DNA from: an uncultured Clostridia bacterium
Lineage (GTDB): Bacteria > Bacillota > Clostridia > Christensenellales > CAG-314
Direction of reading: 5' to 3'
DNA: 63,693 nt
Assembly: GCA_947589685.1 (NCBI GenBank)
Contig: CANQCN010000002.1
Location: 1 to 63,693, forward strand
Shown here: in pieces, positions 1 through 63,693 of the stretch
Numbering within the stretch: position 1 is the first letter of the stretch
How the letters are laid out: each line of letters opens with the position of its first letter
Program-made: the position numbers and the translations under genes
The notes under the pieces: model-generated
Database searches by the model: none
Seen by the model: the letters and a program-made list of their open reading frames with translations, nothing else
What the model was told of the DNA's origin: nothing

Positions 1-451
1 CACCAACTTGCCCGCGCTCACGGCGAAGTGTCCACAGGACACGTTCGCTTTTCGTGGCGCGCCCCTCAACTTGTTTTCGCGCAATTGACGGGGAAGGTTA
101 TTATCACAGTAACAGACTTTGTCACTGCGAATAGGGGTGGGTGGTCGGGAGCGAGGGTGTGTTTCAACTCAGTTCCCGCAACTACGGACCTGCGCCGAAG
201 TTGCGGTCCTTGTGGGGGATGCCGGGGCGGGACACTCCCCGGCGAAAGTCTACAACAATTCGCGCAGGTGTCCTGCGCCACCCACAAGTCCGACTGCGGC
301 GGCGCGTAAGCGCATTGGTTTAGGGGATATATAGTATAAAAAGAAATCGACTTTCGCCGAGGAAGTCGATTTTCTAAATGTTGTTTATTTTACCGTCGAT
401 TGCGAATGCGTTGCGCAGCAGCAAGCAATCGACCGCCGCACGTTTGGTCGG
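1..451 (+). repeat. Structured intergenic repeat family (called SIR here), copy 1; candidate ncRNA; 5' end may lie outside the window
   Basis: Shares a helix set with 19291-19850(-) and 21827-22160(+). The helices are CCGCAAC/GTTGCGG (176-182/200-206), CTTGTGGG/CCCACAAG (209-216/281-288), CCGGGG/CCCCGG (222-242), GCGCAGG/CCTGCGC (262-278) and GCGC-GTAA-GCGC (302-313). A 12-bp hairpin plus T run follows (344-376), then GTCGATTGC/GCAATCGAC (395-433) and CGACC/GGTCG (430-450). The 20-mer GCGCAATTGACGGGGAAGGT (79-98) recurs at 48086-48105. ORFs in this region are not conserved between copies. Confidence 0.8.
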
Positions 452-452
452 G

Positions 453-485
453 AAAAAAAGCGGGGCGCTCGTTCGAGCGCCCCGC
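453..485 (-). terminator. Rho-independent terminator read on the minus strand
   Basis: An A7 run (453-459) is followed by the 12-bp hairpin GCGGGGCGCTCG/CGAGCGCCCCGC (460-485). On the minus strand this reads as hairpin then U7, downstream of the pilin gene. Confidence 0.7.
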
Positions 486-722
486 AAGTTCCGTACCGTA
501 CATCCCTATAAGTACGAATATGCTTGTCGCGACACACCCTTGCTATGCCGCGGAGCAATTGATGTTTGTGACGGCTCTCACCGCTAACTCGCCGCTCGGA
601 CAACGATACTTAATAACGTATCTTGTCGGCGCGGGATAGCGATCCGTCAAAGAAATGTTTTTACGCAATTGAATGCGTTCGGAAATTTAACCTTTTATTC
701 CGCAATAATGTTTGTTTCGAGA

Positions 723-1133
723 TTATGCAACAGGATATGACGCAGGAACTTCAACGGGAGTAATTACCACCGTAACTTGGCTGCCATCTTCCGTTCCAAA
801 ATCTTCAAATGCCTTAAATGCCGTATAATCTGTCGGGGTTCCGGATGCAGCAGCTTCGACGTTTGTCAAATACAAATTACCCTCGGCATCCCAATAACCT
901 TCGGCGACCCAGCACGTATCGCTTGTACCTAACGCCAATTCATTGGGGTGAGTAAGGATCTCCTCTACGGCAAGACCTTTGAGGGAACGAGCATTCGCAT
1001 TGAAAACGCCTTCTCTTGCGTTGTCGAGAGCGACTACGAATACGGGAACCGCAATTGCAACGAGTACCGCGATGATCGCAACGACGATCAACAGCTCGGC
1101 AAGCGTAAAGCCCTTTCTACTTTTTTTCAACAT
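723..1133 (-). CDS. Type IV pilin / pseudopilin with prepilin-type N-terminal cleavage-methylation signal
   Basis: ORF 723..1217 trimmed to the ATG at 1133, which is preceded by GGAG. The N-terminus MLKKSRKGFTLAELLIVVAIIAVLVAIAV is a classic KGFTLxE plus hydrophobic helix signal. No pilB/C/D genes are adjacent. Confidence 0.85.
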   Translation of the reverse strand: MLKKSRKGFTLAELLIVVAIIAVLVAIAVPVFVVALDNAREGVFNANARSLKGLAVEEILTHPNELALGTSDTCWVAEGYWDAEGNLYLTNVEAAASGTPTDYTAFKAFEDFGTEDGSQVTVVITPVEVPASYPVA

Positions 1134-1219
1134 TTTGTATTTCTCCTTATAAATAGTTTTATACATGCCGCCGGGATGATCCGCGGATATGTCGGGGTCG
1201 AGTCGCTTTTGCGACAAAA

Positions 1220-1246
1220 GTACATAGAATATGTTAATCTATGTAC
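1220..1246. promoter_or_regulatory. 27-nt palindrome GTACATAGA-N9-TCTATGTAC (copy 1), upstream of the pilin gene
   Basis: Inverted repeat read directly. An almost identical palindrome sits at 1412-1438. Confidence 0.6.
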
Positions 1247-1370
1247 CTGTTTCTCGCCGTTTCGACAAAAATCAGGCAAAAATGAAACAAAAATTCGACA
1301 AAAAAATTGCCTCGCAGCTTTCGTGCGAGACAAATAAGACAAATTTATTGCAAAAATTCCTCTTTTTGTG

Positions 1371-1399
1371 TTGACATATCGGAGGAATCGGCTTATAAT
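1371..1399 (+). promoter_or_regulatory. Consensus sigma-A type promoter TTGACA-N17-TATAAT
   Basis: TTGACA at 1371-1376, a 17-nt spacer, and TATAAT at 1394-1399. It points to the plus strand, where no CDS follows. Confidence 0.6.
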
Positions 1400-1411
1400 A
1401 GTAGCAGTGAT

Positions 1412-1438
1412 GTACATAGATTAACATAATCTATGTAC
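1412..1438. promoter_or_regulatory. 27-nt palindrome GTACATAGATTA-ACA-TAATCTATGTAC (copy 2), at the predicted transcript start of the 1371-1399 promoter
   Basis: 12-bp arms read directly. It shares the same half-sites as 1220-1246. Confidence 0.6.
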
Positions 1439-1452
1439 TTTCTTTTTTGGTC

Positions 1453-1479
1453 AAAAACGCGAAAAAACGCGTTTTTTTT
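1453..1479. terminator. Bidirectional hairpin terminator AACGCG-A6-CGCGTT flanked by A and T runs
   Basis: Stem at 1456-1461/1468-1473 with T run 1472-1479 and an upstream A run. It lies just downstream of the minus-strand gene 1525..1770 and about 55-80 nt downstream of the plus-strand promoter. Confidence 0.55.
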
Positions 1480-1524
1480 CAACTCAAAACAGCCGCCGAA
1501 GCAGCCGCGAGATCCGGCGTCAAA

Positions 1525-1770
1525 TCAGCGGGAAGCGAGATAATTTTCCAGAGCGAGAGCAAGCTGGTCGGGGCAGGATGTGCCCTTGGAACCGCATTGG
1601 ATACCTTTGAGACGGCGGATCGCCTCGTGGATCTCCATTCCCTCCACAAGCGCGGCAACTCCTTGGGTGTTGCCGTTGCAGCCTCCGACAAAGCGGACGT
1701 TGGTAACTTTGCCGTCCGTCACGTCAAAGTTTATCGCGCGAGAGCATACTCCGTGTGTGCTGTATTGCAT
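1525..1770 (-). CDS. TIGR03905-type 4-Cys TSCPD-domain protein (uncharacterised)
   Basis: 81 aa with ...FVGGCNGNTQGVAALVEGM...GIQCGSKGTSCPDQLA..., the signature of the small TSCPD/TIGR03905 family. Confidence 0.75.
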   Translation of the reverse strand: MQYSTHGVCSRAINFDVTDGKVTNVRFVGGCNGNTQGVAALVEGMEIHEAIRRLKGIQCGSKGTSCPDQLALALENYLASR

Positions 1771-1796
1771 AATATTCTCCTTAAATGATATTTACG

Positions 1797-1818
1797 CGCC
1801 CGAAAGGGCGTTTTTTTT
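1797..1818 (+). terminator. Plus-strand terminator-like hairpin CGCCC-GAAA-GGGCG followed by T8
   Basis: Stem at 1797-1801/1806-1810, GNRA loop, and T8 at 1811-1818. Only the plus strand gives a U tract after the hairpin, yet both neighbouring genes are on the minus strand. Confidence 0.4.
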
Positions 1819-1819
1819 G

Positions 1820-3355
1820 TCAGTCGGCGTTGTAATCGGTGACGTTGCCGCCGTTGTTCCACAGATTGTCCAGCCCGTAAACTTCGCGAGTGTCCTTGTG
1901 AAAGATGTGAACGATCACGTCGCCGTAGTCCACCGCTATCCAGCGCCCCTCGGAATAGCCCTCCTTGCGGGCGGCAAACCTGCCTTGCTTTTCCATTTGC
2001 TCTTCGAGGTGGTCAAAGATAGCCTTTACCTGCGGGATACTGCGTCCCGAACAGATGACGAAATAGTCGGCAAGATCGCTCAGCGCGCGGATCTCTACGA
2101 TTTTTATGTCGGTCGCTTGCTTTTCCGCCAAAACCTTGCATATTTGCTGCACGGCGGCAAGAGATTCTTTTGCTTCTGTCATATTGTTTTTCTCCTTGTT
2201 GTTCGATTTGATCTCCTCTTCCTTACAAGCGTCTGCCGTAAGCGGTCGGAGACCGAAGTCCTCGGCGCAGTACCAACGTATCGTCAGCTCGCTCAAAGGA
2301 CTCAAACTGTCGCAATGTCTTTGCAAACAAACCCGATACGCCTCTTTGAGACAGGCGACGAATTGCTCGTCGAGCGTGCCGCGTTTGAGATGTTCCAACG
2401 GATAGGGACGGGTGTCCTCCGTTTTGTCCGCAACGTAAACAAGCTTTTCCAACTCGCTCATATCGGGACGTCCCGTCGTGTGATACGCTATCGCGCGGAG
2501 AATATCCCTGTCGTCAATCCCGAAATCGTAATACGCCACATAGCTGCCCAAAAACGAATGTACCACCGAATCGGGCAGATCTCCTTTTGTAAAACGGTAC
2601 TTTCCGTAGTCGCTTTCGGGAATGTACTTTGCCACGTCGTGAAGCAGACAGGCGACAAAGGCTTTTTCCTTGACGTCGTCGCGAGCCAATTCCTGTCCGC
2701 GCTTGACAACGTAAAAGGTGTGTTCGAAACGCCGCGGAGTGAGATAGCGGCTCACCGCTTGCGTCATAGCCGAATGCTTGCGGTACAGACCGTTGTCCGA
2801 CACGCAGCGATCCACCGCCGCGGGGACGAGATCGCCGTTGTCCAAGCCGAAGTCGTAACGTAAGCGTATCTCCGTGGAGCTGAGGGAAGAGGGCGTCATT
2901 TGCAACAAAACGACCTTTGCGCCGAACTTGCGCTCCGCCTCACTCACGGTCGACGGGGAGACGTTTCCGCCGCGCTGCGCCACGGCAAGAGTGCAAAGCT
3001 TGGCGATGTCCTTGGGGCGATACCACTTGTCGAAGCTCGCCAGGCTGTCGCCGCCCACGATCAGATACAGCTGCGCGCCCTTATATTGCTCGGCAAAGTG
3101 CAAAAGCGTGTTGACCGTGTAGCTTTTGCCGTCGAGGTTTATCTCGTAGTCGCTTACTTCGGCGAAATCGCCGAATGCCGCCCGACACATTTGCAGACGG
3201 ACGCGTTTGTCCGCGTCGCACCGTTTGTGCGGGGGATCGCCGCAGGGCATAACTATCAACTTGTCCAATTGCAGCCGAGACAACGCCTCGCGCGCCATGG
3301 AAACGTGTACATTGTGCGGCGGATCGAAGGTTCCGCCGAAAATGCCTATTTTCAT
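1820..3355 (-). CDS. nadD: Triple fusion: nicotinate-nucleotide adenylyltransferase NadD + HD-domain YqeK + ribosome silencing factor RsfS
   Basis: The N-terminus MKIGIFGGTFDPPHNVH is the NadD motif. The middle region (...LLHDVAKY...AYHTTGRP...YVADK) is a YqeK-type HD domain. The C-terminus (...DYFVICSGRSIPQVKAI...WIAVDYGDVIVHIFHKDTREVYGLDNLW) is RsfS. It is a single 511-codon frame. Confidence 0.85.
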   Translation of the reverse strand: MKIGIFGGTFDPPHNVHVSMAREALSRLQLDKLIVMPCGDPPHKRCDADKRVRLQMCRAAFGDFAEVSDYEINLDGKSYTVNTLLHFAEQYKGAQLYLIVGGDSLASFDKWYRPKDIAKLCTLAVAQRGGNVSPSTVSEAERKFGAKVVLLQMTPSSLSSTEIRLRYDFGLDNGDLVPAAVDRCVSDNGLYRKHSAMTQAVSRYLTPRRFEHTFYVVKRGQELARDDVKEKAFVACLLHDVAKYIPESDYGKYRFTKGDLPDSVVHSFLGSYVAYYDFGIDDRDILRAIAYHTTGRPDMSELEKLVYVADKTEDTRPYPLEHLKRGTLDEQFVACLKEAYRVCLQRHCDSLSPLSELTIRWYCAEDFGLRPLTADACKEEEIKSNNKEKNNMTEAKESLAAVQQICKVLAEKQATDIKIVEIRALSDLADYFVICSGRSIPQVKAIFDHLEEQMEKQGRFAARKEGYSEGRWIAVDYGDVIVHIFHKDTREVYGLDNLWNNGGNVTDYNAD

Positions 3356-3423
3356 ACGGATATTTTACAATATTTTCGCAAACATTTCAACAAAAAACAA
3401 ACAAAAAAGGCAACAATATCGTT

Positions 3424-4209
3424 ATGGCTAAAATATTGAATACTCTGCTTGGATCGCTGTGCGTGTTTTTTGTGTGCTTTTTGTGGATCGTGTACTGTCT
3501 GAAAGACGGCGCGTCGGCGGCGGGACTTGCCGCAATAGTCGCCGTTGCCGCGGGATACCTGATATATAATGTGCAGTCGGAGCAAAATTTACGCAAAAGT
3601 CAAAAAAGAGCCGCGCAGAAAAGGACGGAGGCTCTGGGAGAATATCTGCGCTTCGGCGAAGATAATGCGGCGCTGTTCGAAAAAATGCTTTCCTACTTTC
3701 GTTTCGAGGTGCAAAAAGAGGGCTACGACGATCTGATCGCGGTGAAAAACAACGTAAAGGGCTACGTGGCGCTGCGCTACGCTTCGGACGCGCTGACGAA
3801 AGAACAGCTTGCGCTTGCCGTTGCGGAAGCCAAACGTAAAAAATGCGACAAGCTTTATCTGTTTGCGCACAAAGCGGACAAGTCTTTGCTTGCGCAAGCG
3901 GAAAAAGTTTTGCCCGTGACATTTGCGGACGTAGCCAACGTGTACGCCCTGCTGGAACAAAGCGACAAGCTGCCGCAGTTGAATACCGAAAAACCCTCAA
4001 AAAAGGCAAGCTTTGCCGCAAAATACGCCTTTTCGCGCAAACGCTTCGGACTGTATCTTGCCACGACGGTCTTTTTGTCGGCGATAACGGTGATCTCCTA
4101 CGTCAAGTGGTACACGCTCGCCTGGGCGACGGCAAGCCTTGCTCTTGCGCTGTATTCGTTGCTGAACAAACGTTACAACGCGCAGCCCACCGCCGTCACT
4201 TTGGATTGA
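3424..4209 (+). CDS. Hypothetical membrane protein (2 N-terminal and 2 C-terminal predicted TM helices)
   Basis: 261-aa ORF with coding-like composition and hydrophobic segments at both ends. I recognise no family and see no strong RBS. Confidence 0.5.
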   Translation: MAKILNTLLGSLCVFFVCFLWIVYCLKDGASAAGLAAIVAVAAGYLIYNVQSEQNLRKSQKRAAQKRTEALGEYLRFGEDNAALFEKMLSYFRFEVQKEGYDDLIAVKNNVKGYVALRYASDALTKEQLALAVAEAKRKKCDKLYLFAHKADKSLLAQAEKVLPVTFADVANVYALLEQSDKLPQLNTEKPSKKASFAAKYAFSRKRFGLYLATTVFLSAITVISYVKWYTLAWATASLALALYSLLNKRYNAQPTAVTLD

Positions 4210-5041
4210 CAAGCTCTTTGAGCGGAGTGGTAAGCGGCTCGGTCAAAACAAGTCGCTCCAATTCGGCTATCCCGAAGCGGGCAAGCACGCGCATATCGTC
4301 GTCTACCACTTCGAGGCAGTACAGATAGTTGCCCTGCATACGCTTTGCAACGTCCGAAAGTCGGCTGCCGCCGTCAAAAACCAAGGTTTTTCTTTCCATA
4401 CCCTTTTTGTAAAAATATTCGCGATTGATAAGCGCCGACCGCTCGTACGATCGCCGACCGCGCACAAACGCGCCGGAAAACAAGCCTATGGCAAACAATC
4501 CGAGCGCAAAAAGCTTGGTATCCGTAAACAGCGACAGAACGAATACTCCGAACACCGCAAGCGAAATGACCACGGTGCATATTTTCGTGACGGCAAGAGC
4601 CTTGGCTCCGATACGCTTTTCCAACACGCCCGTCAACGCTCTGCCGCCGTCCAACGGATAGCAGGGCAGCATGTTGACGCACGCCATAGTAAGATTGGCG
4701 GTAAAAAACACTTCCGTATAGTAGTAGCCGTCGGGGAATACCCACCACAGCGCCAGACACAGCAAACAAAGACAAAAATTTGCGGCGGGTCCCGCAAGGG
4801 CTATTTTTATCCTGTCCGCGCCGTACACATCCTGAAAATCGCCGTAAAGCACTGCGCCGAAAATGTCCAGACGTATCTCAGTCGTGCGATAAAACAGTCT
4901 GTTTGCCACCGCGTAGTGCGCGCACTCGTGCAAAAGCACCGCAATAGTATACATGGTAGCGAAATATCCCTGACGGAATATCACCGCTACCACGATAAAA
5001 AGCCAAAAGCTCGGTTGTACGGATATTTTCAGACGTTCCAC
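4196..5041 (-). CDS. spoIVFB: Site-2 (M50) intramembrane metalloprotease, SpoIVFB-like
   Basis: HExxH motif in LLHECAHYAV, NxxPxxxxDG motif in NMLPCYPLDGG, and a CBS-like C-terminal region. It follows a SpoIVFA-like gene and minD/minE, as in Bacillus. GTG start. Confidence 0.75.
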   Translation of the reverse strand: MERLKISVQPSFWLFIVVAVIFRQGYFATMYTIAVLLHECAHYAVANRLFYRTTEIRLDIFGAVLYGDFQDVYGADRIKIALAGPAANFCLCLLCLALWWVFPDGYYYTEVFFTANLTMACVNMLPCYPLDGGRALTGVLEKRIGAKALAVTKICTVVISLAVFGVFVLSLFTDTKLFALGLFAIGLFSGAFVRGRRSYERSALINREYFYKKGMERKTLVFDGGSRLSDVAKRMQGNYLYCLEVVDDDMRVLARFGIAELERLVLTEPLTTPLKELVNPK

Positions 5042-5652
5042 GTTAGCTGCGTTTCACTGCCCACCACGTCCACCGTCGCGCCGCTGACCGTAACCGCCAC
5101 GTTGAAGCTGCCGCTGTACTTGGCAAGCAAAGTGTTGACGGATACCTCGTCTCCCTCGGCAACGTAAATGTCGGCAAGATCGGTGTACACCAGCTCGGTC
5201 GCGTCGTCCATAGCCACCGTAAGAGTACCCTCGCCCACGGCAACGACCTTGCCGGAAGTGAAGGAAAGCACCGCTCTGCCGCCGTTGAAGGTGGCTACGC
5301 CGTCCGTTACGTTTACCAGATCGAGGTTGGACGGAATGACTATCGCCGCAGTGGCAACGGGCTGTTCGGGCGAGTCGAATAACGTAGAGGCAACTGCCGC
5401 CTTTGCCGTCTCGAATACGTCCTTGGCAAATTGTCCGTCCACAAACAGCAACGCCGCCAAAAGCGCCGCGCACAACACCGCGGCGGCGATGATTTTGAGC
5501 GGCTTGGTAAAGCGAAATCCGCCTTTTGCGCGCTTGCGTTTTTTGTCCGACTGCGGCTGTTCGTCCACATAGTTGCGCTCCGAATAGGACACGTCCAACC
5601 AATCGCTTTCTTCCGCATCGCATATTATATTGTTTACTCCGTCGAAATCCAT
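5029..5652 (-). CDS. spoIVFA: SpoIVFA-like membrane protein with a degenerate LytM/M23-like C-terminal domain
   Basis: Start set at the ATG at 5652, preceded by GGAGGTG. It has one TM helix (IIAAAVLCAALLAALLF). The position is immediately upstream of and overlapping the SpoIVFB-like gene. Confidence 0.55.
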   Translation of the reverse strand: MDFDGVNNIICDAEESDWLDVSYSERNYVDEQPQSDKKRKRAKGGFRFTKPLKIIAAAVLCAALLAALLFVDGQFAKDVFETAKAAVASTLFDSPEQPVATAAIVIPSNLDLVNVTDGVATFNGGRAVLSFTSGKVVAVGEGTLTVAMDDATELVYTDLADIYVAEGDEVSVNTLLAKYSGSFNVAVTVSGATVDVVGSETQLTWNV

Positions 5653-5705
5653 TGTTACACCTCCGTTTCTCACAATAAAATACGCGTATACACGGCGCTT
5701 TATGC

Positions 5706-5930
5706 CTATGTGCGAAAGGTGGGTCTGACTTTTTTGACGGATACGGTCACTATCAGATTTGCGCTCGGACCGCGGGTAAGCTCCACGGCGAGCGAATCGT
5801 ACTCCATATAGTTTGACACCAACTTTTTCAGCTCCTCGAAAAACTCCGCGCGGCGCAAATTGAATTTATCGGCGTATACCATGGCTTCGGCACGCTCGAA
5901 CTGTCGCGATCTCACATCCACCTCACGCAT
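5706..5930 (-). CDS. minE: MinE-like cell division topological specificity factor (divergent N-terminus)
   Basis: 74 aa, overlapping the minD stop by 8 nt. The C-terminal part FFEELKKLVSNYMEYDSLAVELTRGPSANLIVTVSVKKV follows the MinE pattern. Confidence 0.55.
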   Translation of the reverse strand: MREVDVRSRQFERAEAMVYADKFNLRRAEFFEELKKLVSNYMEYDSLAVELTRGPSANLIVTVSVKKVRPTFRT

Positions 5931-6681
5931 TGCGTTTCAGCTTGCGGCGCAGTCTGCCGAATACGCCCTTGTAGGGGGCGACGCAGTCGTATAGCTCGCA
6001 TTTGCCCGTTTCGAGATTGTCGGCGAGCAGCTCGAACGCGGCGTTGTTGTAACGCATATTGCAGTTGACGTCGTCGTTTTCCGGCAAGACGCCAAGAGCC
6101 GTTTGCCCCAACAGACTGAACACCTCGAAGGGGGACAGCATTTCGCCGCTTGCGACCAAGTCGCCGCGCACACGGTTGACGACTATGCTTACGGGCGTGT
6201 TGCCGATAAGCTCCGCCATGGCTTTGTCCGCGTCGCGCACGCTGGACAAATGGGGCGTGACGACCACTATCGCTTCGTCCGCGCACGCGACCGCCCGCCT
6301 GAATCCGCTGTCGATGCCTGCGGGACAGTCGATGAGCACGTAGTCGAAATTGTCTTCGAGACGGGATACGACGCGCTTAATCTGCTCGGCGTTTATCTGC
6401 CGCTTGGCAAGGTGACAGCTGGGCATAATGTACAACGTGGGCTCTTCTTTGTCCTGAATAAAGGATTGGGACGGTCGGCAGCGGTTTTCTATCACGTCCA
6501 CCAGGTCGAACACAACCTTGTCCTCTACCTGCATGGTGACGTCGAGATTGTTGAGCCCGATGTCCAGATCCATAAGCAGCACCCGCTTGGACTTGTGCGC
6601 CAACGCAATGCCCAGATTGGCGCAGACGGTAGTTTTGCCCACGCCGCCCTTGCCGCCCGTAATTACGATTTTGCGTGCCAT
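5923..6681 (-). CDS. minD: Septum site-determining ATPase MinD
   Basis: MARKIVITGGKGGVGKTT is the deviant Walker A motif. The ATG at 6681 is preceded by GGAGGTG. Confidence 0.9.
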   Translation of the reverse strand: MARKIVITGGKGGVGKTTVCANLGIALAHKSKRVLLMDLDIGLNNLDVTMQVEDKVVFDLVDVIENRCRPSQSFIQDKEEPTLYIMPSCHLAKRQINAEQIKRVVSRLEDNFDYVLIDCPAGIDSGFRRAVACADEAIVVVTPHLSSVRDADKAMAELIGNTPVSIVVNRVRGDLVASGEMLSPFEVFSLLGQTALGVLPENDDVNCNMRYNNAAFELLADNLETGKCELYDCVAPYKGVFGRLRRKLKRNA

Positions 6682-6838
6682 TGTCCTCACCTCCCGTTAC
6701 CGCTACATTGTACCACCGTTGTGCGCCGAGAAACCGCCTTCGACAAAACTTTCGCATGCAAAATCGGTCTACTTTTGCCAAATTTCGGCGAAAAAAAACG
6801 CCGCGACAACGGCGTTAATCTCAACGAGAAAAACAAAG

Positions 6839-7453
6839 CTAATTCTCAACGGAGTAGCTGCGAACGACAGCGTTTACGTCGTCGTAACCGTAGCCGCGGC
6901 TCAACAAATACCTTTGCAGCTTGCCGAGCGTTTTGAGATCGCGCGGTTTGCCGCGCATATATTTCTCCGCAAGGCGGGCGGCGTTGGACAACGCCCGTTC
7001 GGGATCCTCGCGCGACTGACTTTCGGCGAGGTTTGCCTCGATACCTCTGCCGATAAGCTCTTGTTTGAGACGGCGGCTGCCCTTTGTGGAGACGTTTTGC
7101 TCCACGTACATACGGGCGTATGCTTCGTCGTCCAGATAACGATAGTCTTGGAGCTTGGTAAGCACGTATTCGACTACATCCGAGTCGTAACCGCGTTTGA
7201 GGAGATAATCGCGCGTTTGCTTGACCGTTTTGTATCCGCGCGAAATGTAATTTGCCGCCTTGTCGAAGGCGACGGAGCGTTCGCTGTCCAGCGCGGCTTC
7301 TTTGAGACGCTCGACGGTGACCTGCTGACCTATCTTCAAGTTGAGCTTCATTACCGTAAGCATTTCCAACGCGCAAAAATATTCGCCGTCGATGTACACG
7401 TTGGCGCGGGTCTTGTTGTTCTTTTGTATCTGCAAATCGGTTACTGTCGGCAT
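6839..7453 (-). CDS. recX: RecX family regulatory protein
   Basis: Trimmed to the ATG at 7453. It shows three-helix repeat patterns (...YISRGYKTVKQTRDYLLKRGYDSDVVEYVLTKLQDYRYLDDEAYARMYV...LLSRGYGYDDV). Confidence 0.75.
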   Translation of the reverse strand: MPTVTDLQIQKNNKTRANVYIDGEYFCALEMLTVMKLNLKIGQQVTVERLKEAALDSERSVAFDKAANYISRGYKTVKQTRDYLLKRGYDSDVVEYVLTKLQDYRYLDDEAYARMYVEQNVSTKGSRRLKQELIGRGIEANLAESQSREDPERALSNAARLAEKYMRGKPRDLKTLGKLQRYLLSRGYGYDDVNAVVRSYSVEN

Positions 7454-7523
7454 AAAAAAATTGTAACATAAAACAAAACGACGGTCAAGAGTAAATAACT
7501 TCCGCGACGGGCAAAACGACGCG

Positions 7524-7904
7524 TCATTTGTGTATGGAGCGGTACTTCTCCACGGCGGCGCGATACTTGGCGGCAAGCTTGGATATGTAGCTTTGACGTT
7601 CGGCGGGCGTAAGAGTCGCCATATAGTCCTTGTCCGCAAGGCGCATTATCGGATTGGACACAAGCTCGTCGCTTTCGAGTATCTCCACCACCTTGTCGTA
7701 GAACTCTTGCTCCTCGCAAAAGCCGTCGTAGTCGTAGATACGTCTTTCCAGCATGCGTTTGCCCTCCTCGCCCACCTTGCGCTCGTCGAGTCCCATTGTT
7801 GCCGCGACCTGCCGCTCTGTTTTGATGTTGTTGCGAGTTTGCTCCCAAAAACCGTTTTTCATGCGTTCTTTGGCTCGCTTGGCGTATTCCTTGAAAGTAG
7901 ACAT
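7524..7904 (-). CDS. Hypothetical protein, helical and charged
   Basis: ATG at 7904 preceded by GGAGGA. 126 aa. No family recognised. Confidence 0.5.
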   Translation of the reverse strand: MSTFKEYAKRAKERMKNGFWEQTRNNIKTERQVAATMGLDERKVGEEGKRMLERRIYDYDGFCEEQEFYDKVVEILESDELVSNPIMRLADKDYMATLTPAERQSYISKLAAKYRAAVEKYRSIHK

Positions 7905-8027
7905 TTGTTCCTCCGACTGTGCGAAACTTGACGTTTGTTGGATAAATTTGCGATATGGGGTCAAAAAACACAAACTGCTTACCGAAATCTCGGTAAGCAG
8001 TCAGCTTTGGTAAAAAATATTTGCGCG

Positions 8028-8204
8028 TCAGGATCTGTTGCGCTTACGAGCCGCTTCGGCTTTCTTTTTGCGGCGCACACTCGGTTTTTCATATTGCTCC
8101 TTTTTGCGGAGGTCGCCAATGATACCGTCGCGGGCGCAACGTCTCTTGAAACGGCGCAGAGCGCTGTCCAACGTTTCGTTTTCGCCGACTTTGATAGTAG
8201 CCAT
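8028..8204 (-). CDS. rpsU: 30S ribosomal protein S21
   Basis: [48 protein letters not shown]. Confidence 0.9.
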
Positions 8205-8280
8205 GTCTTTTTCGCCTCCTTTCGGCAACACCGATTTGATACTGTTTTATTATCTCATATCGCGCGCGGTTTGTCAAACG

Positions 8281-8682
8281 TTACAGCGCAAGTTTTTTGC
8301 GGATTTCGGCAAGATCCATTTCCCGTTTGCCCTCCAACGGCCACATCTTCAAGCCGTCGCCGCTTTTGCGCGGAATGATGTGGAAATGCAAATGAAATAC
8401 GGACTGCTCGGCTGCCGCTCCGTCGGCGTTTACCACGTTTACTCCGTCGTAGCCGCAATGCTCCACATAGTGACGGGAAACGAGCCGAACAGCCTCGATG
8501 ACGGCGTCGAGATACTCTTTGTCGCAATCCAGCACGTTGACAAAGTGTTTTTTCGGTATGACGAGAGTGTGCCCCTCCGCGTCGCAGGCAATGTCCAAAA
8601 AGGCAAAGACCTTGTCGTTTTCGTAAATTTTGTGACAGGGAATTTCCCCGTCGACGATCTTGCAAAAAATACAGTCGTTCAT
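8281..8682 (-). CDS. HIT family (histidine triad) protein
   Basis: Starts MNDCIFCKIVDGEIP and contains HLHFHIIPR, the HxHxHxx triad. The ATG at 8682 overlaps the mtaB stop. Confidence 0.9.
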   Translation of the reverse strand: MNDCIFCKIVDGEIPCHKIYENDKVFAFLDIACDAEGHTLVIPKKHFVNVLDCDKEYLDAVIEAVRLVSRHYVEHCGYDGVNVVNADGAAAEQSVFHLHFHIIPRKSGDGLKMWPLEGKREMDLAEIRKKLAL

Positions 8683-9914
8683 AATATTTCTCCTTTTGCG
8701 CCGTCTTGATACGGCTCGGTTATCACGACGTCGACGAGCTTGCCGACGTCGGCTTTTCCTTGAAAATATACGCGCAGATACTGCTTGGTGTAGCCTTCCC
8801 ACATTCCGTTGCGCTTGCGTTCGACAAGGACTTGACAAACGACGCCCGCAAAACTCGCGGCAAACTCGTTTTTCAGCCTAAGCTTGACGCGCCCCAATTG
8901 CTCCGCGCGACGTTCCTTGACAGCGCCGTCCACGTCCGCCCAACCGAACGCCGCGGTGCCCTCTCTCGGCGAATAGGGAAAAACATGCACGTCGGCAAAG
9001 CGGACCTTTTCCACAAACTCGCACGTTTGTTTGAACTCCTCGTCCGTTTCGCCGCAAAAGCCCACTATCACGTCGGTGGTAAGCGCCGCGTCGGGGAAAA
9101 CCTCGCGAATTTTCGTCACGGCTTGCATGTACTCGCGCGTGGTGTACTTGCGATTCATTCGGCGCAGCACGCTGTCGCAGCCGGATTGCAAGCTGAGGTG
9201 AAAGTGCGGGCAAAAATCTACGTGAGTGAGACTTTCGAGCAGTTCGTCGGTAACGACGCGCGCTTCAAGACTGCCCAGACGCAAACGCGTGTTTGTGCCC
9301 CGCAACGCGTAAAACAGCTGCGGCAAGGTTTCGCCCGTATCCCGCCCGAACTGCGAAATATCTATGCCTATCAAGACCGTTTCGGCGGCGTTTGCCCGAC
9401 GTATCTCCTCCACAACGTCGGCAATCTTGCGACTGCGACTGCGCCCGCGTAAATAGGGAACGATGCAGTAACTGCAAAAATTGTTGCAGCCGTCTTGAAT
9501 TTTTACGAACGCGCGGGTACGTTCCTGCGCGGAAAACACCGTCTCGGCAAACACGCTCGGCAGCTGCTCCACGTCCACGCCGCTGTTTTCGATCTCGTTG
9601 ACGATAGCCGTCTTGTCGGCAACGCCCTTGACGAAGCTTACGTTGCGCATAGACGCAAACTGCTCGGCGTTTTTTTCCGCCGCACAGCCCACTATCAACA
9701 CCTTGCAATCGGGATTGAGCTTGCGCGCCCGCTGCACCGCCTGACGGGATTTGCGTTCCGCTTCTCCCGTGACGGCGCAGGTATTTAGCACAAAAACATC
9801 GGCGGGTACAAGCCCGTGTACCGCCTCGTGTCCCGCCGCATTGAGACAGGCTATTATTTGTCCGCTTTCGTAGAGGTTGGTTTTGCAACCCAACGTAAAT
9901 ACCGCTACTTTCAT
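8679..9914 (-). CDS. mtaB: tRNA threonylcarbamoyladenosine methylthiotransferase MtaB (radical SAM)
   Basis: Starts MKVAVFTLGCKTNLYES. The radical-SAM motif is CNNFCSYCIVP. Its position after prmA matches the Bacillus dnaK-locus order. Confidence 0.85.
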   Translation of the reverse strand: MKVAVFTLGCKTNLYESGQIIACLNAAGHEAVHGLVPADVFVLNTCAVTGEAERKSRQAVQRARKLNPDCKVLIVGCAAEKNAEQFASMRNVSFVKGVADKTAIVNEIENSGVDVEQLPSVFAETVFSAQERTRAFVKIQDGCNNFCSYCIVPYLRGRSRSRKIADVVEEIRRANAAETVLIGIDISQFGRDTGETLPQLFYALRGTNTRLRLGSLEARVVTDELLESLTHVDFCPHFHLSLQSGCDSVLRRMNRKYTTREYMQAVTKIREVFPDAALTTDVIVGFCGETDEEFKQTCEFVEKVRFADVHVFPYSPREGTAAFGWADVDGAVKERRAEQLGRVKLRLKNEFAASFAGVVCQVLVERKRNGMWEGYTKQYLRVYFQGKADVGKLVDVVITEPYQDGAKGEIL

Positions 9915-9915
9915 T

Positions 9916-10815
9916 TCACTTTGCCGCAAGCAGCATTGCGCGCCACTCGCCCTTTGCTTTTGTTTGGATAAGATCGAATCGCTCGGAATACAGCGCGAGA
10001 ACGTCATCCGCACGAACGTCCAGAATGCCGCTAAGCGCCAACAACGTGCCGCTGTGCAGCACCGTGGAAATTTCCGAATACAGCCGCGCGAGAATATCCG
10101 CCGTGAGATTGGCAAACACCACGTCGAATACGCCTTGCGTTTGCTCGGTGAGGTCGCCCGTTTTGACGACGGCGCGCTCGCTCAATCCGTTGATAGCCGC
10201 ATTGTGCAAAGCCACCTCCGTCGCCTGCGGATCGACGTCCACAAGCTCGGCGCGCTCTGCGCCCAACAGCAACGCGCACAAGCCCAATATGCCGCTGCCG
10301 CAGCCCACGTCCAAAACGCTTTTGCCGCGCAAGGGCAACCGCTCCATCAGCTCCAAACACATCGAGGTGGTCTCGTGCTGTCCCGTGCCGAACGCCACGC
10401 CGCTGTCCATCAAAAATACCGTTTTGTCCGTCGTTACCGTTTGCCATTCGGGACAGATGACCAGCTTTTCCGTTTCTATCGGGCGAAAGGTCTCCTTCCA
10501 CTTGTCCACCCAAGCGTCGCCGTCCACCTTGTTGACTTCTATCTTCAAGCTGCCCGCGTCCGTCAGCGAGGAAAAGCTTCGGCGTAAAAAATCGAGAACA
10601 CGGTCGGTGTCCTCTAAATTGCAGTAACCCTTTACCACCGCTTCGCTGCCGTAACAAAGCTCGATACCGTCTTCTTTGTAGTCCCAGCTCGAATCGGCGT
10701 ACAGGTCGTTTACGTCATAAATACTGACGCCGTCCATACAGACCTCGGAAAGGAAGTAGGCAACCACTTCGGACTTTTCCGTCGTCGTATAAACGGCTAT
10801 TTCACTGAAATACAT
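9916..10815 (-). CDS. prmA: Ribosomal protein L11 methyltransferase PrmA
   Basis: SAM motif VLDVGCGSGILGL, about 300 aa, with conserved locus context. Confidence 0.85.
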   Translation of the reverse strand: MYFSEIAVYTTTEKSEVVAYFLSEVCMDGVSIYDVNDLYADSSWDYKEDGIELCYGSEAVVKGYCNLEDTDRVLDFLRRSFSSLTDAGSLKIEVNKVDGDAWVDKWKETFRPIETEKLVICPEWQTVTTDKTVFLMDSGVAFGTGQHETTSMCLELMERLPLRGKSVLDVGCGSGILGLCALLLGAERAELVDVDPQATEVALHNAAINGLSERAVVKTGDLTEQTQGVFDVVFANLTADILARLYSEISTVLHSGTLLALSGILDVRADDVLALYSERFDLIQTKAKGEWRAMLLAAK

Positions 10816-10819
10816 TTTG

Positions 10820-11146
10820 TTACTTTATAAGCAGATCGATAAGCAGCTTGGCATTTTCCCAATCGCGCTTGTTGATAAGGTAACGCGTGCGCCCGTCTTC
10901 CGTTATCGTGTAGTACTTGCGGGTGGCGCCCACGTTTTCTCCCCAATATCCCTTGATGAAGCCTTCGTCCTCCAAACGGTGATAGGCGGAATAAAGACTC
11001 TGCTCGTTGGGTATATAGAGGTTGTTGGTCTTTTTGGCGATATACTTGCGAATCTCGTTTCCGTACTTGGTGCCGTCCATCAGCGCCGACAGTACAAACG
11101 TATCTATATGCCCGCGAAGCAGATCGCTGGAAATTACGTTCTTCAT
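10820..11146 (-). CDS. PadR family transcriptional regulator
   Basis: 108 aa with LRGHIDTFVLSALMDGTKYGNEIRKYI...SLYSAYHRLEDEGFI...RKYYTITEDG, a PadR winged-helix pattern. Confidence 0.85.
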   Translation of the reverse strand: MKNVISSDLLRGHIDTFVLSALMDGTKYGNEIRKYIAKKTNNLYIPNEQSLYSAYHRLEDEGFIKGYWGENVGATRKYYTITEDGRTRYLINKRDWENAKLLIDLLIK

Positions 11147-11393
11147 TTGTTCTCCATACTATGTCTGTAATATAGATTAGCAAAAACAAACAAATTTGTA
11201 AAGTGCAAAAGGGACATTTTTGTAAAAAAAAATATTATTAAAATTTATCGCAAATATGAAACGCGTGAAACATCGCCAAGAGGCGCCGAAATGGCGTTTA
11301 ATTGCACCGTCACCGTGCAGACAACAGCATTGTTGGATAAAAAACGAACAAACAGAGCGACTTTTGAGCCGCTTTTACGATAAGAATTTATCT

Positions 11394-11621
11394 TTACACG
11401 GTAAAAATGTCGTCGTATTCCGCCTTCAAAATTTTCTTTATCAAAATTATTTCGTCGGGGTAAATATGCCGTTGCCCCACTTCCATTTTGGCTATCGCGC
11501 TTCGGGTAATATCGCAGCCGCAAACTTGCAATCTCGCCGCAAGGGCTTCTTGCGTCAATCCCGCATTTTCACGAAGTTGTCTGATATTGTTGCCTATTCT
11601 TTTTTCGATGATTGCGTCCAT
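11394..11621 (-). CDS. XRE family helix-turn-helix transcriptional regulator
   Basis: 75 aa. IGNNIRQLRENAGLTQEALAARLQV...SAIAKMEVGQR is a Cro/C1-type HTH. It is divergent from the low-GC operon at 11729-13328. Confidence 0.85.
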   Translation of the reverse strand: MDAIIEKRIGNNIRQLRENAGLTQEALAARLQVCGCDITRSAIAKMEVGQRHIYPDEIILIKKILKAEYDDIFTV

Positions 11622-11654
11622 AATCTTGTTTGCACTTATTTCAGAACAAAATAC

Positions 11655-11683
11655 TTGACTTAATTATAGACATAACGTATAAT
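11655..11683 (+). promoter_or_regulatory. Promoter TTGACT-N17-TATAAT for the plus-strand low-GC operon
   Basis: TTGACT at 11655-11660 and TATAAT at 11678-11683 with exact 17-nt spacing. Confidence 0.6.
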
Positions 11684-11686
11684 AAG

Positions 11687-11708
11687 TTTGCACCTATATA
11701 GGTGCAAA
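11687..11708. promoter_or_regulatory. Perfect 22-bp palindrome TTTGCACCTATATAGGTGCAAA (candidate operator of the XRE regulator)
   Basis: Begins 4 nt after the -10 box. A half-site-like GTTTGCAC also occurs at about 11629-11636. Confidence 0.55.
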
Positions 11709-11728
11709 TATAATTAAAAGAGGTCAAT

Positions 11729-11896
11729 ATGTCAAAACGAAAAAGACCGTTGCCTATTTTGGGTATCATCTATGCGGCGGTTTTGGGAATACTTGTGACA
11801 GTGATGGTCGTCGGATTTATTCTCATTGCAACAACTACCAAGCCAAAGGAAGAAAATAAGGAGGAGCTAAGCTATGCCGCTTGTCAAATGTCCTAA
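11729..11896 (+). CDS. Small single-pass membrane peptide (55 aa), below the ORF-track length cut-off
   Basis: ATG at 11729 preceded by AAAGAGG. The sequence is MSKRKRPLPILGIIYAAVLGILVTVMVVGFILIATTTKPKEENKEELSYAACQMS. It overlaps the next gene start by 23 nt. Confidence 0.5.
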   Translation: MSKRKRPLPILGIIYAAVLGILVTVMVVGFILIATTTKPKEENKEELSYAACQMS

Positions 11897-12413
11897 TTGC
11901 GGAGAGGACGTCAGCGACAGCGCGGAAATATGCGTTCATTGCAAGTGCAGCTTGAAGCGTGCCGCAAAAAAAGAGAGCAAAAAAAACTTTTCAGACCTGT
12001 CGTCAGCCGAACAATCTCAATACTGTGATGAATTTAACGCACAAAATAAAGAGTGCAATCGAATTTTTTATCAAGCACAAAACAAAAAGATAATCGATAA
12101 CGCCACTTGGCTCACCTCTATTCCTCACGTTGCGGTTTATTTCATATTTGGCTTTTATCTCCGCGACAGGATAGAATTTGAGTCGATCGATCTTGTTTAT
12201 TTTGCGCTGTTTATTCTGCCGTTTTGTTTGTCTTTTGTTATTTATCTGGCAAATTTGATCGCATCTGTCTGCCTAAGAAAAACTTGGCGCAAACGAAAAG
12301 TAATCTATATTGCGGAATTTGACAAATGGCTGCAAGAAAACAAACAAGTAGCGCTGAAATATTCCTTTACAAAACGAGAAAAAATGTTGTATCACAAACT
12401 TTATGTTAAATAG
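11874..12413 (+). CDS. Zinc-ribbon membrane protein (N-terminal CxxC-x13-CxxC, then 2-3 TM helices)
   Basis: Starts MPLVKCPNCGEDVSDSAEICVHCKC, with RBS AGGAGG. Low GC. Confidence 0.7.
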   Translation: MPLVKCPNCGEDVSDSAEICVHCKCSLKRAAKKESKKNFSDLSSAEQSQYCDEFNAQNKECNRIFYQAQNKKIIDNATWLTSIPHVAVYFIFGFYLRDRIEFESIDLVYFALFILPFCLSFVIYLANLIASVCLRKTWRKRKVIYIAEFDKWLQENKQVALKYSFTKREKMLYHKLYVK

Positions 12414-12425
12414 GAGGAAAAAGCA

Positions 12426-13328
12426 ATGGCACTGTTAAAATGCCCTGAATGCGGACACGATATTTCATCCAATGCCAAAGCGTGTCCTAATTGCGGCGCG
12501 GAAATATGTATCTGTCCCGACTGCGGCACGGCATACGTTGGCAAACAAAGAGAATGCGCAAAATGCGGTTATTTGTTTGAGAAAAAAAACGATATTCAAT
12601 CCGAAATCGACGATGCGCAAGACGCGACGTCGGTAAAAGAAAAATGGTTCGCCCGCGCCAACGAGGATAAAAATACCATAAAAAATCTCAAATATTGGGG
12701 ATATGCTATCAAAGTACTTGAAGCTATACCCGTATTAGCTTTTATAATAGTATATATCACATGGACTCGGAAAACTCCGGAAGAACGTTTATTTACTGTC
12801 AACAACGTTATAGACGATATAAAAATTTGCTGTATAGTAAGCAGTATAACTATTGTATTGTTCGGTATATTGGATTTCGTCAAACGTCCTATTGTCGAAA
12901 AGCGCTTTGCAGATTGGCTTTTGCGCAATAAGCTCGACATGACCGATTATATAAAGCAACATTCGGATGAGATCAATACGGATAATGACGAGATCACGGA
13001 CGATATGATGCTTATTGTGCGCGGCAATTATATCGCAAAAAATCCCGACGTAAAAAACAAATTTTACGCTTGGCTCTCGGCAAAAGTTGTGTTGCTGATA
13101 GCGCTGGCAATAATCTCCTATTACTGTTTGTTTGAAAACATAAAAATAATAATTGGGTTTAATATGCTGCAACAGAAGCTTGATTTCGCAAAGCTGGATT
13201 ATGTATTGATAGGAATAAACGTCGCGTTTGTGATTGCAGACGGCGTTTTCGATAGCATTTGGGACAAAAAATGTTCGTCGCCGTTAGCGGAATTCAGGGA
13301 CAAAACTACAAAAGACGAGGAAGAATGA
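12426..13328 (+). CDS. Double zinc-ribbon membrane protein (paralogous N-terminus, about 4 TM helices)
   Basis: Starts MALLKCPECGHDISSNAKACPNCGAEICICPDCGTAYVGKQRECAKCG, with RBS AGGAGG. Very low GC. Confidence 0.7.
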   Translation: MALLKCPECGHDISSNAKACPNCGAEICICPDCGTAYVGKQRECAKCGYLFEKKNDIQSEIDDAQDATSVKEKWFARANEDKNTIKNLKYWGYAIKVLEAIPVLAFIIVYITWTRKTPEERLFTVNNVIDDIKICCIVSSITIVLFGILDFVKRPIVEKRFADWLLRNKLDMTDYIKQHSDEINTDNDEITDDMMLIVRGNYIAKNPDVKNKFYAWLSAKVVLLIALAIISYYCLFENIKIIIGFNMLQQKLDFAKLDYVLIGINVAFVIADGVFDSIWDKKCSSPLAEFRDKTTKDEEE

Positions 13329-13370
13329 TCTAAATGTTTGGCAATTATCGATTGTTTACATAAAAATCGA

Positions 13371-13401
13371 CGGCGAAGCGTATAAGCGCTTCGCCGTTTT
13401 T
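13371..13401 (+). terminator. Rho-independent terminator of the low-GC operon
   Basis: Hairpin CGGCGAAGCG/CGCTTCGCCG followed by T5. Confidence 0.7.
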
Positions 13402-13545
13402 ACATAAAGATAAGCTTTTACGATGAAATAACTCGTTCGCCGATGTGAGAGGAAAAAGCAATCGTACAGAATATTGTAGGTAGTAAATCGACTCGTTTTA
13501 GCTTGTAATGTACCGACGCGCAATATCTTTACAAAAAATCGCAAC

Positions 13546-13571
13546 AAAAACGCCGCGCGAAGTGCGCGGCG
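13546..13571 (-). terminator. Rho-independent terminator after dnaJ
   Basis: Hairpin CGCCGCGC/GCGCGGCG. The A5 run on the plus strand is a U run on the minus strand. Confidence 0.65.
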
Positions 13572-13610
13572 TCAAAAACCGAGTGGTCGGTAGTTAAAAC
13601 GCGTGTGACA

Positions 13611-14756
13611 TTACTTTTTGGGATAGGTCTTTGCGATCTCGTCCAAAAAAGCGCGGCGTTTGGAATAGTTTTTGAGAGTGTTGTCGCTTTCGAATTGCTC
13701 CAACGCCTTTTTTTGACCGCGGGTGATACCCTTGGGCACTTCCACGCTGATAGTCGCAAACAGATCGCCCACCGCTCCTCGCTGAGTGCGCACGCCTCTG
13801 CCGCGGAAACGCAGCGTTTCTCCGTTTGCCGTACCCTCGCCGAGATTGTGAATAAACACTCCGTCGGGGGCGGGGATCTCGATCTGTCCGCCGCACACCG
13901 CCGTCAAGTAGCTGACGGGCACCGTTACGTAGAGGTCGTAGCCGTCTCGCTTGAACAACGCGCTGGGTTTGACGGAAAACTCCAACAGCAAATTGCCGTT
14001 TCGTCCGTTGCCGTTACGCGGAGCGTTGCCTTCGCCCGTAAGTTGCAACACGGAGCCGTTTTCCACGCCGGCGGGAACGGTCACGTTGATGACCTTGTTT
14101 TTGGTCACAACGCCCTTGCCTCCGCACGTTTTGCACGCTTCGGTGACCACCTTGCCCGTGCCGCCGCATTTGTCGCAGGCGCCGACGGTGATCTGCTGAC
14201 CGAAAATGGTGTTTTGCACATGACGGACCTGCCCGCTGCCGCCGCACTTGTCGCAGACCTTGACGTGAGCGTCGTCCTTTGCGCCCGTGCCCTTGCAGGC
14301 GGGACACTTTTCCAAACGGGAAAAATTGACGGGTTTGGTGCAGCCCAAAACGGATTCCATAAAGCTCAGCTCTATCCGATAGGTGATGTCGCTGCCCACC
14401 GCGGAAGAAGCGCCTCTTCGACGAGAACGACTGCCCCCGAAGCCGAAAGCGTCGCTGAACATATCGAAGATGTCGTCGAAGCCCGTAGCCGTAAAGCCGC
14501 CCGAACCGCCGTTGAACGGATTGAAACCCGCGCCGCCCATATCCATTTCGCCGCGATCGTACTTGCCCCGCTTGTCGGGATCGCCCACCACGGAATACGC
14601 TTCGTTGATCTCCTTGAATTTTTCCGCGGCGGCATTGTCGCCCGGATGCAGATCGGGGTGATACTGCTTGGCGAGACGTCTGTACGCGGACTTGATGTCG
14701 TCCTGCGACGCGGTCTTGTCTACGCCCAATATTTTGTAGTAGTCTTTTGTCGGCAT
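13611..14756 (-). CDS. dnaJ: Molecular chaperone DnaJ
   Basis: J domain (DYYKILGV...YHPD) and four CxxCxGxG zinc-finger repeats. Confidence 0.95.
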   Translation of the reverse strand: MPTKDYYKILGVDKTASQDDIKSAYRRLAKQYHPDLHPGDNAAAEKFKEINEAYSVVGDPDKRGKYDRGEMDMGGAGFNPFNGGSGGFTATGFDDIFDMFSDAFGFGGSRSRRRGASSAVGSDITYRIELSFMESVLGCTKPVNFSRLEKCPACKGTGAKDDAHVKVCDKCGGSGQVRHVQNTIFGQQITVGACDKCGGTGKVVTEACKTCGGKGVVTKNKVINVTVPAGVENGSVLQLTGEGNAPRNGNGRNGNLLLEFSVKPSALFKRDGYDLYVTVPVSYLTAVCGGQIEIPAPDGVFIHNLGEGTANGETLRFRGRGVRTQRGAVGDLFATISVEVPKGITRGQKKALEQFESDNTLKNYSKRRAFLDEIAKTYPKK

Positions 14757-14839
14757 TGTTACCTCTTACACCAAAGCAGGAAGCCTTGCTTTTGCAAGAC
14801 TTCTTGCCCCGATGAATAATTTTTTAACTTGGTATCAGA

Positions 14840-16660
14840 TCATTTCTTGTCGTCGTCGTGAACGTCGTACTTTACTTCGCTGCCGTCCGCTTGCTGCGAC
14901 GATTGCTGAGCTTGTTGCGCTTGTTGATAGAACTTTTGGAAAATTCCCGCGGAGCTTTGCGCGATGCGATCGGTCTCCGCTTTGAGTTCTTCCGTGGTTG
15001 CGCCGCTCTTGTTGAGAACTTCCTTGCCCTTGGATATTTCCTCCTCCAACTTTGCCTTGTCGTCGGCGTCCAGCTTGTCTCCGCTTTCGCGAAGGAACTG
15101 TTCGAGAGACAATATCATCTGGTCGAGCCCGTTGTGAGCCTCTACCGCTTCACGACGTTTTTTGTCCTCTTCGGCATACTTTTCGGCGTCCTTGACAGCC
15201 TTGTCGATGTCCGCCTCGGACAAATTGGTGCTGGACGTGATGGTAACGGACTGCTCCTTTTGCGTGCCGAGATCCTTTGCCGTAACATGTACGATACCGT
15301 TGGCGTCGATGTCGAACTTGACCTCGATCTGCGGTATTCCGCGCGGAGCGGGAGCTATTCCCGTCAAGCTGAAACGTCCGAGAGTTTTGTTGTCCGCAGC
15401 CATTTCGCGTTCGCCCTGCAACACGTGGATGTCAACGCTCGTCTGGTTGTCCGCCGCAGTGGAGAATATCTGCGATTTGCTGGTGGGAATGGTCGTGTTA
15501 CGCTCGATGAGGCGCGCGGTAACTCCGCCCAAAACCTCTATGCCGAGCGACAGCGGGGTCACGTCGAGCAACAGCACGTCCTTGACTTCGCCGCCCAATA
15601 CGCCGCCTTGAATCGCCGCTCCGATAGCCACGCACTCGTCGGGGTTGATACCCTTGTAGGGCTCCTTGCCGCAGTAGTTTTTGACCGCTTCCACAACGGC
15701 GGGAATACGTGTGGAGCCGCCTACGAGAATGACGCGGTTGAGGTCGTTGTTGGTCACGCCGGCGTCCTCCATTGCTTTACGCATTGGTTCGATAGTCTTT
15801 TTGATGATACCGTCGATGAGGCTCTCGAATTTTGCGCGCGTAAGCTCGATCTCCAAATGCTTGGGACCCGTTGCGTCCGCCGTGATGAAGGGCAGAGAAA
15901 CGGTGGTTTTGAGCGTTGCGGACAGCTCGATCTTTGCCTTTTCGGCTGCCTCTTTGAGACGCTGCAAAGCCTGTTTGTCGTTGCCGAGGTCGATACCGCT
16001 GGTCTTTTTGAACTCCGCGATCAGGTAGTCCATTATCAGCTTGTCGATGTCGTCGCCGCCCAAACGGTTGTTGCCGTTGGTTGCAAGCACCTCGAATACG
16101 CCGTCGCCGATTTCCAGAATGGACACGTCGAACGTGCCGCCGCCGAGGTCGTAAATAAGTATTTTTTGATTTTTGTTTTCACCCTTGTCCAGACCGTAAG
16201 CAAGAGCCGCAGCCGTGGGTTCGTTGATGATACGCAACACCTCCAACCCCGCGATCTTGCCAGCGTCCTTGGTCGCCTGACGCTGCGCGTCGCTGAAATA
16301 CGCGGGTACGGTGATGACTGCCTGCGTCACCTTTTCGCCGAGATATGCCTCCGCGTCCGCTTTGAGCTTGCTCAAAATGATGGCGGAGATCTCCTGCGGC
16401 GAGTAATGCTTGCCGTCGATGTTGACGGTGTAGTTGCTGCCCATTTCGCGCTTTATCGACAACACCGTTCTGTCGGCGTTGACGACCGCCTGACGCTTTG
16501 CCACTTGTCCTACCAAGCGCTCGCCGTCCTTGGTAAACGCAACGATGGACGGTGTGGTCCTGTTTCCTTCCGCATTGGCTATTACCGTAGGCTCGCCGCC
16601 TTCCAGCACCGCAACGCAGCTGTTTGTCGTACCGAGGTCTATTCCTATAATTTTTCCCAT
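14840..16660 (-). CDS. dnaK: Molecular chaperone DnaK (Hsp70)
   Basis: [21 protein letters not shown], and an overall Hsp70 pattern. 606 aa. Confidence 0.97.
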
Positions 16661-16723
16661 AATATATCTCCTTTCATTATTTTATTTGTTTTGCCCCATG
16701 CGGGGTCGACTGTTAAGTCAAAC

Positions 16724-17317
16724 TTATGCGCCCACTATCACTTCGGCATAGCGCAGCACTTTTTCGCCCAAAACGTAGCCTTTTTTGTACACCTCGACCA
16801 CCACGTCTTTGTTGTCCTCGCCGCGGTCGATCTTGGACAAGGCGTTCATCCTGAGCGGATCGAACGGTTTGCCGAGAACGTCCATTTCCTCCACGCCGAA
16901 TTCGCGCAGTATGCGGACGAATTGAACGTAGATCATTTCGAATGCTTTGAGATTGTCGCCGTCGAGATGTTGCTTTGCAAGGTCGAAGTTGTCGCATACG
17001 GCGATGAGCTTGGTCACCACGGCGGTGACGCCTTCCGTTTTGGCTTGCTCGCCGTTGAATTTCATTCGGCGTTTGTAGCTTTCGAAGTCGTTTTTCATCG
17101 CGACCAATTGGTTAAGATAGCTATCCGATTTGTCCGCCGAGCTTTGCAGCCGTTTTACCGTTTTGTGCAGCTTTTCGTTTTCCGCTTTGAGGCTTTCCGT
17201 CTCGGCGATAAGCTTTTCGTTTTCCTCCGTCAAAGCCTTTTCCAACTCCGTTTGAGTTTGTTCTATCGGCTGAGGCGCCGTCTCCGTATATTCGTTGTGT
17301 TTTTTTTCTTTACTCAT
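16724..17317 (-). CDS. grpE: Nucleotide exchange factor GrpE
   Basis: Coiled-coil N-terminus plus a GrpE C-terminal pattern (YKRRMKFNGEQAK...GKPFDPLRMNA...). Located between hrcA and dnaK. Confidence 0.9.
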   Translation of the reverse strand: MSKEKKHNEYTETAPQPIEQTQTELEKALTEENEKLIAETESLKAENEKLHKTVKRLQSSADKSDSYLNQLVAMKNDFESYKRRMKFNGEQAKTEGVTAVVTKLIAVCDNFDLAKQHLDGDNLKAFEMIYVQFVRILREFGVEEMDVLGKPFDPLRMNALSKIDRGEDNKDVVVEVYKKGYVLGEKVLRYAEVIVGA

Positions 17318-18343
17318 TTATTCTCCTTTTCCCACCAGATCGATGATGATCTCGCTGATCTTGTCCAGCACCGACAGCACCTTGCGGTAGTTCATTCGGA
17401 CGGGTCCGATGACGCCTATGCTGCCGCTTACGTTGTCGCCGAGACTTACGCGCGTGGTGACAACGGCGCAGCCTTCGGGAGCGTTTTCTTCCGATCCGAT
17501 CTTGACCGTGGTGCTTCCGTCCTCGCCGCCGTCGTTGGTAAGGATCTCCGCGATACGCTCCTTGTCCTCCATTTCGGACAGAAATTTACGCGCATTTTCC
17601 ACATTGGCGTACTCGCTGTGCGCAAGCATCTTGTTTTCGCCGTACATCTCCACGTCCATGCCGTTCATCAACGACACCTTTTTGAGTACGTCGATGATCT
17701 TTTTGAACAAGGCGTTGTACTGCGCAAATTCGTCGTTGACAAGCGCAAAGGGGTAATCGAAGTTGATAAACTCGCTTACGTGCTTGCCGCAGAAAATTTT
17801 GTTGAGCCACTTTTGCGCGCTTGCGATCATGCGTTCGTCGAAATCGTCGGGCAGATCCACCATGCCGTCCTTCAACACGCGGCTGTCGGTGACGATGACC
17901 ACCAGCAGCTTGCCGTTGCTGAGATCCAACAGCTTGATGGCTGTGATCGTGTCGGACATATCCTCTTTGACCACTACCGACGTGTAGTTGGTGATCTCCG
18001 CAATGATGTGCGTGACCGCCGTCATAACGTCTTCAAGACTGCCCACTTTGCGATTGAGGTACTGCTCGATCATTTCCGCTTCGGCAGTGGTAAGGTTGCT
18101 TTCGTACATCAGCTCGTTTACGTAAAAACGAAACGCCTTTTCCGAAGGGATACGCCCCGCCGATACGTGCGGCTGTATGAGATAACCCATGCTCTCCAAG
18201 GTCGAAAGCTCGTTGCGGATCGTCGCCGACGAACAATCGGGCAAGTACTCGTCGCGAATATCCTTGCTGGCAACGGGAGTTGCTCTTTCTATGTAACTGT
18301 CCACCACCGCGCACAGTATTTTCTTTTTTCTGTCGCTGAGCAT
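17318..18343 (-). CDS. hrcA: Heat-inducible transcription repressor HrcA
   Basis: Starts MLSDRKKKILCAVVDSYIERATPVASKDI. A CIRCE element lies upstream. Confidence 0.9.
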   Translation of the reverse strand: MLSDRKKKILCAVVDSYIERATPVASKDIRDEYLPDCSSATIRNELSTLESMGYLIQPHVSAGRIPSEKAFRFYVNELMYESNLTTAEAEMIEQYLNRKVGSLEDVMTAVTHIIAEITNYTSVVVKEDMSDTITAIKLLDLSNGKLLVVIVTDSRVLKDGMVDLPDDFDERMIASAQKWLNKIFCGKHVSEFINFDYPFALVNDEFAQYNALFKKIIDVLKKVSLMNGMDVEMYGENKMLAHSEYANVENARKFLSEMEDKERIAEILTNDGGEDGSTTVKIGSEENAPEGCAVVTTRVSLGDNVSGSIGVIGPVRMNYRKVLSVLDKISEIIIDLVGKGE

Positions 18344-18381
18344 CGGCTTCCGTGCCTCCTGTCAAGATTTTCGGCGGAGTG

Positions 18382-18408
18382 TTAGCACTCTTGCCGTTCG
18401 ACTGCTAA
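18382..18408. promoter_or_regulatory. CIRCE operator (HrcA binding site)
   Basis: TTAGCACTC-N9-GACTGCTAA against the consensus TTAGCACTC-N9-GAGTGCTAA (one mismatch). Confidence 0.85.
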
Positions 18409-18419
18409 TTTATGCTTCT

Positions 18420-18449
18420 AATATACCACTATATTCAACCATTGTCAAC
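18420..18449 (-). promoter_or_regulatory. Probable hrcA operon promoter (TTGACA ... TATATT)
   Basis: On the minus strand, TTGACA (18444-18449) and TATATT (18420-18425) with an 18-nt spacer, just upstream of CIRCE. Confidence 0.45.
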
Positions 18450-18654
18450 GATATTATTCGATTTTTTTGAAAAATTTTGCCAAAACGAAATAACTTTTGC
18501 TCGGCTGCCCTATACGCTTGCTTGAAAATAAAGCAGAATTATAAATTAAAGCGAGCCGCAAGCTTGAAAAGGGGGCTGCTTTAATTTGCGAACTTTTGTA
18601 AAATACGATTAAATATATAATATTCAAAAACATATTACAAGTCGGACGAACAAG

Positions 18655-18683
18655 TTGACCGCGGGGAAAATATACGGTATACT
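18655..18683 (+). promoter_or_regulatory. Promoter TTGACC-N17-TATACT upstream of the cyclodeaminase-like gene
   Basis: Hexamers at 18655-18660 and 18678-18683. The first ATG (18690) lies only 6 nt after the -10, so the mRNA is either leaderless or the real start is the ATG at 18714. Confidence 0.5.
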
Positions 18684-18689
18684 GAATGT

Positions 18690-19289
18690 ATGCAAGAGAA
18701 AAAATTCGAAGAGATGACTATCGAACAATACAACGAGCTGCTCGCGAGCAACGTGCCCGCGCCGGGAGGCGGAAGCGCGCTGTGCCAAATTGCCGTCACC
18801 GCCTGCTCTTTGATAGAAATGGCCGTCAACGTGACTTTGCCGAAAGCGTCGGAAGAAAATCGGATCTATCTGTCAAGTCAACGGGAGACTGTCGCGAGGG
18901 CGAAAAAAGCGCTGCAACGGCTTTCGAATGACGACGCGGCGGCGTTTCGGCGCATTGCCGAGGGCTTCAAGTTGCCGAAAAACACCGAAGAAGAACAAAA
19001 AACGCGCGCCGCAGAGCTGCAAAAAGCCTATCACAACGCGGCTTTGACGCCGTTGGACGCAATGGGACTGTGCCGCGAAGTAGTCCGCACCGCTTGCTTG
19101 CGCATACAGCCGTTGCTGAACAAATACGTCGCAAGCGACTGCACGATAGGCATAGCTTTGCTAAAAACGGCGGTCCGTTCGTCGATGTTGAACGTGCGCG
19201 CCAACACCGCGCTGATAAAAGACGAGTATCTTGCGGAAACGTTGAACAAGCGCGGCGAACAGATAGTTGCGGAAACGGAAAAAATATAA
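18690..19289 (+). CDS. Cyclodeaminase/cyclohydrolase family protein (FTCD C-terminal domain-like)
   Basis: LLASNVPAPGGGSALCQIAVTACSLIEMAVNVT matches the FTCD_C signature (SxxPxPGGGS). An alternative start is at 18714. Confidence 0.75.
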   Translation: MQEKKFEEMTIEQYNELLASNVPAPGGGSALCQIAVTACSLIEMAVNVTLPKASEENRIYLSSQRETVARAKKALQRLSNDDAAAFRRIAEGFKLPKNTEEEQKTRAAELQKAYHNAALTPLDAMGLCREVVRTACLRIQPLLNKYVASDCTIGIALLKTAVRSSMLNVRANTALIKDEYLAETLNKRGEQIVAETEKI

Positions 19290-19290
19290 T

Positions 19291-19850
19291 TATCGCCCGA
19301 CCACACGTGCGGCGGTCGATTGCTTGCTGCTACGCAACGCATGCGCAATCGACGGTCAAGTAAATAACATTTAGAAAATCGACTTCCTCGGCGAAAGTCG
19401 ATTTCTTTTTATACTATATATCCCCTGAACCAATGCGCTTACGCGCCGCCGCAGTCGGACTTGGGAGTTGCGCGTGAACGCACGCGCGGTCGGATAGACC
19501 TTCGCCGGGGAGTGTCCCATATAAGGAAGCGGGGCGCGCTTTTGTTCCACTGCGCCCCGCCGTGGCTGCGGTCAACACCACACTGTGGTGATTGACTTGT
19601 CGCGCCACGCCCTTTACCCCCGCAAGGACAATAGGGTACCCGCACGATTTGAGCTTGCGAAAATTGTGTGGGAGAAGGCGTGCCCGTGTGTCAGCGGAAC
19701 CGAGTACGCAAAGCGCGCTTGGTGCTGACTAACAAGAGGCGCGCCGCGGGCGCATGTCCGTGATTGCGGAGTTTGATTGGAAACTATCCGTTTGACATAA
19801 TCGTATTGGGAGGCACCACGATATTTATTACAAAGCTTTGCTTTTGAAAA
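19291..19850 (-). repeat. SIR copy 2 (expanded form), candidate ncRNA on the minus strand
   Basis: The reverse complement is colinear with 21827-22160, including a 66-nt identical block (19433-19498 = 21955-22020). It carries extra segments at about 19647-19755 and 19517-19620. Hairpin plus U run at 19376-19404. Twin hairpins at 19296-19350 lie 6 nt from the upstream gene's stop codon. Confidence 0.8.
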
Positions 19851-19896
19851 TTATCAAATATAAATAACTACCGTTGTCTCCGATCTATATGCGAGG

Positions 19897-21543
19897 CTAT
19901 TCGTCCACATCGGCAAAGCAGCTGCCGCCGATGAATTCTCTCAAAAGAGAGTTGCAAGGCACCCATTTGTCGTCCATATCCTTGAAGTATTTGAGGAACT
20001 TGATGAGGCGATTTGCCGTTATGTAATGGGGGCTGTCCTGCTTGACCTCCTGCAAGGCGGGCAAAGCGTACTTTTTGAGTACGCACAGCTCGTAGGTGAG
20101 CGCCGAATTGTACACATAGTTGCACCCCTCTTGGTAGGGATAGATCCACTTGAATTCTCCGCGACGGACGGACGGCCACATATCAAGCGTGCGCTCGGCG
20201 CTGGCTCCGCGGTATTTTTTGTCGCGCACTATGCGGCGCAGCAAGCGAATGTCCGTGTAGCTTATCGGGTTGTGGTAGTCCAGATTGATCTGAAATTGCG
20301 GCGCAATGTAAATTTTGAATTTCTGGTGCTTGGGTATGAGGTAGCTCAGCCGATCGTTGAGCGCATGAATACCCTCGATGATAATGGGGGTATCCGGTCC
20401 GATCCTGGTCAAAATTCCCTTTTCCGCGCGCCCTTGTTCGAATTGATAATTGGGCAACTCCGTCTCTTCGCCGTTGATGAGCGCCAACATATTTTGGTTG
20501 AACAGCTCCACGTCCAACGCGTCGATATGCTCGAAATCCTGCTGACCGAATTCGTCCACGGGGATCTTGTCGCGCTCCTTGTAGTACATATCCAACGAAA
20601 TGCGCAGGGGAGTTATTCCGCGGGACATCAACTCTATGCGCAGACGATTGCTGAATGTGGTTTTGCCGCTGCTGGACGGTCCCGCAATGCAGATAAGCCT
20701 GATGTTGTCGATGTCGCGCACAATTTGATCGCCCAATTCGTGCAGCATATCGTTGTGCAAGGTCTCGTTCATATTGATGAAATCCACATAGGTGGACTCG
20801 TTTACGTGGTCGTTCATCTTGGAGATGATCTCCGCGTTGCAAATCGTCGCCCAACGGTGAGCGCGTTTGAGTACCTTGCTGAACGTGGGCTCGTCCTTGA
20901 ATTCGGGTATCACGCCGCCCGCTTCGTAACGCGGATATTGCGCGATGGCGTGACCGTCGTAGCAAAACAGCTTGTAGCTGCTTAGATAACCCGTAGACGG
21001 CACCATATAGCCGTACATATAGTTGAGATAGTCTCCGCAACGGTAAAAATGACAGGTCTTTTCGGGACGGTATTGCAAGGCGTCGGCTTTATCCTGCTGA
21101 TCCTGCGCCATAAAGTAATCGTACGCTTCCTCTTTGCTCATGATCGTGCGCTCAAAAGGCAGATCGGCGGCGACAAGTCGGTCGATCTCCGCGATAACGT
21201 CGCCGAGCATTTTGCGGTCGATAGTCAACTTCGGCTCCACCAACGACACCAACAACGCGCGCGAAACCGCATAGCTTATCTTTATTTGATAGGTCGGGTA
21301 CAAGTTGTGGAACGCCATCGCCAACAGATACCTGAACGACGTTTCGTACACCTTGACGCCGTCCGACGAGGTGAGGTCCAACGGTTCCACAACGCTGTCG
21401 AAGCTCAGCTCGTAGGTAAGCTCGCGCAAACGATTGTTGACTTTGGCTGCCATAAAATGCTTTTCGGGGTCGTTTAACAATGCGAGAATGGGCGTTTTTT
21501 CGGCAAGCTCGTACGCTTTGCCGTCGATCGTTACTTTGAACAT
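19897..21543 (-). CDS. Uridine kinase family protein with an N-terminal TGS/ThrRS-like extension (about 548 aa)
   Basis: Trimmed to the ATG at 21543 (RBS AAGGAG). P-loop IAGPSSSGKTT and a uridine/PRK-type kinase C-terminal half. Confidence 0.65.
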   Translation of the reverse strand: MFKVTIDGKAYELAEKTPILALLNDPEKHFMAAKVNNRLRELTYELSFDSVVEPLDLTSSDGVKVYETSFRYLLAMAFHNLYPTYQIKISYAVSRALLVSLVEPKLTIDRKMLGDVIAEIDRLVAADLPFERTIMSKEEAYDYFMAQDQQDKADALQYRPEKTCHFYRCGDYLNYMYGYMVPSTGYLSSYKLFCYDGHAIAQYPRYEAGGVIPEFKDEPTFSKVLKRAHRWATICNAEIISKMNDHVNESTYVDFINMNETLHNDMLHELGDQIVRDIDNIRLICIAGPSSSGKTTFSNRLRIELMSRGITPLRISLDMYYKERDKIPVDEFGQQDFEHIDALDVELFNQNMLALINGEETELPNYQFEQGRAEKGILTRIGPDTPIIIEGIHALNDRLSYLIPKHQKFKIYIAPQFQINLDYHNPISYTDIRLLRRIVRDKKYRGASAERTLDMWPSVRRGEFKWIYPYQEGCNYVYNSALTYELCVLKKYALPALQEVKQDSPHYITANRLIKFLKYFKDMDDKWVPCNSLLREFIGGSCFADVDE

Positions 21544-21826
21544 ATATCTTACTCCTTGATGTGTGATTGCAAAAGTTACCGTTTTTCGCCGCGAGGCAAA
21601 CAGCCTAACGTCTATTTTGCGGCGGATATATAGTATACAATAATTTAATGAAAAATTCAATACCAAAATGAAAATTTATGGAAGAAAAACAGGATAAATT
21701 TTGCGTAGACTATCGCTCCAAAGGACAAGCGGTTAGATATTACAAATAAAATTTGCCGCTTGCGCCCGATACGCGCGTTTGCGCCTGCCGTATTTGTAAC
21801 AAAATTCACCGCAAACGAAAAGGGCT

Positions 21827-22160
21827 TATAATAAATATCCCCAAATAGCGATGGAGGCAAATCGACAGTTTTCAAAAAACTCCGCAATCACGGACACGTG
21901 CCGAGATTGCGGTCCTTGCGGGGGATGCCGGGGTATGCGACTCCCCGGCAAAATTCTATCCGACCGCGCGTGCGTTCACGCGCAACTCCCAAGTCCGACT
22001 GCGGCGGCGCGTAAGCGCATAGGATCAGGGTGTATGCAGTATAAAAAGAAATCGACTTTCGCCGAGAGAGTCGATTTCCTAAATGATGTTTATTTTACCG
22101 TCGATTGCGAATGCGTTGCGTAGCAGCAAGCAATCGACCGCCGCACGTGTGGTCGGTGGG
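21827..22160 (+). repeat. SIR copy 3 (compact form), candidate ncRNA on the plus strand
   Basis: TTCACC-N16-TATAAT (21805-21832) precedes the helices CCGCAATC/GATTGCGG (21882-21912), CCGGGG/CCCCGG, GCGCGTG/CACGCGC (21966-21983) and GCGC-GTAA-GCGC. A 12-bp hairpin plus T run (22049-22080) and twin hairpins (22100-22156) follow. Confidence 0.8.
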
Positions 22161-22240
22161 CTCATTTGGCAAATGTCGGGGGCAAAAAACAATTTCAACT
22201 GCTTTGTTACTGTTCCCCGACATTTGACACAGAGCTAAAA

Positions 22241-23239
22241 TTACTTTGCCAAAGCGACCGCTACCGAACAAGCGACCGTTGCGCCGACCATCGGGTTGTT
22301 GCCCATGCCGATAAGTCCCATCATCTCGACGTGCGCGGGAACAGAGCTGCTGCCCGCAAATTGAGCGTCGCTGTGCATGCGTCCCAAGGTGTCCGTCATG
22401 CCGTAGCTGGCGGGACCCGCGGCAACGTTGTCCGGGTGAAGCGTACGCCCTGTGCCGCCGCCGCTTGCAACAGAGAAATATTTTTTGCCGTTTTCCTGAC
22501 ACCACTTTTTGTAGGTGCCCGCAACGGGGTGCTGGAAACGCGTGGGGTTGGTGGAGTTGCCCGTGATGGACACGTCTACCTTTTCGTAGCGCATAATGGC
22601 AACGCCTTCGTTGACGTCGTCGGCGCCGTAGCAACGCACCTTTGCGCGTTCGCCGTCGGAGAACGCCACCTCGCGAACGATGGCGAGTTCGCCCGTGTAG
22701 TAATCGTACTTGGTCTGCACATAGGTGAAGCCGTTGATACGCGATATGATATACGCCGCGTCCTTGCCCAAGCCGTTGAGGATAACGCGAAGTGGCTTTT
22801 TGCGCGCCTTGTTGGCGTTGCGGGCGATACCGATAGCGCCTTCGGCAGCGGCAAAGGATTCGTGACCGGCAAGGAAAGCAAAGCAATCCGTTTCCTCACG
22901 CAGCAGCATTGCGCCCAGATTGCCGTGTCCCAAGCCGACCTTACGTTGATCGGCGACGCTGCCGGGAATGCAAAATGCCTGCAAGCCGAGACCGATACAT
23001 TCGCTTACTTCCGCGGCGTTGCTTACGCCCTTTTTGAATGCGATCGCACAGCCGAGAGTGTACGCCCAAACGGCGTTTTCAAAAGCGATAGGTTGCACGC
23101 CCTTGACGATCTCCTCTACGTTTACGCCGTGGCTGAGGCACAGTTCGCGCGCCTCTTCGAGATTTTTAAGTCCGTACTTTTTGAGTTCGGAGTTGATCTT
23201 GTCTATTCTTCTTTCATAACCTTCAAACGTTACAGCCAT
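22241..23239 (-). CDS. GGGtGRT family protein (uncharacterised conserved protein)
   Basis: Contains the eponymous SVASGGGTGRTLHPDN motif. ATG at 23239 preceded by AGGAGGAG. Confidence 0.8.
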   Translation of the reverse strand: MAVTFEGYERRIDKINSELKKYGLKNLEEARELCLSHGVNVEEIVKGVQPIAFENAVWAYTLGCAIAFKKGVSNAAEVSECIGLGLQAFCIPGSVADQRKVGLGHGNLGAMLLREETDCFAFLAGHESFAAAEGAIGIARNANKARKKPLRVILNGLGKDAAYIISRINGFTYVQTKYDYYTGELAIVREVAFSDGERAKVRCYGADDVNEGVAIMRYEKVDVSITGNSTNPTRFQHPVAGTYKKWCQENGKKYFSVASGGGTGRTLHPDNVAAGPASYGMTDTLGRMHSDAQFAGSSSVPAHVEMMGLIGMGNNPMVGATVACSVAVALAK

Positions 23240-23252
23240 TGTTCTCTCCTCC

Positions 23253-23945
23253 TTACTCATTGCGGGGCACTATGTATTTGGCGGCGTTTTCAAAACGTCC
23301 GTAGTGTTTCTTTGCCTTGTTGAGCGCCTCGTTGGCGTCCGTACCCTCGGAAATTGCTTTCATCATCACGCCGAGATTGACATATTCGTAGCCGATGATC
23401 TCGTCGCCCTCGTCCAACGCAAGACGCGTTACGTAACCCTCCGCCATTTCCAGATAGCGGGGACCCTTTTTCGCCGTGGAATACATCGTGCCGACCTGAC
23501 TTCTCAAACCCTTGCCGAGATCTTCGAGACCCGCGCCGATGGGCAGTCCGTCGTCGGAAAACGCCGATTGCGTACGTCCGTAGACGATCTGCAAAAACAG
23601 TTCGCGCATAGCAACGTTGATTGCGTCGCAAACAAGGTCGGTGTTCAAAGCTTCGAGAATGGTTTTGCCGGGTAAAATTTCCGCCGCCATGGCTGCGGAA
23701 TGGGTCATTCCCGAACAACCGATCGTTTCGACGAGCGCCTCCTGAATTACGCCGTCCTTTACGTTCAGCGTCAGCTTGCACGTGCCCTGTTGAGGCGCGC
23801 AGCAACCGCAACCGTGCGTAAGACCGTTAATATCCTTGATTTGCGTGGCAGCCACCCATTTGCCCTCTTCGGGAATGGGAGCGGGGCCGTGATTGCAACC
23901 TTTTGCAACGCATTGCATCAATTCTACTTCGTGTGAATATTGCAT
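23253..23945 (-). CDS. NifU N-terminal-like iron-sulfur scaffold-like protein (usual partner of GGGtGRT proteins)
   Basis: Cys-rich (GCGCCAP...TIGCSGMTHSAAMAAE) with a NifU/IscU-like pattern. Immediately upstream of the GGGtGRT gene. Confidence 0.6.
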   Translation of the reverse strand: MQYSHEVELMQCVAKGCNHGPAPIPEEGKWVAATQIKDINGLTHGCGCCAPQQGTCKLTLNVKDGVIQEALVETIGCSGMTHSAAMAAEILPGKTILEALNTDLVCDAINVAMRELFLQIVYGRTQSAFSDDGLPIGAGLEDLGKGLRSQVGTMYSTAKKGPRYLEMAEGYVTRLALDEGDEIIGYEYVNLGVMMKAISEGTDANEALNKAKKHYGRFENAAKYIVPRNE

Positions 23946-24278
23946 AGATCGTATGTCCTCCCAAAATTTTTTACAATAAAATTAGTATATCACAATATGA
24001 TTTTTTGCGCAAGATTTTACAAAAAAATTCGGCGGTATAGGTTTAGTTTATGTCGGCATTAAATTTTACTAATCTATCTCAGCTATACGCGTATATTCGC
24101 GCAAAGGATAGACGCCGTCATGCGCTTCCCCAAACGCCGTTCGGCTCATATCGCCGCACGTTTGCCGCACTACGCCTGCACATATGAGCATATTCGCAAG
24201 CGTTTGTTTTTCCTTTTCGGAGCAAAGCAAACAGCACGTTAGACTCAGTTTCAAACAATGCCCACAACCTTGTTTTAC

Positions 24279-24372
24279 AGGGAGCGAGTGCGTCGCGACT
24301 CAAAATAATCTGCAACGAAGGCACGCAGTGCGCGAAGCAAAGCCGTTTTGCACCGAATACCCGACGCGACCT
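24279..24372 (+). repeat. SIR partial copy (module B only)
   Basis: GGAGCGAG...CAAAATAATCTGCAACGAAGGCACGCAGTGCGCGAAGCAAAGCCGTTTTGCACCGAATACCCGACGCGAC is nearly identical to 48384-48473. Confidence 0.75.
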
Positions 24373-24406
24373 CCGTTTTGAGCGCGATCGAATCTATCCC
24401 GATAAG

Positions 24407-24922
24407 TCACTGCCAATCCATCTGCGACAGCGTTTCGCCGTCGGGTGCGTGAAGCGTAGCTCCGACCTCGTCCAACAACAAATAGCACGGCTGACCGTCC
24501 CGCGGACGAGCAAGCGAGCCTACGTTGCACGCATAAATTCCGTCGCGCTTGAACAAACGTCCCGTGTGGGTGTGCCCGTAAACGAGAACATCTCCATTTT
24601 TGAGCAGCGGCGGTATGCGCATAGCATTGTAGCGGTCGCCGTGAGTGAAAAACAACGTTCTGCCGAAGTGATACATCAGGGCGTAATCCTCCATTTCGCA
24701 GGGAAGCAACGACTCGCCCGCCGACAGGTCGTTGTTGCCTCTTATCAAGTAGGGCACGCCTTGCATTTCCGAAACCGCGCTCGCCACTTCCGACGGACTG
24801 CTCCAACCGAACAGATCGCCGCATATCACCGTTTTGTTCGGCTGGATACCGCGGCTTATCCTTGCGGCAAGGCGCAACGAGGACACGCTGCCGTGAAAAT
24901 CCGCAAAAACGAGAATTTTCAT
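24407..24922 (-). CDS. YfcE-like metallophosphoesterase
   Basis: Starts MKILVFADFHG and contains GDLFG, GNND and GHTH motifs. Its ATG overlaps the yhbY stop (ATGA). Confidence 0.8.
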   Translation of the reverse strand: MKILVFADFHGSVSSLRLAARISRGIQPNKTVICGDLFGWSSPSEVASAVSEMQGVPYLIRGNNDLSAGESLLPCEMEDYALMYHFGRTLFFTHGDRYNAMRIPPLLKNGDVLVYGHTHTGRLFKRDGIYACNVGSLARPRDGQPCYLLLDEVGATLHAPDGETLSQMDWQ

Positions 24923-25212
24923 AGCTCTATATGCTCTATGCCTTCCTTGTCGCTGCGCTTGTACACCACAAAGCGGTTGCCTATGCACAGCACCGGCTCG
25001 CAGCCGAGACGCTCGCAAACTTCTCGGCACATAGCCTTTGCCGAGACCTCGCAGCTTTTGAGCGCGGCGACCTTGACCAATTCGCGATGATACAGCGCCG
25101 TTTCTATTTCCTTGACGATATTGTCCGTCAATTCCTCTTTGCCCACCGTTACGAGCGGTTTAAGTGTGTTGGCAAGGGATTTTAATTTACTTCTTTGTTT
25201 TGTGGTGATCAT
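24919..25212 (-). CDS. yhbY: Ribosome assembly RNA-binding protein YhbY (CRM domain)
   Basis: 97 aa with TKQRSKLKSLANTLKPLVTVGKEELTDNIVKEIETALYHRELVKV. Confidence 0.85.
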   Translation of the reverse strand: MITTKQRSKLKSLANTLKPLVTVGKEELTDNIVKEIETALYHRELVKVAALKSCEVSAKAMCREVCERLGCEPVLCIGNRFVVYKRSDKEGIEHIEL

Positions 25213-25220
25213 CCGTACCT

Positions 25221-26483
25221 CTAATCTACAAATTCGAATTCTATGTCGCCGACAATGACCGTGCTGCCGTCTACGGCGCCGTTTTTTCTCAATTCCGCTA
25301 TCACGCCGCGATCTCTCAGCACGCGTTGAAAATAGCGAAAGCTGTCGTAGTCATCCAGATTGACCTTGCGGCTCAGCTCCTCCACAAGTCCGCCCGTAAC
25401 CTCGTAAACGCCCTCGTCCAACGTTTCTATGGCGAAGTCGTCCGACTTGTCTTTTTGCAATTTGACGGGAGTATACGTCAACGGAGCGGGCGGCGGCAGC
25501 TGCTGCAATCGCTTGACGATAGCGTCAATCAGCTCTTCCACGCCCTCGTGTATGATGGTGGTCATTGGCACGATCTCGTAGCGATCGCCGTATTTTGCGC
25601 GGAAACGTTCCAAATTGCGATCCGCGTCGGGCATATCCATCTTGTTGGCGACGACGATCATCGGCAATTTTTTGAGCGCGGCGTCGTAGCTGTATATTTC
25701 GTTGTTGATAAGCTCGAAGTCGGACAACGGGTCGCGATCCTCGCTGCCGGAAATATCCAACACATGCACCAACAAACGCGTGCGTTCGATATGCCGCAAA
25801 AAGCTGTGCCCCAGCCCCGCGCCCTCGCTTGCGCCCTCGATAAGACCGGGGATATCCGCCATTACAAAACTCGCGTCGTAGCAGCTTACCACGCCGAGAT
25901 TGGGACTGAGCGTAGTGAAATGATAGTTGGCTATCTTGGGTTTTGCGTCGGACACCACCGACAGCAGAGTACTTTTGCCCACGTTGGGAAAGCCCACAAG
26001 CCCCACGTCGGCAATGGTTTTGAGTTCCAACGTAACTTCATATTCGCTCGTTTTTACGCCGTGTTCGGCAAAGGACGGCGATTGTCTGCGAGAGGTTTTG
26101 AAGTGCCAATTGCCTCTGCCTCCCTTGCCGCCTCGAAGTATCACCTCGCGCTGTCCGTCCTCGAACATATCCGCGACTATGTCACCGTCGGCGTTTTTGA
26201 CGACCGTTCCGACGGGTACTTTGACCACGACGTCCGCGCCTTGTTTGCCGAAAGAACGCTGTCTGCCGCCGTTTTCGCCGTCTCCCGCGCGGAAATGCTT
26301 TTGAAAATGAAAGGCGTTCAGCGTGTTTTCCGAAGTCGTAGCCACGAACACCACGTCTCCGCCCTTGCCGCCGTCTCCGCCGTCGGGACCGCCGTTATTG
26401 ACGTATTTTTCCGTGTGCAAGCTGGCGGAACCGTTGCCGCCGTTGCCTGCCTTGATATAAATTTTTACCTTGTCTATAAACAT
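25221..26483 (-). CDS. obg: GTPase Obg/CgtA
   Basis: Starts MFIDKVKIYIKAGNGGNGSASL. Glycine-rich Obg fold, G1 motif GFPNVGKST, and a C-terminal OCT-like domain. Confidence 0.92.
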   Translation of the reverse strand: MFIDKVKIYIKAGNGGNGSASLHTEKYVNNGGPDGGDGGKGGDVVFVATTSENTLNAFHFQKHFRAGDGENGGRQRSFGKQGADVVVKVPVGTVVKNADGDIVADMFEDGQREVILRGGKGGRGNWHFKTSRRQSPSFAEHGVKTSEYEVTLELKTIADVGLVGFPNVGKSTLLSVVSDAKPKIANYHFTTLSPNLGVVSCYDASFVMADIPGLIEGASEGAGLGHSFLRHIERTRLLVHVLDISGSEDRDPLSDFELINNEIYSYDAALKKLPMIVVANKMDMPDADRNLERFRAKYGDRYEIVPMTTIIHEGVEELIDAIVKRLQQLPPPAPLTYTPVKLQKDKSDDFAIETLDEGVYEVTGGLVEELSRKVNLDDYDSFRYFQRVLRDRGVIAELRKNGAVDGSTVIVGDIEFEFVD

Positions 26484-26487
26484 GATC

Positions 26488-27669
26488 CTACCTGCCGAAG
26501 CTTTCTGTCGCTCTTCGAGCGTCCTCCAATGCGTCGCGAACCGCCTCCGCCGCCGTTTTGCCGCCCACAACGTCGCCGCCAGCATAAACGTTGGCAAACG
26601 GATGACGCAGGTCCCCGTCGAAATCGCCCAAGATCTCGCTGTCGAAGCCGCTGCCCAATGCGCACACCACCGCGTCGCAACGGACGGTAAAAGTATCGTC
26701 GGTGACGACAAGCTTGCTTCTGCCCTCGTTTTCCGTGCGGGCGAGCGTCAACAAAAGTCGTTCGTCCTTTTTTATGCAGACGGGCGCGACGTTGTAAACA
26801 AGCTTTACGCCCTCGTTTTCCGCCGCCGTCTTTTCTTTGTCGAAGGCGGGCATATCCTCGCGCGTGCGACGGTAAGCGACAGTGACGCGGGCGCCCTTGC
26901 TTGCGGCGAGACGAGCGCAGTCCATTGCGGTATTGCCTCCGCCTATCACAGCGATCTTTTTGCTGCGCAGATCTGCGTTTTGCGACCAAAAATCGCTTGT
27001 CAAATCGAGAAAAACATTGTATGGGGTGGAAAATTCTTCGCCGTCAATACCCAACGAATAAATTTTTTGCGCGCCCGCGGACAGATACACCACATCGTAC
27101 AGCCTCATCAATTCGTTGAATTTCGTTGCGTCGACGTTTTTGTTGACGAGGGCGATCTTGCCGTCGAACTGTTCTTCTATACGCGACAGCGCCTCGCGCG
27201 GAAGTCGGAAATCGGGTATGAGCCGCAACGTGGAAAGCAATCTGTCCCTTTCGTATACGGTAACGTCCGCGCCTTGCTCGTACATTTTGGCTGCAAACGT
27301 CAATCCCGCGACGCCGCCGCCCACCACTGCGATCTTTCGTCCTTGGGCACGACGACCGACGCGCTCGATTTTGTACGGATTGCGAGCAAATACCGCCCTT
27401 TCCACGGCTCCGACGGCTATCGGAGATTTGCGCGCCGAGAGAACACACCCGCCCTGACAGCCGCGTTCGTGCGGACACACGTAACCGCACACCTCTCCGA
27501 AGGGATGACCTATCGTTTTCACCGCCTCTTGCTCGCGCCCCTCCGACACCGACCGCAAAAATCGCGGCAGGTCGTTTCCCACGGGACATGCCGCCTTGCA
27601 ACGCGGCTGCGCGCAATGCAGACATCGATTGCACTCGGCTATAAGATCGAATCCGTCAACGTCAAACAT
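26488..27669 (-). CDS. GltD-like NAD(P)H-dependent FAD/Fe-S oxidoreductase (glutamate synthase small-subunit family)
   Basis: N-terminal Cys cluster (CLHCAQPRCKAACP), a dinucleotide fold (KIAVVGGGVAGLTFA) and a second fold (KIAVIGGGNTAMDCA). Confidence 0.7.
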   Translation of the reverse strand: MFDVDGFDLIAECNRCLHCAQPRCKAACPVGNDLPRFLRSVSEGREQEAVKTIGHPFGEVCGYVCPHERGCQGGCVLSARKSPIAVGAVERAVFARNPYKIERVGRRAQGRKIAVVGGGVAGLTFAAKMYEQGADVTVYERDRLLSTLRLIPDFRLPREALSRIEEQFDGKIALVNKNVDATKFNELMRLYDVVYLSAGAQKIYSLGIDGEEFSTPYNVFLDLTSDFWSQNADLRSKKIAVIGGGNTAMDCARLAASKGARVTVAYRRTREDMPAFDKEKTAAENEGVKLVYNVAPVCIKKDERLLLTLARTENEGRSKLVVTDDTFTVRCDAVVCALGSGFDSEILGDFDGDLRHPFANVYAGGDVVGGKTAAEAVRDALEDARRATESFGR

Positions 27670-28291
27670 GATGTTCTCCGTAATATTTGCAATAACCGCT
27701 TACCGAACAGCTGTCGCAAAGCGGTCTTTGCGCTTTGCACACATATCTGCCGTGCAGCAATATGTAGTGATGACTGTCCGCCCACTGTTCGCGAGGGATA
27801 GCCTGCATAAGCTGTTTTTCCGTATCCGACACGTTTTTCGCGTCGACTATGCCCAATCTGTTGGCGACGCGGAACACGTGAGTGTCCACGGCTATCGCCT
27901 GTCCGCCGAAGCCCACGGCATACACCACGTTGGCAGTCTTGCGCCCAACGCCCGCAAGGGTCTGCAAGTCCTCTATGTTGTCGGGGATGTTGCCGCCGAA
28001 GCGTTCCTTGACGTCCCGCGCCATCTGTTTGAGATGAGCCGCCTTTGTGCGATAAAAACCGCAGGAACGGATGAGCGCTTCCAACCGCTCGGTGGGAATT
28101 GCCGCCAACTCGTTGACGGTGGGAGCCTCCGCAAACAGCGCGGGCGTAACGAGATTTACACGCTTGTCCGTGCATTGAGCCGACAATATTACCGCAACGA
28201 TCAACTCGTAGGGCGAATTGAAATGCAGCTCGCTCTTGGGATCGGGGAAATCCTTCGAAAGCGTTTCCAAAATAGCTTTTGTATCCGTCAT
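27662..28291 (-). CDS. nth: Endonuclease III (Nth)
   Basis: HhH-GPD pattern (LQTLAGVGRKTANVV...VDTHVFRV) and a C-terminal 4-Cys cluster (CKAQRPLCDSCSVSGYC). Start set at the ATG at 28291 after GAGG. Confidence 0.9.
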   Translation of the reverse strand: MTDTKAILETLSKDFPDPKSELHFNSPYELIVAVILSAQCTDKRVNLVTPALFAEAPTVNELAAIPTERLEALIRSCGFYRTKAAHLKQMARDVKERFGGNIPDNIEDLQTLAGVGRKTANVVYAVGFGGQAIAVDTHVFRVANRLGIVDAKNVSDTEKQLMQAIPREQWADSHHYILLHGRYVCKAQRPLCDSCSVSGYCKYYGEHHV

Positions 28292-28399
28292 AATATACCT
28301 CAAAAAAGGGAAGGGTATAACAATTCGGTCTGCTTACGCAACTTTTACCGAATATATTATACCCCAAATGCCGCAAATATTCAAGAGTTTGCGCTCTAT

Positions 28400-28651
28400 T
28401 CATAGCCGACTGAGCGTGCCGCCGCCGTAGGTGAGCTTGTAAAGGAAAAATCCCGCAAAGCTTTCGCCGCGCGAAAGAGCTTGCCTTGTACGGACAAAAT
28501 CCTCGCGACCCAGCTTTACCGACAACCCGCAGCCGACGCCCGCCGCGCGCGGTGTGGATACGAGCGCACAGGTCACGCCGTTGTTTATCAGATAGTTGTA
28601 CGCCTTGATCGCAACGTTTCTCGAACGGTAAACAGCTAAAATATATTCCAT
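28400..28651 (-). CDS. DUF3343-like small protein (putative S/Se carrier-like)
   Basis: 83 aa with AVYRSRNVAIKAYNYLINNGVTCALVSTPRAAGVGCGLSV. It neighbours a cysteine desulfurase-type gene. Confidence 0.6.
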   Translation of the reverse strand: MEYILAVYRSRNVAIKAYNYLINNGVTCALVSTPRAAGVGCGLSVKLGREDFVRTRQALSRGESFAGFFLYKLTYGGGTLSRL

Positions 28652-28753
28652 AATTTTCTCCTTATGTAAAAGGCGCGTCCCGTGGCATACGGCAAGAATC
28701 TCCCCATAAAATATATTATTGAACGACCATCAAAAAAGTGTGTGGAGAACAAA

Positions 28754-29887
28754 ATGATTTACCTCGACAATGCCGCAACAACCAATTACAAGCCTCAACA
28801 GGTGATAGACGCCGTGAACGATTGCCTCACAAAATATCCCTACAATCCCAATCGCAGCGGAAACAAGCTTTCCCTCGTGCTGCAAAACAAGCTGTACGAG
28901 ACGCGGCGAAAGCTGCACCTTATGCTAAACAACGACAGCGAACTGCACGTGGCGTTTACGGGCGGATGTACCGCGGCGCTCAATCTTGCGATATTGGGTA
29001 CGGCGCAGCGCGGACATATCGTGATAACGACTACCGAACACAATTCGGTGCTGCGCCCCGTGATGCAGCTGAAAAAGAAAGGCTACGTAGAGGTCACCGT
29101 CGCTCAGCCCAACGCCGCGGGCGCGATAACGGCGGAAGAGATAGAACGCTGTCTGCGCCCCGACACCTACCTTGTGTGCGTATCCCATGCGAGCAACGTG
29201 ACGGGCACGGCGCAAAACGTAGAGGAGATCGGGCGCGTGTGCCGCCGCCGAAACGTCAAACTGCTGGTGGACTGCGCGCAAAGCATAGGCTACTTTACGC
29301 TGGATATGGAAAAGGCAAACGTCGATATGGCAGCGATAGCCGCGCATAAAGGCTTGCACGCAATGCAAGGCGCGGGAGCGTTGATATTCAACAAACGAGC
29401 CATTCCCCGTCCCATAAACTACGGCGGAACGGGTACGGAAAGTCATCTGTACTTTCAACCGAACACCGTGCCCGATTGTCTCGAAAGCGGCACTCTGCCC
29501 TGCCCTGCCATTCTTGCGATGAACGCGGGTTTGGATTGGTGGCTGGCAAATTGGCGGCAAAACCGCGACGTGGTGACGGAAATGCAACGCACCATTTTGG
29601 ACGGTCTGCAAAAGATAAAAGGCGTCGTCGTCTACTCTCAGCCCAACAAAAGCGGAATAGTCGCCTTCAACGTCGGCAAGCGCGACAGCGCGGAAATAGC
29701 CGACTTGCTCGCCGAAAGGTACGATGTGGCGGTTCGCGGCGGATTGCAGTGCGCGCCGTTGATGCACCGCTATCTGGGCACGATCGAACAGGGCGCGGTG
29801 CGCGCTTCCGTCAGCTGCGTAACGGCAAAAGAAGAATGTTACTCTCTGCTCAACGCGGTGGAGCTTATTGCAAAATCTTCGATATGA
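28754..29887 (+). CDS. Class V aminotransferase / cysteine desulfurase family protein
   Basis: Starts MIYLDNAATT, contains HASNVTG, and has the PLP lysine context IAAHKGL. Start at 28754 after GGAGA. Confidence 0.8.
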   Translation: MIYLDNAATTNYKPQQVIDAVNDCLTKYPYNPNRSGNKLSLVLQNKLYETRRKLHLMLNNDSELHVAFTGGCTAALNLAILGTAQRGHIVITTTEHNSVLRPVMQLKKKGYVEVTVAQPNAAGAITAEEIERCLRPDTYLVCVSHASNVTGTAQNVEEIGRVCRRRNVKLLVDCAQSIGYFTLDMEKANVDMAAIAAHKGLHAMQGAGALIFNKRAIPRPINYGGTGTESHLYFQPNTVPDCLESGTLPCPAILAMNAGLDWWLANWRQNRDVVTEMQRTILDGLQKIKGVVVYSQPNKSGIVAFNVGKRDSAEIADLLAERYDVAVRGGLQCAPLMHRYLGTIEQGAVRASVSCVTAKEECYSLLNAVELIAKSSI

Positions 29888-29947
29888 AAATTAAAGCGAC
29901 CCTCGGCGGGGTTGCTTTTTTTGTGAGTATATACTATAATAATTGAT

Positions 29948-31117
29948 ATGCCATACGAAGTTTATCTGAAAAAGGGAGAAGAAAAACGTATATCGAACGG
30001 ACACCCGTGGGTGTATGCAAACGAGGTCTCACGTATTGTCGGCAAGGATCAAAACGGCAGTCTCGCGACGGTGTACGCCGCCGACGGACGGTACTTGGGA
30101 AGCGGTTTTATCAACCACGCCTCCAAAATACTCGTGCGGATATTCATTCGCGACGGAAGAACGGACTGCGACAACGTGATCGCCGAACGCATACGCGAGG
30201 CAAACGCCATGCGCCGCGAATTGGGCTATGACGATTGTTACCGCGCGATATTTGCCGAGGCGGACGGCTTGCCCGCGCTTATCGCGGACAAGTACGGCGA
30301 CTACTTGTCCGTTCAGCTGCTGTCGTTGGGAATGTACCGTCGCAAAAACACGATAATAAACGCCCTGGTAAACGAATTTGCGCCCAAAGGCATCTACGAA
30401 CGGTCGGACGTGGCGGTCCGCCAAAAGGAGGGCTTACCCGAAGAAACGGGCGTACTCTACGGCGAAGTGCCCGAATGGATCCAAATAACGGAAAACGGAC
30501 TCAAAATGGCGGTAAATCTGCGGCACGGACAAAAAACGGGATATTTTCTCGATCAAAAGGAAAACCGCCTTGCCATACGGCGTTATGCAAAAGGCGAGGT
30601 GCTGGATTGCTTTTGCAACAGCGGAGGTTTCGCCCTGAACGCGGCGACGAAGGCAAAGCACGTCACGGCAGCGGACGTATCGGAGCTTGCGCTGACAAAC
30701 GTCGCGATGAACGCCGAGCTGAACGGCATACGCAACATCGATACGGTGTGCGCCGATGTATTCGAGCTGTTGCGCGAGTACAAAAACGCCGACAAGCAAT
30801 TCGATTGCATCGTGTTGGATCCGCCCGCGTTTACCAAAACGGCTCACGAAACGCAAGACGCGCTGCGCGGGTACGCGGACATCAACACGCTGGGAATGAA
30901 GCTCGTCAAAAACGGCGGTTATCTCGCTACGTGCAGCTGTTCGCACTACGTGTCGCAAGCAGCGTTCGAAAGGATGTTGGCGGAAGCCGCCCGCCGCAGC
31001 GGCAGAAACGTACAATGCGTGGAAATACGCTCGCAAGGGGCGGATCACCCGACGTTGCTTGCCGCCGACGAAACGCACTATCTCAAATTTTTTGTACTGC
31101 GCGTATGCGACAAATAG
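29948..31117 (+). CDS. RlmI-like class I SAM-dependent rRNA methyltransferase with a PUA domain
   Basis: N-terminal GHPWVYANEV (PUA) and DCFCNSGGFALNAA...VLDPPAF methyltransferase motifs. Confidence 0.75.
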   Translation: MPYEVYLKKGEEKRISNGHPWVYANEVSRIVGKDQNGSLATVYAADGRYLGSGFINHASKILVRIFIRDGRTDCDNVIAERIREANAMRRELGYDDCYRAIFAEADGLPALIADKYGDYLSVQLLSLGMYRRKNTIINALVNEFAPKGIYERSDVAVRQKEGLPEETGVLYGEVPEWIQITENGLKMAVNLRHGQKTGYFLDQKENRLAIRRYAKGEVLDCFCNSGGFALNAATKAKHVTAADVSELALTNVAMNAELNGIRNIDTVCADVFELLREYKNADKQFDCIVLDPPAFTKTAHETQDALRGYADINTLGMKLVKNGGYLATCSCSHYVSQAAFERMLAEAARRSGRNVQCVEIRSQGADHPTLLAADETHYLKFFVLRVCDK

Positions 31118-31126
31118 GAGAGTGAA

Positions 31127-32098
31127 ATGATACTTTACAAAAACGGACGGGCGCTTATCGGCGACAGACTCGTCAAAACGGACATCGCCGCCAACCACGG
31201 CAGAATAATCGAAATAGCACCGGAAATAGTCGCCGACGAGCAAACGGAAGTCGTAGATTGCGCCAACCGCTACATTCTGCCCGCATTGGTGGACCTGTGC
31301 AGCTACGGCGCGGCGGGTTACGACTTCAATACCGCCGACGCGGACGGTATGAAAAAAATAATGGAGTACTACATAGCGCACGGCGTGGGAACGGTTTTCC
31401 CCACGTTGAAACCCGACGCGGACGACAAACTGTGCGCGCAGCTTGCCTTGATAGCCGCCCTTGCCAAGGACTATCCCGAAATAAAGGGCATTCATCTCGA
31501 CGGTCCTTTCGTATCCCCCGACTGCTGCGACAGCCGAGGTCAATTTGCGCAGAAGCCCTCTATGGACAAATTTTTGACCTACCAAAAGGCAGCCGAGGGC
31601 AAGATCAAGCTGATGACCGTCGCGCCCGAACTCGACGACGCGTTGGCGTTCATATCCGAGGCGGCGGACAGCAAGGTGATCATCTCCGCGGGACGAAGCA
31701 ACGCCGACTTCGAAACGCTGAAAAAGGCGTTGAAAGCGGGCGCAAAGGGCGTGACGGATTGGGGAAACGGAATGTCCGCTCTCTCCCGAAAGGACTTGGG
31801 CTTGGCGGGCGGAGCGCTGCTTGCCGACTGCTACTGCATAGCGGTGTTCGACGGCACGCGCGTGGATAAAAGCGTGCTGCCGCTGCTGCAAAAGGTAAAA
31901 GGCGACAAGCTTGTCGCTGTCACGGGGGACTCAAACGACGCTTATCAAGGCTTAGCCAACACGGTAACGTTTTGCAACTTGCCGTTGTACGACGCGATAA
32001 AGCTGTGGACGGTCAATCCCGCAAAATTCGTCGGACTGTCCGACTTGATAGGCACGATACAAGTAAACAAGCATGCGGATTTTATCTTGTTCGGTTGA
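31127..32098 (+). CDS. NagA-like amidohydrolase-fold protein with substituted metal/catalytic ligands (probable pseudoenzyme)
   Basis: Colinear with N-acetylglucosamine-6-P deacetylase (GIHLDGPFVSP, SAGRSNA, TDWGNGMS). However, the His residues expected in SAGHSNA and THxxNAM are Arg and Asp/Trp, and there is no HxH. Confidence 0.55.
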   Translation: MILYKNGRALIGDRLVKTDIAANHGRIIEIAPEIVADEQTEVVDCANRYILPALVDLCSYGAAGYDFNTADADGMKKIMEYYIAHGVGTVFPTLKPDADDKLCAQLALIAALAKDYPEIKGIHLDGPFVSPDCCDSRGQFAQKPSMDKFLTYQKAAEGKIKLMTVAPELDDALAFISEAADSKVIISAGRSNADFETLKKALKAGAKGVTDWGNGMSALSRKDLGLAGGALLADCYCIAVFDGTRVDKSVLPLLQKVKGDKLVAVTGDSNDAYQGLANTVTFCNLPLYDAIKLWTVNPAKFVGLSDLIGTIQVNKHADFILFG

Positions 32099-32245
32099 GA
32101 ATGACGTAAGTCCGTGATCGCACATTTCCATCGAAAACTATATGTTTGAGATCATCGCCGCATTTGTTTGCGCCCCACGTTTGACACCGAGCCGCAAAAT
32201 CAAAGCGCCGAGCAAAATTTGCTCGGCGCTTTCACTTGTGAAATG

Positions 32246-33826
32246 TTATTCTGCTTTGTCGTCGGAATCGTCGGTTTTGGTTTCGGCATTGTCGCTGTTT
32301 TTGTTGTAGCGAGCGTCGGCTTTTTGTTCCTTGGGCTTGACGCAAAGCAACACTATGATGCCCACCGCAGACAGACCCGCAATGACGTAAAGCACTATTT
32401 TCCAAGCCTCGACGGCTTTTTTGCTGCTTGTCGCGGGAGCAGCCTTGACCTGCAACAGCATTTCGGGATGATAAACGTCGGTGTACGTTTCACCGTCGGC
32501 AGAGGGACGAACGCCCTCCTTGCCGGAAACGTGATCCACGATGGAGTAAACGATCTTGTAGATCTTTTCGCCCGTGACGTCCTCTTCAAGCGGGGTTATC
32601 ACGCCGCCTGCGCTGATGCAGTTTTCGTACCCTTCGGTAACTTCTCTGGTTTCGCTGTCAAGAATGAGGAGCCAACCGTTGTCGTCTGCGCCTTCAACGT
32701 CGGCGCCGACTCTTTTGTACACCTTGTAGGTAACGTCGCTGCTCGTTGCGGAGCAGTCCTCTATGTCCAGACTTGTGGAAATGGAATAGGACGTGCCGAC
32801 TGTCAGACCGTCGTCCTGCTTGTTTTTCTGCGTGGTGGACAGGTCGAATTCGGGCGCGGTGGTATCCTTGGCGTTGTATCTGAGAGTGCAGTTTGCCGCT
32901 TTCAGTTCCTCATCGTCGTGTCCGCCTTCGTCTATCAACGCGAGAATGTTGTCGTAGGTGGTGGCGAGCATATCGTCAAAGTCGTATGTGTAACCGCTTA
33001 CGCTTGCCTTGGCTCCGTCGATGACCACAAAACGGAAAGACCATTGTCCGCTCGTGGTGAAGTTGATCGTGCTTGTAACCGCGACGGAACTCCATTTGTC
33101 CATATCTTCCGTATCCGATCCGCTGGGCGAAACATAGATCATATAGATCTTGTCATCGGGTACGATCTGCGATTCGGCTTCCTCTTCGGTAGCCATCCAC
33201 ACCGCTTTTACCGTGATGTCGCTCGCGGGCATAGCTATCGTAGCGCCCGCAGCAAAAACGCCTTGAAGATGTACGGGCAACTCTTCGGCAGACTCGATCT
33301 GCCATCCCGCAAAGTAGGCGTTGGGAACGTCTTTTTCTTCGTCGTCAACTGTTTGCTTGTGCGTAGCCGCAACGGGCGCGTCGGGAAGCTTGAAGTGCGC
33401 GGTCTCCTTGTAGGAACCGTCCGCCAACGCTTCGGCTTCGGTGTAGGGATCGCCCTCGCTTGGGTTGGCGTAGTCGTAATGAACGGCAAATTCTTGTTCC
33501 TTGTCCTCAACGTCCTCGTTGGGTTGAACTCTGTAATTGATCCCGTCGAAAATCTCGTGGACCTTCGCGGCGTCCTCCCACCATTTGTTTTCCAACGAGA
33601 AGGTTTTGCTCATCTCCGCCCAAAACGGATTGCCTTGTACGACGCCCTCGTCGTCGACAGCGTCGATAACGTACTTTCTGAATGCTGCGTCGTCGAATGT
33701 GACCGAACGCGCGGGTTCGGTATCCGAAGCTTCACCGTCGGTCGTTTCCGCAAAGGCGAACGTCGTCAGCGAAAACATTCCGACAAGCAATGCCAATGCC
33801 ACAAAAATACTCAAAAATTTTTTCAT
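32246..33826 (-). CDS. Secreted, membrane-anchored acidic protein (signal peptide plus C-terminal TM helix), function unknown
   Basis: The N-terminus MKKFLSIFVALALLVGMFSLTTFAFAE is a signal peptide. The C-terminus WKIVLYVIAGLSAVGIIVLLCV is followed by a charged tail. Confidence 0.7.
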   Translation of the reverse strand: MKKFLSIFVALALLVGMFSLTTFAFAETTDGEASDTEPARSVTFDDAAFRKYVIDAVDDEGVVQGNPFWAEMSKTFSLENKWWEDAAKVHEIFDGINYRVQPNEDVEDKEQEFAVHYDYANPSEGDPYTEAEALADGSYKETAHFKLPDAPVAATHKQTVDDEEKDVPNAYFAGWQIESAEELPVHLQGVFAAGATIAMPASDITVKAVWMATEEEAESQIVPDDKIYMIYVSPSGSDTEDMDKWSSVAVTSTINFTTSGQWSFRFVVIDGAKASVSGYTYDFDDMLATTYDNILALIDEGGHDDEELKAANCTLRYNAKDTTAPEFDLSTTQKNKQDDGLTVGTSYSISTSLDIEDCSATSSDVTYKVYKRVGADVEGADDNGWLLILDSETREVTEGYENCISAGGVITPLEEDVTGEKIYKIVYSIVDHVSGKEGVRPSADGETYTDVYHPEMLLQVKAAPATSSKKAVEAWKIVLYVIAGLSAVGIIVLLCVKPKEQKADARYNKNSDNAETKTDDSDDKAE

Positions 33827-34082
33827 TGTTCCTCCGAAGGGCTTTCGCCCAACTTTTCGTAAACGGCAATATCGCTGTCTGCCTCAAAAGGGCATACCGA
33901 AAGTTGCGACATATCACCGCATATAGGGATATTTTACATTTATTTGCTTAGATTGTCAACTATTTGTAATTATAAAAAACGTCAAGCGGTAAATGCAAAT
34001 AGAATCACCGTTTCTTTTTGCCGCATACGATGAATATAGGGCGCAAAACGCCCTGCCGCACAAGAAAGTAAAGGAGTACCGA

Positions 34083-34592
34083 TTGAAGATATTGACAGTT
34101 GCCGTAACGGCGATAGTTGTGTCGTTGGATAGCTTTATGGCGGGGTTTTCCCTCTCCCTGAACAAGCGGGCAAGCACATTGCTGCCGTCAGCCGTTTCGC
34201 TGATAACGTTGCTGCTGTGCCTGGCGACGTCCTTTGCGGGACGGGCGTTGGCGCTTGCGGCAAAACAAGCGGTGGACAGCTTCGGCGGAGCGCTGTTGTT
34301 GCTGCTTGCGCTGATGACTCTTTTTCGCCGAGAGGAGACTCGCGCAAAGCTTACCGCGGTAACGCTCGGAGAAAGTCTTACGATAGGAGTAGCCGTGGGT
34401 ATGGACGCGGCGATAGCCAATTTTTCCTTTGCGGGGGACGAGCTTGCTTGGATCACTCCCGCGGTGTTTGCCGTGACGCACTACCTGACCGTCGCGCTGG
34501 GACAGGCTTTGGCAAAAAAGGTTATCCTTACCCATACCAACGTTTTTTCGGCGATCATACTCGCGCTGCTTGCCGTAACAAAGCTGTTGTAA
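34083..34592 (+). CDS. YtaF/MntP-like membrane protein
   Basis: LKILTVAVTAIVVSLDSFMAGFSL... and a second half GVAVGMDAAIANFSFA show the duplicated DUF204-type pattern. Start placed at the TTG at 34083, 6 nt after AAGGAG; the ORF track starts at 33993. Confidence 0.6.
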   Translation: MKILTVAVTAIVVSLDSFMAGFSLSLNKRASTLLPSAVSLITLLLCLATSFAGRALALAAKQAVDSFGGALLLLLALMTLFRREETRAKLTAVTLGESLTIGVAVGMDAAIANFSFAGDELAWITPAVFAVTHYLTVALGQALAKKVILTHTNVFSAIILALLAVTKLL

Positions 34593-34624
34593 AGAGCTTT
34601 TAACGGAAAATACGAACGCTCAAC

Positions 34625-35407
34625 TCAATCGAGGTCGTCGTCCGTCTGCGGATCGGAGTACAGCGGCACTCCGTCGAAATCGTCGTCGCTGTCGGAAAAC
34701 TGCTCGACGTATTTTGGCAAATCGAAGCGTTTCCAAGGCTCGGCGACGGGCGGATACGCGACAAAAACCATATGTTCCTTAGTAACGGGGTGATCGAACT
34801 CCAATCTGTAAGCCCACAACGCAAGGTTGCAGCCCTTTGTTATGTCGCCGCCGTAGCGAACGTCGCCGAATACGGGACAGGATATGGCGGAAAACTGTAC
34901 GCGGATCTGATGACTGCGCCCCGTGCCCAACTGCACCTTTACCAGAGAAAGCCTGTCCTGCGTTTCCAAAACCTCATAGCTAAGCTCGGCGCGCTTTGCG
35001 TCGTGATCGCCGAACGTAGCCACGTAGACGTTGTTGGTGAGGGCGTTCTTTTTGAGATAGTTGACGAGAGTTCCCTTTTTCTCGCGGGGCGAGCCCACTA
35101 CCGTTGCAAGATATTGCTTGGTCATTTCGCCCTCCGCTATTTGCTTGCTTAGGCGTTCGGCGGCTTTGCTGTTTTTGGCAAAGACCATGACCCCGCCCGT
35201 CGGACGGTCGAGTCGGTGGACCAACCCCAGATATACGTTGCCCGGTTTGTTGTACTTGTCCTTTATGTACTGTTTGAGCAGCGTCAACAGATCGAGATCG
35301 CCGCTCGCGTCCGCCTGGCTGGGGATATTTTGCGGTTTGACTACCACCAATACGCTGTTGTCCTCGTGCAGGACAGACACGTCGTCCATTGTGAAGGCTC
35401 TACTCAT
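34625..35407 (-). CDS. RluA family pseudouridine synthase (acidic C-terminal tail)
   Basis: Catalytic motif LVHRLDRPTGGVMVFAK plus GRSHQIRVQ. Confidence 0.85.
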   Translation of the reverse strand: MSRAFTMDDVSVLHEDNSVLVVVKPQNIPSQADASGDLDLLTLLKQYIKDKYNKPGNVYLGLVHRLDRPTGGVMVFAKNSKAAERLSKQIAEGEMTKQYLATVVGSPREKKGTLVNYLKKNALTNNVYVATFGDHDAKRAELSYEVLETQDRLSLVKVQLGTGRSHQIRVQFSAISCPVFGDVRYGGDITKGCNLALWAYRLEFDHPVTKEHMVFVAYPPVAEPWKRFDLPKYVEQFSDSDDDFDGVPLYSDPQTDDDLD

Positions 35408-36272
35408 ATTTATATTCTCCTTTGGTCCACAGTCCGCTTGCGCCGCAAGGCAGCACTATGCCCTCGTCCGTGGGCAGACATACCTCGTAGGAAAGGACAT
35501 TGCCATGCTTGGGCATTGTGAGCGAAAGCAAATTGTTCAGTACGGCGGGTTGAAGCCCCGTTGTGTAGCTGTTGAGCAGTACAAAAAGCGGATCGTCGCT
35601 CAGTACTTCGGCGCACAATGCGAGAAAATCGTATATGTCCCGTTCCAATTTCCACTCTTCGCCGTTTGCGCCCCGTCCGAAGCTGGGCGGATCGAGGACG
35701 ATCGCGTCGTAACGGTTGCCGCGACGTATCTCGCGCTTGACGAACTTGCGGCAGTCGTCCACGATGTAGCGGACGGGCTTGTCGTCGAGGCGGGAAAGAG
35801 CGACGTTTTCCTTTGCCATTTCCACCATGTTTTTGGCGGCGTCCACGTGACAAACGCTTGCGCCCGCGCTTAAACACGCCGCCGTTGCGCCGCCCGTGTA
35901 GGCAAACAGATTGAGAACGTTCACGGGTCTGCCCGCGCCGCGTATCAGATCTATCATAGTCGCCCAATTGGCGGCTTGTTCGGGGAAAAGCCCCGTATGC
36001 TTGAAATTCATCGGGCGCACGTTGAAGCGCAGATCGCGCCAGCACACCACCCAGCTGTCGGGCAGCTTGCCGTCGTACTCCCAATGTCCGCCGCCGCTGT
36101 TGGAACGTATGTAACGCGCGTCGGGCGCAACGACCTCCGCAAGCGGCTTTGCGGCGTGCCAAATGACCTGCGGGTCGGGGCGCAAAAGCACAACGCCTTT
36201 CCAACGCTCCAACTTTTCGCCGTCGCCCGTAGCTATGATACGATAGTCTTTCCATTCGTTGTTGATATGCAT
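35400..36272 (-). CDS. Class I SAM-dependent methyltransferase (RlmK/RlmI C-terminal-like)
   Basis: VLNLFAYTGGATAA...VLDPPSFGRG. It overlaps the downstream rluA-family gene by 8 nt. Confidence 0.7.
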   Translation of the reverse strand: MHINNEWKDYRIIATGDGEKLERWKGVVLLRPDPQVIWHAAKPLAEVVAPDARYIRSNSGGGHWEYDGKLPDSWVVCWRDLRFNVRPMNFKHTGLFPEQAANWATMIDLIRGAGRPVNVLNLFAYTGGATAACLSAGASVCHVDAAKNMVEMAKENVALSRLDDKPVRYIVDDCRKFVKREIRRGNRYDAIVLDPPSFGRGANGEEWKLERDIYDFLALCAEVLSDDPLFVLLNSYTTGLQPAVLNNLLSLTMPKHGNVLSYEVCLPTDEGIVLPCGASGLWTKGEYKYE

Positions 36273-36397
36273 AACTAAATTATATACAAAAAATTTTTTT
36301 TGTTCAACTGTTTTTCGGAATATTGACCCGCCGCAAATTGTATGCTACAATTGAGCCATATCACGGGCGCGGTTTCGCCCGATACGGAGGTGATACG

Positions 36398-36756
36398 ATG
36401 AAATTTTGTACAAAATGCGGCGCAAAGGTGGACGATCTTTCCCTCACGTGTCCGAATTGCGGCAGCGCCTTGAACAGCTCCGCAGATCCTTTTGACGACA
36501 GACCCGTCAATAGTACGTCCTCGAAGTACAACACTCTTTGCATATTGGGATTTGTTTTTTCCTTTCTGTTCGCTTTGGTCGGCTTGATACTGTCCATAGT
36601 CGGACTGAAAAAGCCAAATCGACGGGCGAACAAGGCGCGGGACTTGCCATTGCGGGCATAGTTATATCCATAGTCAATTGGGTCACGATGTTTTTGATCG
36701 AAATTTTGTTTATGCAAGAGTTCCTCGCTCAATTGGGGCTTGCGGCTCTTTTGTAA
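36398..36756 (+). pseudogene. Zinc-ribbon / DUF4190-like small membrane protein interrupted by a -1 frame change at an A5 run
   Basis: Frame 1 reads MKFCTKCGAKVDDLSLTCPNCG...LILSIVGLKKPNRRANKARDLPLRA and stops at 36661. The family-typical continuation AKSTGEQGAGLAIAGIVISIVNWVTMF...LL runs in the -1 frame to 36756. The switch point is CTGAAAAAGCC (A run 36608-36612). Confidence 0.55.
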
Positions 36757-36814
36757 GGGTTATCGCACAAAGCGGACCGACTTGAAGTTCGGTCCGCTTT
36801 TTTTTGCCGAAAAA

Positions 36815-39800
36815 CTATTTTGCCGCTTTGGTGATATACAGCGTAAACTTTTCGCCGTTGACGTCCCATTCCTTGGCATAGGTGCCGCAAGACGCGCGTT
36901 CGACGCGGTCGGCAAGCGTTCCGTCGCATATTTCGGCGGAATAACGCTCGAATATGCCGCCGAGATGTTCGTCCGCGGCGTATCCCACCACTATGTGATC
37001 GGTCACGACAAGATCGCTTTCCTTGCGCATTGTTTGAATTTTCGACACTATTTCGCGCACAAGTCCTTCTTCGATGAGCGAATCGGTCAACGTCACGTCC
37101 AATGCCACGGTGTCGCCGTGGTCGGACACGACGGAATAGCCCTCCTTGTTTTTGGAGGATATGAGCAGGTCGCTCTCCGTCACTTCCACCTTGTCGCCGT
37201 CCAGGTCAAACAGATGCTTTCCGCCGTTTTTGACGTGTTCCACCACTTCGCGCGCCTTTGCGCCGAGGTTAGCCAACGTTTCGCGTATCTTGCCCAGCAG
37301 CTTGCCGTACTTGGGACCGAGCGTTTTGAGCTGCGGCTTGATCTCGTAGTCGGCAAACTCGTCGGCGGAATCCACCTTGACGAGTTCCTTGACGTTAAGC
37401 TCGTTTTTGATTATGTCCGCCGCTTCGCCGTCCAGATCGCAATCGGTCGCCACGTACATTCGGGCGAGGGGCTGACGGTTTTTGACGTTGGCGGCGTTGC
37501 GGGCGCTGCGACCCAACACAACGAGGTCCAGCACCTTTTCCATAGCTTTGTTGAGACGAACGTTGATATACTCGTCTCGCGCAACGGGGAAATCGCACAT
37601 ATGAACGCTTCTCGGAGCGTCGTCAAAGCAGTTGGCGGTTATGTTTTGATAGATACTTTCGGTGATGAAGGGCACAAAGGGCGCAGCCGTCTTTACCAAC
37701 GTGTCCAAAACGGTGTACAACGTCATATACGCCGCTTGCTTGTCCGCAGTCCACTCGCTGCCCCAATATCTTTCGCGGCAACGACGCACGTACCAATTGG
37801 ACAGCATATCGGTAAAACGCTCGATGGCGCGGGCGGAATCGGTTATTTCGTACCTTGAAAGCCCCTCGTCCACGGTTTTTACCAATTGATTGACTTCGGA
37901 AAGTATCCACTTGTCCATAAGCGTGAGCTTGCACTCGTCAAGATCGTACTTCGACGGGTCGAAGTCGTCTATATCCGCGTACAGCACGTAAAAAGCGTAG
38001 GTATTCCACAGCGTACCCAAAAACTTGCGCTGCGTTTCGCTGACCGCCTCGTCGTAGTAGCGGCTGGGCAGCCACGGAGCGGACGACGTGTAAAAATACC
38101 ACCGCACCGCGTCGGCGCCCTGTTTGTTGAAGCTGTCCCACGGATCGACGACGTTGCCCTTGTGCTTGCTCATCTTTACGCCGTGTTCGTCGCCCACCAA
38201 ACCAAGCACTATGCAGTTGCGGAAGGGCGCTTTGTGAAACAGCAGCGTGGAAACGGCGATCAGAACATAAAACCAACCGCGGGTCTGGTCGACCGCTTCG
38301 CTGATGAAATCGGCGGGAAAATTGCGCTCGAAAAGCTCTTTGTTTTCAAACGGATAATGGAATTGCGCATAGGGCATACTGCCGCTGTCGAACCAACAGT
38401 CTATCACTTCGGGAGTACGCACAAATTCTCCTCCGCAGTCGCATTTCCAGGTGCATTTGTCGATGAACGGACGGTGCAGCTCGATGTCCTCGCCGCAGCC
38501 GCACTTTTCGGCAAGCTCCTTGCGGCTGCCTATCACATGCAGTTTGCCGCACTTGTTGCATATCCACACGGGCAGGGGCGTACCCCAATAACGGTCGCGG
38601 GAAATGCCCCAATCGATGACGTTTTCCAAAAAGTTTCCCATACGTCCGCTGCCTATCGTGGGCGGGATCCAATTGATGGAATTGTTTACCTTGATCAATT
38701 CGTCCTTGACCGCCGTCATCTTGATGAACCAGGACTTGCGGGCGTAATAGATCAACGGCGTGTCGCAGCGCCAGCAGTGAGGATAGCTGTGTTCGAACAT
38801 AAGCTCCGCTTGCAGCAAGCCGCGGTTTTTGAGGTCGCGCAAAATGAGCTTCTCCGCGTCCTTGCAGAACACGCCCGTAAGCTCGCCGCAGCCCTCGATG
38901 AACTTGCCGTCCTCCCCCACAAGCTGCACAAAAGGCAGATCGTAGCGGCGACCCACGTTGGAGTCGTCCTCGCCGAAAGCGGGCGCGATGTGTACTATGC
39001 CCGTGCCGTCGGTAAGGGTGACGTAGTCGTCGTTTGTGACGTAATAGCAGTCGCGATCGGACACGTCGGCGTAGCCGTACAAAGGCTTGTAGTGTACGCG
39101 CTCGTAGCTGCTGCCCTTTTTGACGTCCACGACGGAGTACGTGCCCTCCTCGAAATGCTTGGAAACAAGCTCCTTGGCGAGAATGTAGCGCGCGCCGTCA
39201 TGCTCGATCGTTGCGTAGTCGAAATCGGCGTTCATACACAGCGCGACGTTGCTGGGCAGCGTCCAGGGCGTGGTCGTCCAGGCAAGAAAATAGGTGCCCG
39301 GCTGCTCCGTCAGCTCGAAACGCGCCACTGCGGACTTTTCCTTTACGTCCTTGTAGCCTTGCGCCACCTCGTGCGAGGACAAAGCCGTGCCGCAGCGGGG
39401 GCAATAGGGAACTATCTTGAAGCCCTTGTACAGCAGACCCTTGTCGTAGATGTTTTTGAGCGCCCACCACTCCGACTCAATGTAGTTGTTGTCGTACGTA
39501 ACGTAGGGGTGTTCCATATCCGCCCAATACGCCACGCGGTCGGACAGCTCCTCCCACTCGCCCTTGTACTTCCAGACGGACTCCTTGCATTTGTTGACGA
39601 ACGGCTCGATGCCGTACTCTTCGATCTGCTTTTTGCCGTTGATGCCCAGCTGTTTTTCCACTTCCAGCTCGACGGGCAGACCGTGAGTGTCCCAACCCGC
39701 TTTGCGCAGCACGTTGTAACCCTTCATCACGCGATAACGGGGAATGAGATCCTTTATCGAACGGGTCAGAACATGCCCGATATGCGGCTTGCCGTTGGCT

Positions 39801-39946
39801 GTGGGGGGACCGTCGTAAAAAGTAAAGCTGCCGTCGCCCTTTGCGGCGGTCTGCTCGAATATTTTGTTGTCTTTCCAAAATTTGAGAATTTGCTTTTCTC
39901 TGTCTACAAAGTTAAGCGAACTGTCTACTTTGGTATATTTGGACAT
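36815..39946 (-). CDS. ileS: Isoleucine--tRNA ligase, type 2
   Basis: 1043 aa with a GPPTANGKPHIGH (HIGH) motif and KMSKHKGN (KMSKS). The N-terminal pattern is of the IleRS2 type. Confidence 0.95.
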   Translation of the reverse strand: MSKYTKVDSSLNFVDREKQILKFWKDNKIFEQTAAKGDGSFTFYDGPPTANGKPHIGHVLTRSIKDLIPRYRVMKGYNVLRKAGWDTHGLPVELEVEKQLGINGKKQIEEYGIEPFVNKCKESVWKYKGEWEELSDRVAYWADMEHPYVTYDNNYIESEWWALKNIYDKGLLYKGFKIVPYCPRCGTALSSHEVAQGYKDVKEKSAVARFELTEQPGTYFLAWTTTPWTLPSNVALCMNADFDYATIEHDGARYILAKELVSKHFEEGTYSVVDVKKGSSYERVHYKPLYGYADVSDRDCYYVTNDDYVTLTDGTGIVHIAPAFGEDDSNVGRRYDLPFVQLVGEDGKFIEGCGELTGVFCKDAEKLILRDLKNRGLLQAELMFEHSYPHCWRCDTPLIYYARKSWFIKMTAVKDELIKVNNSINWIPPTIGSGRMGNFLENVIDWGISRDRYWGTPLPVWICNKCGKLHVIGSRKELAEKCGCGEDIELHRPFIDKCTWKCDCGGEFVRTPEVIDCWFDSGSMPYAQFHYPFENKELFERNFPADFISEAVDQTRGWFYVLIAVSTLLFHKAPFRNCIVLGLVGDEHGVKMSKHKGNVVDPWDSFNKQGADAVRWYFYTSSAPWLPSRYYDEAVSETQRKFLGTLWNTYAFYVLYADIDDFDPSKYDLDECKLTLMDKWILSEVNQLVKTVDEGLSRYEITDSARAIERFTDMLSNWYVRRCRERYWGSEWTADKQAAYMTLYTVLDTLVKTAAPFVPFITESIYQNITANCFDDAPRSVHMCDFPVARDEYINVRLNKAMEKVLDLVVLGRSARNAANVKNRQPLARMYVATDCDLDGEAADIIKNELNVKELVKVDSADEFADYEIKPQLKTLGPKYGKLLGKIRETLANLGAKAREVVEHVKNGGKHLFDLDGDKVEVTESDLLISSKNKEGYSVVSDHGDTVALDVTLTDSLIEEGLVREIVSKIQTMRKESDLVVTDHIVVGYAADEHLGGIFERYSAEICDGTLADRVERASCGTYAKEWDVNGEKFTLYITKAAK

Positions 39947-39990
39947 AGCTACTCTCCTTGCCGATATTTTGTCAATTGAATGAAAACTTC

Positions 39991-40245
39991 AAAAAAAGCG
40001 GCGCGTCAGAAAAACGCACCGCTGAGCTTGCAACCATTTCCGACGGGTACGGCTGCACAGATGAATATATGTGCAGATTATACCGTGCGCCTTGATAACG
40101 GAGCGCTTGCCGTACTTGCCTACGAAAATTTTCAGCAAGTCTACTTGCGGGGCGATAGCTTTCGGAGCAACCGCGCGCGCCTTTCAGCCGCAGGACGCGC
40201 TCTCTGTGCCGCTTGACATCCGCAGTCTTGTCCCCACTCGAACGT
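39991..40245 (-). promoter_or_regulatory. T-box-like leader with terminator upstream of ileS (tentative AUC specifier)
   Basis: Minus-strand elements include AGAGAG...GGCUGAAAGG (Stem I-like), GAAAGCUAUCG (AUC at 40154-40156), CCGUUA (F-box-like), and the terminator AGCGGUGCGU/ACGCGCCGCU plus U7 (39991-40023). I could not find a canonical T-box 14-mer. Confidence 0.5.
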
Positions 40246-40403
40246 ATTTGATTATTGACTACATTTTAACAAATATTGCGGCGATTTGCAAGCGAATCAG
40301 ACAACTAAAACGCATGCAAAACGTCAAATTGCCACGCAACGGCTTGACCGCCCGTCAAACAAACGGTCGGCGTCTCGTTGTCGCGCAAACAAAGCCGAGA
40401 TTA

Positions 40404-41066
40404 TCAGAAAAATACTTCGCGGGCGCGCTGCTTGACTTCCTGCGAGGCGGCAAAGGGTATACGCGTCGTGTATCCCGCGCGGGCGGCGACGATCATCTTG
40501 GTGGGCCAAGCGTAAATGTCGCGGTTCCATTGATTTACCGTGTCGTTGTACAGCTCGCGCGCTGCGGTGATCTCCTTTTGCAGATAGGCGTTTTGGCTCA
40601 TTGCCTGCTGAATGTCCTGATGCGCTTTGAGATCGGGATAGTTTTCCAAGGCGACATTGACTTGCGCGTGCAGATTGTCGATGGCGGTCGCCACGCTTGC
40701 GCGATCCTCGTCGGCGATATGCCCGCTGCGCAACGCCGCGATCTGCGTGAACGTGGTTTTGTCGAGATCGATGCTGCGCTCCAAGATCTTTGCGGTGTTT
40801 TCCAACACCACTACGCGCTGTTCGAGGTAGTTGTCTATCTGCGAAGCGTCATGCTGCAATTTTTGTTGCAGCTGTTGCAGATAGTTTTTTGCTTTTACCT
40901 TCATAAAAAGGAACACAATGCCGGGAATGATACCCAACACCCAAAGCATAACCTCGAAAATTATACTGCCAACGCCCACCTTGACGGGGAGCTGCTTTTG
41001 AATGACGTTTACGTCTTTGCCGGCGGGATCTACCGGACCGGTCATTTCGTCAAGTTCGTTTGCCAT
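40404..41066 (-). CDS. lemA: LemA family protein
   Basis: N-terminal TM helix followed by NYLQQLQQKLQHDASQIDNYLEQR...ENYPDLKAHQ...LYNDTVNQWN, the LemA pattern. Confidence 0.8.
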   Translation of the reverse strand: MANELDEMTGPVDPAGKDVNVIQKQLPVKVGVGSIIFEVMLWVLGIIPGIVFLFMKVKAKNYLQQLQQKLQHDASQIDNYLEQRVVVLENTAKILERSIDLDKTTFTQIAALRSGHIADEDRASVATAIDNLHAQVNVALENYPDLKAHQDIQQAMSQNAYLQKEITAARELYNDTVNQWNRDIYAWPTKMIVAARAGYTTRIPFAASQEVKQRAREVFF

Positions 41067-41151
41067 AGTGTTTGTTCTCCTTTTTTGATATTTTTACTAA
41101 AAAATGCGATATGGGATCGTTTTTTTGTCAAAATTTACTTGGCGGCTGTCG

Positions 41152-42879
41152 CTATAATATATTTGCCTTTATGCCGCCGATAAACAAGGCGTTGTCCGCA
41201 TTGGTGCGATTGAATTCCTCCCGCGTGACGTCCAACGACTGCAAACTAATATCCGTGATCTGCTCCAACGGCAGATAGAGCGTCCAATTTACGGGCACTT
41301 CGTAGGTGTTGCCGTCTCTGCAATGCACGGGAACAAAGTCTACCTGCGGCACCGTCTCGAAGCTGTGCGCGGTGATATGCGCCACGACGCCATGCTCGTC
41401 CGATTCCGTTTGGGCTTTCAGTATCAATTGCGTCGCGGTGGAGGGGTGCGCAAGCCGATTGCCGTCAAAATAGTTTGCCACCGCTTCCGCCTCCCAAGGA
41501 CCGATGTCGCCTATCTTGGTACACTCGCCAAACTTGTGCGCGGGCAGATCCTGCGTGTACAGCGGCACCGAAAACAGCGGCGCAAAGTCAAAGTACAGCG
41601 AACGGAAGTAGTTGCAGTTGAAGTCCACAAAGTTTTGACGCGCACGGGCAAGGTCGAAATCTATGAACCTTGTGGGATTGGCGTCTATTTCCAGCTGCGC
41701 GCTGTGCCGAGAACGTATCACGTTGACCGCGCCCAGCTTGTCGAAATAAAAGTCGTCTCCGTAGGGCTTTTTGCTTGTCAAAAGCTCCACCATATTTTGC
41801 TGAGCCAACGGCGTAAACATCATGCGAAACTGCATTTCGTTGTCGCGATCGTCCGCGCCGAACAGCACCTCGAACTCGCTGTTTGCCAGCTTGTTGTAGC
41901 TGCCGCCGTCTTTTACCGCTTGGCGCGCTTTCTTTTCCAACGCCTTTTCGCCGCGTTTGACCAGCTTGTCTACGTCCTTGTCGTCCGCGTCAGCAGGCAC
42001 GACGGGCTTTCGGCTGAAATGCAGATCCGCCGCCGCATCGCTGCCGAAAAACAGATAGGTCACGTAGCGGTAATCGGGCTTGGGCTTGACGACAGTGGCA
42101 ACGAGCGTTTCCGACTTGGTGACGCTGCGTCTGTTGCCTTGCGAATCCGTCTCCCACTCCGTCCAGGTGACCAGGCGCGTGCCCGTGTAGGTGTGAGGCA
42201 CCATGCTTTGGCGCAAAAAACGCGTGTACAAAAAGGGTCTGCCGTCGCTGTTGCCGCTTTTTACGCACACTGCCGAGCTGTCCTCTCCGTAAACGGCAAG
42301 GGTGCAATGCTTGTCGAAGTACGCAAGCTTTTCCTCGTCGAAATATTTGTCGAGTTGAATGTGCGGAACGGTTCGGTAGATGAGATCGTTGACGATATTC
42401 CAATCGTATTTGGAGTTGAGCGGCTGCATCTGCCGCCAGGCTCGGCTTTCTATATCCGCGACGGTTTGTTTGTGATCAGCAACCGCTTTGCCGCCCTCCT
42501 TGACGCGCTTGTTGAGCAGGGCGCACACTATCGCTATCAACGCCGCCGCAACGGCAACGCACAGCACCGCGACAAGTATGCCCACCCAACGCAAGGAATC
42601 GTTCCACATACCGAGACAAACGATAACGCCCGCAAAGGGCAAGATCACGCTGAGCGCTATCAAAAAGATTTTGAGCCCTTTGTACTTTTTTAGGTAGGCG
42701 TCGGCAGCCTTCAATTTGTCCAGCGCCTTTGCCCGTTCCTCCATAAGCGCGGCGTTTTCCTCAGGGGATACGCCCGACTGCCCGACCAAATCGTCGAAGT
42801 ATTGTTCCGTCAGCTGCTTGTTTTTGGCTTGATACTCGTCGAAATAGGACTTGACGGGAGTCAAAATACTTTCATCCAT
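41152..42879 (-). CDS. Hypothetical 575-aa membrane protein (coiled N-terminus, 2-3 TM helices, large C-terminal domain), upstream partner of lemA
   Basis: RBS AAGGA. TM segments IFLIALSVILPFAGVIVCLGMW and WVGILVAVLCVAVAAALIAIVCALL. No family recognised. Confidence 0.65.
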   Translation of the reverse strand: MDESILTPVKSYFDEYQAKNKQLTEQYFDDLVGQSGVSPEENAALMEERAKALDKLKAADAYLKKYKGLKIFLIALSVILPFAGVIVCLGMWNDSLRWVGILVAVLCVAVAAALIAIVCALLNKRVKEGGKAVADHKQTVADIESRAWRQMQPLNSKYDWNIVNDLIYRTVPHIQLDKYFDEEKLAYFDKHCTLAVYGEDSSAVCVKSGNSDGRPFLYTRFLRQSMVPHTYTGTRLVTWTEWETDSQGNRRSVTKSETLVATVVKPKPDYRYVTYLFFGSDAAADLHFSRKPVVPADADDKDVDKLVKRGEKALEKKARQAVKDGGSYNKLANSEFEVLFGADDRDNEMQFRMMFTPLAQQNMVELLTSKKPYGDDFYFDKLGAVNVIRSRHSAQLEIDANPTRFIDFDLARARQNFVDFNCNYFRSLYFDFAPLFSVPLYTQDLPAHKFGECTKIGDIGPWEAEAVANYFDGNRLAHPSTATQLILKAQTESDEHGVVAHITAHSFETVPQVDFVPVHCRDGNTYEVPVNWTLYLPLEQITDISLQSLDVTREEFNRTNADNALFIGGIKANIL

Positions 42880-43055
42880 CTTTCATCCTTTGCCCCGACC
42901 GCGGTCGGAACATATCGCAAAGCTTGCGTTTTGTCCGTTGTTGTATATTCGCATTTTATCATTATTGAGACACGTTGTCAATATTTGTCGGGCAAATTGT
43001 GTTATATATATGCCGTTTTTACCACAAAAAACGCCGCAGTTGCCTGCGACGTCGT

Positions 43056-43262
43056 TCAATCTTTTTTGCGAAGCTTGCGCTCGTTGCCCTTGTCGTCCAC
43101 CACGTACACATTGTCGAGGGTAGCCTCGGTTGCCGCCCGCCACTCGGCGATGTACTCGCGGCGCAGACGAAATTGCTCTTCCTTTTCCTCCGCGGTAAGC
43201 CCCGCGGGAGTCTTGGACTTGCGCGCCAGCTCGTTTATTCTGTCGATCTTGCTTTGCTCCAT
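43056..43262 (-). CDS. DUF896 (UPF0291, YnzC-like) small protein
   Basis: MEQSKIDRINELARKSKTPAGLTAEEKEEQFRLRREYI. Confidence 0.8.
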   Translation of the reverse strand: MEQSKIDRINELARKSKTPAGLTAEEKEEQFRLRREYIAEWRAATEATLDNVYVVDDKGNERKLRKKD

Positions 43263-43699
43263 GCGCTTGCTCCTTTTGTTACATTGTAGCACAACGGCGG
43301 ATACAAGTCAAGTCGGCGCTTAACATCAACCGACGACGGAAAAGCTTTCGGTTTGTTGACTTGAACGTAATGACCGCTTGTTTTTATTGTTGCCGTCACG
43401 CACACTCACGACCGCGTCCAAGTTTCGAAGCAATAAGTATAGGTAAGGTATTCGGCATTTTGAATCGGGTCGGTGAGCGTTAAAGGAGTATCGCCCGCTT
43501 GCCAGCCATCAAATGCGATAATTTTTTCTTTTTCGCTGACTTACGAGAGGTTTCATAACGTTGCCGACCGATCATATTTGTCAAACGAGCCTCGATCGTA
43601 AAAAAGTTGAGCGACTGCGACATATTTCGACAAACAGACCTATATGCAAGGTGACGGAAAAGGGTTGCAATTTGGCAAAAGATAGTGTATAATGATGTC

Positions 43700-43964
43700 A
43701 CTGCGCTAAGCGGGGAGCCGGCGGTGCCCTGTTGCTCACAATCCGCCATAGTGAGGCTGAATGTTGCAGGCGGCTCTCGGCGTGGAAAGCTGGAAACGGC
43801 AAGGAGTGTTGATACCAAGGTCTTGTGCAACGTGACGCTGTCAACCGTGTCAGGATGGGGACATAGCAGCACTAAGCAGTTTGAGCGTGTGCCACGAGGT
43901 AGCTTTGGAGTAGCCACCTACCGCGATACCGTTTCGGCGTCGATTGTCAACTGCAACGCGCAGG
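43700..43964 (+). ncRNA. ffs: Signal recognition particle RNA, long Bacillus-type (with Alu domain); ends approximate
   Basis: TTGCAA...TATAAT (43688-43693) lies upstream. The domain IV core GUGUCAGGAUGGGGACAUAGCAGCACUAAGCAG...GCGUGUGCCACGAGGUAGC parallels GUCAGGUCCGGAAGGAAGCAGC...GCGUGUGCC...UGUAGC. An Alu-like segment GUGAGGCUGAAUGUUGCAGG is present. Terminal pairing is CUGCGC (43701-06) with GCGCAG (43958-63). Confidence 0.8.
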
Positions 43965-43997
43965 TTTAGAATTTTGGTCGCCGATCGGCGACGTTCT

Positions 43998-44025
43998 GCG
44001 ACCGCAAAAACGTGCGGTCGCTTTT
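43998..44025 (+). terminator. Rho-independent terminator downstream of the SRP RNA
   Basis: GCGACCGCA-AAAACG-TGCGGTCGC followed by TTTT. Confidence 0.7.
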
Positions 44026-44042
44026 GTTGAAAGGAGTTTACT

Positions 44043-44978
44043 ATGGACGAAAAGAAATTTGCGGTGCTGATCGACAGCGACAACGTGTCTCACCGCTACG
44101 TCAAGACGATAATGGACGAAATCACCAACGTGGGCGTGCCCACGATAAAGCGTATCTACGGCGATTGGACCACGGCGGAGAAACAAAGCTGGAAAAAATT
44201 GCTGTTGGAATACGCTTTGACGCCTATGCAGCAGTACAGCTACACCAGCGGAAAAAACAGCACCGACTCCGCCATGATAATAGACGCCATGGACATACTG
44301 TACACGGGCGACGTGGACGGATTTTGTCTGGCAAGCAGCGACAGCGACTTTACCAAGCTGGCAACGCGGCTGAGAGAGGCGGGCAAGATCGTCATCGGTA
44401 TGGGCGAACGCAAAACGCCCGTGCCCTTTGTGAAGGCGTGCAGTCAGTTCAAGTACATCGACGTGCTGTCGGACGACAAGCCCGCCGTGCAAAAAGCCGC
44501 CAAGGCAAAGAAACCCGCCAAGGCGGAAGCCAAGACGGAGCAAGCCAAAGCGGCGGACGCGCCCAAAGCCAAAACGGAGCAATCGGCTACGAAGAAACGC
44601 CGCGGCAACACAAAAGCAAAGGCGGAAACCAAATCTGCCGCCGACCCCAAAACGGCGCAGGACGCGGAGTTGAAAACGGAAGCTTTTGCCGAGCTTAGCC
44701 CCGAAAAGGACAACGGCGAGGACTCCGCCACGCCGCTTTACGAGATCGAGGACGCCATACGCAAAATAATCGAGGACAGCGACGAAGAAAGCGGACTTAT
44801 ACCCGCCAGCCGCGTAGGATCGATATTGCAAAACCGCTATCCCGACTTCGACACGCGCAACTACGGGTGCAGACGCATGACGGATCTGCTGAAATTGCTC
44901 AACATACCAACGCAAAGCTTCAACGACCCCAACAACCCCGTGCAAAACGCCGCGCTGCTGTTTATAAAAACCAAATAA
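44043..44978 (+). CDS. NYN-domain (LabA-like) protein with a Lys/Ala-rich linker and a C-terminal OST-HTH/LOTUS domain
   Basis: The N-terminus FAVLIDSDNVS...RIYGDW...NSTDSAMIIDAMD...CLASSDSDFTKLATRLREAGK is a NYN pattern. The C-terminus GLIPASRVGSILQNRYPDFDTRNYGCRRMTDLLKLL is a LOTUS pattern. Confidence 0.8.
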   Translation: MDEKKFAVLIDSDNVSHRYVKTIMDEITNVGVPTIKRIYGDWTTAEKQSWKKLLLEYALTPMQQYSYTSGKNSTDSAMIIDAMDILYTGDVDGFCLASSDSDFTKLATRLREAGKIVIGMGERKTPVPFVKACSQFKYIDVLSDDKPAVQKAAKAKKPAKAEAKTEQAKAADAPKAKTEQSATKKRRGNTKAKAETKSAADPKTAQDAELKTEAFAELSPEKDNGEDSATPLYEIEDAIRKIIEDSDEESGLIPASRVGSILQNRYPDFDTRNYGCRRMTDLLKLLNIPTQSFNDPNNPVQNAALLFIKTK

Positions 44979-45024
44979 AAAGACAAGCAAAACCCGTCTC
45001 CGCGGCAAACGGAGACGGGATTTT

Positions 45025-45729
45025 TTATACCAGCTTGCCGATCTCCTTTTTTAGGCGGGAGATTATCTTCTTTTCCAAACGGGATATGTAGCTTTGCGAT
45101 ATGCCCAACATATCCGCGACCTCTTTTTGCGTGCGCTCGTCCTCGCCGTCCAAGCCGAAACGCATTTCGATTATTTGCTGCTCGCGCGCGCTCAACCGAG
45201 ACAAACCCTCTTCCAGCAGTTGGCGCTCCACTTCGTTTTCCACATGAGTGTAGATTGCGTCGCTGTCCGTGCCGAGTATGTCCGCAAGCAACAGCTCGTT
45301 GCCCTCGCCGTCCACGTTTAGCGGCTCGTCAAGGCTCACTTCCGTTTTGCGCTTGGACAGCTTGCGCAGATACATCAAAATTTCGTTTTCGATACAGCGG
45401 CTGGCGTAGGTGGCAAGCTTTATCTGCTTGTCGCGCCGAAAACTGTTGATAGCTTTGATGAGACCTATCGTGCCGACGGATACCAGATCTTCCATATCGA
45501 GACCGCTGCTTTCGAACTTTTTGGCGAGAAACACCACCAACCGCAGGTTGTGTTCCACCAACTTGTCCTTGGCTTCGTTGTCCCCTTCGGCGATTTTGTC
45601 CAGCAAGATCGCCTCTTCCTCCGCCGACAGCGGGTGGGGCAGCGCCTCCGTTCCGCACAGATAATGCACCGCTCTGTCCGAAAGGCGCAGATCGTCGAGT
45701 AATTTTTTCAGTAGTTGAATGAGCTTCAT
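45025..45729 (-). CDS. sigE: Sporulation sigma factor SigE (pro-sigma-E)
   Basis: HYLCGTEALPHPLSAEEE pro-sequence junction, NLRLVVFLAKKF, KLATYASRCIENEILMYLRK and MLGISQSYISRLEKKI. It directly follows spoIIGA. Confidence 0.9.
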   Translation of the reverse strand: MKLIQLLKKLLDDLRLSDRAVHYLCGTEALPHPLSAEEEAILLDKIAEGDNEAKDKLVEHNLRLVVFLAKKFESSGLDMEDLVSVGTIGLIKAINSFRRDKQIKLATYASRCIENEILMYLRKLSKRKTEVSLDEPLNVDGEGNELLLADILGTDSDAIYTHVENEVERQLLEEGLSRLSAREQQIIEMRFGLDGEDERTQKEVADMLGISQSYISRLEKKIISRLKKEIGKLV

Positions 45730-45730
45730 A

Positions 45731-46516
45731 TTAACCTCCGCAAAATTCGCTGTTGAGCAGCACGTTGTAGATCGTTTGACATTTTTCGGCGGGCAACGCC
45801 AGATATACCCTGCGCTGCTTGCCGCAAGCGTATATCGTCGCTTCCACCGCCTTGACGGTGACCGACCCCGCCACGGTAGATACGGGCACGCTTACAAATT
45901 TGCGTTCGAGCAGCTGCCGCGCATAGTAATCGGCAAACCCGCCGAACTTTTTCGTGACGAAGCAAACGGGCGTTCCGTCGTAGCTGAGGCTGTTGCCGCT
46001 GTCGCAAAAGCCCGTAACGTCGTATCGTTTGTTGAGCGTGACCGCTATTTTGACGATATGGGGCGCGATTTTTTTCGTCTGCTTGACGTAAACGGCTATG
46101 CCGTAACACAAAAATCCCACCGCAGCCGCCGCCAACACATAGACGAAAAGAGGCACGTTCATTTCGTAAAATGCGCCGTCGGCGTTGAGGTAGTCCACGT
46201 GAAAGAGATTGAACAGCCCGACAACGGCTCCGCCCGCAACAAATGTATATGCGACGGTTAGCAAAATATACCAAAAAAGTTTTTTGCCGAAACCAACGGT
46301 TACCGCGCACATCGCAAACAAGCAAGCCGCTTTCAACAAATACAGCCACACGCCCGCAAGATAAACGCTCGTCACGGCGCATGCCGCCCCCACCGCGCCG
46401 CCGAGGACAAGCCGCCATTTTTTTACGGGCAGTTTCAGCGTGACCGCCGCCGCCCACAGCAACAGCGCGTCCAAGACGAAATTGTCGCAAACAACGTACT
46501 CGACGTAAACGTTCAT
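45731..46516 (-). CDS. spoIIGA: Sigma-E processing peptidase SpoIIGA
   Basis: Trimmed to the ATG at 46516. Five TM helices and the catalytic GFCDSGNSL motif. Confidence 0.85.
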   Translation of the reverse strand: MNVYVEYVVCDNFVLDALLLWAAAVTLKLPVKKWRLVLGGAVGAACAVTSVYLAGVWLYLLKAACLFAMCAVTVGFGKKLFWYILLTVAYTFVAGGAVVGLFNLFHVDYLNADGAFYEMNVPLFVYVLAAAAVGFLCYGIAVYVKQTKKIAPHIVKIAVTLNKRYDVTGFCDSGNSLSYDGTPVCFVTKKFGGFADYYARQLLERKFVSVPVSTVAGSVTVKAVEATIYACGKQRRVYLALPAEKCQTIYNVLLNSEFCGG

Positions 46517-46638
46517 GCACGCATTGTAGCACCGCTCAAAAAGGTGTTTGTGCAAACTTTTGTTGTAGCAAACACTTTTTTGTCTACAAAAAAACGGAAC
46601 GGACTTGTTAAGCCGTTCCGTTGCGTTTTGCAGAGCCT

Positions 46639-47337
46639 TTACGCTTTCGTTTCCACTTCTATCGTGCGATAAACCTCGCCGTTGACATAGGGCATCGGGT
46701 CTGTCGCCTCTCCATTGAGCGTCACTTCGAGGTGCAGGTGCGGTCCCTCCTTGTACTCGCACTCTGCCGTGGTGCTTATATAACCCAACACGTCGCCTTG
46801 CTTTACGTTGTCGCCCGCCTTTACTTCGAGATCCTTCAAGGAAGCGTAGGTGGCGATGACTCCGTCGCCGTGGTCGATAGTGACGTAGTAGCCGTTGCCG
46901 AAGGTGGAATCCGCCTTGATGACGGTGCCGTCGTACATTGCCGTGACCTCGGCGCCCTCCTCGGCGTGAAGATCCACCGCTTTGTGCGCGCTCCATTCGT
47001 TGAGCGTTTGCTTCCACACAAACAGATGATCGGGTCCGTAGGTGTATTCCAACCCGACCTTGGTATATTCAAGAGGGGACTTGAAATATACGTCGATTTT
47101 TTGCTTGGACGGCGTTGTGGGTTGATCGTCGCCCGGCGTGACATCGCTCGGCTTGTTATCGTCGGGATTGCCCGATACGGGATCGTCGGGAACGACGTTG
47201 TTGTTATTTCTTGTCAAGGTAACGGCAAGCACCACCGCCGTTATTGCCAATACGCAAAATATCAGCAACAAGAGCGCCGCGTTGTTGCGTAAAAACCTTG
47301 TAAATTTGTTTGGTTGTTTACTGTTGCTATTGTTCAT
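46639..47337 (-). CDS. M23 family metallopeptidase with an N-terminal membrane anchor
   Basis: HKAVDL (HxxxD), GNGYYVTIDHG and PHLHLEV (HxH) motifs. RBS GGAGG. Confidence 0.8.
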   Translation of the reverse strand: MNNSNSKQPNKFTRFLRNNAALLLLIFCVLAITAVVLAVTLTRNNNNVVPDDPVSGNPDDNKPSDVTPGDDQPTTPSKQKIDVYFKSPLEYTKVGLEYTYGPDHLFVWKQTLNEWSAHKAVDLHAEEGAEVTAMYDGTVIKADSTFGNGYYVTIDHGDGVIATYASLKDLEVKAGDNVKQGDVLGYISTTAECEYKEGPHLHLEVTLNGEATDPMPYVNGEVYRTIEVETKA

Positions 47338-47474
47338 TGTTTGCCTCCGAAATTTGTTTGGTGAAAGTTTTTCCTATTTGCACGGCGTTTATACATGCTT
47401 TTTTGACATAACATCGACTATGTATCATTGCGCTTTATCCGCGCTCGCCGTTTGTCCGTTCGCCCGCGGCGAAG

Positions 47475-47930
47475 TCAATAGTCGCCGAGTATAAGCGGAC
47501 TGCCCACCGTCACTACGCCTCGATTGAAAGCTATCTGCACGTTTACCCGCGCGCCGCCCAGCCACACATAGCCGACTATCTTGGCGCTGTACCCGCAGAC
47601 GACCGTCAAACCGTCCAATTCCTGTCTGCTCACTTCGGCAACGGCAAGCCTTGCCGCAATGCGCTCCGCGTCCTCCGACGAGCCGCAAAAGCTGACGCTT
47701 ACGCCGTCCACGCCGTCGCACATTTCGAGAACGTCGCCAAGCGTCGCGCAGTCGCACCGCACCAGACGACCGTTGCCCATATCCACCGAGGGCAGGCTCG
47801 TGCTGCGACAGTAGACGCACGCCGTACCGTCGAAACGACTCGCGACCGTCTCGAATTTACGCGGCAAAAAGCAACATAGCGCGCCGACGATCACCGCCGT
47901 CAAAATAAAAACCGCTGCAAATCTTTTCAT
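47475..47930 (-). CDS. Small secreted protein with a YwmB-like C-terminus
   Basis: Start at the ATG at 47930 with a signal/anchor MKRFAAVFILTAVIVGALC. The C-terminus VNVQIAFNRGVVTVGSPLILGDY resembles the YwmB-family end MNLQIAL...VTVGTPIVTTEY. Confidence 0.45.
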   Translation of the reverse strand: MKRFAAVFILTAVIVGALCCFLPRKFETVASRFDGTACVYCRSTSLPSVDMGNGRLVRCDCATLGDVLEMCDGVDGVSVSFCGSSEDAERIAARLAVAEVSRQELDGLTVVCGYSAKIVGYVWLGGARVNVQIAFNRGVVTVGSPLILGDY

Positions 47931-48029
47931 ACTTTCACCGTTAGCAGTGTTGACAAAAGCGTCGCTCGGAATACAAGGCAAAACAAAAAGGCGTGTCGAA
48001 ACACGCCGAAAAATAAAAAAGTTGATTTC

Positions 48030-48475
48030 TTACACCCCTCTTCCACCACCTATCGGTGGTCCCCCTTCCCCGTAAATTGTGCTTTGCGCAATTGACGGGG
48101 AAGGTCTGTTGTCACTGTTGTTGACTGTGTCTCCGCGAATGGGGGGGGTGGGCGAAGGGGCGTGGCGCGTTAAACCAATCACCACGGTGTGGTGTTGGTA
48201 GCTGCCACGTGAGGGCGCACTTGTCCTTTCCGTGCGCCCGTGTGCCTTATATGGAACGGTGGCTAACGGGGTCCCCGTCAAGTCGACAAAGGAGACTTGA
48301 TGGGGAGAGGAGCAGCCGCCCGACAGCGATACCGCCCGCGCTTATTGGCACGGGCGGTGATGTCAAGGGCGAGCTGCGACGACGGAGCGAGGGTGTTCCA
48401 ACGCAAAATAATCTGCAACGAGGGCACGCAGTGCGCGAAGCGAAGCCGTTTTGCACCGAATACCCGACGCGACTT
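48030..48475 (+). repeat. SIR copy 4 (mosaic/divergent form)
   Basis: Module A spans 48086-48150. A two-hairpin domain follows: CGTGGC/GCCACG (48161/48204), CACCAC/GTGGTG (48180-48194) and GGGCGCAC/GTGCGCCC (48213-48239). This domain is homologous to 19529-19609. Module B (48384-48473) ends 2 nt from the prs stop codon. Confidence 0.8.
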
Positions 48476-49429
48476 TTACTCAAATAGCTTGCTCATCGGC
48501 AGGTCCGTGTAAACGCGCTCGATTGCCTCGGCAAAGATGTCGGCTATCGACACTATTTCTATCTTGTCGATGCGCTTTTCGGGAGGCAATTCGATTGTGT
48601 CCAACACGATGACCTTGGAAAGGGCGCTTTGTTGCAGCCGTTCTATCGCGGGACCGCTGAGTACGGGGTGCGTGCAGCAAGCGATGACCTGCTTGGCGCC
48701 ATGCTCGACGAGCGCCTGAGCGCCCTGACATATGGTGCCGCCTGTGTCTATCATATCGTCCAACATCAGACAGGTGCGACCTTTTACGTCGCCGATAACG
48801 TTCATCACTTCCATTACGTTGGCGCGGGGACGGCGCTTGTCGATGATGGCAAGGGGCGCTTCGAAGCGCGACGCCATTGCACGTGAGCGCACCACGCTGC
48901 CCGTATCGGGACTGACGATGGTGAGATCCTTGGGAACGCCCACCTTTTTGATGTACTTGGTAAGCACGGGCATGCCCAGCAAATTGTCCACGGGAATGTT
49001 GAAAAAGCCCTGCACCTGACTGCTGTGCAGATCCATTGTCAGCACGCGGTTGGCGCCCGCAGTCTGGATAATATCCGCCACCACCTTTGCGGAGATGGGG
49101 TCGCGAGCGTGCGCTTGACGATCCTGACGGGCGTAGCCGAAATAGGGCATTACCGCCGTGATACGAGCGGCGGAGGCGCGTTTGCATGCGTCGCAAATAA
49201 GCAACAGCTCCATCAGGTTGTCATTGACGGGCGTGTTGGTGGATTGGACGATAAATACGTCGCAGCCGCGGACGGATTCGCGTATGTTGACGCTTGTTTC
49301 TCCGTCGCTGAACTTGCCCACGTCCAGCTGCCCAAGCTCCACATCCAACTGCTGGCAGATCTGCCGAGCAAGCGTTCGACCGGAAGTTCCCGCAAAAATC
49401 TTGATGGCGCCGTGTACCTGATTGAGCAT
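48476..49429 (-). CDS. prs: Ribose-phosphate pyrophosphokinase
   Basis: IKIFAGTSGRTLARQI, MPYFGYARQDR and DDMIDTGGT motifs. Start at the ATG at 49429. Confidence 0.93.
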   Translation of the reverse strand: MLNQVHGAIKIFAGTSGRTLARQICQQLDVELGQLDVGKFSDGETSVNIRESVRGCDVFIVQSTNTPVNDNLMELLLICDACKRASAARITAVMPYFGYARQDRQAHARDPISAKVVADIIQTAGANRVLTMDLHSSQVQGFFNIPVDNLLGMPVLTKYIKKVGVPKDLTIVSPDTGSVVRSRAMASRFEAPLAIIDKRRPRANVMEVMNVIGDVKGRTCLMLDDMIDTGGTICQGAQALVEHGAKQVIACCTHPVLSGPAIERLQQSALSKVIVLDTIELPPEKRIDKIEIVSIADIFAEAIERVYTDLPMSKLFE

Positions 49430-49537
49430 ATAGAGTCCCGCTCCTATGGAAAATTTACACTGATATTGTAGCTTTTGATACAAAAAGTGTCAAGCAATTG
49501 AGGCGGGTATGTAACCCCCGAATATCGGGGGCGGCTA

Positions 49538-49687
49538 TTACTTGTGGACGTAGTCGCCGCAGTAATGCGCGGTTTCACAGTCCGTAGAGGGCGTGACGGT
49601 GATTTGCGAAAGCTTGCAGCAATTTTGCATGCCGTCGTGATACTTGCACGCGCAAACGTCACAATTGATGGTCTGTTGATTTTTCAT
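49538..49687 (-). CDS. DUF1540-like small Cys-rich protein (49 aa, below the ORF-track cut-off)
   Basis: GGAGGTG then ATG. The sequence is MKNQQTINCDVCACKYHDGMQNCCKLSQITVTPSTDCETAHYCGDYVHK. A hairpin CCCCCG/CGGGGG lies downstream (49514-49530). Confidence 0.6.
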   Translation of the reverse strand: MKNQQTINCDVCACKYHDGMQNCCKLSQITVTPSTDCETAHYCGDYVHK

Positions 49688-49823
49688 AATACACCTCCTA
49701 CGCTAAGTGTGCCCATTTACGCCAAAACAATACCGCGCCCTATTGACGAAAAGCGCTATTTTGTGGTATACTGAGATATATATGCTTGCCGAAAGGCATA
49801 CAGCGGTCAACGGAGGAGTCGAT

Positions 49824-50261
49824 ATGAAAATTTTACTGCTTGCCGACGTTAAAGGTCAGGGGAAAAAAGGCGACGTTATCAATGTGTCCGACGGCTACGC
49901 AAACAATTTTTTGCTCAAACGCGGCTTGGGCGCGGTTGCCACCGCCGACAAGATCAACTCGGTGGAAATACACAACAAAGCGGTAGAAAAACAAAAAGCC
50001 GCCGAACAGCAAAAAGCTCGCGAGGACGCCGCGCGTCTCAAAGGACAAACGGTGCGCATAACCGCCGCTACCGGCTCGCAAGGTAAAATGTACGGCAGCA
50101 TAACCAACAAGGAAATAGCCGACGAGCTGTCCAAAATGGGCTACACCGTGGACAAAAAACAGGTCATACTCAAAGAGCCTATTCGCGCGACGGGCAACTA
50201 CACCGCCACCGTAAAGCTCTATGCGGAAATTGCCGTTCAGATAAATATTGTCGTAGATTAG
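49824..50261 (+). CDS. rplI: 50S ribosomal protein L9
   Basis: MKILLLADVKGQGKKGDVINVSDGYANNFLLKRGLG. TAG stop. Confidence 0.92.
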   Translation: MKILLLADVKGQGKKGDVINVSDGYANNFLLKRGLGAVATADKINSVEIHNKAVEKQKAAEQQKAREDAARLKGQTVRITAATGSQGKMYGSITNKEIADELSKMGYTVDKKQVILKEPIRATGNYTATVKLYAEIAVQINIVVD

Positions 50262-50468
50262 CCGCCCTACCGCACGACGAACCCGACTTTTCGCAGATAA
50301 AGTCGGGTTCTGTCTCATAAAAGCGGCGAAAAGCCCGTTGCGCTTTTCAAAAGTATAAAAACCGACAAATAAAAGCCGAAACATCCGACAACGAACGCGC
50401 TTCGGCAACGGCAAACGACCGCGCCGCCCACGCCGCGGCAAACGTATATGTAAAGTAAGGTATAGACA

Positions 50469-51569
50469 ATGATCGAAAAAGTAAACAAAAGAAATCTGCG
50501 CAAGTTTGTGGATTTTCCCGACAGACTGTACGACGGCGACGCCAATTACGTACCCTATATGAAAGGCGATTTGACAAAGACGCTGTTCAAACTGCTGTTC
50601 GAAGATAAAAACTATGTTGCGTTGCTATCCACGAATGAAAACAAAGCGCAGGCGCGTATTTTGCTGACCGTGGACAAAAACAAACAGCTCCGCACGGATA
50701 AATGCGGATTTTTCTGCATGTTCGAGTGCGTATACGACAACGACGTGTGCAAGGAGCTGCTTGACGCAGCAGCGCAAACGTTGCGCCAAATGGGCGCGGA
50801 GTATATGTCGGGCACTTACTTTCCGCACGACCCGGACAATCGCCGCGGCATTCTGGTGGACGGTTTCGACGCGCCGCCGCTGGTGTTTACGTCCTACAAC
50901 AAGCCCTACTACGACGAATTGCTGACAAACTACGGTATGAAAAAGCAAACGGACGCTTTGCAGTACAAGATCGATCTGCAAAACAACGAATATCTGCGCG
51001 TAAAACGCGTGGACGAATTTTCTCGCAAAAGATACAACTATCGCGTGGATACCGTAGATTGGAAAAACATCGACCGCGATATAGCGGACTTCCACACCGT
51101 TATGCAGGTCGCCACCAACGACATTATCTACCAAGACGCTCCCTCTGTCGACGCGCTCAACTCCATAGTCAAGACTTGGAAAAGATACCTGAACAAGGAC
51201 TACATTCTCATCGCGCGCGACAATGATACCGATAAGCCGTTGGGAATATTGATGGCTCTGCCCGACTACTTCGAGCTGTTTGCAAAAATGCGCGGACGGC
51301 TGGATCTGCGCGGCTTGCACGTATTTTTGCGGAACCGCAAAAAAATTCACGGGTTGCGCGCAATGCTGCAATACGTCGTGCCGAAATACCAAAATACGGG
51401 CATGCTGATGTCGATGTACTGCAAGCTGGGGGACGCCATTAAAGCGCACGGAGTAACGCGGTTGGAGGCGGGCACCATTATGGAAAACAACGCGCCCAGC
51501 AACAGCGTAGTGCAAAGCGTGGGAGGCTCGCTTGCGCGCAGATACCGCTTGTATTACAAGGAGATATAG
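50469..51569 (+). CDS. Uncharacterised protein, possibly GNAT-fold N-acetyltransferase-like
   Basis: 366 aa. The N-terminus KFVDFPDRLYDGDANYVPYMKGD resembles a family usually annotated as N-acetyltransferase. This is recalled by memory only. Confidence 0.4.
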   Translation: MIEKVNKRNLRKFVDFPDRLYDGDANYVPYMKGDLTKTLFKLLFEDKNYVALLSTNENKAQARILLTVDKNKQLRTDKCGFFCMFECVYDNDVCKELLDAAAQTLRQMGAEYMSGTYFPHDPDNRRGILVDGFDAPPLVFTSYNKPYYDELLTNYGMKKQTDALQYKIDLQNNEYLRVKRVDEFSRKRYNYRVDTVDWKNIDRDIADFHTVMQVATNDIIYQDAPSVDALNSIVKTWKRYLNKDYILIARDNDTDKPLGILMALPDYFELFAKMRGRLDLRGLHVFLRNRKKIHGLRAMLQYVVPKYQNTGMLMSMYCKLGDAIKAHGVTRLEAGTIMENNAPSNSVVQSVGGSLARRYRLYYKEI

Positions 51570-51571
51570 AT

Positions 51572-52495
51572 ATGTATTTGCTGTTGGCGGCAAGCTCGCC
51601 TTGGCAGACGGTTTGCACCGTTTTGGCGTTGATTTTTATGCTTGCAATGCCGGCTTTTATACTTTGGTCGGTAAAAAAAGTAAAGTTTTTGGGATTTATC
51701 GGGGCTATCGCGCTATGTTATTTGCTGGGATTGATCGTTTCGGTGATACCCATTCCCTACGACAGGGGACTGACGGAAACGGTAAGCAGCGTGTTTGTGG
51801 CGATAGCCATTCCGCTGATTTTGTTCACGTTCGATATAGGCAGCGTACGCTATCTGGCAAAAAGCACCGTGATTTCCTTTGTATTGGTCATTTTTTCCGC
51901 CATGGCGGTGTCCGTTGCGTCGTTTTTTGCTGCGAATGCGGCGGGACTCGGCAACGCAAACGTGCTGTCCGGAATGACAACGGGGCTGTACACGGGCGGA
52001 ACGCCGAATATGATCGCCATTGCCAAGGCGCTGATGGGCAATGACTCGTCCGACTTGATCGCAGCGGCGCAAATATCCGACTTTTTTGTGGGTGGGGTGT
52101 ACTTTTTGTTGATATTGACCGTTATCAAACCGCTGTACAAGCGGTTTCTCGGAGACAAAAAGCCGCATAACGACAGACGCCAACCTTTGGAGAGCGACGG
52201 CGCGTATATGCAAGATGTCAGCGGCGCCGCCGAAGAATACGATTTTGCGTCTATTCCGCGCGACAAAAAATCTATCGCAAAACTGCTTGCGGTAATTTTG
52301 CTTGCGGTGGCGTGCCTCGGATCGGGCGTTGGTTTGGAAATTCTCATCAACGGCGACATGCAAGGCAGTTTGTACATAATATTGACCGTTTCGATACTCG
52401 GCATTGCGTTCAGCTTCGTCAAACCGATACGCCGCGTAAAGGGACCTTATCAAATAGGTCAATATATGGTGCTGGTTTTTTCGTTGGGCTTGTAG
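51572..52495 (+). CDS. DUF819 family membrane protein, N-terminal 307 codons (ends at an in-frame TAG)
   Basis: Polytopic. GMTTGLYTGGTPNMIAIAKAL is the DUF819 pattern. The frame continues after the TAG at 52493-52495. Confidence 0.7.
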   Translation: MYLLLAASSPWQTVCTVLALIFMLAMPAFILWSVKKVKFLGFIGAIALCYLLGLIVSVIPIPYDRGLTETVSSVFVAIAIPLILFTFDIGSVRYLAKSTVISFVLVIFSAMAVSVASFFAANAAGLGNANVLSGMTTGLYTGGTPNMIAIAKALMGNDSSDLIAAAQISDFFVGGVYFLLILTVIKPLYKRFLGDKKPHNDRRQPLESDGAYMQDVSGAAEEYDFASIPRDKKSIAKLLAVILLAVACLGSGVGLEILINGDMQGSLYIILTVSILGIAFSFVKPIRRVKGPYQIGQYMVLVFSLGL

Positions 52496-52801
52496 ATGAG
52501 TATCGACGTATCGCAGCTGGTGCGCGAGATATTGCCCACGTTGGCGTTTTTTGCCTGCTCGCAAGTGGCGGTGATACTGCTGCATCTGTTGCTGTGCAAA
52601 ATTTTCCGCATAGACGCGGGCACCGCATTGATAACAAGCACCGCGGGTATCTACGGTCCGCCCTTTATCGCGCCCGTGGCAAACGCTTTCGGCGATCGCG
52701 ACTTGATAGTGCCGGGCGTGATCTGCGGTACGCTCGGACTTGCGATCGGCACTTTGTTGGGCTGGGGCTTGGGCGCGCTGCTCGGTATGATAGTAATTTG
52801 A
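52496..52801 (+). CDS. DUF819 family membrane protein, C-terminal 101 codons (same frame as 51572..52495)
   Basis: ATG immediately after the TAG. ITSTAGIYGPPFIAPVANAFGDRDLIVPGVICGTLGLAIGT matches the C-terminal DUF819 repeat. Confidence 0.6.
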   Translation: MSIDVSQLVREILPTLAFFACSQVAVILLHLLLCKIFRIDAGTALITSTAGIYGPPFIAPVANAFGDRDLIVPGVICGTLGLAIGTLLGWGLGALLGMIVI

Positions 52802-52809
52802 GGTGAAAT

Positions 52810-53295
52810 ATGAAACCGGAATTGAACACATTGCAAATTTTCAACAAGGATTGGGCGCTGGTAACAGCCGGCGATAAACAAAGCTTCAATACGATGACGA
52901 TAGGTTGGGGCGGATTGGGCACGCTGTGGTCCAAACCCGTCGCCACGGTGTACGTCAAACCCTGCCGCTACACGCACGGGTTTATGGAACGAAACGATTA
53001 CTTTACCGTCAGCTTTTTTGACGGAAAGTACAAAAAAGAGCTGGGCGTGCTTGGCACAAAGTCGGGCAGAGATTGCGACAAGGTGGCTTTGAGCGGACTT
53101 ACGCCGCGTTTTTTGCCGAATGGGGTGACTTTTTGCGAGGCTTGCACCACGCTCGTATGCAAAAAAATATACCGTCAGGACCTTGATTTGAACGCCATGC
53201 CGCAAGACGCCGTCGACCGCTATTACCAAGGCGAAGCGCCGCACACCATGTACATCGGCGAGGTCGTGGATATTATCCGAAACAGCGACGTTTGA
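52810..53295 (+). CDS. Flavin reductase-like (FMN-binding split-barrel) domain protein
   Basis: 161 aa with WALVTAGDKQSFNTMTIGWGGLGTLWSKPVATVYVKPCRYTH. Confidence 0.6.
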   Translation: MKPELNTLQIFNKDWALVTAGDKQSFNTMTIGWGGLGTLWSKPVATVYVKPCRYTHGFMERNDYFTVSFFDGKYKKELGVLGTKSGRDCDKVALSGLTPRFLPNGVTFCEACTTLVCKKIYRQDLDLNAMPQDAVDRYYQGEAPHTMYIGEVVDIIRNSDV

Positions 53296-53350
53296 TCGCG
53301 GCGTAAAAAAGCACGCGCTTTTTGCCGAACAAGGCAAATCCGTTTACATT

Positions 53351-54025
53351 ATGAAATTTTACAAACTCGATAGCGCCGAGGCTATCGCAAAGCTGGTAAA
53401 CGAAATAGGCTTTTTGCCCTTTTTCGCCAACGAAACAGTCGGGTTTTCCGTCGAAGAAAACTGCCCCTCCGAGCTGTGGTTTTCCGATACGGCGGACGGT
53501 CCGTGGGAGTGGAAGGGTCCCGTGATACGCAGCGGCTGTCTGTACGGGAAATTTTTTCGCAACAAGGCGGGCTTCGTCAGCCGAGAATGGTTTGCAGACT
53601 TTGCCAACTACCGCCGCGACGGGTACGACTTCGACAGCCGAATGGACGAGGGAATAGCGCCCAAAAAAGAGGCGGAACTGTACCTTGCCGTGACAAATCA
53701 AGGCAAATTGCTATCCAAACGACTCAAACAGCTGTGCGACTACCGCAAGGGCGGCAACACGGGTTTCGAAACGGCGATCACGCGCTTGCAAATGCAAACC
53801 TATGTGGACACAAGCGACTTTGTTTACATGACGGACAAAACGGGCAAAACCTACGGTTGGGGCGTGGCGGAATACTCTACTCCCGAATATCGTTTCGGTT
53901 ACGACGAAATAACCACCGCATACAAGCGCGAACCCGCCGAAAGCTTCCGTCGCATAGTCCGTCACCTGCAAACGGTGTTTCCCGAAGCAGACAAACAGAC
54001 GATAGAAAAAACGATAAAATTGTAG
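53351..54025 (+). CDS. Hypothetical protein, possibly AlkZ/YcaQ-related winged-helix protein
   Basis: 224 aa with GFLPFF...GFSVEE...WFSDTADGPWEWKGPV...YGKFFRNKAGFVSREWF. The family assignment is from memory only. Confidence 0.4.
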   Translation: MKFYKLDSAEAIAKLVNEIGFLPFFANETVGFSVEENCPSELWFSDTADGPWEWKGPVIRSGCLYGKFFRNKAGFVSREWFADFANYRRDGYDFDSRMDEGIAPKKEAELYLAVTNQGKLLSKRLKQLCDYRKGGNTGFETAITRLQMQTYVDTSDFVYMTDKTGKTYGWGVAEYSTPEYRFGYDEITTAYKREPAESFRRIVRHLQTVFPEADKQTIEKTIKL

Positions 54026-54070
54026 CCTATCGGCGGCGTTCACGACGAAAAATTCAATACAAAACAATCG

Positions 54071-54178
54071 AAAAAAATCGACCTCGTTGACGGAGGTCGA
54101 TTTTTTTGATAGATGTCGATTGGACATTCGATCGCTTGCGCGTAACGGAGCAATCGACCGACGCACGTGTGGTCGGTA
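54071..54178 (+). repeat. SIR 3' module alone (AAATCGAC hairpin/T7 plus twin hairpins)
   Basis: AAATCGACCTC-GTTGACG-GAGGTCGATTTTTTT (54075-54107) is followed by GTCGATTG...GCAATCGACCGACGCACGTGTGGTCGG. This parallels 344-450, 22049-22156 and 19296-19404(-). Confidence 0.75.
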
Positions 54179-54181
54179 GGA

Positions 54182-54556
54182 TTACTTCAATTCCGCTTCG
54201 GCGCCGATCTCCGTCAACTGCTTGACGATAGCTTCGGCAGCGTCCTTGGGTTGAGCTTCTTTCAAGGTCGTGGGAGCGCCCTCGACGGCGTTCTTCGCCT
54301 CGACAAGTCCGAGACCTGTAAGCTCGCGGACGATCTTGATGACGGCGATCTTGTTTGCGGAGCCTACGCTCTTCAAAACAACGTCGAATTCCGTCTTTTC
54401 TTCCGCAGCGGGAGCAGCTGCCGCAGCAGCGCCGCCTGCTACCGCAACAGGGGCGGCAGCGCTTACGCCAAACGCTTCTTCGATCGCGTGTACAAGCTCA
54501 TTGAGTTCCAATACAGAGAGACTGCTGATCTCTTCGATAAATTTCTTTGTATCCAT
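54182..54556 (-). CDS. rplL: 50S ribosomal protein L7/L12
   Basis: Starts [22 protein letters not shown] and contains an Ala-rich hinge and [17 protein letters not shown]. Confidence 0.95.
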
Positions 54557-54629
54557 TGTGATTTCTCCTTGTTTATTGATAATATTTTTTTGCCTCTCTC
54601 GGGCGAAGGCGTACCGTGTGTGGCGCGTA

Positions 54630-55145
54630 TTACGCCTTCTTTTCCGCGACTGCGTTGAGCGCAACCGCAAGTCCGCGCATAGGTGCGGAGAGGACAGATA
54701 CCAACATTGCAAGCAACGTTTCTCTGCCGGGAACCTTGGACATAGCTTCGCAAGTGGCTGCGTCGGCGAATTTCTTGTCGAACATGCCGCACTTTACCTG
54801 CATCTTGTTGTACTTTTTGACGCCTTCTACCGCAACCTTTGCGGGGGCTACTGCGTCTTGCGTACCGAAAGCAAATGCGCTGGGTCCGTTCAAAGCCTCG
54901 TCAAACTCCGTGTAGCCGAGTTCGTTGAGAGCCTTGCGTACGAGGGTGTTTTTGAGTACCTTGTATTCAACGCCGTTTTTGCGAAATTCGGAACGGAATT
55001 CGGTATCCTGGGCAACCGTCAATCCTTTGTAGTCGATGATTACGAAGGAGTGGCTGTTTTCGATGATAGTCTTTATTTCTTCCACTTGTTCGCGCTTAAT
55101 CTGCTGCGTGGGACTGAGATGTCCGTGATGACGTTCGTGATCCAT
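54630..55145 (-). CDS. rplJ: 50S ribosomal protein L10
   Basis: [39 protein letters not shown] at 55145 after AGGAGG. Confidence 0.9.
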
Positions 55146-55320
55146 TTTGTTTCCTCCTGTTAAATTTTTTCGTACTCCATATCGACTTGCAGATGGAGCA
55201 ATACAAAACCCTTGCACCGTAAGGTACAAGGGCAGGAGTCTGTACAGACTTGTCAACCTTTTCGTGTACCTCGGCAAGATTTACTGTTACTTGCTGTCTT
55301 TGGAACGGTGGGGTCGTATT
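55146..55320 (-). promoter_or_regulatory. Probable L10 (rplJL) leader with an attenuator hairpin
   Basis: On the minus strand, GCCCUUGUACC-UUA-CGGUGCAAGGG plus UUUU (55205-55233) lies between rplA and rplJ. This fits the Firmicute L10-leader attenuation arrangement. Confidence 0.45.
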
Positions 55321-55339
55321 AAATTGATGGTTTCAAGGC

Positions 55340-56017
55340 TTACTTGTAGCTTACCTTGACGCCGGGTCCCATTGTGGACGCGATAGCGACCGATTTGAGA
55401 TATGTTCCCTTGGCTGCCGCGGGCTTTGCCTTGATGATGGCGTCCATAATGGTCGTGGCGTTTTCCGTAAGTTTTTCCGTGCCGAAAGACTTTTTGCCGA
55501 AAATGACGTGGCAGATGGCTTGTTTGTCCACGCGATATTCGACTTTACCTGCCTTGACGTCGGAAATAGCCTTGGCTACGTCCATAGTGACTGTTCCGCT
55601 CTTGGGGTTGGGCATCAATCCCTTGGGACCGAGTACTCTACCCATACGACCTACAAGACCCATCATATCGGGAGTTGTAATCATTACGTCAAAGTCAAAC
55701 CAATTTTCTTTTTGTATCTTGTCGATGTATTCTTCCGCACCGACGTAATCTGCGCCCGCAGCGGTGGCTTCGTCGGCTTTTGCGCCCTTGGCGATGACCA
55801 ACACGCGCACGGTTTTGCCCGTTCCGTTGGGAAGCACCACCACGCCGCGGACCTGTTGGTCGGCATGACGGGGGTCTACTCCCAATTTTACGTGCAGCTC
55901 CATTGTTTCGTCAAACTTGGCGGGAGCAATCTTTACCGCAAGGTCGATCGCTTCGGCAAGGTCGTATTGCTTTGTTCTGTCGATTTGTTTCAAAGCGTCG
56001 GTATATTTCTTTCCCAT
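55340..56017 (-). CDS. rplA: 50S ribosomal protein L1
   Basis: [35 protein letters not shown]. Confidence 0.95.
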
Positions 56018-56029
56018 TGCGCACCTCCG

Positions 56030-56455
56030 TCAGTCTACAACGGTCACGCCCATAGAACGGGCGGTACCTGCGATCATAGAGCATGCCGCTTCGAGAGTTG
56101 CCGCATTGAGGTCAACCATTTTGAGCTTTGCAATTTCTTCGATCTGAGCCTTTGTGATCTTTGCCACTTTCGTTTTGTTGGGCGCCGCGCTGCCGCTTTC
56201 GATACCGCATGCCTTTTTGATAAGCACGGGTGCGGGGGGCGTCTTTAACACAAACGTGAAGCTGTGATCCTGATAAATCGTTACGATAACGGGAATGATG
56301 AGTCCCGCTTTGTCTGCCGTCTTTGCGTTGAAGTCCTTGGTAAAACCGGGAATGTTGATCCCGTGAGGACCGAGCGCAGAGCCTACCGGGGGAGCCGGTG
56401 TGGCTTTGCCGGCAGGAAGTTGCAGTTTTACGACCGCTGTTACTTTCTTTGCCAT
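56030..56455 (-). CDS. rplK: 50S ribosomal protein L11
   Basis: [35 protein letters not shown]. Confidence 0.95.
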
Positions 56456-56548
56456 TGTGATTTCCTCCTGTTCGTGGTTCAGCGAAGCGACGGATAGATT
56501 TTTTGCCGCTTCTCCCATATGCACTGTTACGCCGTGCGCGCGAAAAAA

Positions 56549-57103
56549 CTAATCCTCATCCACTACCGTAGTTGTGGGATTGGAGATCTTTTCCAACTGA
56601 ATAAAGTCCATATCCACCGCCGTTTCGCGACCGAACATATTCAGCACCACTTGCGCCTTTTGGTGGGGTGCGTCGACGCTCTTTATCACGCCGACCAACC
56701 CTTCGAAAGGACCGGCAATGACCTTGACGCTGTCGCCGACCGTCATAGAGAAGTCCACCACGGGATCTTCCAGGCGAAGGCGCTTGACTTCGTCCTCGGT
56801 AAGAGGCCACGCCTTGCCGTTGGGACCGACGAAACCCGTTACGCCGCGGGTGTTGGTGAGCATGAACCAAAGCTGCGAAGAATAGACAAGCTTTATGAAC
56901 ACATATCCGGGCATTACCTTGGCTTCGTAGGCTTTCAACTTGCCGTTGCGGTCCTCGATGAGCGTTTCGGTGGGGATCTTGGTATCCAGGATAACGTCCT
57001 GCAAATTGCCGTTTTCCACCATTTGCTCAATGGACTTTTTTACCAGACTTTCGTAGCCCGAATAGGTGTGCAAAATATACCACTTTGCTTCGTTTGATGC
57101 CAT
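56549..57103 (-). CDS. nusG: Transcription termination/antitermination factor NusG
   Basis: KWYILHTYSGYE and the KOW motif GDSVKVIAGPFEGLVGVI. ATG at 57103 after GGAG. Confidence 0.93.
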   Translation of the reverse strand: MASNEAKWYILHTYSGYESLVKKSIEQMVENGNLQDVILDTKIPTETLIEDRNGKLKAYEAKVMPGYVFIKLVYSSQLWFMLTNTRGVTGFVGPNGKAWPLTEDEVKRLRLEDPVVDFSMTVGDSVKVIAGPFEGLVGVIKSVDAPHQKAQVVLNMFGRETAVDMDFIQLEKISNPTTTVVDED

Positions 57104-57118
57104 TTGTATCTCCAAACG

Positions 57119-57370
57119 TCAGCTGTTCCAGGGCCATACCCAACGGTGACCCGCACCGGGAAGGGTGATGAACAGATTGGCGAACAACATATCCGCGATC
57201 AAAATGATGACGCCGAACACCAAAGTGATGAGCAAAACAATACCGAGGTTTTTAAGCACGGTCTTGAATGTGGGCCAGGTTACCTTTTTAAGCTCGGACC
57301 AGCTCTTCACAAAGAAGGAACCAAGACGTTTGAAAACGTTGGGTCTTTTTGCTTTTTGTTGTGCAGCCAT
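57119..57370 (-). CDS. secE: Preprotein translocase subunit SecE
   Basis: FFVKSWSELKKVTWPT followed by one TM helix. Located between rpmG and nusG. Confidence 0.85.
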   Translation of the reverse strand: MAAQQKAKRPNVFKRLGSFFVKSWSELKKVTWPTFKTVLKNLGIVLLITLVFGVIILIADMLFANLFITLPGAGHRWVWPWNS

Positions 57371-57382
57371 ATGACTATCTCC

Positions 57383-57550
57383 TTACTTAGCTTCTCTGTG
57401 AACGGTATGCTTTTTGCAAAATCTGCAATACTTGTTGCGTTCCAATCTGTCGGTGGTATTTTTGCTGTTTTTGAAAGTGTCGTAGTTGCGTTGTTTGCAC
57501 TCGCTGCACGCAAGCACAACCTTGACTCTGTTACCTTTCTTCGCTGCCAT
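57383..57550 (-). CDS. rpmG: 50S ribosomal protein L33
   Basis: [55 protein letters not shown]. Confidence 0.92.
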
Positions 57551-57816
57551 AATTTTCTCCTGTTTGTGTCGCAACGATAAAAAATTGCGCACGCAAAAAA
57601 TTACACCCCATTCAGAAGTGCAAGAGTATGATAACATACGTAAAGAATATTGTCAACTAAAATGTCGTCGTTTCCCGCAAAAAATGTGAAAAATTGCGCG
57701 CTTGCGCCGATGATCGCCGCTTGCGAATTTCAAAAAATCGGGTATTGACATTTGAAGTTACATATATTAAAATATATATCCACCTTTAATAATATCCAAG
57801 AGGAGATTGACCCGAT

Positions 57817-58230
57817 ATGACAGACTACAAAGCATTGGTAAAAGAAGCTTACGAGGCGCAAAAGCGCGCTTACTGTCCCTACTCTCATTGGTCGGTCGGC
57901 GCGGCTTTGCTGACAAAAAGCGGAAAAATTTATCGCGGATGCAACATCGAAAACAACACGTTTACCCCCACCGTGTGCGCCGAACGCGTGGCGATATTCA
58001 AAGCGGTATCGGAGGGCGAACGAGACTTTGCCGCAATTGCCATAGTAGGCAACGACGTTAACACCGAGATAGGCAAGGGGGACGTGTGCCCACCCTGCGG
58101 CGTGTGCAGACAAGTTATGGCGGAATTTTGCCCGCAGCAATTTGAGATAATTCTCGGCAAAAGCTACGACGAATACGAGGTGTACACCTTGGCGGAATTG
58201 ATGCCAAAGGTGAGCTTGCCATTAAAATAA
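57817..58230 (+). CDS. cdd: Cytidine deaminase
   Basis: CAERVAIFKAVSEG and PCGVCRQVMAEF zinc-ligand motifs. 137 aa. Confidence 0.9.
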   Translation: MTDYKALVKEAYEAQKRAYCPYSHWSVGAALLTKSGKIYRGCNIENNTFTPTVCAERVAIFKAVSEGERDFAAIAIVGNDVNTEIGKGDVCPPCGVCRQVMAEFCPQQFEIILGKSYDEYEVYTLAELMPKVSLPLK

Positions 58231-58585
58231 GCCGACTCGTACATTCGGTGAAAAAGGGCTTCACGACGGGCGCCGTACAAATCAATTTTGTGCGGTGACC
58301 TTTTTTTGTTGATTTTACGGCGCGCGGGTATTCCGCGCAAAAAGGCTTCGCTTCGGGCGTCGCACATTTTAGTCAAACACAAATAGACTTGTGCGCCACC
58401 CTCGTTGCAGATTATTTTGCGTTGGAACACCCTTGCGCCTTGTGTATTGGGTCAATCAAAAGCAATATTTTTTATCAAAAAGCTTTATTTGTGCGGCACC
58501 CTTGTTGCAGATTATTTTTCATCGAATACTCTCACTTGGGTGTCACAAGGTCCCCGACCGCCCACCCCTATTCGCAGATATGAAG
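58231..58585 (-). repeat. SIR copy 5 (module A fragment plus tandemly duplicated module B), minus strand
   Basis: The reverse complement carries GCGAATAGGGGTGGG (58561-58575, identical to 127-141). It also has two AAATAATCTGCAAC boxes exactly 100 nt apart (58399-58419 and 58499-58519). Two GAAGCCNTTTTNCNCNGAAT submodules lie at 58235-58265 and 58320-58350. Confidence 0.75.
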
Positions 58586-58732
58586 TATGCAACTGAAAAA
58601 AATTATTTCGAGTATATGATCGACCTTTATATAGAGCTTTTTTATGCACTTTTGCCGCAAGCGACGTTAAAAGTCAAGACTTTGCACCACTTTGCCAATA
58701 TGCACATATGAGCAAGTGCGATATGTTCAAAT

Positions 58733-58770
58733 GCGTAAAAGTAAAGCGCCCGCTTGGAGTGCAGGCGCTT
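58733..58770 (-). terminator. Terminator after the giant ORF
   Basis: On the minus strand, AAGCGCCTGC...GCGGGCGCTT is followed by TTTACTTTTAC. Confidence 0.55.
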
Positions 58771-58789
58771 TGATTTTGTGAATATCGGA

Positions 58790-61700
58790 TCAGACGGTGT
58801 AGCCATCTGCCCAAACGTTGGGGTTTTTCCACATTTGTTTCAAGTCGGAAGTAAAGTACCAAGCGGTACCGTATCCCGGCGTTGTGTGGTCGAGGTCGAA
58901 ATTGATATGTACAATACTGATTATGTTCAGTCCGCCACACAATCTTTTCAGCTTGATTGCTGCCAACTTGTCGGCTTTATACTCATAACGACCGGTTTCT
59001 TTGTTAAACCACATCAACCCTTCAAAACTGCCAGAATGATGGATCTTAACATCCAACGTACCCAATGCACTGGAAATGGGACTCAAATTGGCTTTGATCT
59101 CGAACTGTTTGTATCCAGCGACCGCATTACCTTTGTTGTCGGTGGCGTCGCCGTAGTTGTAGGACTCGCCCGTATCCAGAATATCCTCTATACCGTAGTC
59201 CACACCGAACACCTTAGCATTGGGATCGTTGATCTTGTCGATTATCAGATTTTCAATAGTGCTTTCAAAGTTGAGCAATTCGAACAGATACCTTTTGTTT
59301 TGTATCAAGTTGTCGAGAAATACTTCCGGTGAGATGTTCGTCTCGTTATATGCGTATTTCATATCAAAGTCCGAGTCCAACTTGTTATCCACAGGCTTGA
59401 TTTTCTTTGCGCCGCAATTATTGCAATCGTACTTAAACGTAAAGTCAAATCTATACTTAATGTTTGTAGAGCCGCATTGCGGACATCTGTTGTTCAACCG
59501 CGAATCCCTATAAATATTAAATACGGGATTTCCTCCGTTTGTAGCAAATGTTAAGTATGAGTTGCCGCCTTTGTCTTCAAATACGTTTTTGTCCGGTCGT
59601 ACCAATCGTACTGCGAAGTAACTGTCGCCATGTTCGTCTATATCGGCATACATTGTCATGTCTATATCAACGTTGTATATAGACAATATGTCGATATGCA
59701 GAGTACCCTTTATTTCAAACGACCTTCTGCCGCTTGTATCCTCGTTACCTGCGGTTATCACAAGCGCGGCGGCAAGTTCGTAGATGCTGTCCATATCCAT
59801 ATGGTTGCCCATATTGTGACCGCTTACGTTGTACTTGTTGAAGTTTTCCGCTGTGCTTGGGCTGCCCGTAGCGTCGCCGTTCGTGTCATTGTCCGCGAGG
59901 TATGCGTTGATACATTGATCGACGTAGTCGTACGTGCGCGTGTCGGCGGTAGAGTCTTCGCCCTTGTCGCCGTGGAAAGGCGAGGCGGTGACGCTTACGT
60001 TGTTGAGGTCTATCGATATGCCGTCGTAGGACAATTTCAGATTGTTGACGAGAAGTCCGTTGCCGACGGGATTGCCGTTAGTTGTGTTGTTTATGCAGGG
60101 TTGTACGTCGAGGTTGATGTCGCCCAGCTTGTCGCTAAACGCCGAACCGCGCAACGCAATGTCGAAATTGTTGGGATAACCGCCGTAAGAAACGGACTTG
60201 ATGAGCCGCGCCACGCGTCCCAACTGCAACTTGGGCATGTTGCTCTGCGCTTCCGAGATCATACTTTGGACGCTGTCGACAAGCTTGCCGATAGCTCCGT
60301 TCAATACGCTGTCCAACGCGTCTTTGAGACCTATCACATCCTGCAACGAATCGAGGTTCAACGTAGCGCGAAGCACACCGTCGCGATTGCTGCTTGTGTC
60401 GTAGCTGACGTACAAACGCGACTTGGGCTTGACTGTCATCTTGTTGCCCTCGTAGACGGTCTGCTGCGTGCGCAGCAACGCCACGTCGAGAATGACCATC
60501 TCGTTGTAGTTGCTTTCGCCGTTGGCTTTCTTCAACAGCGTGAACTTTGCCCTGAGTTGCAACGAATTGAGCAGGTCGAACAGCATTGCGTAACCCTCTT
60601 GTTTGTCCTTCTTGAAGGTGTCGATGAGGGTGTTCATACTGAATACCGTATCCGATTTGTTGAAGTAGAACGCAATGTAAGAGCCGCTCTGTATGCGATA
60701 GCTGTCGGTGACGGAGACGCCTTGCTCGTTTTTCGAGGTTATGTTGATCTCCGATGTCGTTTCGGTTTCTTTGTTATCCGTAAAGTCGAACCGCCAGGCG
60801 TTGGTGTTGACAAGGTCGTAGATGACGCCGCTTTCGGTCGTGTTGAGTTCGCCGTCCGTGCGACCGTAGAACAAGTCGTCGAGTACGCCGTCCAGCGACA
60901 CGTAGGAAGCTCCATTCTTCGTTATGTCTTCGTCGATGTCCTTTGCAAAATCGCTATGCGCGTCCGCCACGCCGTCTTTCAACGTCAATGTCGTGCCGTC
61001 GAATATGCTGCTTATGTCGATGTCGGCGGTAAGCTTGCTGTTGCTCAACAACGCTTCTACGCCAAAGCCCATTGCGTTCAATGTTACGCCGACGCCCTTT
61101 TCGCCGTGAACAAAGCGAAGAGATCTGAGTATTTCCGCAAGGTCGAACCCGTCGCCGAACAGGTTGGGAAGGTCGAAATTGTTGCCCTCCTTGGCTACAC
61201 GGTTGACTATCTTCTGCACCTCGTTGACAAGCTTGCCGATCTCGCTTATGTTGACGGACGTGCGGGCGTTTTCGTGGTTGGATATCCACAGCTTGTTGAG
61301 CCCTATGTCGTATTTGACAAATAGCTTGTACATCGCCTTGTCCGTTGCCTCGTTACGCTCGTCTTGCGAATCGATCCGGACATACACCGCTTTTTTGTCG
61401 AGGTCGACGCGGACGTGAACTGTGTTGGTTACGCCCGAATCGTCATTGACGGAAATGTCGAGGTTGGTGGTCCAATCTTCATCGTCCGACGGAGCGACGA
61501 AACCGTCGTTGGCAGAAACGGTAAGCTTGTTTATTTCAAGCGCGATATTTTTGTACGCAAACCCGTTGAGAACAAGCGTCAAACCGTTGTTATCCGACGT
61601 GGGCTGCACCGTTGCGGTGATCTCCGGAACGGTCCAATCGCTGCCGTCTACTTTTAACGTCAATGCGCCCTCGTTGACGGAGAGCTGCAAGCCGTTGCCG

Positions 61701-63693
61701 CTGCGCTTTACGCCCACGATATTCGTGACGTCGAGGGACAGCAGATCGGTGTGCGCCACGGCTCGGACAAGCTCCAACAGATCGTCAAGGTACGTGTTGT
61801 ATCCTTTCAAGCCGTCCAACGTGCCGTCGATATCCTCCAAAGCCGTTGCTTCGGGGTCGTCCTTGGCGCCGTCAAGAGCGACTCTGAGTTTGATACCGCC
61901 GACGTTAACGTAAAGCTTGCCGCCATAGAGCCACAAATTGCCGCCCTCAACGAGAGCTTTGCCGTTGTAATGTATCGACTCTATCTTTATATATACGTCC
62001 GAACCGAGCGTAGTGATGGTCGCGGTGATCTTGTAGACGTTTTCGCCCAAAGTGAGCGTGACGCTATCCAATTTGACGGAGTAGCCACTCGCTTTCATCA
62101 ACGCGCCGATAGCGGGTGCAAGATCGCCGAGGGCGTCCGCCGCATCGAAGTAATCGCCTTCTTTCGCGTCGGGCAGTCCGTTGACGTCCGCGCCGATAGC
62201 CTGTTGCTTGGCAGTCGCCTCGAAGCTTCCGCCCTCGACGGTGAGCGAACCGAGAGAAACGTTTTCGTCGTCGCCGACGTTGAAGTCGGCTTTTACGGTA
62301 AGCTCTCCGAATGTGAGGTCGAGGCAATAGCCGTTGTCCGTACGAGCGTATCCGAGGCTGTCAAGCAACGACTTGATCGTGCCCGCAACGCTGCCGCCGA
62401 GGTCGAATTCGGGCATTGTTACGCCCAATTGAGCAAGAGAAGTTTTTATTTTGCCTATGTCGTTTTTGAGATCGAGCATAAGCTTTGTCTCGCCCGATTT
62501 TACGAAAAGCTTGCCCGATTTGATTTCGAACGACGCGATGTTTTCTTTGAGACTTGCCTTGCCGTAAATGCGTTCGTTGTACAGATCGATACGCAATTGA
62601 ACGTTGGCGGAAAGCTTTTGAGCGTCGTCCGCGCCGAAGGTCAAGCCGATGTTGAGATCCGTGCGGTAATCGCCGCTCGGCGCTTCGATCGAGCCCGTGT
62701 AAGCGACGATACAAGCGCTCAGCGAGCTTGCGGCAATGGTCCGTGCGCCGCTGCCGTCGTTGCCAAGGGCGATTTCGCTTGCGGCAAGCTTTGCACGCTT
62801 GTTGTCGTCAACGCCGACAGTGAACGTAACGTCGCTTGCAAGTCCCAGCTTGGAACCGGCAACGGTGAGCAAAATATTGTTGTCGTCGTAGAGCGAAATG
62901 CCGCCCACAAGGTCGGATACGGTGCGGAGCGAGACAAGCTTGTCGGGAAGTCCTTGAACAAAGTCGATGACGGCGTCCGCCGCGGCGTGTATCCCGCGAT
63001 AGCTTTCGAGCGCGTCGGTAAGGTCGTCGAGGCGGAATTCGCCCCTGTCGCCGCTTGCAGGAGCAAGGTCTATCGCTTGCTTGATACCGTTGACGTCGAG
63101 ATACAGAACTTTGCCGTCCGACTCGCTTGCGAGAACGACCTCACCTTGAATGAGGGGCAGATCGGGCTTGCCGTCCGCCTTGTCACTGACGGTAAAGGTC
63201 ACTTTGAGATCCGTGTTGTACCATATTTCCGCATTGATAGCATAGTGTTTGCCGCCCAGCGCGAGAACAAGCCCCAACGAGGCGTTTACGCCCGCATTGT
63301 CGTTGACTATCGACTTGATCTGCGCAGCTTCAAGCACGTTGTAAAGAACGTTGAGCAGCTTGTTGCCGTCGGCGTAGTCATCGTCGTTTTCGGAGGGTCC
63401 GACGATCTCGGACGGGGTTTGCATATTGGCGGTGAGCGCGACGTCGCCGAAGGTCGCGGTAAGCGAACCGAAGCTCAACACGCCGTCGGTGTTTGTGAAG
63501 TTGACGGAAATCTCCGCGCCGTCGGAAAGGAACTCGATCGCGGGTTTTTCGCCCGTGAGATCGAAGCTCAGCTTGGAAAGCAATTCCTTGACGTCGAACT
63601 TCGTATCAGAGGTATTCGTATCCGAAACGAGCGCAACTATCTTGCCGATCGCTTCGGCAATGCCGTCCGCTTGGAACATAAGGGCGATCTGCC
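58790..63693 (-). CDS. Giant beta-rich protein of unknown function (over 1,630 aa; N-terminus beyond the window) with an embedded CxxC-x16-CxxC zinc ribbon near the C-terminus
   Basis: The frame is open from the TGA at 58790-58792 to the window edge, with no stop in 63680-63691. It is rich in D/N/G/T/S/V/L with alternating-pattern segments such as GKLYVNVGGIKLRVALDG and LTLKVDGSDWTVPEITATV. The zinc ribbon is CPQCGSTNIKYRFDFTFKYDCNNCG (about 59410-59483). Confidence 0.8.
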   Translation of the reverse strand, partial: QIALMFQADGIAEAIGKIVALVSDTNTSDTKFDVKELLSKLSFDLTGEKPAIEFLSDGAEISVNFTNTDGVLSFGSLTATFGDVALTANMQTPSEIVGPSENDDDYADGNKLLNVLYNVLEAAQIKSIVNDNAGVNASLGLVLALGGKHYAINAEIWYNTDLKVTFTVSDKADGKPDLPLIQGEVVLASESDGKVLYLDVNGIKQAIDLAPASGDRGEFRLDDLTDALESYRGIHAAADAVIDFVQGLPDKLVSLRTVSDLVGGISLYDDNNILLTVAGSKLGLASDVTFTVGVDDNKRAKLAASEIALGNDGSGARTIAASSLSACIVAYTGSIEAPSGDYRTDLNIGLTFGADDAQKLSANVQLRIDLYNERIYGKASLKENIASFEIKSGKLFVKSGETKLMLDLKNDIGKIKTSLAQLGVTMPEFDLGGSVAGTIKSLLDSLGYARTDNGYCLDLTFGELTVKADFNVGDDENVSLGSLTVEGGSFEATAKQQAIGADVNGLPDAKEGDYFDAADALGDLAPAIGALMKASGYSVKLDSVTLTLGENVYKITATITTLGSDVYIKIESIHYNGKALVEGGNLWLYGGKLYVNVGGIKLRVALDGAKDDPEATALEDIDGTLDGLKGYNTYLDDLLELVRAVAHTDLLSLDVTNIVGVKRSGNGLQLSVNEGALTLKVDGSDWTVPEITATVQPTSDNNGLTLVLNGFAYKNIALEINKLTVSANDGFVAPSDDEDWTTNLDISVNDDSGVTNTVHVRVDLDKKAVYVRIDSQDERNEATDKAMYKLFVKYDIGLNKLWISNHENARTSVNISEIGKLVNEVQKIVNRVAKEGNNFDLPNLFGDGFDLAEILRSLRFVHGEKGVGVTLNAMGFGVEALLSNSKLTADIDISSIFDGTTLTLKDGVADAHSDFAKDIDEDITKNGASYVSLDGVLDDLFYGRTDGELNTTESGVIYDLVNTNAWRFDFTDNKETETTSEINITSKNEQGVSVTDSYRIQSGSYIAFYFNKSDTVFSMNTLIDTFKKDKQEGYAMLFDLLNSLQLRAKFTLLKKANGESNYNEMVILDVALLRTQQTVYEGNKMTVKPKSRLYVSYDTSSNRDGVLRATLNLDSLQDVIGLKDALDSVLNGAIGKLVDSVQSMISEAQSNMPKLQLGRVARLIKSVSYGGYPNNFDIALRGSAFSDKLGDINLDVQPCINNTTNGNPVGNGLLVNNLKLSYDGISIDLNNVSVTASPFHGDKGEDSTADTRTYDYVDQCINAYLADNDTNGDATGSPSTAENFNKYNVSGHNMGNHMDMDSIYELAAALVITAGNEDTSGRRSFEIKGTLHIDILSIYNVDIDMTMYADIDEHGDSYFAVRLVRPDKNVFEDKGGNSYLTFATNGGNPVFNIYRDSRLNNRCPQCGSTNIKYRFDFTFKYDCNNCGAKKIKPVDNKLDSDFDMKYAYNETNISPEVFLDNLIQNKRYLFELLNFESTIENLIIDKINDPNAKVFGVDYGIEDILDTGESYNYGDATDNKGNAVAGYKQFEIKANLSPISSALGTLDVKIHHSGSFEGLMWFNKETGRYEYKADKLAAIKLKRLCGGLNIISIVHINFDLDHTTPGYGTAWYFTSDLKQMWKNPNVWADGYTV

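What the first reader, a model, noticed from the sequence alone, without database searches (positions are those of the whole stretch)
1..451. Compensatory substitutions between SIR copy 1 and copies 2/3 preserve every helix
Copy 1 differs substantially in primary sequence from copies 2/3 but keeps the same pairings. (a) GCGCAGG-UGU-CCUGCGC (262-278) corresponds to GCGCGUG-CGUU-CACGCGC (21966-21983 and 19470-19487), with two adjacent base pairs exchanged on both arms. (b) CCGCAAC/GUUGCGG (176-182/200-206) corresponds to CCGCAAUC/GAUUGCGG (21882-21889/21905-21912). (c) The long-range CUUGUGGG/CCCACAAG (209-216/281-288) corresponds to CUUG(C)GGGG/CUCCCAAG. (d) In the terminator-like hairpin, the 3' arm GGAA corresponds to GAGA, both pairing with UUUC through a shifted G-U. 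The 35-nt stretch AAGTCCGACTGCGGCGGCGCGTAAGCGCAT is invariant in all three copies. This mix of conserved single-stranded or tetraloop parts and co-varying stems is what structured RNAs show. Simple decaying DNA repeats do not show it. The copy may start upstream of position 1.
Basis: seen in the sequence. Interest (0 to 1): 0.65.

Follow-up and report, generated by a model that had tools for sequence, protein, structure and literature searches.

The report
Mosaic hairpin repeat with built-in terminator
Copy 1 belongs to a family of roughly 280-base intergenic repeats, seen so far only in a few uncultured rabbit-gut Clostridia, whose local hairpins keep pairing through double substitutions; it behaves like a mobile, modular, terminator-carrying repeat rather than a single dedicated RNA gene.

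Summary
The three copies are real: c1 176-451 (+), c2 19297-19785 (-) and c3 21867-22156 (+).

I added copies from two other rabbit-gut MAGs and from sister strains, giving 13 rows. Five local hairpins (P1, P2a, P2b, the terminator-like hairpin T and hairpin H) then show 14 pairs changed on both sides. Column shuffles give 7.9±1.6 (0/500), and slid controls give 3 or fewer.

The long-range helix (c) does not hold: 68% of cells pair and nothing covaries. The invariant block is 31 nt, not 35. Its pairing with the 3' tail cannot be tested because neither side varies.

The element is a mosaic. Other hairpin modules are nested inside it. A 3' cassette (terminator, hairpin, tail) also occurs alone. 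Copies are present, absent or internally replaced between strains with near-identical flanks. A MAG with 95% identity in the neighbouring protein has only a plain terminator at the c2 site. Assemblies break at these repeats.

There is no Rfam, plasmid, phage or JGI-metagenome match, and no RNA-seq is available.

Best reading: a new member of the mosaic or terminator-type interspersed repeats (BIME, NIME, BOX, SPRITE, bcr1), which are known to show compensatory changes. An independently transcribed structured RNA is not excluded.

The parts
1..66 (+). Upstream repeat module that is not part of the SIR unit. It holds a long hairpin (GCGCUCACGGCGAAGUGUCC-ACA-GGACACGUUCGC..GUGGCGCGC, about 13-61). 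The repeat block it sits in runs off the contig end.
   Evidence: Folds at -29 kcal/mol. The same module occurs in L002. Metagenome contig depth here is up to 1476 against 4.7 for unique flank.
56..165 (+). Second upstream module (GCGCAATTGACGGGGAAGG ... GAATAGGGGTGGGTGGTCGGGAGCGAGGGTGT). It recurs at 48068-48154 and, in part, at 58553-58595 (-).
   Evidence: (I5). It also occurs downstream of the T hairpin in L008 and L014.
162..175 (+). Leader-like motif GTTTCAACTCAGTT (family consensus AGTTTYCAAYCAAAC) just before P1.
   Evidence: Present before P1 in c2 (19771-19785), c3 (21867-21880), L005a, L005b, L008 and L014.
176..206 (+). P1 hairpin of copy 1 (CCGCAACU / AGUUGCGG closing CGG...CCG).
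   Evidence: Columns 7 and 8 of the stem each show three different Watson-Crick pairs across copies, with no mismatch in 61 cells.
209..216 (+). Its proposed partner is 281-288.
   Evidence: Pairs in c1, but only 68% of cells pair across copies and there is no covariation (helix 2). Not supported.
221..243 (+). P2a hairpin (GCCGGGG-CGGGACACU-CCCCGGC).
   Evidence: Three covarying columns. Variants are GCCGAGG/CCUCGGC, GGCGGGG/CCCCGCC and GUUGGGG/CCCCAAC. 97% of cells pair.
262..278 (+). P2b hairpin (GCGCAGG-UGU-CCUGCGC).
   Evidence: Three covarying columns, one of them showing A-U, G-C and C-G. 97% of cells pair.
285..315 (+). Invariant 31-nt block CAAGTCCGACTGCGGCGGCGCGTAAGCGCAT. It includes the GNRA-capped hairpin GCGC-GUAA-GCGC at 302-313.
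   Evidence: Exact in all three window copies. A 28-nt part is identical in 9 copies from 3 species. Loop variants elsewhere are GACA and GAUA.
344..372 (+). T hairpin: a Rho-independent, terminator-like hairpin flanked by an A-run and a U-run, so it could act in both directions.
   Evidence: Five covarying columns. The terminator scan flags it on the strand opposite to the element, followed by TTTCTTTTTA, in all three copies. A plain terminator with the same AAATCGAC/GTCGATTT stem sits at the c2 site in a relative without SIR.
395..433 (+). H hairpin (GTCGATTGC ... GCAATCGAC).
   Evidence: A-U is replaced by C-G in the Lapin-012 copies, and 99% of cells pair.
434..451 (+). 3' tail CGCCGCACGTTTGGTCGG, which is the precise end of the repeat. 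It is complementary to CCGAC-U-GCGGCG in the invariant block (290-301).
   Evidence: Homology between copies, and with strain L039, stops here. MFE folding and RNAalifold both pair it with the core. The only variable tail positions lie in the predicted bulge.
19297..19785 (-). Copy 2, with two nested modules: modX at 19629-19749 and modY at 19518-19616.
   Evidence: The sister strain L031 has the same copy without modX or modY.
21805..21839 (+). Promoter-like site TTCACC-16-TATAAT, overlapping a block TTATAATAAATAT that is also present upstream of c2 (19820-19834, -) and of L014.
21867..22156 (+). Copy 3: leader, P1 21882-21912, P2a 21927-21949, P2b 21966-21983, core 21990-22020, T 22049-22077, H 22100-22138, tail 22139-22156.
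22157..22235 (+). modW: a long hairpin module that follows copy 3 (GGCTCATTTGGCAAATGTCGGGGG ... CCCCGACATTTGACACAGAGC). It also follows the extra copy in strain L038.
54075..54176 (+). The 3' cassette on its own (T 54075-54103, H 54115-54158, tail 54159-54176), at a convergent gene junction.
   Evidence: Its T stem carries compensatory changes (CCUC/GAGG).

Best explanation
Copy 1 (about 162-451) is one member of a lineage-restricted family of mosaic interspersed repeats. The basic unit is about 280 nt, and up to about 500 nt with nested modules.

Each unit is a chain of separable hairpin modules:
- a 5' domain (P1, P2a, P2b);
- an invariant G+C-rich 31-nt block with a GNRA-capped hairpin;
- a 3' cassette made of a two-way Rho-independent terminator (T), a second hairpin (H) and an 18-nt tail complementary to the invariant block.

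Shown here:
- the hairpins keep pairing through double substitutions;
- modules occur separately, nested and in different orders;
- copies are gained, lost or internally replaced between near-identical strains, without a clean cut-and-paste footprint;
- units sit next to gene 3' ends.

Inferred:
- the units spread and reshuffle mainly by recombination or gene conversion between copies, and at pre-existing terminator hairpins, rather than by a dedicated transposase;
- they are transcribed passively with their neighbours, and in some copies from a promoter-like site of their own;
- what keeps the stems intact is their use as terminator or 3'-end-protecting structures in RNA read from either strand, helped by hairpin-templated mutation.
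For: Family and copies:
- There are three copies plus a lone 3' cassette in 64 kb.
- The same 20-mer core occurs only in two other rabbit-gut Clostridia MAGs among 185,579 GTDB species.
- It is absent from viral contigs. All 16 metagenome-contig hits are chance matches. There is no match in plasmids or phages.

Structure:
- 14 pairs change on both sides, against 7.9±1.6 in shuffles (0/500) and 3 or fewer in slid controls. All 14 lie in P1, P2a, P2b, T and H.
- RNAalifold recovers P2a, GNRA, T, H and core:tail from a plain MAFFT alignment.

Mosaic make-up:
- modX and modY sit inside c2 but not in the same copy of strain L031, although the flanks are about 100% identical.
- modX sits at a different point of the unit in L014 and L005a. 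A different module lies between P2a and P2b in the Lapin-012 copies.
- Two units lie in tandem in L005.
- The 3' cassette alone occurs at 54075-54176 and in L047.

Gain and loss:
- A full unit lies between the ParA-like gene and recX in strain L038. The window has 36 nt there, holding a plain terminator.
- At the udk 3' end, relatives carry a SIR, a cassette only, a modZ array or a plain terminator.

Repeat behaviour:
- Metagenome contig depth over the repeat is 100-300 times that of the unique flank, and contigs break there.
- The window itself starts inside a repeat.

Terminator:
- T is flagged as terminator-like on the opposite strand in all three copies.

Precedent:
- Mosaic, terminator-like and compensating repeats are known (PMC3184786).
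Against: - The 31-nt block is invariant across three species while everything around it varies. That is stronger conservation than a terminator or stabiliser role needs. It points to a specific partner, either a protein or a nucleic acid.
- A promoter-like site (10 of 12 matches) and a conserved TTATAATAAATAT block lie upstream of c2, c3 and L014. In c3 the 5' domain lies beyond T for antisense transcripts. RNA-level constraint on P1, P2a and P2b there would therefore need sense transcription from its own promoter.
- The plus strand folds 8-13 kcal/mol better than the minus strand.
- The true copy number per genome is unknown.
- No transcription data exist.
- The alignment used for the pair counts was registered by hand with nested modules removed, which leans towards the structure.
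Confidence: 0.55

Rival explanations
1. A family of independently transcribed structured small RNA genes. Each unit would have its own promoter. The RNA would run from the leader through P1, P2a and P2b to the invariant block, and would end at T or at the tail. The invariant 31-nt block with its GNRA hairpin would be the functional site, binding a protein, a ligand or a target. Nested modules would survive only where they spare the fold.
For: - Five hairpins covary.
- The single-stranded block is invariant, and the tetraloop keeps GNRA-type variants (GUAA, GACA).
- There is a promoter-like TTCACC-16-TATAAT site, and a conserved block upstream of c2, c3 and L014.
- The sense strand folds better than the antisense strand.
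- c3 and the L038 copy lie antisense to both neighbouring genes, so their 5' domains would not be covered by neighbouring transcripts that stop at T.
- A neighbouring module in the same arrays matches Gut-1 RNA just below threshold. Gut-1 is an accepted candidate non-coding RNA (PMC2864571).
Against: - Several copies have no promoter block at all: c1, L038, L005b, L002 and L010.
- In the sense direction T is followed by a poor U-tract. The tail that pairs with the core lies beyond T.
- P1's 3' arm and P2a's 5' arm are replaced in c2 and L038.
- The closest relative lacks the element at both sites.
- G·U cells do not exceed A·C cells.
- There is no match in Rfam 15.
Confidence: 0.25
2. A non-autonomous transposon of the MITE or PATE type, moved in trans by a transposase. 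The core and tail (CCGACTGCGGCGG ... CCGCCGCA-bulge-GGTCGG) would be its terminal inverted repeats, or sub-terminal hairpins read as single-stranded DNA by an IS200/IS605- or RAYT-type enzyme. The folded part might serve as a guide-RNA scaffold.
For: - All copies have a precise, invariant 3' end (...GGTCGG).
- The inverted complementarity between core and tail encloses about 165 nt, and this stretch also occurs alone (L047).
- Copies are present or absent between strains.
- Constraint on hairpins with no G·U excess fits single-stranded DNA as well as it fits RNA.
Against: - No target-site duplication or clean empty site was seen. At the recX site 36 nt are replaced, not interrupted. In c2 only the middle of the element differs between strains.
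- None of the held loci, about 300 kb with Pfam calls, carries a Y1 transposase, TnpB, IscB or RAYT gene. The only transposase is an IS30-like element with unrelated ends.
- The 5' boundary is not fixed.
Confidence: 0.12
3. The paired double changes are a by-product of mutation, not a sign of function. Intra-strand template switching during replication copies one arm of an imperfect palindrome onto the other, so hairpins in any repeated palindromic DNA stay perfect without selection on an RNA.
For: - Most double changes are runs of two adjacent pairs changed together: P1 CU/AG to UC/GA to AG/CU, P2b AG/CU to GU/AC, P2a CC/GG to UU/AA. That is the footprint template switching leaves (PMC8794818).
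- There is no strand asymmetry in wobble cells.
Against: - Loops vary freely while stems stay paired in five separate hairpins across three species.
- Between sister strains, the substitutions outside the replaced segment that I read off the alignment all fall in unpaired or unsupported positions.
- This mechanism does not explain the invariant unpaired block.
Confidence: 0.08

Closest known systems
BIMEs of enterobacteria and NIMEs of Neisseria (mosaic intergenic repeat clusters)
   Same: Intergenic arrays are built from several different short hairpin-forming motifs in variable order and number. They favour gene 3' ends and convergent junctions, and they are associated with recombination (PMC3184786).
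   Different: The modules here are longer (30-120 nt). There is no sequence similarity, no REP-type GTAG motif, and no RAYT or dRS3-type boundary repeats. The host is an uncultured Clostridia lineage.
SPRITE and BOX elements of Streptococcus pneumoniae
   Same: SPRITE is a repeat built around a Rho-independent terminator-like hairpin at gene ends. BOX is modular (A-Bn-C) with a predicted stable RNA fold (PMC3184786).
   Different: There is no sequence relation. The SIR combines a terminator cassette with a larger 5' domain and an invariant unpaired block.
bcr1 and related bcr repeats of the Bacillus cereus group
   Same: A Firmicutes interspersed repeat of about 155 bp, with non-conserved genomic distribution between strains and compensatory base changes that keep an RNA-level structure. 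bcr1 is transcribed (PMC3184786).
   Different: bcr1 is flanked by 5-bp direct repeats, which is evidence of transposition. No such duplication is seen here, and SIR transcription is untested.
Gut-1 RNA (RF01706)
   Same: A candidate non-coding RNA known only from gut metagenomes. A module in the same repeat arrays of the Lapin-012 MAG matches it at 45-47.5 bits against a gathering score of 50 (PMC2864571).
   Different: The match is to a neighbouring module, not to the SIR unit. The window itself has no Gut-1 hit.

Membership tests
Any Rfam 15 RNA family | Covariance-model score at or near the family's gathering threshold. | tested here: not met
   Nothing overlaps the three copies at gathering level or at permissive E-values. 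Homologous copies in L002, L005, L008, L010 and L014 gave no hit on the SIR unit either.
MITE (non-autonomous DNA transposon) | Terminal inverted repeats. | tested here: inconclusive
   The core CCGACTGCGGCGG and the tail CCGCCGCA..GGTCGG are inverted complements with a 6-7 nt bulge. They bound only the 3' 165 nt, not the whole unit. No inverted repeat spans the full unit.
MITE (non-autonomous DNA transposon) | Target-site duplication and a clean empty site. | tested here: not met
   At the recX site, 36 nt are replaced by about 565 nt with no duplication. In c2 the two strains differ by an internal replacement.
MITE (non-autonomous DNA transposon) | Presence or absence between close relatives, small size, no ORF. 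| tested here: met
   No ORF is conserved between copies.
REP/BIME with RAYT, or IS200/IS605 PATE with TnpB guide RNA | A cognate Y1 transposase, RAYT, TnpB or IscB gene in the genome, sharing the element's ends. | tested here: not met
   None was found among the called genes of all fetched loci or among the window ORFs that were scanned. Whole genomes could not be scanned.
Terminator-type repeat (SPRITE-like) | A G+C-rich hairpin followed by a U-run, placed at gene 3' ends. | tested here: met
   T is flagged as terminator-like on the antisense strand in c1, c2 and c3. The tail lies 6-10 nt from a convergent stop codon in c2 and in the lone cassette at 54075-54176. This also appears to hold in L002, L005b and L010, read by eye. 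Termination itself was not assayed.
Mosaic intergenic repeat (BIME/NIME/BOX-like) | Several distinct motifs combined in variable order and number. | tested here: met
   modX, modY, modW, modZ, the 'up' module and the 3' cassette occur in different combinations.
Structured non-coding RNA gene | Covariation that supports a secondary structure. | tested here: met
   Met for five local hairpins, but not for the long-range helix P2. The core:tail and GNRA helices never vary.
Structured non-coding RNA gene | A discrete transcript with its own promoter and defined ends. | not testable with these tools
   No RNA run holds the sequence. A promoter-like site exists for c3 only by consensus scan.

The most novel reading that the evidence does not exclude
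The SIR unit may be a previously undescribed class of structured non-coding RNA, about 250-280 nt long. It would be transcribed from its own promoter. Its invariant 31-nt block plus GNRA hairpin would be an active or recognition site, for example a scaffold for a nuclease or recombinase, or a catalytic core. The family would have multiplied because the RNA, or its partner, drives its own spread. The other covarying modules in the same arrays (modZ, the Gut-1-like module) would then be further members of an RNA-based mobile system in this Clostridia lineage.
Probability: 0.15. Interest if true: 0.7.

Novelty: new member of a known kind. Interest (0 to 1): 0.4.

Why it matters
- The case shows that apparent compensatory substitutions between paralogous repeat copies are real, yet do not by themselves separate an RNA gene from a mobile or recombining hairpin repeat.
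- It documents a repeat family absent from Rfam 15 and from the plasmid, phage, viral and metagenome collections searched. The family is rich in covarying hairpins and belongs to an uncultured gut Clostridia lineage.
- Such repeats break MAG assemblies, supply terminators at gene ends and reshuffle intergenic DNA between strains.
- If the invariant block proves to have a specific partner, the family would become a candidate for a new RNA-protein or RNA-guided system.

Tried and rejected
- Rfam at gathering and permissive thresholds on the window and on homologous loci found nothing on the SIR unit.
- The exact core did not occur in viral contigs.
- A degenerate core pattern in metagenome contigs gave 16 hits, all chance matches in unrelated coding DNA.
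- Distant BLAST against plasmids and phages found no match.
- I tried to harvest more copies through spurious ORFs called inside the repeat. Only one protein was found.
- No RNA-seq run holds the sequence.
- Looking up the first window protein failed because the exact product is not on record.
- I considered a CRISPR-like array for the modZ repeats (GTTGCAGATTATTTTGCG...) and rejected it. The spacing is irregular, or about 177 bp with repeated 'spacers'.
- I considered a conserved small ORF (MLFILPSIANALRSS...) and rejected it. It is interrupted in c2 and L005b.
- I considered a DUS-like uptake motif for AAATCGAC, which occurs 9 times against 0.8 expected. Four of those sites lie in the SIR copies and the lone cassette; the others I looked at do not form terminator hairpins.
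- I checked the IS30-like element that abuts the copy-1 site in strain L039 as a possible partner. Its inverted ends are unrelated to the SIR.
- I considered an alternative 15-bp helix between CCGACCGCGCGTGCG (21960-21974) and the tail. It is absent from c1 and is broken by a G-to-A change in L031, so it is not conserved.

Full report
**What is at the coordinates**

The window is a complete 63,693-bp contig of an uncultured Clostridia MAG from rabbit gut. The repeat has three copies:
- c1, about 162-451 (+);
- c2, 19297-19785 (-);
- c3, 21867-22156 (+).

The 30-mer AAGTCCGACTGCGGCGGCGCGTAAGCGCAT is exact in all three and occurs nowhere else, with 0 matches expected by chance. The maximal shared block is 31 nt (285-315), not 35.

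Between c1 and c3 the 5' domain is 73% identical and the 3' domain 92%. Each copy folds far better than dinucleotide shuffles:

| Copy | Strand | MFE (kcal/mol) | z-score |
|---|---|---|---|
| c1 | + | -128 | -6.1 |
| c3 | + | -126 | -5.7 |
| c1 | - | -115 | -4.5 |
| c3 | - | -118 | -5.0 |

- (a) and (b) are correct. In both hairpins two adjacent base pairs are exchanged on both arms. In an 8-bp register, P1 is CCGCAACU/AGUUGCGG in c1 and CCGCAAUC/GAUUGCGG in c3.
- (d) is correct. UUUC pairs with GGAA or GAGA, and the G·U shifts by one position.
- (c) is not a compensation. U-A becomes C·C (or a bulge) and one G-C becomes G·U.

**More sequences**

The 20-mer core occurs, among one genome for each of 185,579 species, only in two other rabbit-gut Clostridia MAGs, Lapin-012__bin87 and Lapin-015__bin24. 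Each has three loci. The other hits are chance matches in coding DNA. There are no hits in viral contigs. All 16 hits to a degenerate pattern in the metagenome collection are chance matches. Plasmids and phages give nothing.

Sister-strain and relative contigs were fetched through neighbouring proteins.

**Pair counts**

I built a 13-row alignment in a hand-set register, with nested modules removed and N as padding. On it, 92.8% of 626 cells form standard pairs. Fourteen pairs change on both sides. Column shuffles give 7.9±1.6 (0 of 500 reach 14), and structures slid by 1-3 columns give at most 3.

| Helix | Pairs changed on both sides | Cells paired | Verdict |
|---|---|---|---|
| P1 | 2 (three pair types each) | 95% | supported |
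| P2a | 3 | 97% | supported |
| P2b | 3 | 97% | supported |
| T | 5 | 88% | supported |
| H | 1 | 99% | supported |
| GNRA hairpin | 0 | 100% | never varies, no test |
| core:tail | 0 | 96-100% | almost invariant, no test |

RNAalifold on an unedited MAFFT alignment independently recovers P2a, GNRA, T, H and core:tail.

Two caveats apply. The rows are paralogues and close relatives, not independent lineages. The hand register also leans towards the structure.

**RNA, or which strand?**

In the five supported hairpins, G·U cells (6) do not outnumber A·C cells (10). The comparative data therefore do not single out the plus-strand RNA as the folded molecule. The 8-13 kcal/mol advantage of the plus strand is only a mild hint.

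Most double changes are runs of two adjacent pairs. That is also what replication template switching produces (PMC8794818). No RNA-seq run holds the element.

**The element is a mosaic, recombining repeat**

1. *Nested modules.* c2 carries modX (19629-19749) and modY (19518-19616). In sister strain L031 the same copy lacks both. Only the middle of the unit differs, by an internal replacement, while the flanks are about 100% identical.
   - modX sits at a different point of the unit in L014 and L005a. A different module lies between P2a and P2b in the Lapin-012 copies.
   - modY recurs at 48155-48219.
2. *The 3' cassette stands alone.* T + H + tail occur alone at 54075-54176. The cassette, with a remnant of the core, follows the udk stop codon directly in Lapin-015.
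3. *Gain and loss.*
   - Strain L038 has a full unit of about 565 nt between the ParA-like gene and recX. The window has 36 nt there, holding a plain terminator, and there is no target duplication.
   - The MAG whose udk-like protein is 95% identical has no SIR at the c2 and c3 sites. At the c2 site it has a plain two-way terminator, AAATCGACCTTG-gtact-CAAGGTCGATTT, with the same stem as T.
   - At the same udk 3' end, the 87% relative carries an array of modZ modules. The 89% relative has a plain terminator followed by a short modZ-like stretch.
4. *Repeat behaviour in assemblies.* In rabbit-gut metagenomes, contig depth over the repeat is 100-300 times that of the unique flank. Contigs break at its borders and continue into many different flanks.
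5. *Other modules around copy 1.* Positions 1-165 are other modules, so copy 1 does not run off the contig end.

**Terminator cassette**

T has an A-run upstream and a U-run downstream. The consensus scan flags it on the strand opposite to the element, followed by TTTCTTTTTA, in all three copies. It can therefore end the convergent gene's transcript, for example the FTCD_C-domain gene whose stop codon lies 6 nt from the tail of c2.

The repeat always ends at ...GGTCGG. The tail is complementary to CCGAC-U-GCGGCG in the invariant block. The only variable tail positions fall in the predicted bulge.

**What argues for more than a terminator repeat**

The 31-nt block is invariant across three species. 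A promoter-like TTCACC-16-TATAAT site lies upstream of c3, with a conserved TTATAATAAATAT block also upstream of c2 and L014. It is followed by 27-37 non-conserved bases and then a conserved leader, AGTTTYCAAYCAAAC. Other copies lack this block.

**Candidate partners**

None of the fetched loci encodes a Y1 transposase, RAYT, TnpB or IscB. The only transposase is an IS30-like element that abuts position 448 in strain L039, and its inverted ends are unrelated.

**Comparison with known systems**

The closest analogues are:
- mosaic intergenic repeats (BIME, NIME);
- modular or terminator-like pneumococcal repeats (BOX, SPRITE);
- bcr1 of the Bacillus cereus group, which is transcribed and shows compensatory changes.

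All are described in PMC3184786. There is no sequence relation to any of them, and no Rfam family matches. A neighbouring module in the Lapin-012 arrays matches Gut-1 RNA just below threshold (PMC2864571).

**Verdict**

It is wrong for the long-range helix and for 'every helix'.

- Best explanation (0.55): a new member of the mosaic, terminator-bearing interspersed repeats, whose hairpins are kept intact.
- Rival (0.25): an independently transcribed structured RNA family.
- Rival (0.12): a transposase-mobilised MITE- or PATE-like element.
- Rival (0.08): purely mutational maintenance of the hairpins.

Noticed in passing
window 24281-24370 (+), 48384-48473 (+), 58399-58443 (-), 58491-58530 (-); L008, L014, L002, L054: 'modZ' is a second repeat family with its own covarying long stem. 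GGGUGUUCCAACGCAAAA...UUUUGCGUGGAAUACCC alternates with GGGUGUUCGGUGAAAAA...UUUUUCACCGAAUAGCCC. It has conserved internal loops UAAUCUGCAAC and GAAGCC and a variable apical hairpin. It forms arrays of about 800 nt after udk in GCA_947624235.1. Rfam has no match.
   Followed up: partly
window 1-66; L002: A long-hairpin module lies at the contig start. It is the most abundant repeat in the rabbit-gut metagenome contigs, with depth up to 1476 against 4.7 for unique flank.
   Followed up: partly
L010 5785-5858 (+); L002 1468-1547 (-): There are near-threshold matches to Gut-1 RNA (RF01706): 47.5 and 45.2 bits against a gathering score of 50, with E about 1e-6. They lie in a module of short hairpins separated by GAAGU, within repeat-rich loci of the Lapin-012 MAG. 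Gut-1 was previously reported from human gut metagenomes only.
   Followed up: partly
window 19518-19616 and 19629-19749 (-); 48155-48219 (+): modY and modX are nested inside copy 2. modY recurs in another repeat cluster at 48.1 kb. modX recurs in L005, L008, L014 and L038-L040, at different points of the SIR unit.
   Followed up: partly
window 22157-22235 (+); L038 6882-6960: modW is a long hairpin module (GGCTCAnTTGGCAAATGTYGGGG...CCCCRAYATTTGACA..GAGCC). It directly follows the SIR tail in two different genomic sites.
   Followed up: no
L039 about 5940-7027: In a sister strain, an IS30-like element (rve + HTH_38, with inverted ends GGTGAATT..AAGTGCAACAC) abuts the position that corresponds to window 448. 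The SIR copy 1 and everything upstream of it are replaced there.
   Followed up: partly
window 13570-13592: The tail motif GAGTGGTCGG occurs alone, just after a plain terminator hairpin (CGCCGCGCGAAGTGCGCGGCG), next to the dnaJ stop codon.
   Followed up: no
window 39995-40251 (-), 55194-55321 (-), 43701-43963 (+): There is a sub-threshold T-box leader upstream of the class I tRNA synthetase gene (40.7 bits, E = 1.4e-5) and a sub-threshold L10 leader (42.7 against a gathering score of 44). A full-length large SRP RNA scores 144.5 bits.
   Followed up: no
window 1820-3355 (-): A single 511-aa ORF fuses a cytidylyltransferase-like (NadD-type) domain, an HD domain and RsfS.
   Followed up: no
window cols 22-26 and 127-131 of alignment A3 (c1: about 186-190 with 288-292): RNAalifold proposes that CGGAC in the apical part of P1 pairs with GUCCG at the start of the invariant block. 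The type-C P1 has CGGGC, which keeps the pairing through G·U. This could be a tertiary or alternative contact, but it is only 5 bp and cannot be tested here.
   Followed up: no

What the first reader, a model, noticed from the sequence alone, without database searches (positions are those of the whole stretch)
21827..22160. Compact member of a multi-copy, hairpin-dense intergenic element with promoter-like and terminator-like ends (candidate new ncRNA family)
About 330 nt of non-coding sequence recurs at 1-451(+), 19291-19850(-), 48030-48475(+) and 58231-58585(-), with fragments at 24279-24372 and 54071-54178. In this compact copy, TTCACC-N16-TATAAT (21805-21832) comes first. A series of helices follows: CCGCAATC/GATTGCGG, a long-range CTTG(C)GGGG/CTCCCAAG pairing, CCGGGG/CCCCGG, GCGCGTG/CACGCGC, and a GCGC-GUAA-GCGC GNRA hairpin. 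A 12-bp hairpin plus U run (22049-22080) ends the series. The -10 region (TATAATAAATATC) is itself part of the repeat; copy 2 has TGTAATAAATATC. Several helices contain G-U pairs that would become C-A mismatches on the other strand. Examples are UUUC/GAGA here against UUUC/GGAA in copy 1, and the wobble in CTTGCGGGG/CTCCCAAG. This argues for function as RNA transcribed from the strand given. No conserved ORF exists, because reading frames differ between copies. I cannot match it from memory to RNase P, tmRNA, SRP, 6S, a T-box, common riboswitches or self-cleaving ribozyme cores.
Basis: partly seen in the sequence, partly recalled or inferred. Interest (0 to 1): 0.8.

Follow-up and report, generated by a model that had tools for sequence, protein, structure and literature searches.

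The report
Mosaic hairpin repeats behind stop codons
This is a real, uncatalogued family of modular, hairpin-rich DNA repeats that sit just behind the stop codons of ordinary genes in a few rabbit-gut Clostridia and carry a two-way terminator-like hairpin, so it looks more like the BOX, SPRITE and BIME repeats of other bacteria than like a stand-alone RNA gene.

Summary
The repeat is real. Window 21812-22156 is a compact P-B-C-T unit of a modular family. True copies lie at 163-452 (+) and, disrupted, at 19296-19850 (-), with a solo 3' module at 54071-54177.

Hairpins P1, P3, P4, P7 and P8 keep pairing through compensatory changes. No Rfam family, plasmid or phage matches.

The stand-alone ncRNA reading is weak:
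- Both strands fold equally well.
- The terminator hairpin has the better U-tail on the opposite strand.
- No -35 box is conserved.
- Copies are 90% alike within a genome but 72% between genomes.
- Orthologous sites differ in which modules they hold.

In 31 of 33 arrays the 3' end faces the stop codon of a convergent gene. 17 of 24 terminal T ends lie within 31 nt of that stop, against 5% by chance.

Best reading: a new family of interspersed mosaic repeats that gives neighbouring genes structured 3' ends and terminators. How it spreads, and which strand matters, remain unknown.

The parts
21805..21832 (+). Promoter-like hexamers TTCACC-N16-TATAAT. Only the -10-like box (21827-21832) lies inside the repeated sequence.
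   Evidence: 10 of 12 consensus matches; 9 P-module copies share T[A/G]TAATAAAT but nothing upstream of it.
21812..21881 (+). Module P: the -10-like box plus a roughly 60-nt leader ending in AGTTTTCAAAAAACT.
   Evidence: It recurs at 19846-19770 (-) and in L007, L014, L020, L030, L032, L038 and L040.
21869..22007 (+). Modules B and C1: three hairpins, P1 (21882-21889/21905-21912), P3 (21927-21933/21943-21949) and P4 (21966-21972/21977-21983). A possible long-range pairing joins CTTGCGGGG (21915-21923) to CTCCCAAG (21986-21993).
   Evidence: Covariance model R1 scores 129 bits here. Covariation is shown. The long-range pairing is kept only in some subfamilies.
21993..22011 (+). Invariant 19-mer GTCCGACTGCGGCGGCGCG, identical in 12 of the 13 aligned B-C-T copies (one has G>C at its third base); its core CGACTGCGGCGGCGCG is invariant in all 24 C2-T copies. 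It overlaps the 5' arm of the GCGC-GNNA-GCGC hairpin (22007-22018).
   Evidence: invariant columns. RNAalifold pairs it with the 3' end motif, but there is no covariation because both sides never vary.
22049..22077 (.). P7: a 12-13 bp hairpin flanked by an A-run (5') and a short T-run (3'), giving a bidirectional terminator-like site that is stronger on the - strand.
   Evidence: Compensatory U-A to C-G change appears.
22100..22138 (+). P8 hairpin GTCGATTGC...GCAATCGAC.
   Evidence: An A-U to C-G compensatory change occurs in 4 of 13 copies.
22135..22156 (+). Invariant 3' end motif CGACCGCCGCACGTGTGGTCGG, a sharp repeat boundary. It is an interrupted inverted repeat of CCGAC-TGCGGCGG at 21995-22007.
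22170..22226 (+). Module Z: a 12-bp hairpin CAAATGTCGGGG/CCCCGACATTTG lying between the T end and the GGGtGRT gene stop (22241).
   Evidence: The same module follows T in L014, L020 and L032.
62..452 (+). Copy 1: module A (62-156) followed by B-C-T (163-452).
   Evidence: R1 scores 133 bits at 163-302.
19296..19850 (-). Copy 2: P-B-C-T with module X inserted in P1 (19640-19760) and module D in the P3 loop (19514-19620). Its end lies 7 nt from the stop of the convergent FTCD_C gene.
   Evidence: R1 scores only 60.7 bits.
54071..54177 (+). Solo T module. Its end lies 5 nt from the stop codon of rplL, the last gene of the secE-nusG-rplKAJL cluster on the - strand.
   Evidence: The orthologous site in L020 holds a full P-B-C-T-Z element.
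48068..48473 (+). A-D-X-E array. It has no sequence in common with 21812-22156. It ends 2 nt from the stop of the convergent prs gene.
58231..58629 (-). A-E1-(E1-hairpin-E2)-E2 array that abuts the stop codon of the convergent cdd gene. It contains a hairpin plus A-run that reads as a terminator on the cdd strand.
24277..24370 (+). Solo E module, 91% identical to 48384-48473. It lies 36 nt from the stop of a convergent phosphoesterase gene.

Best explanation
The region is one compact member (P-B-C-T-Z) of a lineage-restricted family of interspersed mosaic repeats, of the same kind as pneumococcal BOX and SPRITE and enterobacterial REP/BIME.

The family is built from roughly 40-120-nt palindrome-rich modules (P, A, B, C, D, E, T, X, Z). 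These are strung together head to tail in varying combinations. The arrays sit immediately 3' of genes. The T-type or E-type end lies a few nucleotides from the stop codon of a gene that reads towards the array.

Inferred working:
It acquires a strongly structured 3' UTR and stops at the P7 hairpin plus U-tract, or at an A-run hairpin in E arrays.
- When a second gene converges from the other side, its transcript ends at the same two-way hairpin.
- The hairpins and the two invariant motifs (CCGAC..TGCGGCGG in inverted orientation on either side of P7) are kept by selection. That selection acts either for propagation of the repeat or for binding of an unidentified factor.
- Copies spread or are homogenised within each genome by an unknown route, either transposition in trans or recombination and gene conversion.

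Shown here: repetition, modularity, covariation, position and orientation bias, site turnover, clustering of copies by genome, and the asymmetry of the terminator-like hairpin's tails. Inferred: actual termination, mRNA stabilisation, and mobility.
For: - Mosaic architecture is seen in the window and in 28 loci from six rabbit-gut Clostridia MAG species. Modules are co-oriented, except X, which occurs in both orientations and at three different positions.
- In tandem units the T end is followed directly by the B start.
- Position rule: in 31 of 33 arrays the downstream gene is convergent. 17 of 24 terminal T ends lie within 31 nt of a convergent ORF's stop, against 5.4% for random positions. 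E-type ends lie 0-2 nt from the cdd and prs stops. In L027 two arrays sit back to back, each facing its own gene.
- Terminator: the scan criterion is met on the gene's strand only. There are 8.4 A in the 12 nt upstream of the core stem against 6.0 T in the 12 nt downstream, with the A count higher in 22 of 24 copies. The solo T module is the only hairpin-plus-U site seen in the 156-nt spacer behind the rplKAJL cluster.
- Site turnover: the kinase/FTCD_C spacer is 607 nt here but 186, 134 and 85 nt without the element in L001, L005 and L055. The rplL and cdd sites hold different modules in different species.
- Copies are 90% identical within genomes and 72% between genomes, while flanking coding DNA is mostly 80-86% identical.
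- Degenerate members exist, such as copy 2.
- No Rfam, plasmid or phage match was found.
- The same traits are documented for BOX, SPRITE and RUP: modularity, insertion into one another, a narrow host range, enrichment between convergent genes, and closeness of SPRITE to 3' ends of genes (PMC3049150). REP/BIME share several of them (PMC3184786).
Against: - No terminal inverted repeat spanning the whole element, no target-site duplication, no clean empty/filled site pair and no transposase or RAYT were found. Mobility is therefore inferred, not shown.
- Two 19-22-nt motifs that hardly vary across species, single-pair compensatory changes and a conserved -10-like box point to more specific constraints than a passive repeat needs.
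- No transcript data are available, so termination and 3'-UTR roles are untested.
- Hints on the functional strand conflict. U-tails and the A-C cells in E stem b favour the other.
- Copy 1 is an exception to the stop-codon rule.
Confidence: 0.6

Rival explanations
1. A stand-alone multi-copy structured sRNA gene. Transcription would start just after the TATAAT box, run through P1-P5 on the given strand and stop at the P7 hairpin, giving a trans-acting RNA of about 250-270 nt.
For: - A -10-like box and a roughly 60-nt leader are conserved in 8 of 9 P modules across at least 3 species.
- Three hairpins show covariation.
- An invariant 19-mer could be a seed or a protein site.
- There is a slight excess of G-U over A-C in the sense consensus fold, 55 against 10.
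- L005 has a short unit with a -10-like box (TGTGATATAGT), a partial P1 and a terminator hairpin.
Against: - No -35 is conserved, and homology begins about 5 nt before the -10 box.
- Many B units have no P module and are preceded by A, E or T modules.
- P1 is destroyed in copy 2.
- The sense U-tail is short and fails the scan.
- Both strands fold equally well.
- The repeat continues about 80 nt past the 'terminator' to an invariant end motif.
- There is no syntenic conservation, and copies cluster by genome.
Confidence: 0.15
2. A cis-antisense device. The structured array would be transcribed on the reader's strand and run across its sharp 3' end into the convergent gene. The RNA would then be a structured handle fused to an antisense tail against that gene's 3' end.
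For: - The sharp 3' boundary lies 0-31 nt from the convergent stop codon.
- E-type ends have no sense-strand terminator before the gene.
- An invariant G-U in E stem c is present in 10 of 10 units, including the 44.6% G+C relative L054.
Against: - T-type arrays carry a hairpin with at least a weak sense U-tail about 80 nt before the end.
- No promoter is established.
- Ten A-C cells in E stem b would be G-U on the other strand.
- The neighbouring genes are unrelated housekeeping genes with no common theme.
Confidence: 0.1
3. A non-autonomous remnant or guide-RNA scaffold of a transposon (TnpB or IscB omega-RNA, IS110 bridge RNA, an IS200/IS605-type palindrome element, or REP with its RAYT). 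The protein partner would lie elsewhere in the genome.
For: - A sharp 3' end is followed by unrelated flank, as in omega-RNA scaffolds.
- Hairpins sit near the end.
- An interrupted inverted repeat (CCGAC-TGCGGCGG / CCGCCGCA-N6-GTCGG) bounds the roughly 165-nt C2-T unit.
- In L003 that unit occurs alone, starting 3-4 nt after a co-oriented gene's stop codon.
- Tandem head-to-tail units occur.
Against: - No match to HEARO, IS605-orfB or any other Rfam RNA. The only such hit is 21.6 bits at 1219-1331, outside the repeat.
- No transposase, TnpB or reverse transcriptase among the window genes scanned.
- No recurrent protein family next to arrays in about 300 kb of loci.
- Orientation follows the neighbouring gene. 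Both orientations occur within this one 64-kb window, whereas from general knowledge IS200/IS605 elements follow the replication direction.
- No plasmid or phage match.
Confidence: 0.07
4. Chance similarity of G+C-rich terminator hairpins, with no real family.
For: None beyond the general abundance of hairpins in intergenic DNA.
Against: - 217-276-nt matches at 84-92% identity.
- 28 loci recovered with one 23-nt motif.
- Covariance-model hits of 122-154 bits.
Confidence: 0.01

Closest known systems
BOX elements of Streptococcus pneumoniae and S. suis (boxA-boxB(n)-boxC; boxD, E and F in S. suis)
   Same: - Modular, variable-length arrays (67-637 bp in BOX, about 90-900 bp here).
- Strongly folded if transcribed.
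- Optional modules can be added without disturbing the rest.
- Hosts form a narrow clade.
- Elements insert into or next to one another.
- No gene of their own (PMC3049150).
   Different: I saw no sequence relationship, but I made no direct comparison with BOX sequences. The present modules are G+C-rich. BOX has terminal inverted repeats and target duplications, which I could not show here. The orientation bias towards the convergent gene's stop codon is much stronger here (31 of 33 arrays).
[quoted passage not shown]
   Same: It is a repeat whose core is a terminator-like stem plus U-rich tract. It lies close to the 3' ends of genes, is strongly enriched between convergent genes, and has been proposed to be co-opted as a terminator (PMC3049150). 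Module T behaves in the same way.
   Different: SPRITE is a single AT-rich unit of about 105 nt. T is embedded in a multi-hairpin unit with invariant flanking motifs and is linked to modules B and C.
REP / BIME (bacterial interspersed mosaic elements) of enterobacteria and pseudomonads
   Same: - G+C-rich palindromes combined in mosaics.
- Located after genes, with a bias for convergent gene pairs.
- Known effects on mRNA stability and transcription attenuation (PMC3184786, PMC3049150).
   Different: From general knowledge, REPs are 20-40-nt units that alternate in orientation and are tied to RAYT transposases. Here the modules are longer, are co-oriented, differ in sequence from one another, and no RAYT has been seen.
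Correia elements (CREE) of Neisseria
   Same: Small non-coding repeats that bring promoter-like boxes, and that are cleaved by RNase III when transcribed (PMC3049150, PMC3184786). That Correia elements also act as terminators is general knowledge.
   Different: Correia elements have 26-bp terminal inverted repeats and TA target duplications and are about 100-155 bp, not mosaics. Many lie on the 5' side of genes.
Ordinary bidirectional intrinsic terminators between convergent genes
   Same: The P7 hairpin has an A-run on one side and a T-run on the other. The related genome L001 has just such a hairpin, with the same AAATCGAC/GTCGATTT arms, at the orthologous site.
   Different: Here the hairpin is part of a 290-nt repeated unit found at many unrelated sites.

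Membership tests
Any Rfam 15 RNA family (including HEARO, IS605-orfB, 6S, riboswitches, ribozymes, group II introns) | Covariance-model score at or above the family's gathering score | tested here: not met
   There is no hit inside any repeat copy even at E <= 10, apart from miRNA and greA-leader noise of 15-20 bits.
Intrinsic (Rho-independent) terminator | G+C-rich stem-loop followed directly by a U-tract | tested here: met
The A-run is richer than the T-run in 22 of 24 copies.
Stand-alone sRNA gene | Conserved promoter (-35 and -10) at a fixed distance from the RNA's start | tested here: inconclusive
   A -10-like T[A/G]TAAT is conserved in 8 of 9 P modules. No -35 is conserved, and many B units lack P.
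Stand-alone sRNA gene | Strand-specific structure (G-U tolerated, A-C avoided; sense folds better than antisense) | tested here: not met
   Energies and z-scores are equal on both strands, and the covarying stems are almost all Watson-Crick.
Stand-alone sRNA gene | Conservation at syntenic loci across species | tested here: not met
   Searches show module content or presence differing at the kinase/FTCD_C, rplL and cdd sites. Copies cluster by genome.
MITE (miniature inverted-repeat transposable element) | Terminal inverted repeats | tested here: inconclusive
   The whole P-B-C-T unit has none. The roughly 165-nt C2-T sub-unit is bounded by an interrupted inverted repeat, CCGAC-TGCGGCGG / CCGCCGCA-N6-GTCGG.
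MITE | Target-site duplication, and matched empty and filled sites | tested here: inconclusive
   Related genomes are only about 80-86% identical in DNA. Sites without the element exist, but the junctions cannot be aligned and no duplication was seen.
MITE / non-autonomous element | A related autonomous element that encodes the transposase | tested here: not met
   There is none among the window genes scanned and no recurrent protein in about 300 kb of loci. Whole genomes could not be scanned.
REP / BIME | 20-40-nt REP palindromes in alternating orientation, with an associated RAYT gene | tested here: not met
   Modules are 40-120 nt and co-oriented. No RAYT was seen, although its absence from the whole genome could not be tested.
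REP / BIME, SPRITE (as a kind) | Location 3' of genes, enriched between convergent genes | tested here: met
   The downstream gene is convergent in 31 of 33 arrays. The upstream gene is co-oriented in 17 of 27 arrays.
BOX (as a kind) | Modular arrays with optional or repeated internal modules | tested here: met
   Observed orders include P-B-C-T, A-B-C-T, A-E-B-X-C-T, P-B-X-C-T-A-E-E, and tandem B-C-T.
BOX / SPRITE / Correia (as homologous families) | Sequence similarity to the published consensus | not tested
Base composition and host make homology unlikely.
TnpB / IscB omega-RNA | Adjacency to, or overlap with, a tnpB or iscB gene in at least some copies | tested here: not met
IS200/IS605-type palindrome-associated elements | Orientation tied to the replication direction (feature taken from general knowledge) | tested here: not met
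   Both orientations occur within this one 64-kb window, and orientation tracks the neighbouring gene.

The most novel reading that the evidence does not exclude
The modules may be more than parasitic palindromes. They could be a mobile '3'-end cassette' system in which structured RNA units are recognised by a dedicated, still unidentified protein.

The candidate units are:
- The roughly 290-nt B-C-T unit. It has a multi-hairpin junction closed by two invariant motifs placed symmetrically around a two-way terminator.
- The roughly 90-120-nt E unit. It has two nearly invariant internal-loop strands (AAUCUGCAAC and GAAGYGAAGCC) and an invariant G-U. It is also present in a 44.6% G+C relative.

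On this reading the cassettes are placed or retained within a few nucleotides of stop codons. They would then control termination, 3'-end stability or antisense transcription of housekeeping genes genome-wide.
Probability: 0.15. Interest if true: 0.7.

Novelty: new member of a known kind. Interest (0 to 1): 0.35.

Why it matters
If the reading is right, a sizeable share of the intergenic DNA in this uncultured gut Clostridia lineage is made of one repeat system: seven arrays in 64 kb. That system supplies the 3' UTRs and terminators of core genes such as rplL, prs, cdd and a nucleoside kinase.

This matters for annotation. These regions should not be called sRNA genes or promoters by default.

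It matters for assembly and binning of metagenome-assembled genomes. Several contigs and loci in the related MAGs begin or end inside or next to an array, which suggests that the repeats may break contigs.

It also offers a natural example of terminators and structured 3' ends spreading as repeats. The strict stop-codon-proximal, orientation-specific placement and the two invariant motifs are concrete handles for finding the factor that recognises or moves them.

Tried and rejected
- Rfam at gathering and permissive thresholds found nothing in any copy.
- Plasmid and phage BLAST found no match.
- The metagenome scan with a two-block motif gave only G+C-rich chance hits. Two viral-contig scans gave none.
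- An exact-protein look-up for the window's own genome was not on record. I therefore found no relative closer than about 83% DNA identity (95% protein identity for the kinase), and no clean empty/filled site comparison was possible.
- I searched ORFs of all loci for a protein that travels with the repeats and found none.
- Pfam annotation of about 50 window genes looked for a transposase, TnpB, reverse transcriptase or RAYT and found none.
- The strand-of-function tests (energies, wobble counts) were inconclusive. Some of my regex-based module extractions (P1, P4) were too loose, and I discarded them.
- I considered a group II intron, an integron attC site, a type I toxin-antitoxin and a retron. 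I rejected them for lack of Rfam hits, of a cassette context, of a conserved small ORF and of a reverse transcriptase gene. The small-ORF check was by eye only.
The CANQYT copies replace it with CUCCCC/GGGGAG alternatives.
- Covariance model R1 found no B-C1 unit in four more distant relatives.
Full report
1. IS IT THERE?

The region 21.8-22.2 kb lies between two minus-strand genes. One is a nucleoside kinase (19897-21543) and the other a GGGtGRT-family protein (22241-23260).

Self-comparison confirms a repeat:
- 21882-22156 matches 176-451 at 84% over 276 nt.
- 21940-22156 matches 19513-19297 in inverted orientation at 92% over 217 nt.
- 21812-21902 matches 19846-19749 at 71%.
- 22045-22167 matches 54071-54187 at 72%.

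However, 48030-48475, 58231-58585 and 24279-24372 share nothing with 21800-22240. They connect to the family only through other modules: A is shared with copy 1, D with copy 2, and E among themselves. The true right edge is 22156. A further repeated hairpin (Z, 22170-22226) follows it.

2. ANATOMY

I split the family into modules.
- P: a -10-like box plus a leader of about 60 nt.
- B: hairpins P1 and P3.
- C: hairpin P4, the invariant GTCCGACTGCGGCGGCGCG, and a GCGC-GNNA-GCGC hairpin.
- T: hairpin P7 flanked by A- and T-runs, hairpin P8, and the invariant end CGACCGCCGCAC..TGGTCGG.
- A, D, E, X and Z.

The 292-nt core folds at -126 kcal/mol, z = -5.3.

A 13-copy alignment gives 96.5% paired cells and 12 pairs with changes on both sides. 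A model-fitted alignment of 14 B-C1 units gives 11 of 27 such pairs. Its covariation score is 0.299 against 0.096 in shuffles and at most 0.105 for slid partners.

Examples of the covariation:
- P1: CGCAAUC/GAUUGCG, CGCAACU/AGUUGCG, CGCAAAG/CUUUGCG and CGCAAAC/GUUUGCG.
- P3: GCC/GGC, GGC/GCC, GGU/ACC and GUC/GAC.
- P4: five different stems.

Part of this covariation is whole-hairpin swapping between subfamilies. Single-pair compensations also occur in P4, P7 and P8. RNAalifold also pairs the two invariant motifs across P7 and P8, but they never vary, so this pairing is untested.

3. RELATIVES

The 23-nt motif CGACTGCGGCGGCGCGNNAGCGC hits 35 stretches among the species representatives of GTDB. 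Of these, 28 are in six uncultured rabbit-gut ('Lapin') Clostridia MAGs, with 14 and 10 in two of them. The other 7 are chance hits in G+C-rich genomes.

JGI metagenome contigs gave only chance hits, and viral contigs, plasmids and phages gave nothing. Model R1 finds 14 full units (122-154 bits) and about 20 partial or interrupted ones in the held loci. It finds none in four more distant relatives. One of those relatives (L054, 44.6% G+C) does carry an E unit.

In these loci the modules occur in many orders: A-E-X-E-B-X-C-T, P-B-X-C-T-A-E-E, tandem B-C-T, and others. They are always co-oriented except X, which is found in both orientations and at three different positions inside B and C.

4. 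STRAND, PROMOTER AND TERMINATOR

Over 13 copies, mean folding energy is -118.8 kcal/mol on the given strand and -117.4 on the opposite strand. The z-score is -5.3 on both. Consensus folds of both strands have similar energies. The covarying stems contain almost no wobble pairs.

The promoter-like site at 21805-21832 is real as a pattern. Among nine P modules, however, homology starts about 5 nt before the -10-like hexamer and nothing is conserved at -35. Many B units have no P module at all.

The P7 hairpin passes the terminator scan only on the opposite strand, in both copy 3 and copy 2. The A-run before it is richer than the T-run after it in 22 of 24 copies. In E arrays, the outer hairpin of the two double arrays I examined in detail (window 58231-58629 and L014) is preceded by an A-run, so it is a terminator only on the other strand.

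5. CONTEXT

The window is ordinary chromosome. It carries dnaK-grpE-hrcA, ileS, obg, spoIIGA and a sporulation-type sigma factor gene next to it, secE-nusG-rplKAJL, prs, cdd and SRP RNA. No transposase, TnpB or reverse transcriptase is present among the genes scanned.

The strongest regularity is positional. In 31 of 33 arrays with a callable neighbour, the gene beyond the array's 3' end is convergent. 17 of 24 terminal T ends lie within 31 nt of that gene's stop codon, against 5.4% for random positions. Three more have only module Z in between.

E-type ends lie 0-2 nt from the cdd and prs stops. The solo T module lies 5 nt behind rplL. In L027 two arrays lie back to back between convergent genes, each facing its own gene. 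In L003 a bare C2-T unit lies the other way round and starts 3-4 nt after a co-oriented gene's stop. This fits the near-symmetry of that unit, which carries CCGAC..TGCGGCGG in inverted orientation at both ends.

6. TURNOVER

The kinase/FTCD_C spacer is 607 nt here and holds copy 2. It is 186, 134 and 85 nt in three relatives. One of them keeps only a hairpin with the same AAATCGAC/GTCGATTT arms.

The rplL site has T alone here but P-B-C-T-Z in L020. The cdd site has A-E-E here but B-C-T in L027.

Copies are 90% identical within a genome and 72% between genomes, although flanking coding DNA is mostly 80-86% identical. Copy 2 has lost the 3' arm of P1 to an X insertion and carries D inside the P3 loop. 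It scores 60.7 bits against 129-133 for copies 1 and 3.

7. INTERPRETATION

These traits are those of small interspersed mosaic repeats: modules, insertions of one module inside another, a narrow host range, homogenisation within each genome, placement after genes and between convergent genes, and a terminator-like core.

Pneumococcal BOX elements are modular and 67-637 bp long. SPRITE is terminator-like, lies close to 3' ends of genes, is strongly enriched between convergent genes, and has been proposed to be co-opted as a terminator (PMC3049150). REP/BIME are mosaic palindromes that affect mRNA stability and show a bias towards convergent genes (PMC3184786). These are the closest analogues.

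I therefore read 21812-22226 as a compact member of a new family of this kind. Its most likely role is to provide the structured 3' UTR and the two-way terminator for the adjoining genes.

Mobility is inferred only. I found no terminal repeats for the whole unit, no target duplication and no transposase. The strand on which the structures matter is unresolved.

8. WHAT KEEPS IT INTERESTING

- Two motifs hardly vary across species.
- Real compensatory changes occur.
- The placement rule is unusually strict.
- The E unit has three covarying stems (9 of 28 pairs with changes on both sides, covariation score 0.173 against 0.097 in shuffles). It also has nearly invariant internal-loop strands and an invariant G-U in 10 of 10 units, including a relative of lower G+C content.

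These features leave room, which I put at about 15%, for a dedicated RNA-protein or mobile-cassette system rather than a passive repeat.

9. VERDICT

The ncRNA-gene interpretation is only partly supported. This is a new family within a known kind, of moderate interest.

Noticed in passing
window 1217-1246 and 1412-1441: A 30-nt inverted repeat, 97% complementary, flanks a 165-nt segment directly upstream of a pilin-like gene (723-1217, minus strand, N-terminal methylation motif). It looks like a candidate invertible promoter switch.
   Followed up: no
window 39995-40251 (-): A T-box-leader-like match lies upstream of the isoleucyl-tRNA synthetase gene (36815-39946). It scores 40.7 bits, E = 1.4e-5, which is below Rfam's gathering score of 93.
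   Followed up: no
window 55194-55321 (-): A ribosomal protein L10 leader match at 42.7 bits, just under the gathering score of 44. It sits in the expected place upstream of rplJ-rplL.
   Followed up: partly
window 43701-43963 (+): Bacterial large SRP RNA at 144.5 bits. It is the only Rfam family in the window that reaches its gathering score.
   Followed up: no
window about 11000-13300: An island of low G+C content (38-40% against about 52-56% elsewhere). It holds an unknown 179-aa ORF and a 300-aa protein with an N-terminal zinc ribbon, and may be foreign DNA.
   Followed up: no
window 58790-63679 (-): A 1629-aa ORF with no Pfam domain, immediately upstream of and co-oriented with the A-E-E array at 58231-58629. 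Part of the gene also aligns to the syntenic locus L020 at about 80% DNA identity, so it is not specific to the repeat.
   Followed up: partly
window 48387-48475, 24284-24372, 58316-58436 (-); L054 6859-6973: Module E looks like a self-contained structured unit. It has two coaxial stems closing nearly invariant loop strands (AAUCUGCAAC and GAAGYGAAGCC), a variable hairpin, and an invariant G-U in 10 of 10 units. It is also present next to a Peptidase_M29 gene stop codon in a 44.6% G+C relative, and has no Rfam match.
   Followed up: partly
window 19640-19760 (-) and 48258-48383 (+); L006, L014: Module X (about 115 nt) is the only module found in both orientations. It is inserted at three different positions within B and C. 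It behaves like an independent small insertion element nested in the other repeats.
   Followed up: partly
window 47990-48015: A canonical hairpin plus T-run on the minus strand sits about 480 nt after the prs stop codon. If no earlier site terminates, the whole A-D-X-E array would be transcribed as a long prs 3' UTR.
   Followed up: no

What the first reader, a model, noticed from the sequence alone, without database searches (positions are those of the whole stretch)
58790..63693. Giant (over 1,630 aa, 5'-truncated by the window) beta-rich protein with no recognisable catalytic motif
This is the longest ORF in the window and it is still open at the edge. It has no long hydrophobic helices, no obvious enzymatic motifs and no simple tandem repeats. 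There are many segments with alternating polar and apolar residues typical of extended beta-sheet or groove architectures, such as GGNLWLYGGKLYVNVGGIKLRVALDG, GLQLSVNEGALTLKVDGSDWTVPEITATVQP and FEIKGTLHIDILSIYNVDIDMTMYADI. The style is reminiscent of AsmA/TamB/YhdP-like repeating beta-groove proteins or of very large surface or fibre proteins. Neither would be expected by default in a spore-forming, presumably monoderm Firmicute. The gene is flanked downstream by SIR copy 5.
Basis: partly seen in the sequence, partly recalled or inferred. Interest (0 to 1): 0.65.

Follow-up and report, generated by a model that had tools for sequence, protein, structure and literature searches.

The report
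Giant membrane-anchored modular surface protein, uncharacterised
The window ends inside a real gene of roughly 10 kb, from an uncultured spore-forming rabbit-gut Clostridium, that encodes a fast-evolving, membrane-tethered extracellular protein built from repeated beta-rich modules and a conserved end domain; it belongs to a rare family with no name, no database model and no solved structural relative.

Summary
The ORF is real: minus strand, 58790-63693, 1633 codons, open at the window edge. Contigs from four metagenome runs tile it, and collinear orthologues exist in about 10 MAGs.

It matches no Pfam, NCBIfam, PHROG, PADLOC or PDB sequence. An exhaustive HMMER scan of 1.84 billion representatives found only 54 relatives, all unnamed metagenomic proteins.

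Full-length relatives are 1300-3412 aa. All start with one TM helix or a lipobox, followed by 2-7 diverged ~380-aa modules, then a conserved ~400-aa C-terminal domain carrying a variable Cys knuckle. The window holds three modules plus that domain.

AlphaFold2 (pLDDT 79, pTM 0.65) predicts a mixed beta/alpha fold. Foldseek finds no significant match. The only weak neighbours are LolA/LolB-type open barrels. No TamB, AsmA or VPS13 entry is among the 50 listed matches, and there is no credible phage fibre.

The protein is 27-50% identical between MAGs whose flanking NusG, L11 and L1 are 86-98% identical. One segment of the end domain is swapped between co-occurring strains.

In the main clade a secreted Endonuclease-I/Ig protein and a lipoprotein always lie upstream.

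Best reading: a cell-surface stalk-and-head protein, adhesin-like. AsmA/TamB membership is not supported. Function is untested.

The parts
58790..63693 (-). 3' 4.9 kb of the giant gene: 1633 codons plus the stop at 58790-58792. The 5' end lies beyond the window. By analogy with the 50%-identical full-length orthologue (3361 aa), about 1730 codons are missing.
62498..63667 (-). Module a (aa 9-398): one copy of the ~380-aa repeat. It contains the LYLDVNGIKQA motif at aa 196.
   Evidence: jackhmmer domain E 4e-71; motif positions
61313..62458 (-). Module b (aa 412-793): second copy of the repeat. The model shows two ~190-aa subdomains, each with about 11 antiparallel strands plus helices.
   Evidence: the two halves of the module are related to each other (hhalign probability 91%, E 1e-6)
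59981..61216 (-). Module c (aa 826-1237): degenerate last module, richer in helix, matching profile positions 2-317.
   Evidence: jackhmmer E 4e-34; AF2 secondary structure
58793..59980 (-). C-terminal 'head' domain (aa 1238-1633). It is the most conserved part of the family. Nearly invariant polar residues include D1350, R1365, D1373, R1395, N1474, Y1511, Y1513 and H1552.
59414..59485 (-). Cys knuckle CPQC...CNNC (aa 1403-1426). The first CxxC is present in at least 90% of the 17 orthologues. It sits in the least conserved stretch of the head domain, and P0002 carries many more Cys pairs here.
59236..59777 (-). Strain-variable cassette (aa 1306-1486). In run X4, a 3262-nt contig that is collinear with the window on both sides carries 719 nt here instead of 542. 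Another contig covers the region at about 86% identity. Runs X1 and X8 carry the window allele at 99-100%.
58744..58770 (.). GC-rich hairpin directly after the stop codon, followed by a T-rich run on either strand. It is a possible bidirectional terminator between the giant gene and the convergent cdd gene.
   Evidence: sequence; the scan reports the + strand reading at 58751-58767; the - strand reading is by eye

Best explanation
The window holds the C-terminal half of a single-copy chromosomal gene of roughly 10 kb. Its product is tethered to the outer face of the cytoplasmic membrane by an N-terminal TM helix, or in some relatives by a lipobox. From there it extends as a rigid stalk made of tandem ~380-aa beta-rich modules. 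Each module is two related ~190-aa subdomains that look like open half-barrels. The stalk ends in a conserved ~400-aa C-terminal head domain that carries a variable Cys-knuckle segment.

I read it as a cell-surface stalk-and-head protein, adhesin- or receptor-like. On this reading the module number (2-7 or more between lineages) sets how far the head is held from the membrane, through and beyond the wall. The head, whose variable segment is exchanged between strains, makes the specific contact.

**Shown:**
- the gene is real;
- the family exists and is rare;
- the domain anatomy;
- the N-terminal anchor in relatives;
- the confident model without structural relatives;
- the rapid divergence;
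- the strain-variable segment;
- the gene neighbourhood.

**Inferred:**
- extracellular location, from positive-inside topology only;
- rod shape, from pTM and the tandem anatomy, because no coordinates were available;
- the binding role of the head.
For: **Anchor.** Every full-length relative starts with a short basic tail plus a ~20-residue hydrophobic helix, or with a lipobox.

**Modules.** Each protein has 2-7 modules, and the count differs between MAGs whose NusG is 86-94% identical to the window's.

**Fold.** The AF2 model has pLDDT 79.2 and pTM 0.65 over 1200 aa. That argues for a fixed arrangement of domains rather than beads on flexible linkers.

**Fast evolution.** The giant protein is 50% identical to L004 and 27% to L012. 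In the same loci cdd is 90% and 77% identical, NusG 89% and 86%, L11 96% and 88%, and L1 93% and 91%.

**Head domain.** It is the most conserved part, at 0.57-0.68 identity to close orthologues, but it contains the least conserved stretch at 0.28. A segment is replaced between strains of one metagenome.

**Composition.** Acidic throughout, pI 4.3-4.8, with no internal TM helix.

**Not mobile.** There are no relatives in IMG/VR, INPHARED or PLSDB. The context is housekeeping and syntenic.
Against: - No binding domain, sortase signal, SLH or CWB2 domain was recognised.
- The N-terminal anchor with a distal C-terminus is the reverse of classical LPXTG adhesins.
- The only structural neighbours, though weak, are lipid- or hydrophobic-ligand-binding open barrels: LolA3 at probability 0.91 with TM 0.30, and LolB at 0.72 with TM 0.35. 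These point towards the rival reading.
- A Cys4 knuckle is unusual outside the cell.
- No expression data were found: no RNA runs were listed.
Confidence: 0.45

Rival explanations
1. Envelope-spanning conduit for lipids, lipoproteins or other hydrophobic cargo. On this reading the tandem open half-barrels line up into a long groove anchored in the membrane. It would work like AsmA/TamB/YhdP or a chain of LolA-like carriers, and would serve an outer layer of the cell or the forespore membranes.
For: - The N-terminal anchor followed by a long beta-rich array is the same layout as TamB or YhdP.
- The best Foldseek probabilities are all for open-barrel proteins, most of them binders of lipids or other hydrophobic ligands: LolA3 0.91, LolB 0.72, BFA1 0.63, HphA 0.63 and MucB 0.41.
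- The modules are fairly hydrophobic, with GRAVY about 0 and Leu at 12%.
- The host sporulates, so it transiently has two membranes.
Against: - No AsmA-clan or LolA-clan Pfam hit in any member.
- TM-scores are at most 0.35, and no PDB match has E <= 1e-3.
- Such rapid divergence, a strain-variable head and a very narrow taxonomic range are not what I would expect of core envelope machinery (expectation from memory).
- No outer-membrane partner gene lies nearby.
Confidence: 0.15
2. Partner of the neighbouring secreted nuclease and lipoprotein. The three gene products would form a surface apparatus for capturing and degrading extracellular DNA, for example under phosphate limitation, with the giant protein acting as scaffold or trap.
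For: - An Endonuclease_1 + Big_2 protein and a ~200-aa lipoprotein lie directly upstream of the giant gene in 11 of 11 loci where enough upstream DNA is available. Flanks otherwise differ, as in L025.
- The giant gene's promoter carries a conserved TTTAC-N6-TTTAC direct repeat 10 nt upstream of the -10 box.
- That repeat has the half-site and 11-bp periodicity reported for the B. subtilis PHO box (PMC11870197). Its placement just upstream of the -10 box also recalls Pho promoters, from memory.
Against: - A terminator separates the nuclease-lipoprotein pair from the giant gene, and the nuclease promoters lack the box.
- Two clades of the family (P0002 and P0036) have no nuclease or lipoprotein next to the gene.
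- The protein is strongly acidic, which argues against direct DNA binding.
- The identity of the regulator is unknown.
Confidence: 0.15
3. Sporulation- or spore-associated structure, such as an appendage, an exosporium anchor or a link between mother cell and forespore.
For: The host carries spoIIGA. The family is limited to Clostridia-type MAGs.
Against: - No sporulation-type promoter is evident. The conserved promoter has a sigma-70-like -10 box plus an activator box.
- The gene sits next to the rpmG-secE-nusG housekeeping cluster.
- Nothing else links it to sporulation.
Confidence: 0.05
4. Phage-derived fibre, polymorphic toxin or assembly artefact.
For: Only the size and the lack of annotation.
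Against: - No PHROG hit.
- No credible BFVD fold match.
- No relatives in IMG/VR, phage or plasmid records.
- The C-terminus is the conserved part, not a variable toxin tip, and no immunity gene follows. The next gene downstream is a convergent cdd.
- The ORF is tiled by independent assemblies.
Confidence: 0.02

Closest known systems
Giant stalk-and-head surface proteins of Gram-positive bacteria (Ebh, SasG/Aap, Rib-domain and other repeat-stalk adhesins; comparison from memory, not tested)
   Same: - Very large and acidic.
- A tandem array of rigid repeated domains whose copy number varies between lineages.
- A distinct terminal domain.
- Fast evolution.
- A chromosomal, single-copy gene.
   Different: - The anchor is an N-terminal TM helix or lipobox, not a C-terminal LPXTG. 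The window protein ends ...VWADGYTV with no sorting signal.
- The repeat unit is ~380 aa, made of two ~190-aa half-barrel-like subdomains, rather than small Ig-like, G5-E, Rib or helical-bundle repeats.
- There is no sequence or fold match to any of them.
AsmA-like / repeating beta-groove proteins (TamB, YhdP, AsmA; eukaryotic VPS13/ATG2)
   Same: - N-terminal membrane anchor.
- Length in the thousands of residues.
- Runs of about 4-6 beta strands separated by helices in the model.
- No enzymatic motif.
   Different: - No AsmA, AsmA_1/2, DUF748, DUF3971 or TamB (DUF490) hit.
- None of these is among the 50 listed Foldseek PDB matches.
- The host is a spore-forming Clostridium with no known outer membrane.
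- The protein evolves rapidly and is restricted to a few MAG lineages.
LolA/LolB/RseB(MucB)-type open beta-barrel domains
   Same: Each ~190-aa subdomain has about 11 antiparallel strands plus helices, which is the size and composition of a LolA-like domain. LolA3, LolB, MucB and a 'lipoprotein-sorting protein domain' are among the Foldseek matches with the highest probabilities.
   Different: - TM-scores are only 0.20-0.35, with E > 1e-3.
- No Pfam LolA-clan hit.
- Known members are single- or two-domain periplasmic proteins, not arrays of a dozen or more units.
- Homology is not established.

Membership tests
AsmA-like clan (AsmA/TamB/YhdP) | Sequence match to AsmA, AsmA_1, AsmA_2, DUF748, DUF3971 or TamB/DUF490 profiles | tested here: not met
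   No such Pfam hit at E <= 1 in the window protein or in 17 orthologous C-terminal halves. None at E <= 0.01 in six distant full-length members. None at E <= 0.1 in the first 1000-2000 aa of two full-length relatives.
AsmA-like clan (AsmA/TamB/YhdP) | N-terminal signal-anchor TM helix | tested here: met
   Present in all full-length relatives. It cannot be seen in the window because the 5' end is missing.
AsmA-like clan (AsmA/TamB/YhdP) | Continuous beta-taco with a hydrophobic groove; fold match to solved TamB, VPS13 or ATG2 fragments | tested here: inconclusive
   The confident model (pLDDT 79) gave no PDB match at E <= 1e-3, and no AsmA-like entry appears among the 50 matches shown. Coordinates could not be inspected, so the groove geometry is unknown.
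AsmA-like clan (AsmA/TamB/YhdP) | Diderm host with an outer-membrane partner (for example TamA) | tested here: inconclusive
   The host is labelled Clostridia, Clostridiales or Oscillospiraceae and carries spoIIGA. No Omp85-type gene lies in the neighbourhoods seen. Whole genomes were not searched.
LolA/LolB-like open barrels | 11-stranded unclosed barrel with helical plug; sequence or fold match | tested here: inconclusive
   Strand and helix counts per subdomain fit. Foldseek gives LolA3 at probability 0.91 with TM 0.30, and LolB at 0.72 with TM 0.35. There is no Pfam hit.
Sortase-anchored (LPXTG) adhesins | C-terminal LPXTG motif, hydrophobic stretch and basic tail | tested here: not met
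   The C-terminus reads ...MWKNPNVWADGYTV*. There is no hydrophobic stretch in the last 100 aa.
S-layer / wall-bound proteins | SLH, CWB2 or other wall-binding repeats | tested here: not met
   No Pfam hit of this kind.
Phage tail fibres / receptor-binding proteins | PHROG or fold match; prophage context | tested here: not met
   - PHROGs: only E > 0.04 zinc-ribbon noise.
- BFVD: best probability 0.41 with TM <= 0.29.
- No relatives in IMG/VR or INPHARED.
- Neighbours are cdd, nusG, rplK and rplA.
Polymorphic toxins (Rhs/YD, LXG, CdiA-like) | Conserved trafficking and repeat part, hypervariable C-terminal toxin tip, downstream immunity gene | tested here: not met
   The C-terminal domain is the most conserved region. 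The gene downstream is a convergent cytidine deaminase that is conserved with the ribosomal cluster. No Rhs, YD or LXG hits.

The most novel reading that the evidence does not exclude
The family is a previously unseen kind of bridge-like transfer protein in a monoderm or sporulating Firmicute. A membrane-anchored chain of a dozen or more LolA-like open barrels would form one long hydrophobic conduit. It would carry lipids or lipoproteins from the cytoplasmic membrane to an outer layer of the cell or of the developing spore. It would have evolved independently of the AsmA/TamB and VPS13 lineages.
Probability: 0.12. Interest if true: 0.85.

Novelty: new variant of a known kind. Interest (0 to 1): 0.55.

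Why it matters
The family is an unnamed piece of gut-microbiome dark matter: about 50 clusters among 1.84 billion representatives, and none from a cultured organism.

**If it is a surface stalk.** It offers a new building block, the double half-barrel module, and an inverted topology for Gram-positive surface display. Its strain-variable head would mark a locus under strong selection, perhaps from phage, host IgA or ligand specificity, in commensal Clostridia.

**If the weak LolA-like resemblance is real and the units form a conduit.** It would be the first bridge-type hydrophobic-cargo transporter in a monoderm or sporulating Firmicute.

**What is testable either way.**
- The conserved trio: secreted nuclease, lipoprotein and giant protein.
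- The dedicated response-regulator-type promoter box.

**Practical note.** The gene's repeats or its strain variability may fragment assemblies. Several MAG contigs break inside it.

Tried and rejected
**Sequence-family searches that found nothing.**
- Pfam, PHROGs, NCBIfam and PADLOC on the window protein, on orthologues and on distant members gave nothing above noise.
- Two PDB sequence-profile searches found nothing.

**Word-indexed homologue search.** Two searches returned only P0001 and P0002. The exhaustive HMMER search was needed to see the family.

**Structure prediction.**
- AF2 with a 3-sequence alignment failed, with pLDDT 36.
- The 47-row alignment worked.

**Attempts to recover more of the gene or family.**
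- An exact-match scan of JGI metagenome contigs for the window's last 43 nt found no match. No relatives were found there either.
- No RNA-seq run was listed for the gene.

**Homology and mobility tests.**
- Lipoprotein versus the giant's N-terminal region (BLASTP) and versus the module (hhalign): no similarity.
- Phage, plasmid and virus origin: no relatives.

**Two apparent paralogues per MAG.**
- L019/L005 look like 5' and 3' halves of one gene split at contig ends.
- L022/L006 overlap at 90.6% DNA identity over 646 nt.
- L014/L010 remain unresolved.
- I therefore make no paralogue claim.

**Intergenic repeat.** No tRNA and no Rfam family lies in 57000-58900.
Full report
**1. Observation**

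The minus strand carries an ORF whose stop codon is at 58790-58792 and which is still open at base 63693. Read from 63691 it gives 1633 codons.

The window fragment has no TM-like stretch. The maximum Kyte-Doolittle mean over 19 residues is 1.38. The fragment is acidic, with pI 4.5.

Pfam, PHROGs, NCBIfam and PADLOC give only sub-threshold zinc-ribbon hits around a CPQC...CNNC pair at aa 1403-1426.

The gene is not an assembly artefact:
- The sequence is held by rabbit-gut and other gut metagenome runs from several studies.
- Contigs from four of those runs tile the ORF at an even 5-7x depth.
- Orthologues in other MAGs align collinearly over aa 1-1633.

**2. Context**

Downstream of the gene lie a hairpin, then a 560-nt repeat-bearing spacer, then a convergent cytidine deaminase gene (57817-58230, + strand). 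After that, on the same strand as the giant gene, come nusG, rplK and rplA.

The same order, giant gene then cdd then nusG, rplK and rplA (with rpmG and secE called before nusG in L002), is found in the orthologous loci.

The window also carries spoIIGA, obg and ileS. It is an ordinary chromosomal region of a spore-former. The related records are labelled uncultured Clostridia, Clostridiales or Oscillospiraceae MAGs, many of them from rabbit gut.

**3. The family**

The word-indexed search of 5.8 billion proteins returned only two relatives.

An exhaustive HMMER search of 1.84 billion cluster representatives used a profile of aa 434-1633. It found 54 proteins at E <= 1e-3, 44 of them at E <= 1e-30. 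The ten clusters I checked each hold 1-5 sequences, none carries a name, and all come from metagenome assemblies.

A scan of GTDB species representatives gave 20 loci. There are no relatives in:
- JGI metagenome contigs;
- IMG/VR;
- phage records;
- plasmid records.

The family is therefore real, very rare and undescribed.

**4. Anatomy from full-length relatives**

Complete members are 1300-3412 aa. Each begins with a short basic tail and a ~20-residue hydrophobic helix, for example MPKFKIICFIVAAVLAAVGTVVVL. In a few members a lipobox stands there instead. By the positive-inside rule the bulk of the protein should lie outside the membrane. This is an inference.

An iterated profile of the repeat maps the rest of the protein:
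- an N-terminal domain of about 380 aa;
- a half module;
- 1-5 full modules of ~380 aa;
- a degenerate last module;
- a C-terminal domain of ~400 aa.

The window contains modules at aa 9-398, 412-793 and 826-1237, followed by the C-terminal domain at aa 1238-1633.

The two halves of a module are distantly related to each other (hhalign probability 91%, E 1e-6). The basic unit is therefore about 190 aa.

The closest full-length orthologue, L004/P0003, is 3361 aa and 50% identical. It aligns to the window protein over its residues 1730-3355. About 1730 residues are therefore missing beyond the window edge.

**5. Structure**

With three sequences AlphaFold2 failed (pLDDT 36). With 47 family members the model of aa 434-1633 reached mean pLDDT 79.2 and pTM 0.65.

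The model is 41.5% strand and 23% helix. It consists of groups of 4-6 antiparallel strands separated by helices, giving about 11 strands per ~190-aa subdomain.

Foldseek against the PDB gave no match at E <= 1e-3. The highest homology probabilities are:

| Target | Probability | TM-score |
|---|---|---|
| LolA3 | 0.91 | 0.30 |
| LolB | 0.72 | 0.35 |
| BFA1 | 0.63 | 0.19 |
| HphA (two entries) | 0.63 / 0.60 | 0.22 / 0.21 |
| MucB | 0.41 | 0.20 |

All of these are open-barrel proteins, most of them binders of lipids or other hydrophobic ligands. No TamB, YhdP, VPS13 or ATG2 entry is among the 50 matches listed.

Against predicted viral structures nothing is credible.

I could not obtain coordinates. 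The overall shape and the presence or absence of a continuous groove are therefore unknown. The pTM value suggests a fixed inter-domain arrangement.

**6. Evolutionary behaviour**

Identities to the window, from the same two loci:

| Protein | L004 | L012 |
|---|---|---|
| L1 | 93% | 91% |
| L11 | 96% | 88% |
| NusG | 89% | 86% |
| Cdd | 90% | 77% |
| Giant protein | 50% | 27% |

Module number also changes over this short distance: about 3350-3410 aa in some of these MAGs against about 2370-2530 aa in others.

Along the protein, the modules are least conserved. The core of the C-terminal domain is most conserved, at 0.57-0.68 identity to close orthologues. The Cys-knuckle stretch at aa 1401-1450 is the least conserved part of that domain, at 0.28.

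At strain level, a 3262-nt contig in run X4 matches the window at about 99% on both sides. It carries 719 nt in place of 59236-59777 (aa 1306-1486). A second contig covers the region at about 86% identity. Runs X1 and X8 hold the window allele.

This pattern of fast divergence and a mosaic distal domain is typical of exposed contact surfaces. It is not typical of conserved envelope machinery.

**7. Neighbours in relatives (outside the window)**

In 11 of 11 loci with enough upstream DNA, the giant gene is preceded by two genes:
- One encodes a signal-bearing Endonuclease_1 (PF04231, E 1e-30 to 1e-38) with 1-5 Big_2 domains.
- The other follows 4-11 nt later and encodes a ~200-aa lipoprotein with a canonical lipobox and no family hit.

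This holds even where the other flanks differ, as in L025. L026 shows the lipoprotein at its contig edge. The P0002 and P0036 clades lack the pair.

A terminator follows the lipoprotein gene. The giant gene then has its own promoter: a conserved direct repeat RTTTAC-N5-RTTTAC ending about 10 nt upstream of a TAAAAT/TACAAT -10 box.
- The exact pattern occurs just upstream of the giant gene in 12 loci, including the P0002 clade, and only rarely elsewhere in them.
- It is absent upstream of the nuclease genes.
- It is at chance level in the window, with one match against 0.21 expected.

The half-site and its 11-bp periodicity match what is reported for the B. subtilis PHO box, TT(A/T/C)ACA-like repeats (PMC11870197). 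From memory, the box's position just upstream of the -10 box also fits OmpR/PhoB-family activator sites in general. Which regulator binds it is unknown.

**8. Interpretation**

The best-supported reading is a membrane-tethered, extracellular stalk-and-head protein. A variable number of rigid double-half-barrel modules would project a conserved C-terminal domain with a hypervariable insert. Functionally this is adhesin- or receptor-like. I put it at about 0.45.

| Rival reading | Confidence | Main support | Main objection |
|---|---|---|---|
| Hydrophobic-cargo conduit | ~0.15 | LolA-like resemblance and TamB-like layout | Evolutionary behaviour; all family-membership tests fail |
| Functional partnership with the nuclease and lipoprotein, perhaps in phosphate or eDNA scavenging | ~0.15 | Strict adjacency; promoter box | Separate transcription units; acidity; clades lacking the pair |
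| Sporulation role | 0.05 | Host sporulates | Nothing else links it |
| Phage, toxin or artefact | 0.02 | Size and lack of annotation | Negative on every test |

**9. Comparison with the known**

The protein resembles giant repeat-stalk adhesins of Gram-positive bacteria in logic, but not in its building blocks or its anchoring.

It resembles AsmA/TamB proteins in layout but fails the sequence and fold tests that could be run.

Its subdomains resemble LolA-type barrels too weakly to claim homology.

I therefore class it as a new variant of a known kind, the giant modular surface protein, belonging to a family that has no description.

Noticed in passing
window 58231-58789 (intergenic, between cdd and the giant gene): The spacer carries two 30-nt direct repeats (58389-58418 and 58489-58518, 93% identical, 100 nt apart). 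In four metagenome runs the assembler depth here reaches about 130-500x in three of the runs (38x in the fourth), against 5-7x for the flanking genes, with many alternative joints. No tRNA and no Rfam family lies in 57000-58900.
   Followed up: partly
L004 4634-6863; L008 4513-6922; L012 5566-8034; L025 5009-7292 (relatives; beyond the window edge): A conserved gene pair lies directly upstream of the giant gene. The first gene encodes a secreted Endonuclease I (PF04231) with 1-5 Big_2 Ig-like domains, plus a C-terminal hydrophobic tail in L012. The second encodes a ~200-aa lipoprotein with no family hit. The pair is present in 11 of 11 loci with enough upstream DNA.
   Followed up: partly
L004 6972-6987, L001 9862-9877, L025 7405-7420 and 9 other loci: A conserved TTTAC-N6-TTTAC direct repeat lies 10 nt upstream of the -10 box of the giant gene's own promoter. 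It occurs almost only there in each locus. It looks like an OmpR/PhoB-family response-regulator site of the Firmicute PHO-box type. L025 has an OmpR-type two-component system just upstream of the nuclease.
   Followed up: partly
L002 772-774 versus L003: The orthologue P0001 (1447 aa) is cut short by an in-frame TAA in the low-coverage contig L002. The 99.94%-identical MAG contig L003 has TTG there and an uninterrupted ORF. Three of the five differences between the two contigs cluster within 30 nt of this site. It is either a sequencing error or a strain-level nonsense allele.
   Followed up: yes
L014/L010, L019/L005, L022/L006 (three rabbit MAGs): In three MAGs the giant gene runs off a contig end in both directions: a 5' part on one contig and a 3' part on another. 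This suggests that assemblies break inside the gene. L022 and L006 overlap at only 90.6% DNA identity over 646 nt, which suggests strain mixtures or paralogues.
   Followed up: partly
L020 (JAMPEJ010000001.1): A contig carrying a P0002-type family member has an N-terminus nearly identical to that of the Clostridia-type protein P0002. It sits in a MAG labelled Corallococcus sp. That is probably a mis-binned or mislabelled contig.
   Followed up: no
window 14858-18385 (+): This 1175-aa ORF hits only Pfam PF10712 (NAD-GH). It overlaps three minus-strand ORFs (14840-16660, 16724-17317 and 17318-18343). It is likely an antisense artefact rather than a gene.
   Followed up: no
window 59630-61324 (+): A 564-aa ORF lies antisense to, and wholly inside, the giant gene. 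Protein-level conservation is on the minus strand, so this ORF is most likely spurious.
   Followed up: no
P0008-P0047 (shorter family members): Many members of the shorter clades end in an aromatic residue, for example ...NYSW, ...IAYW, ...KTLF and ...RTLF. The window clade instead has a conserved Trp a few residues before the end. The significance is unknown.
   Followed up: no
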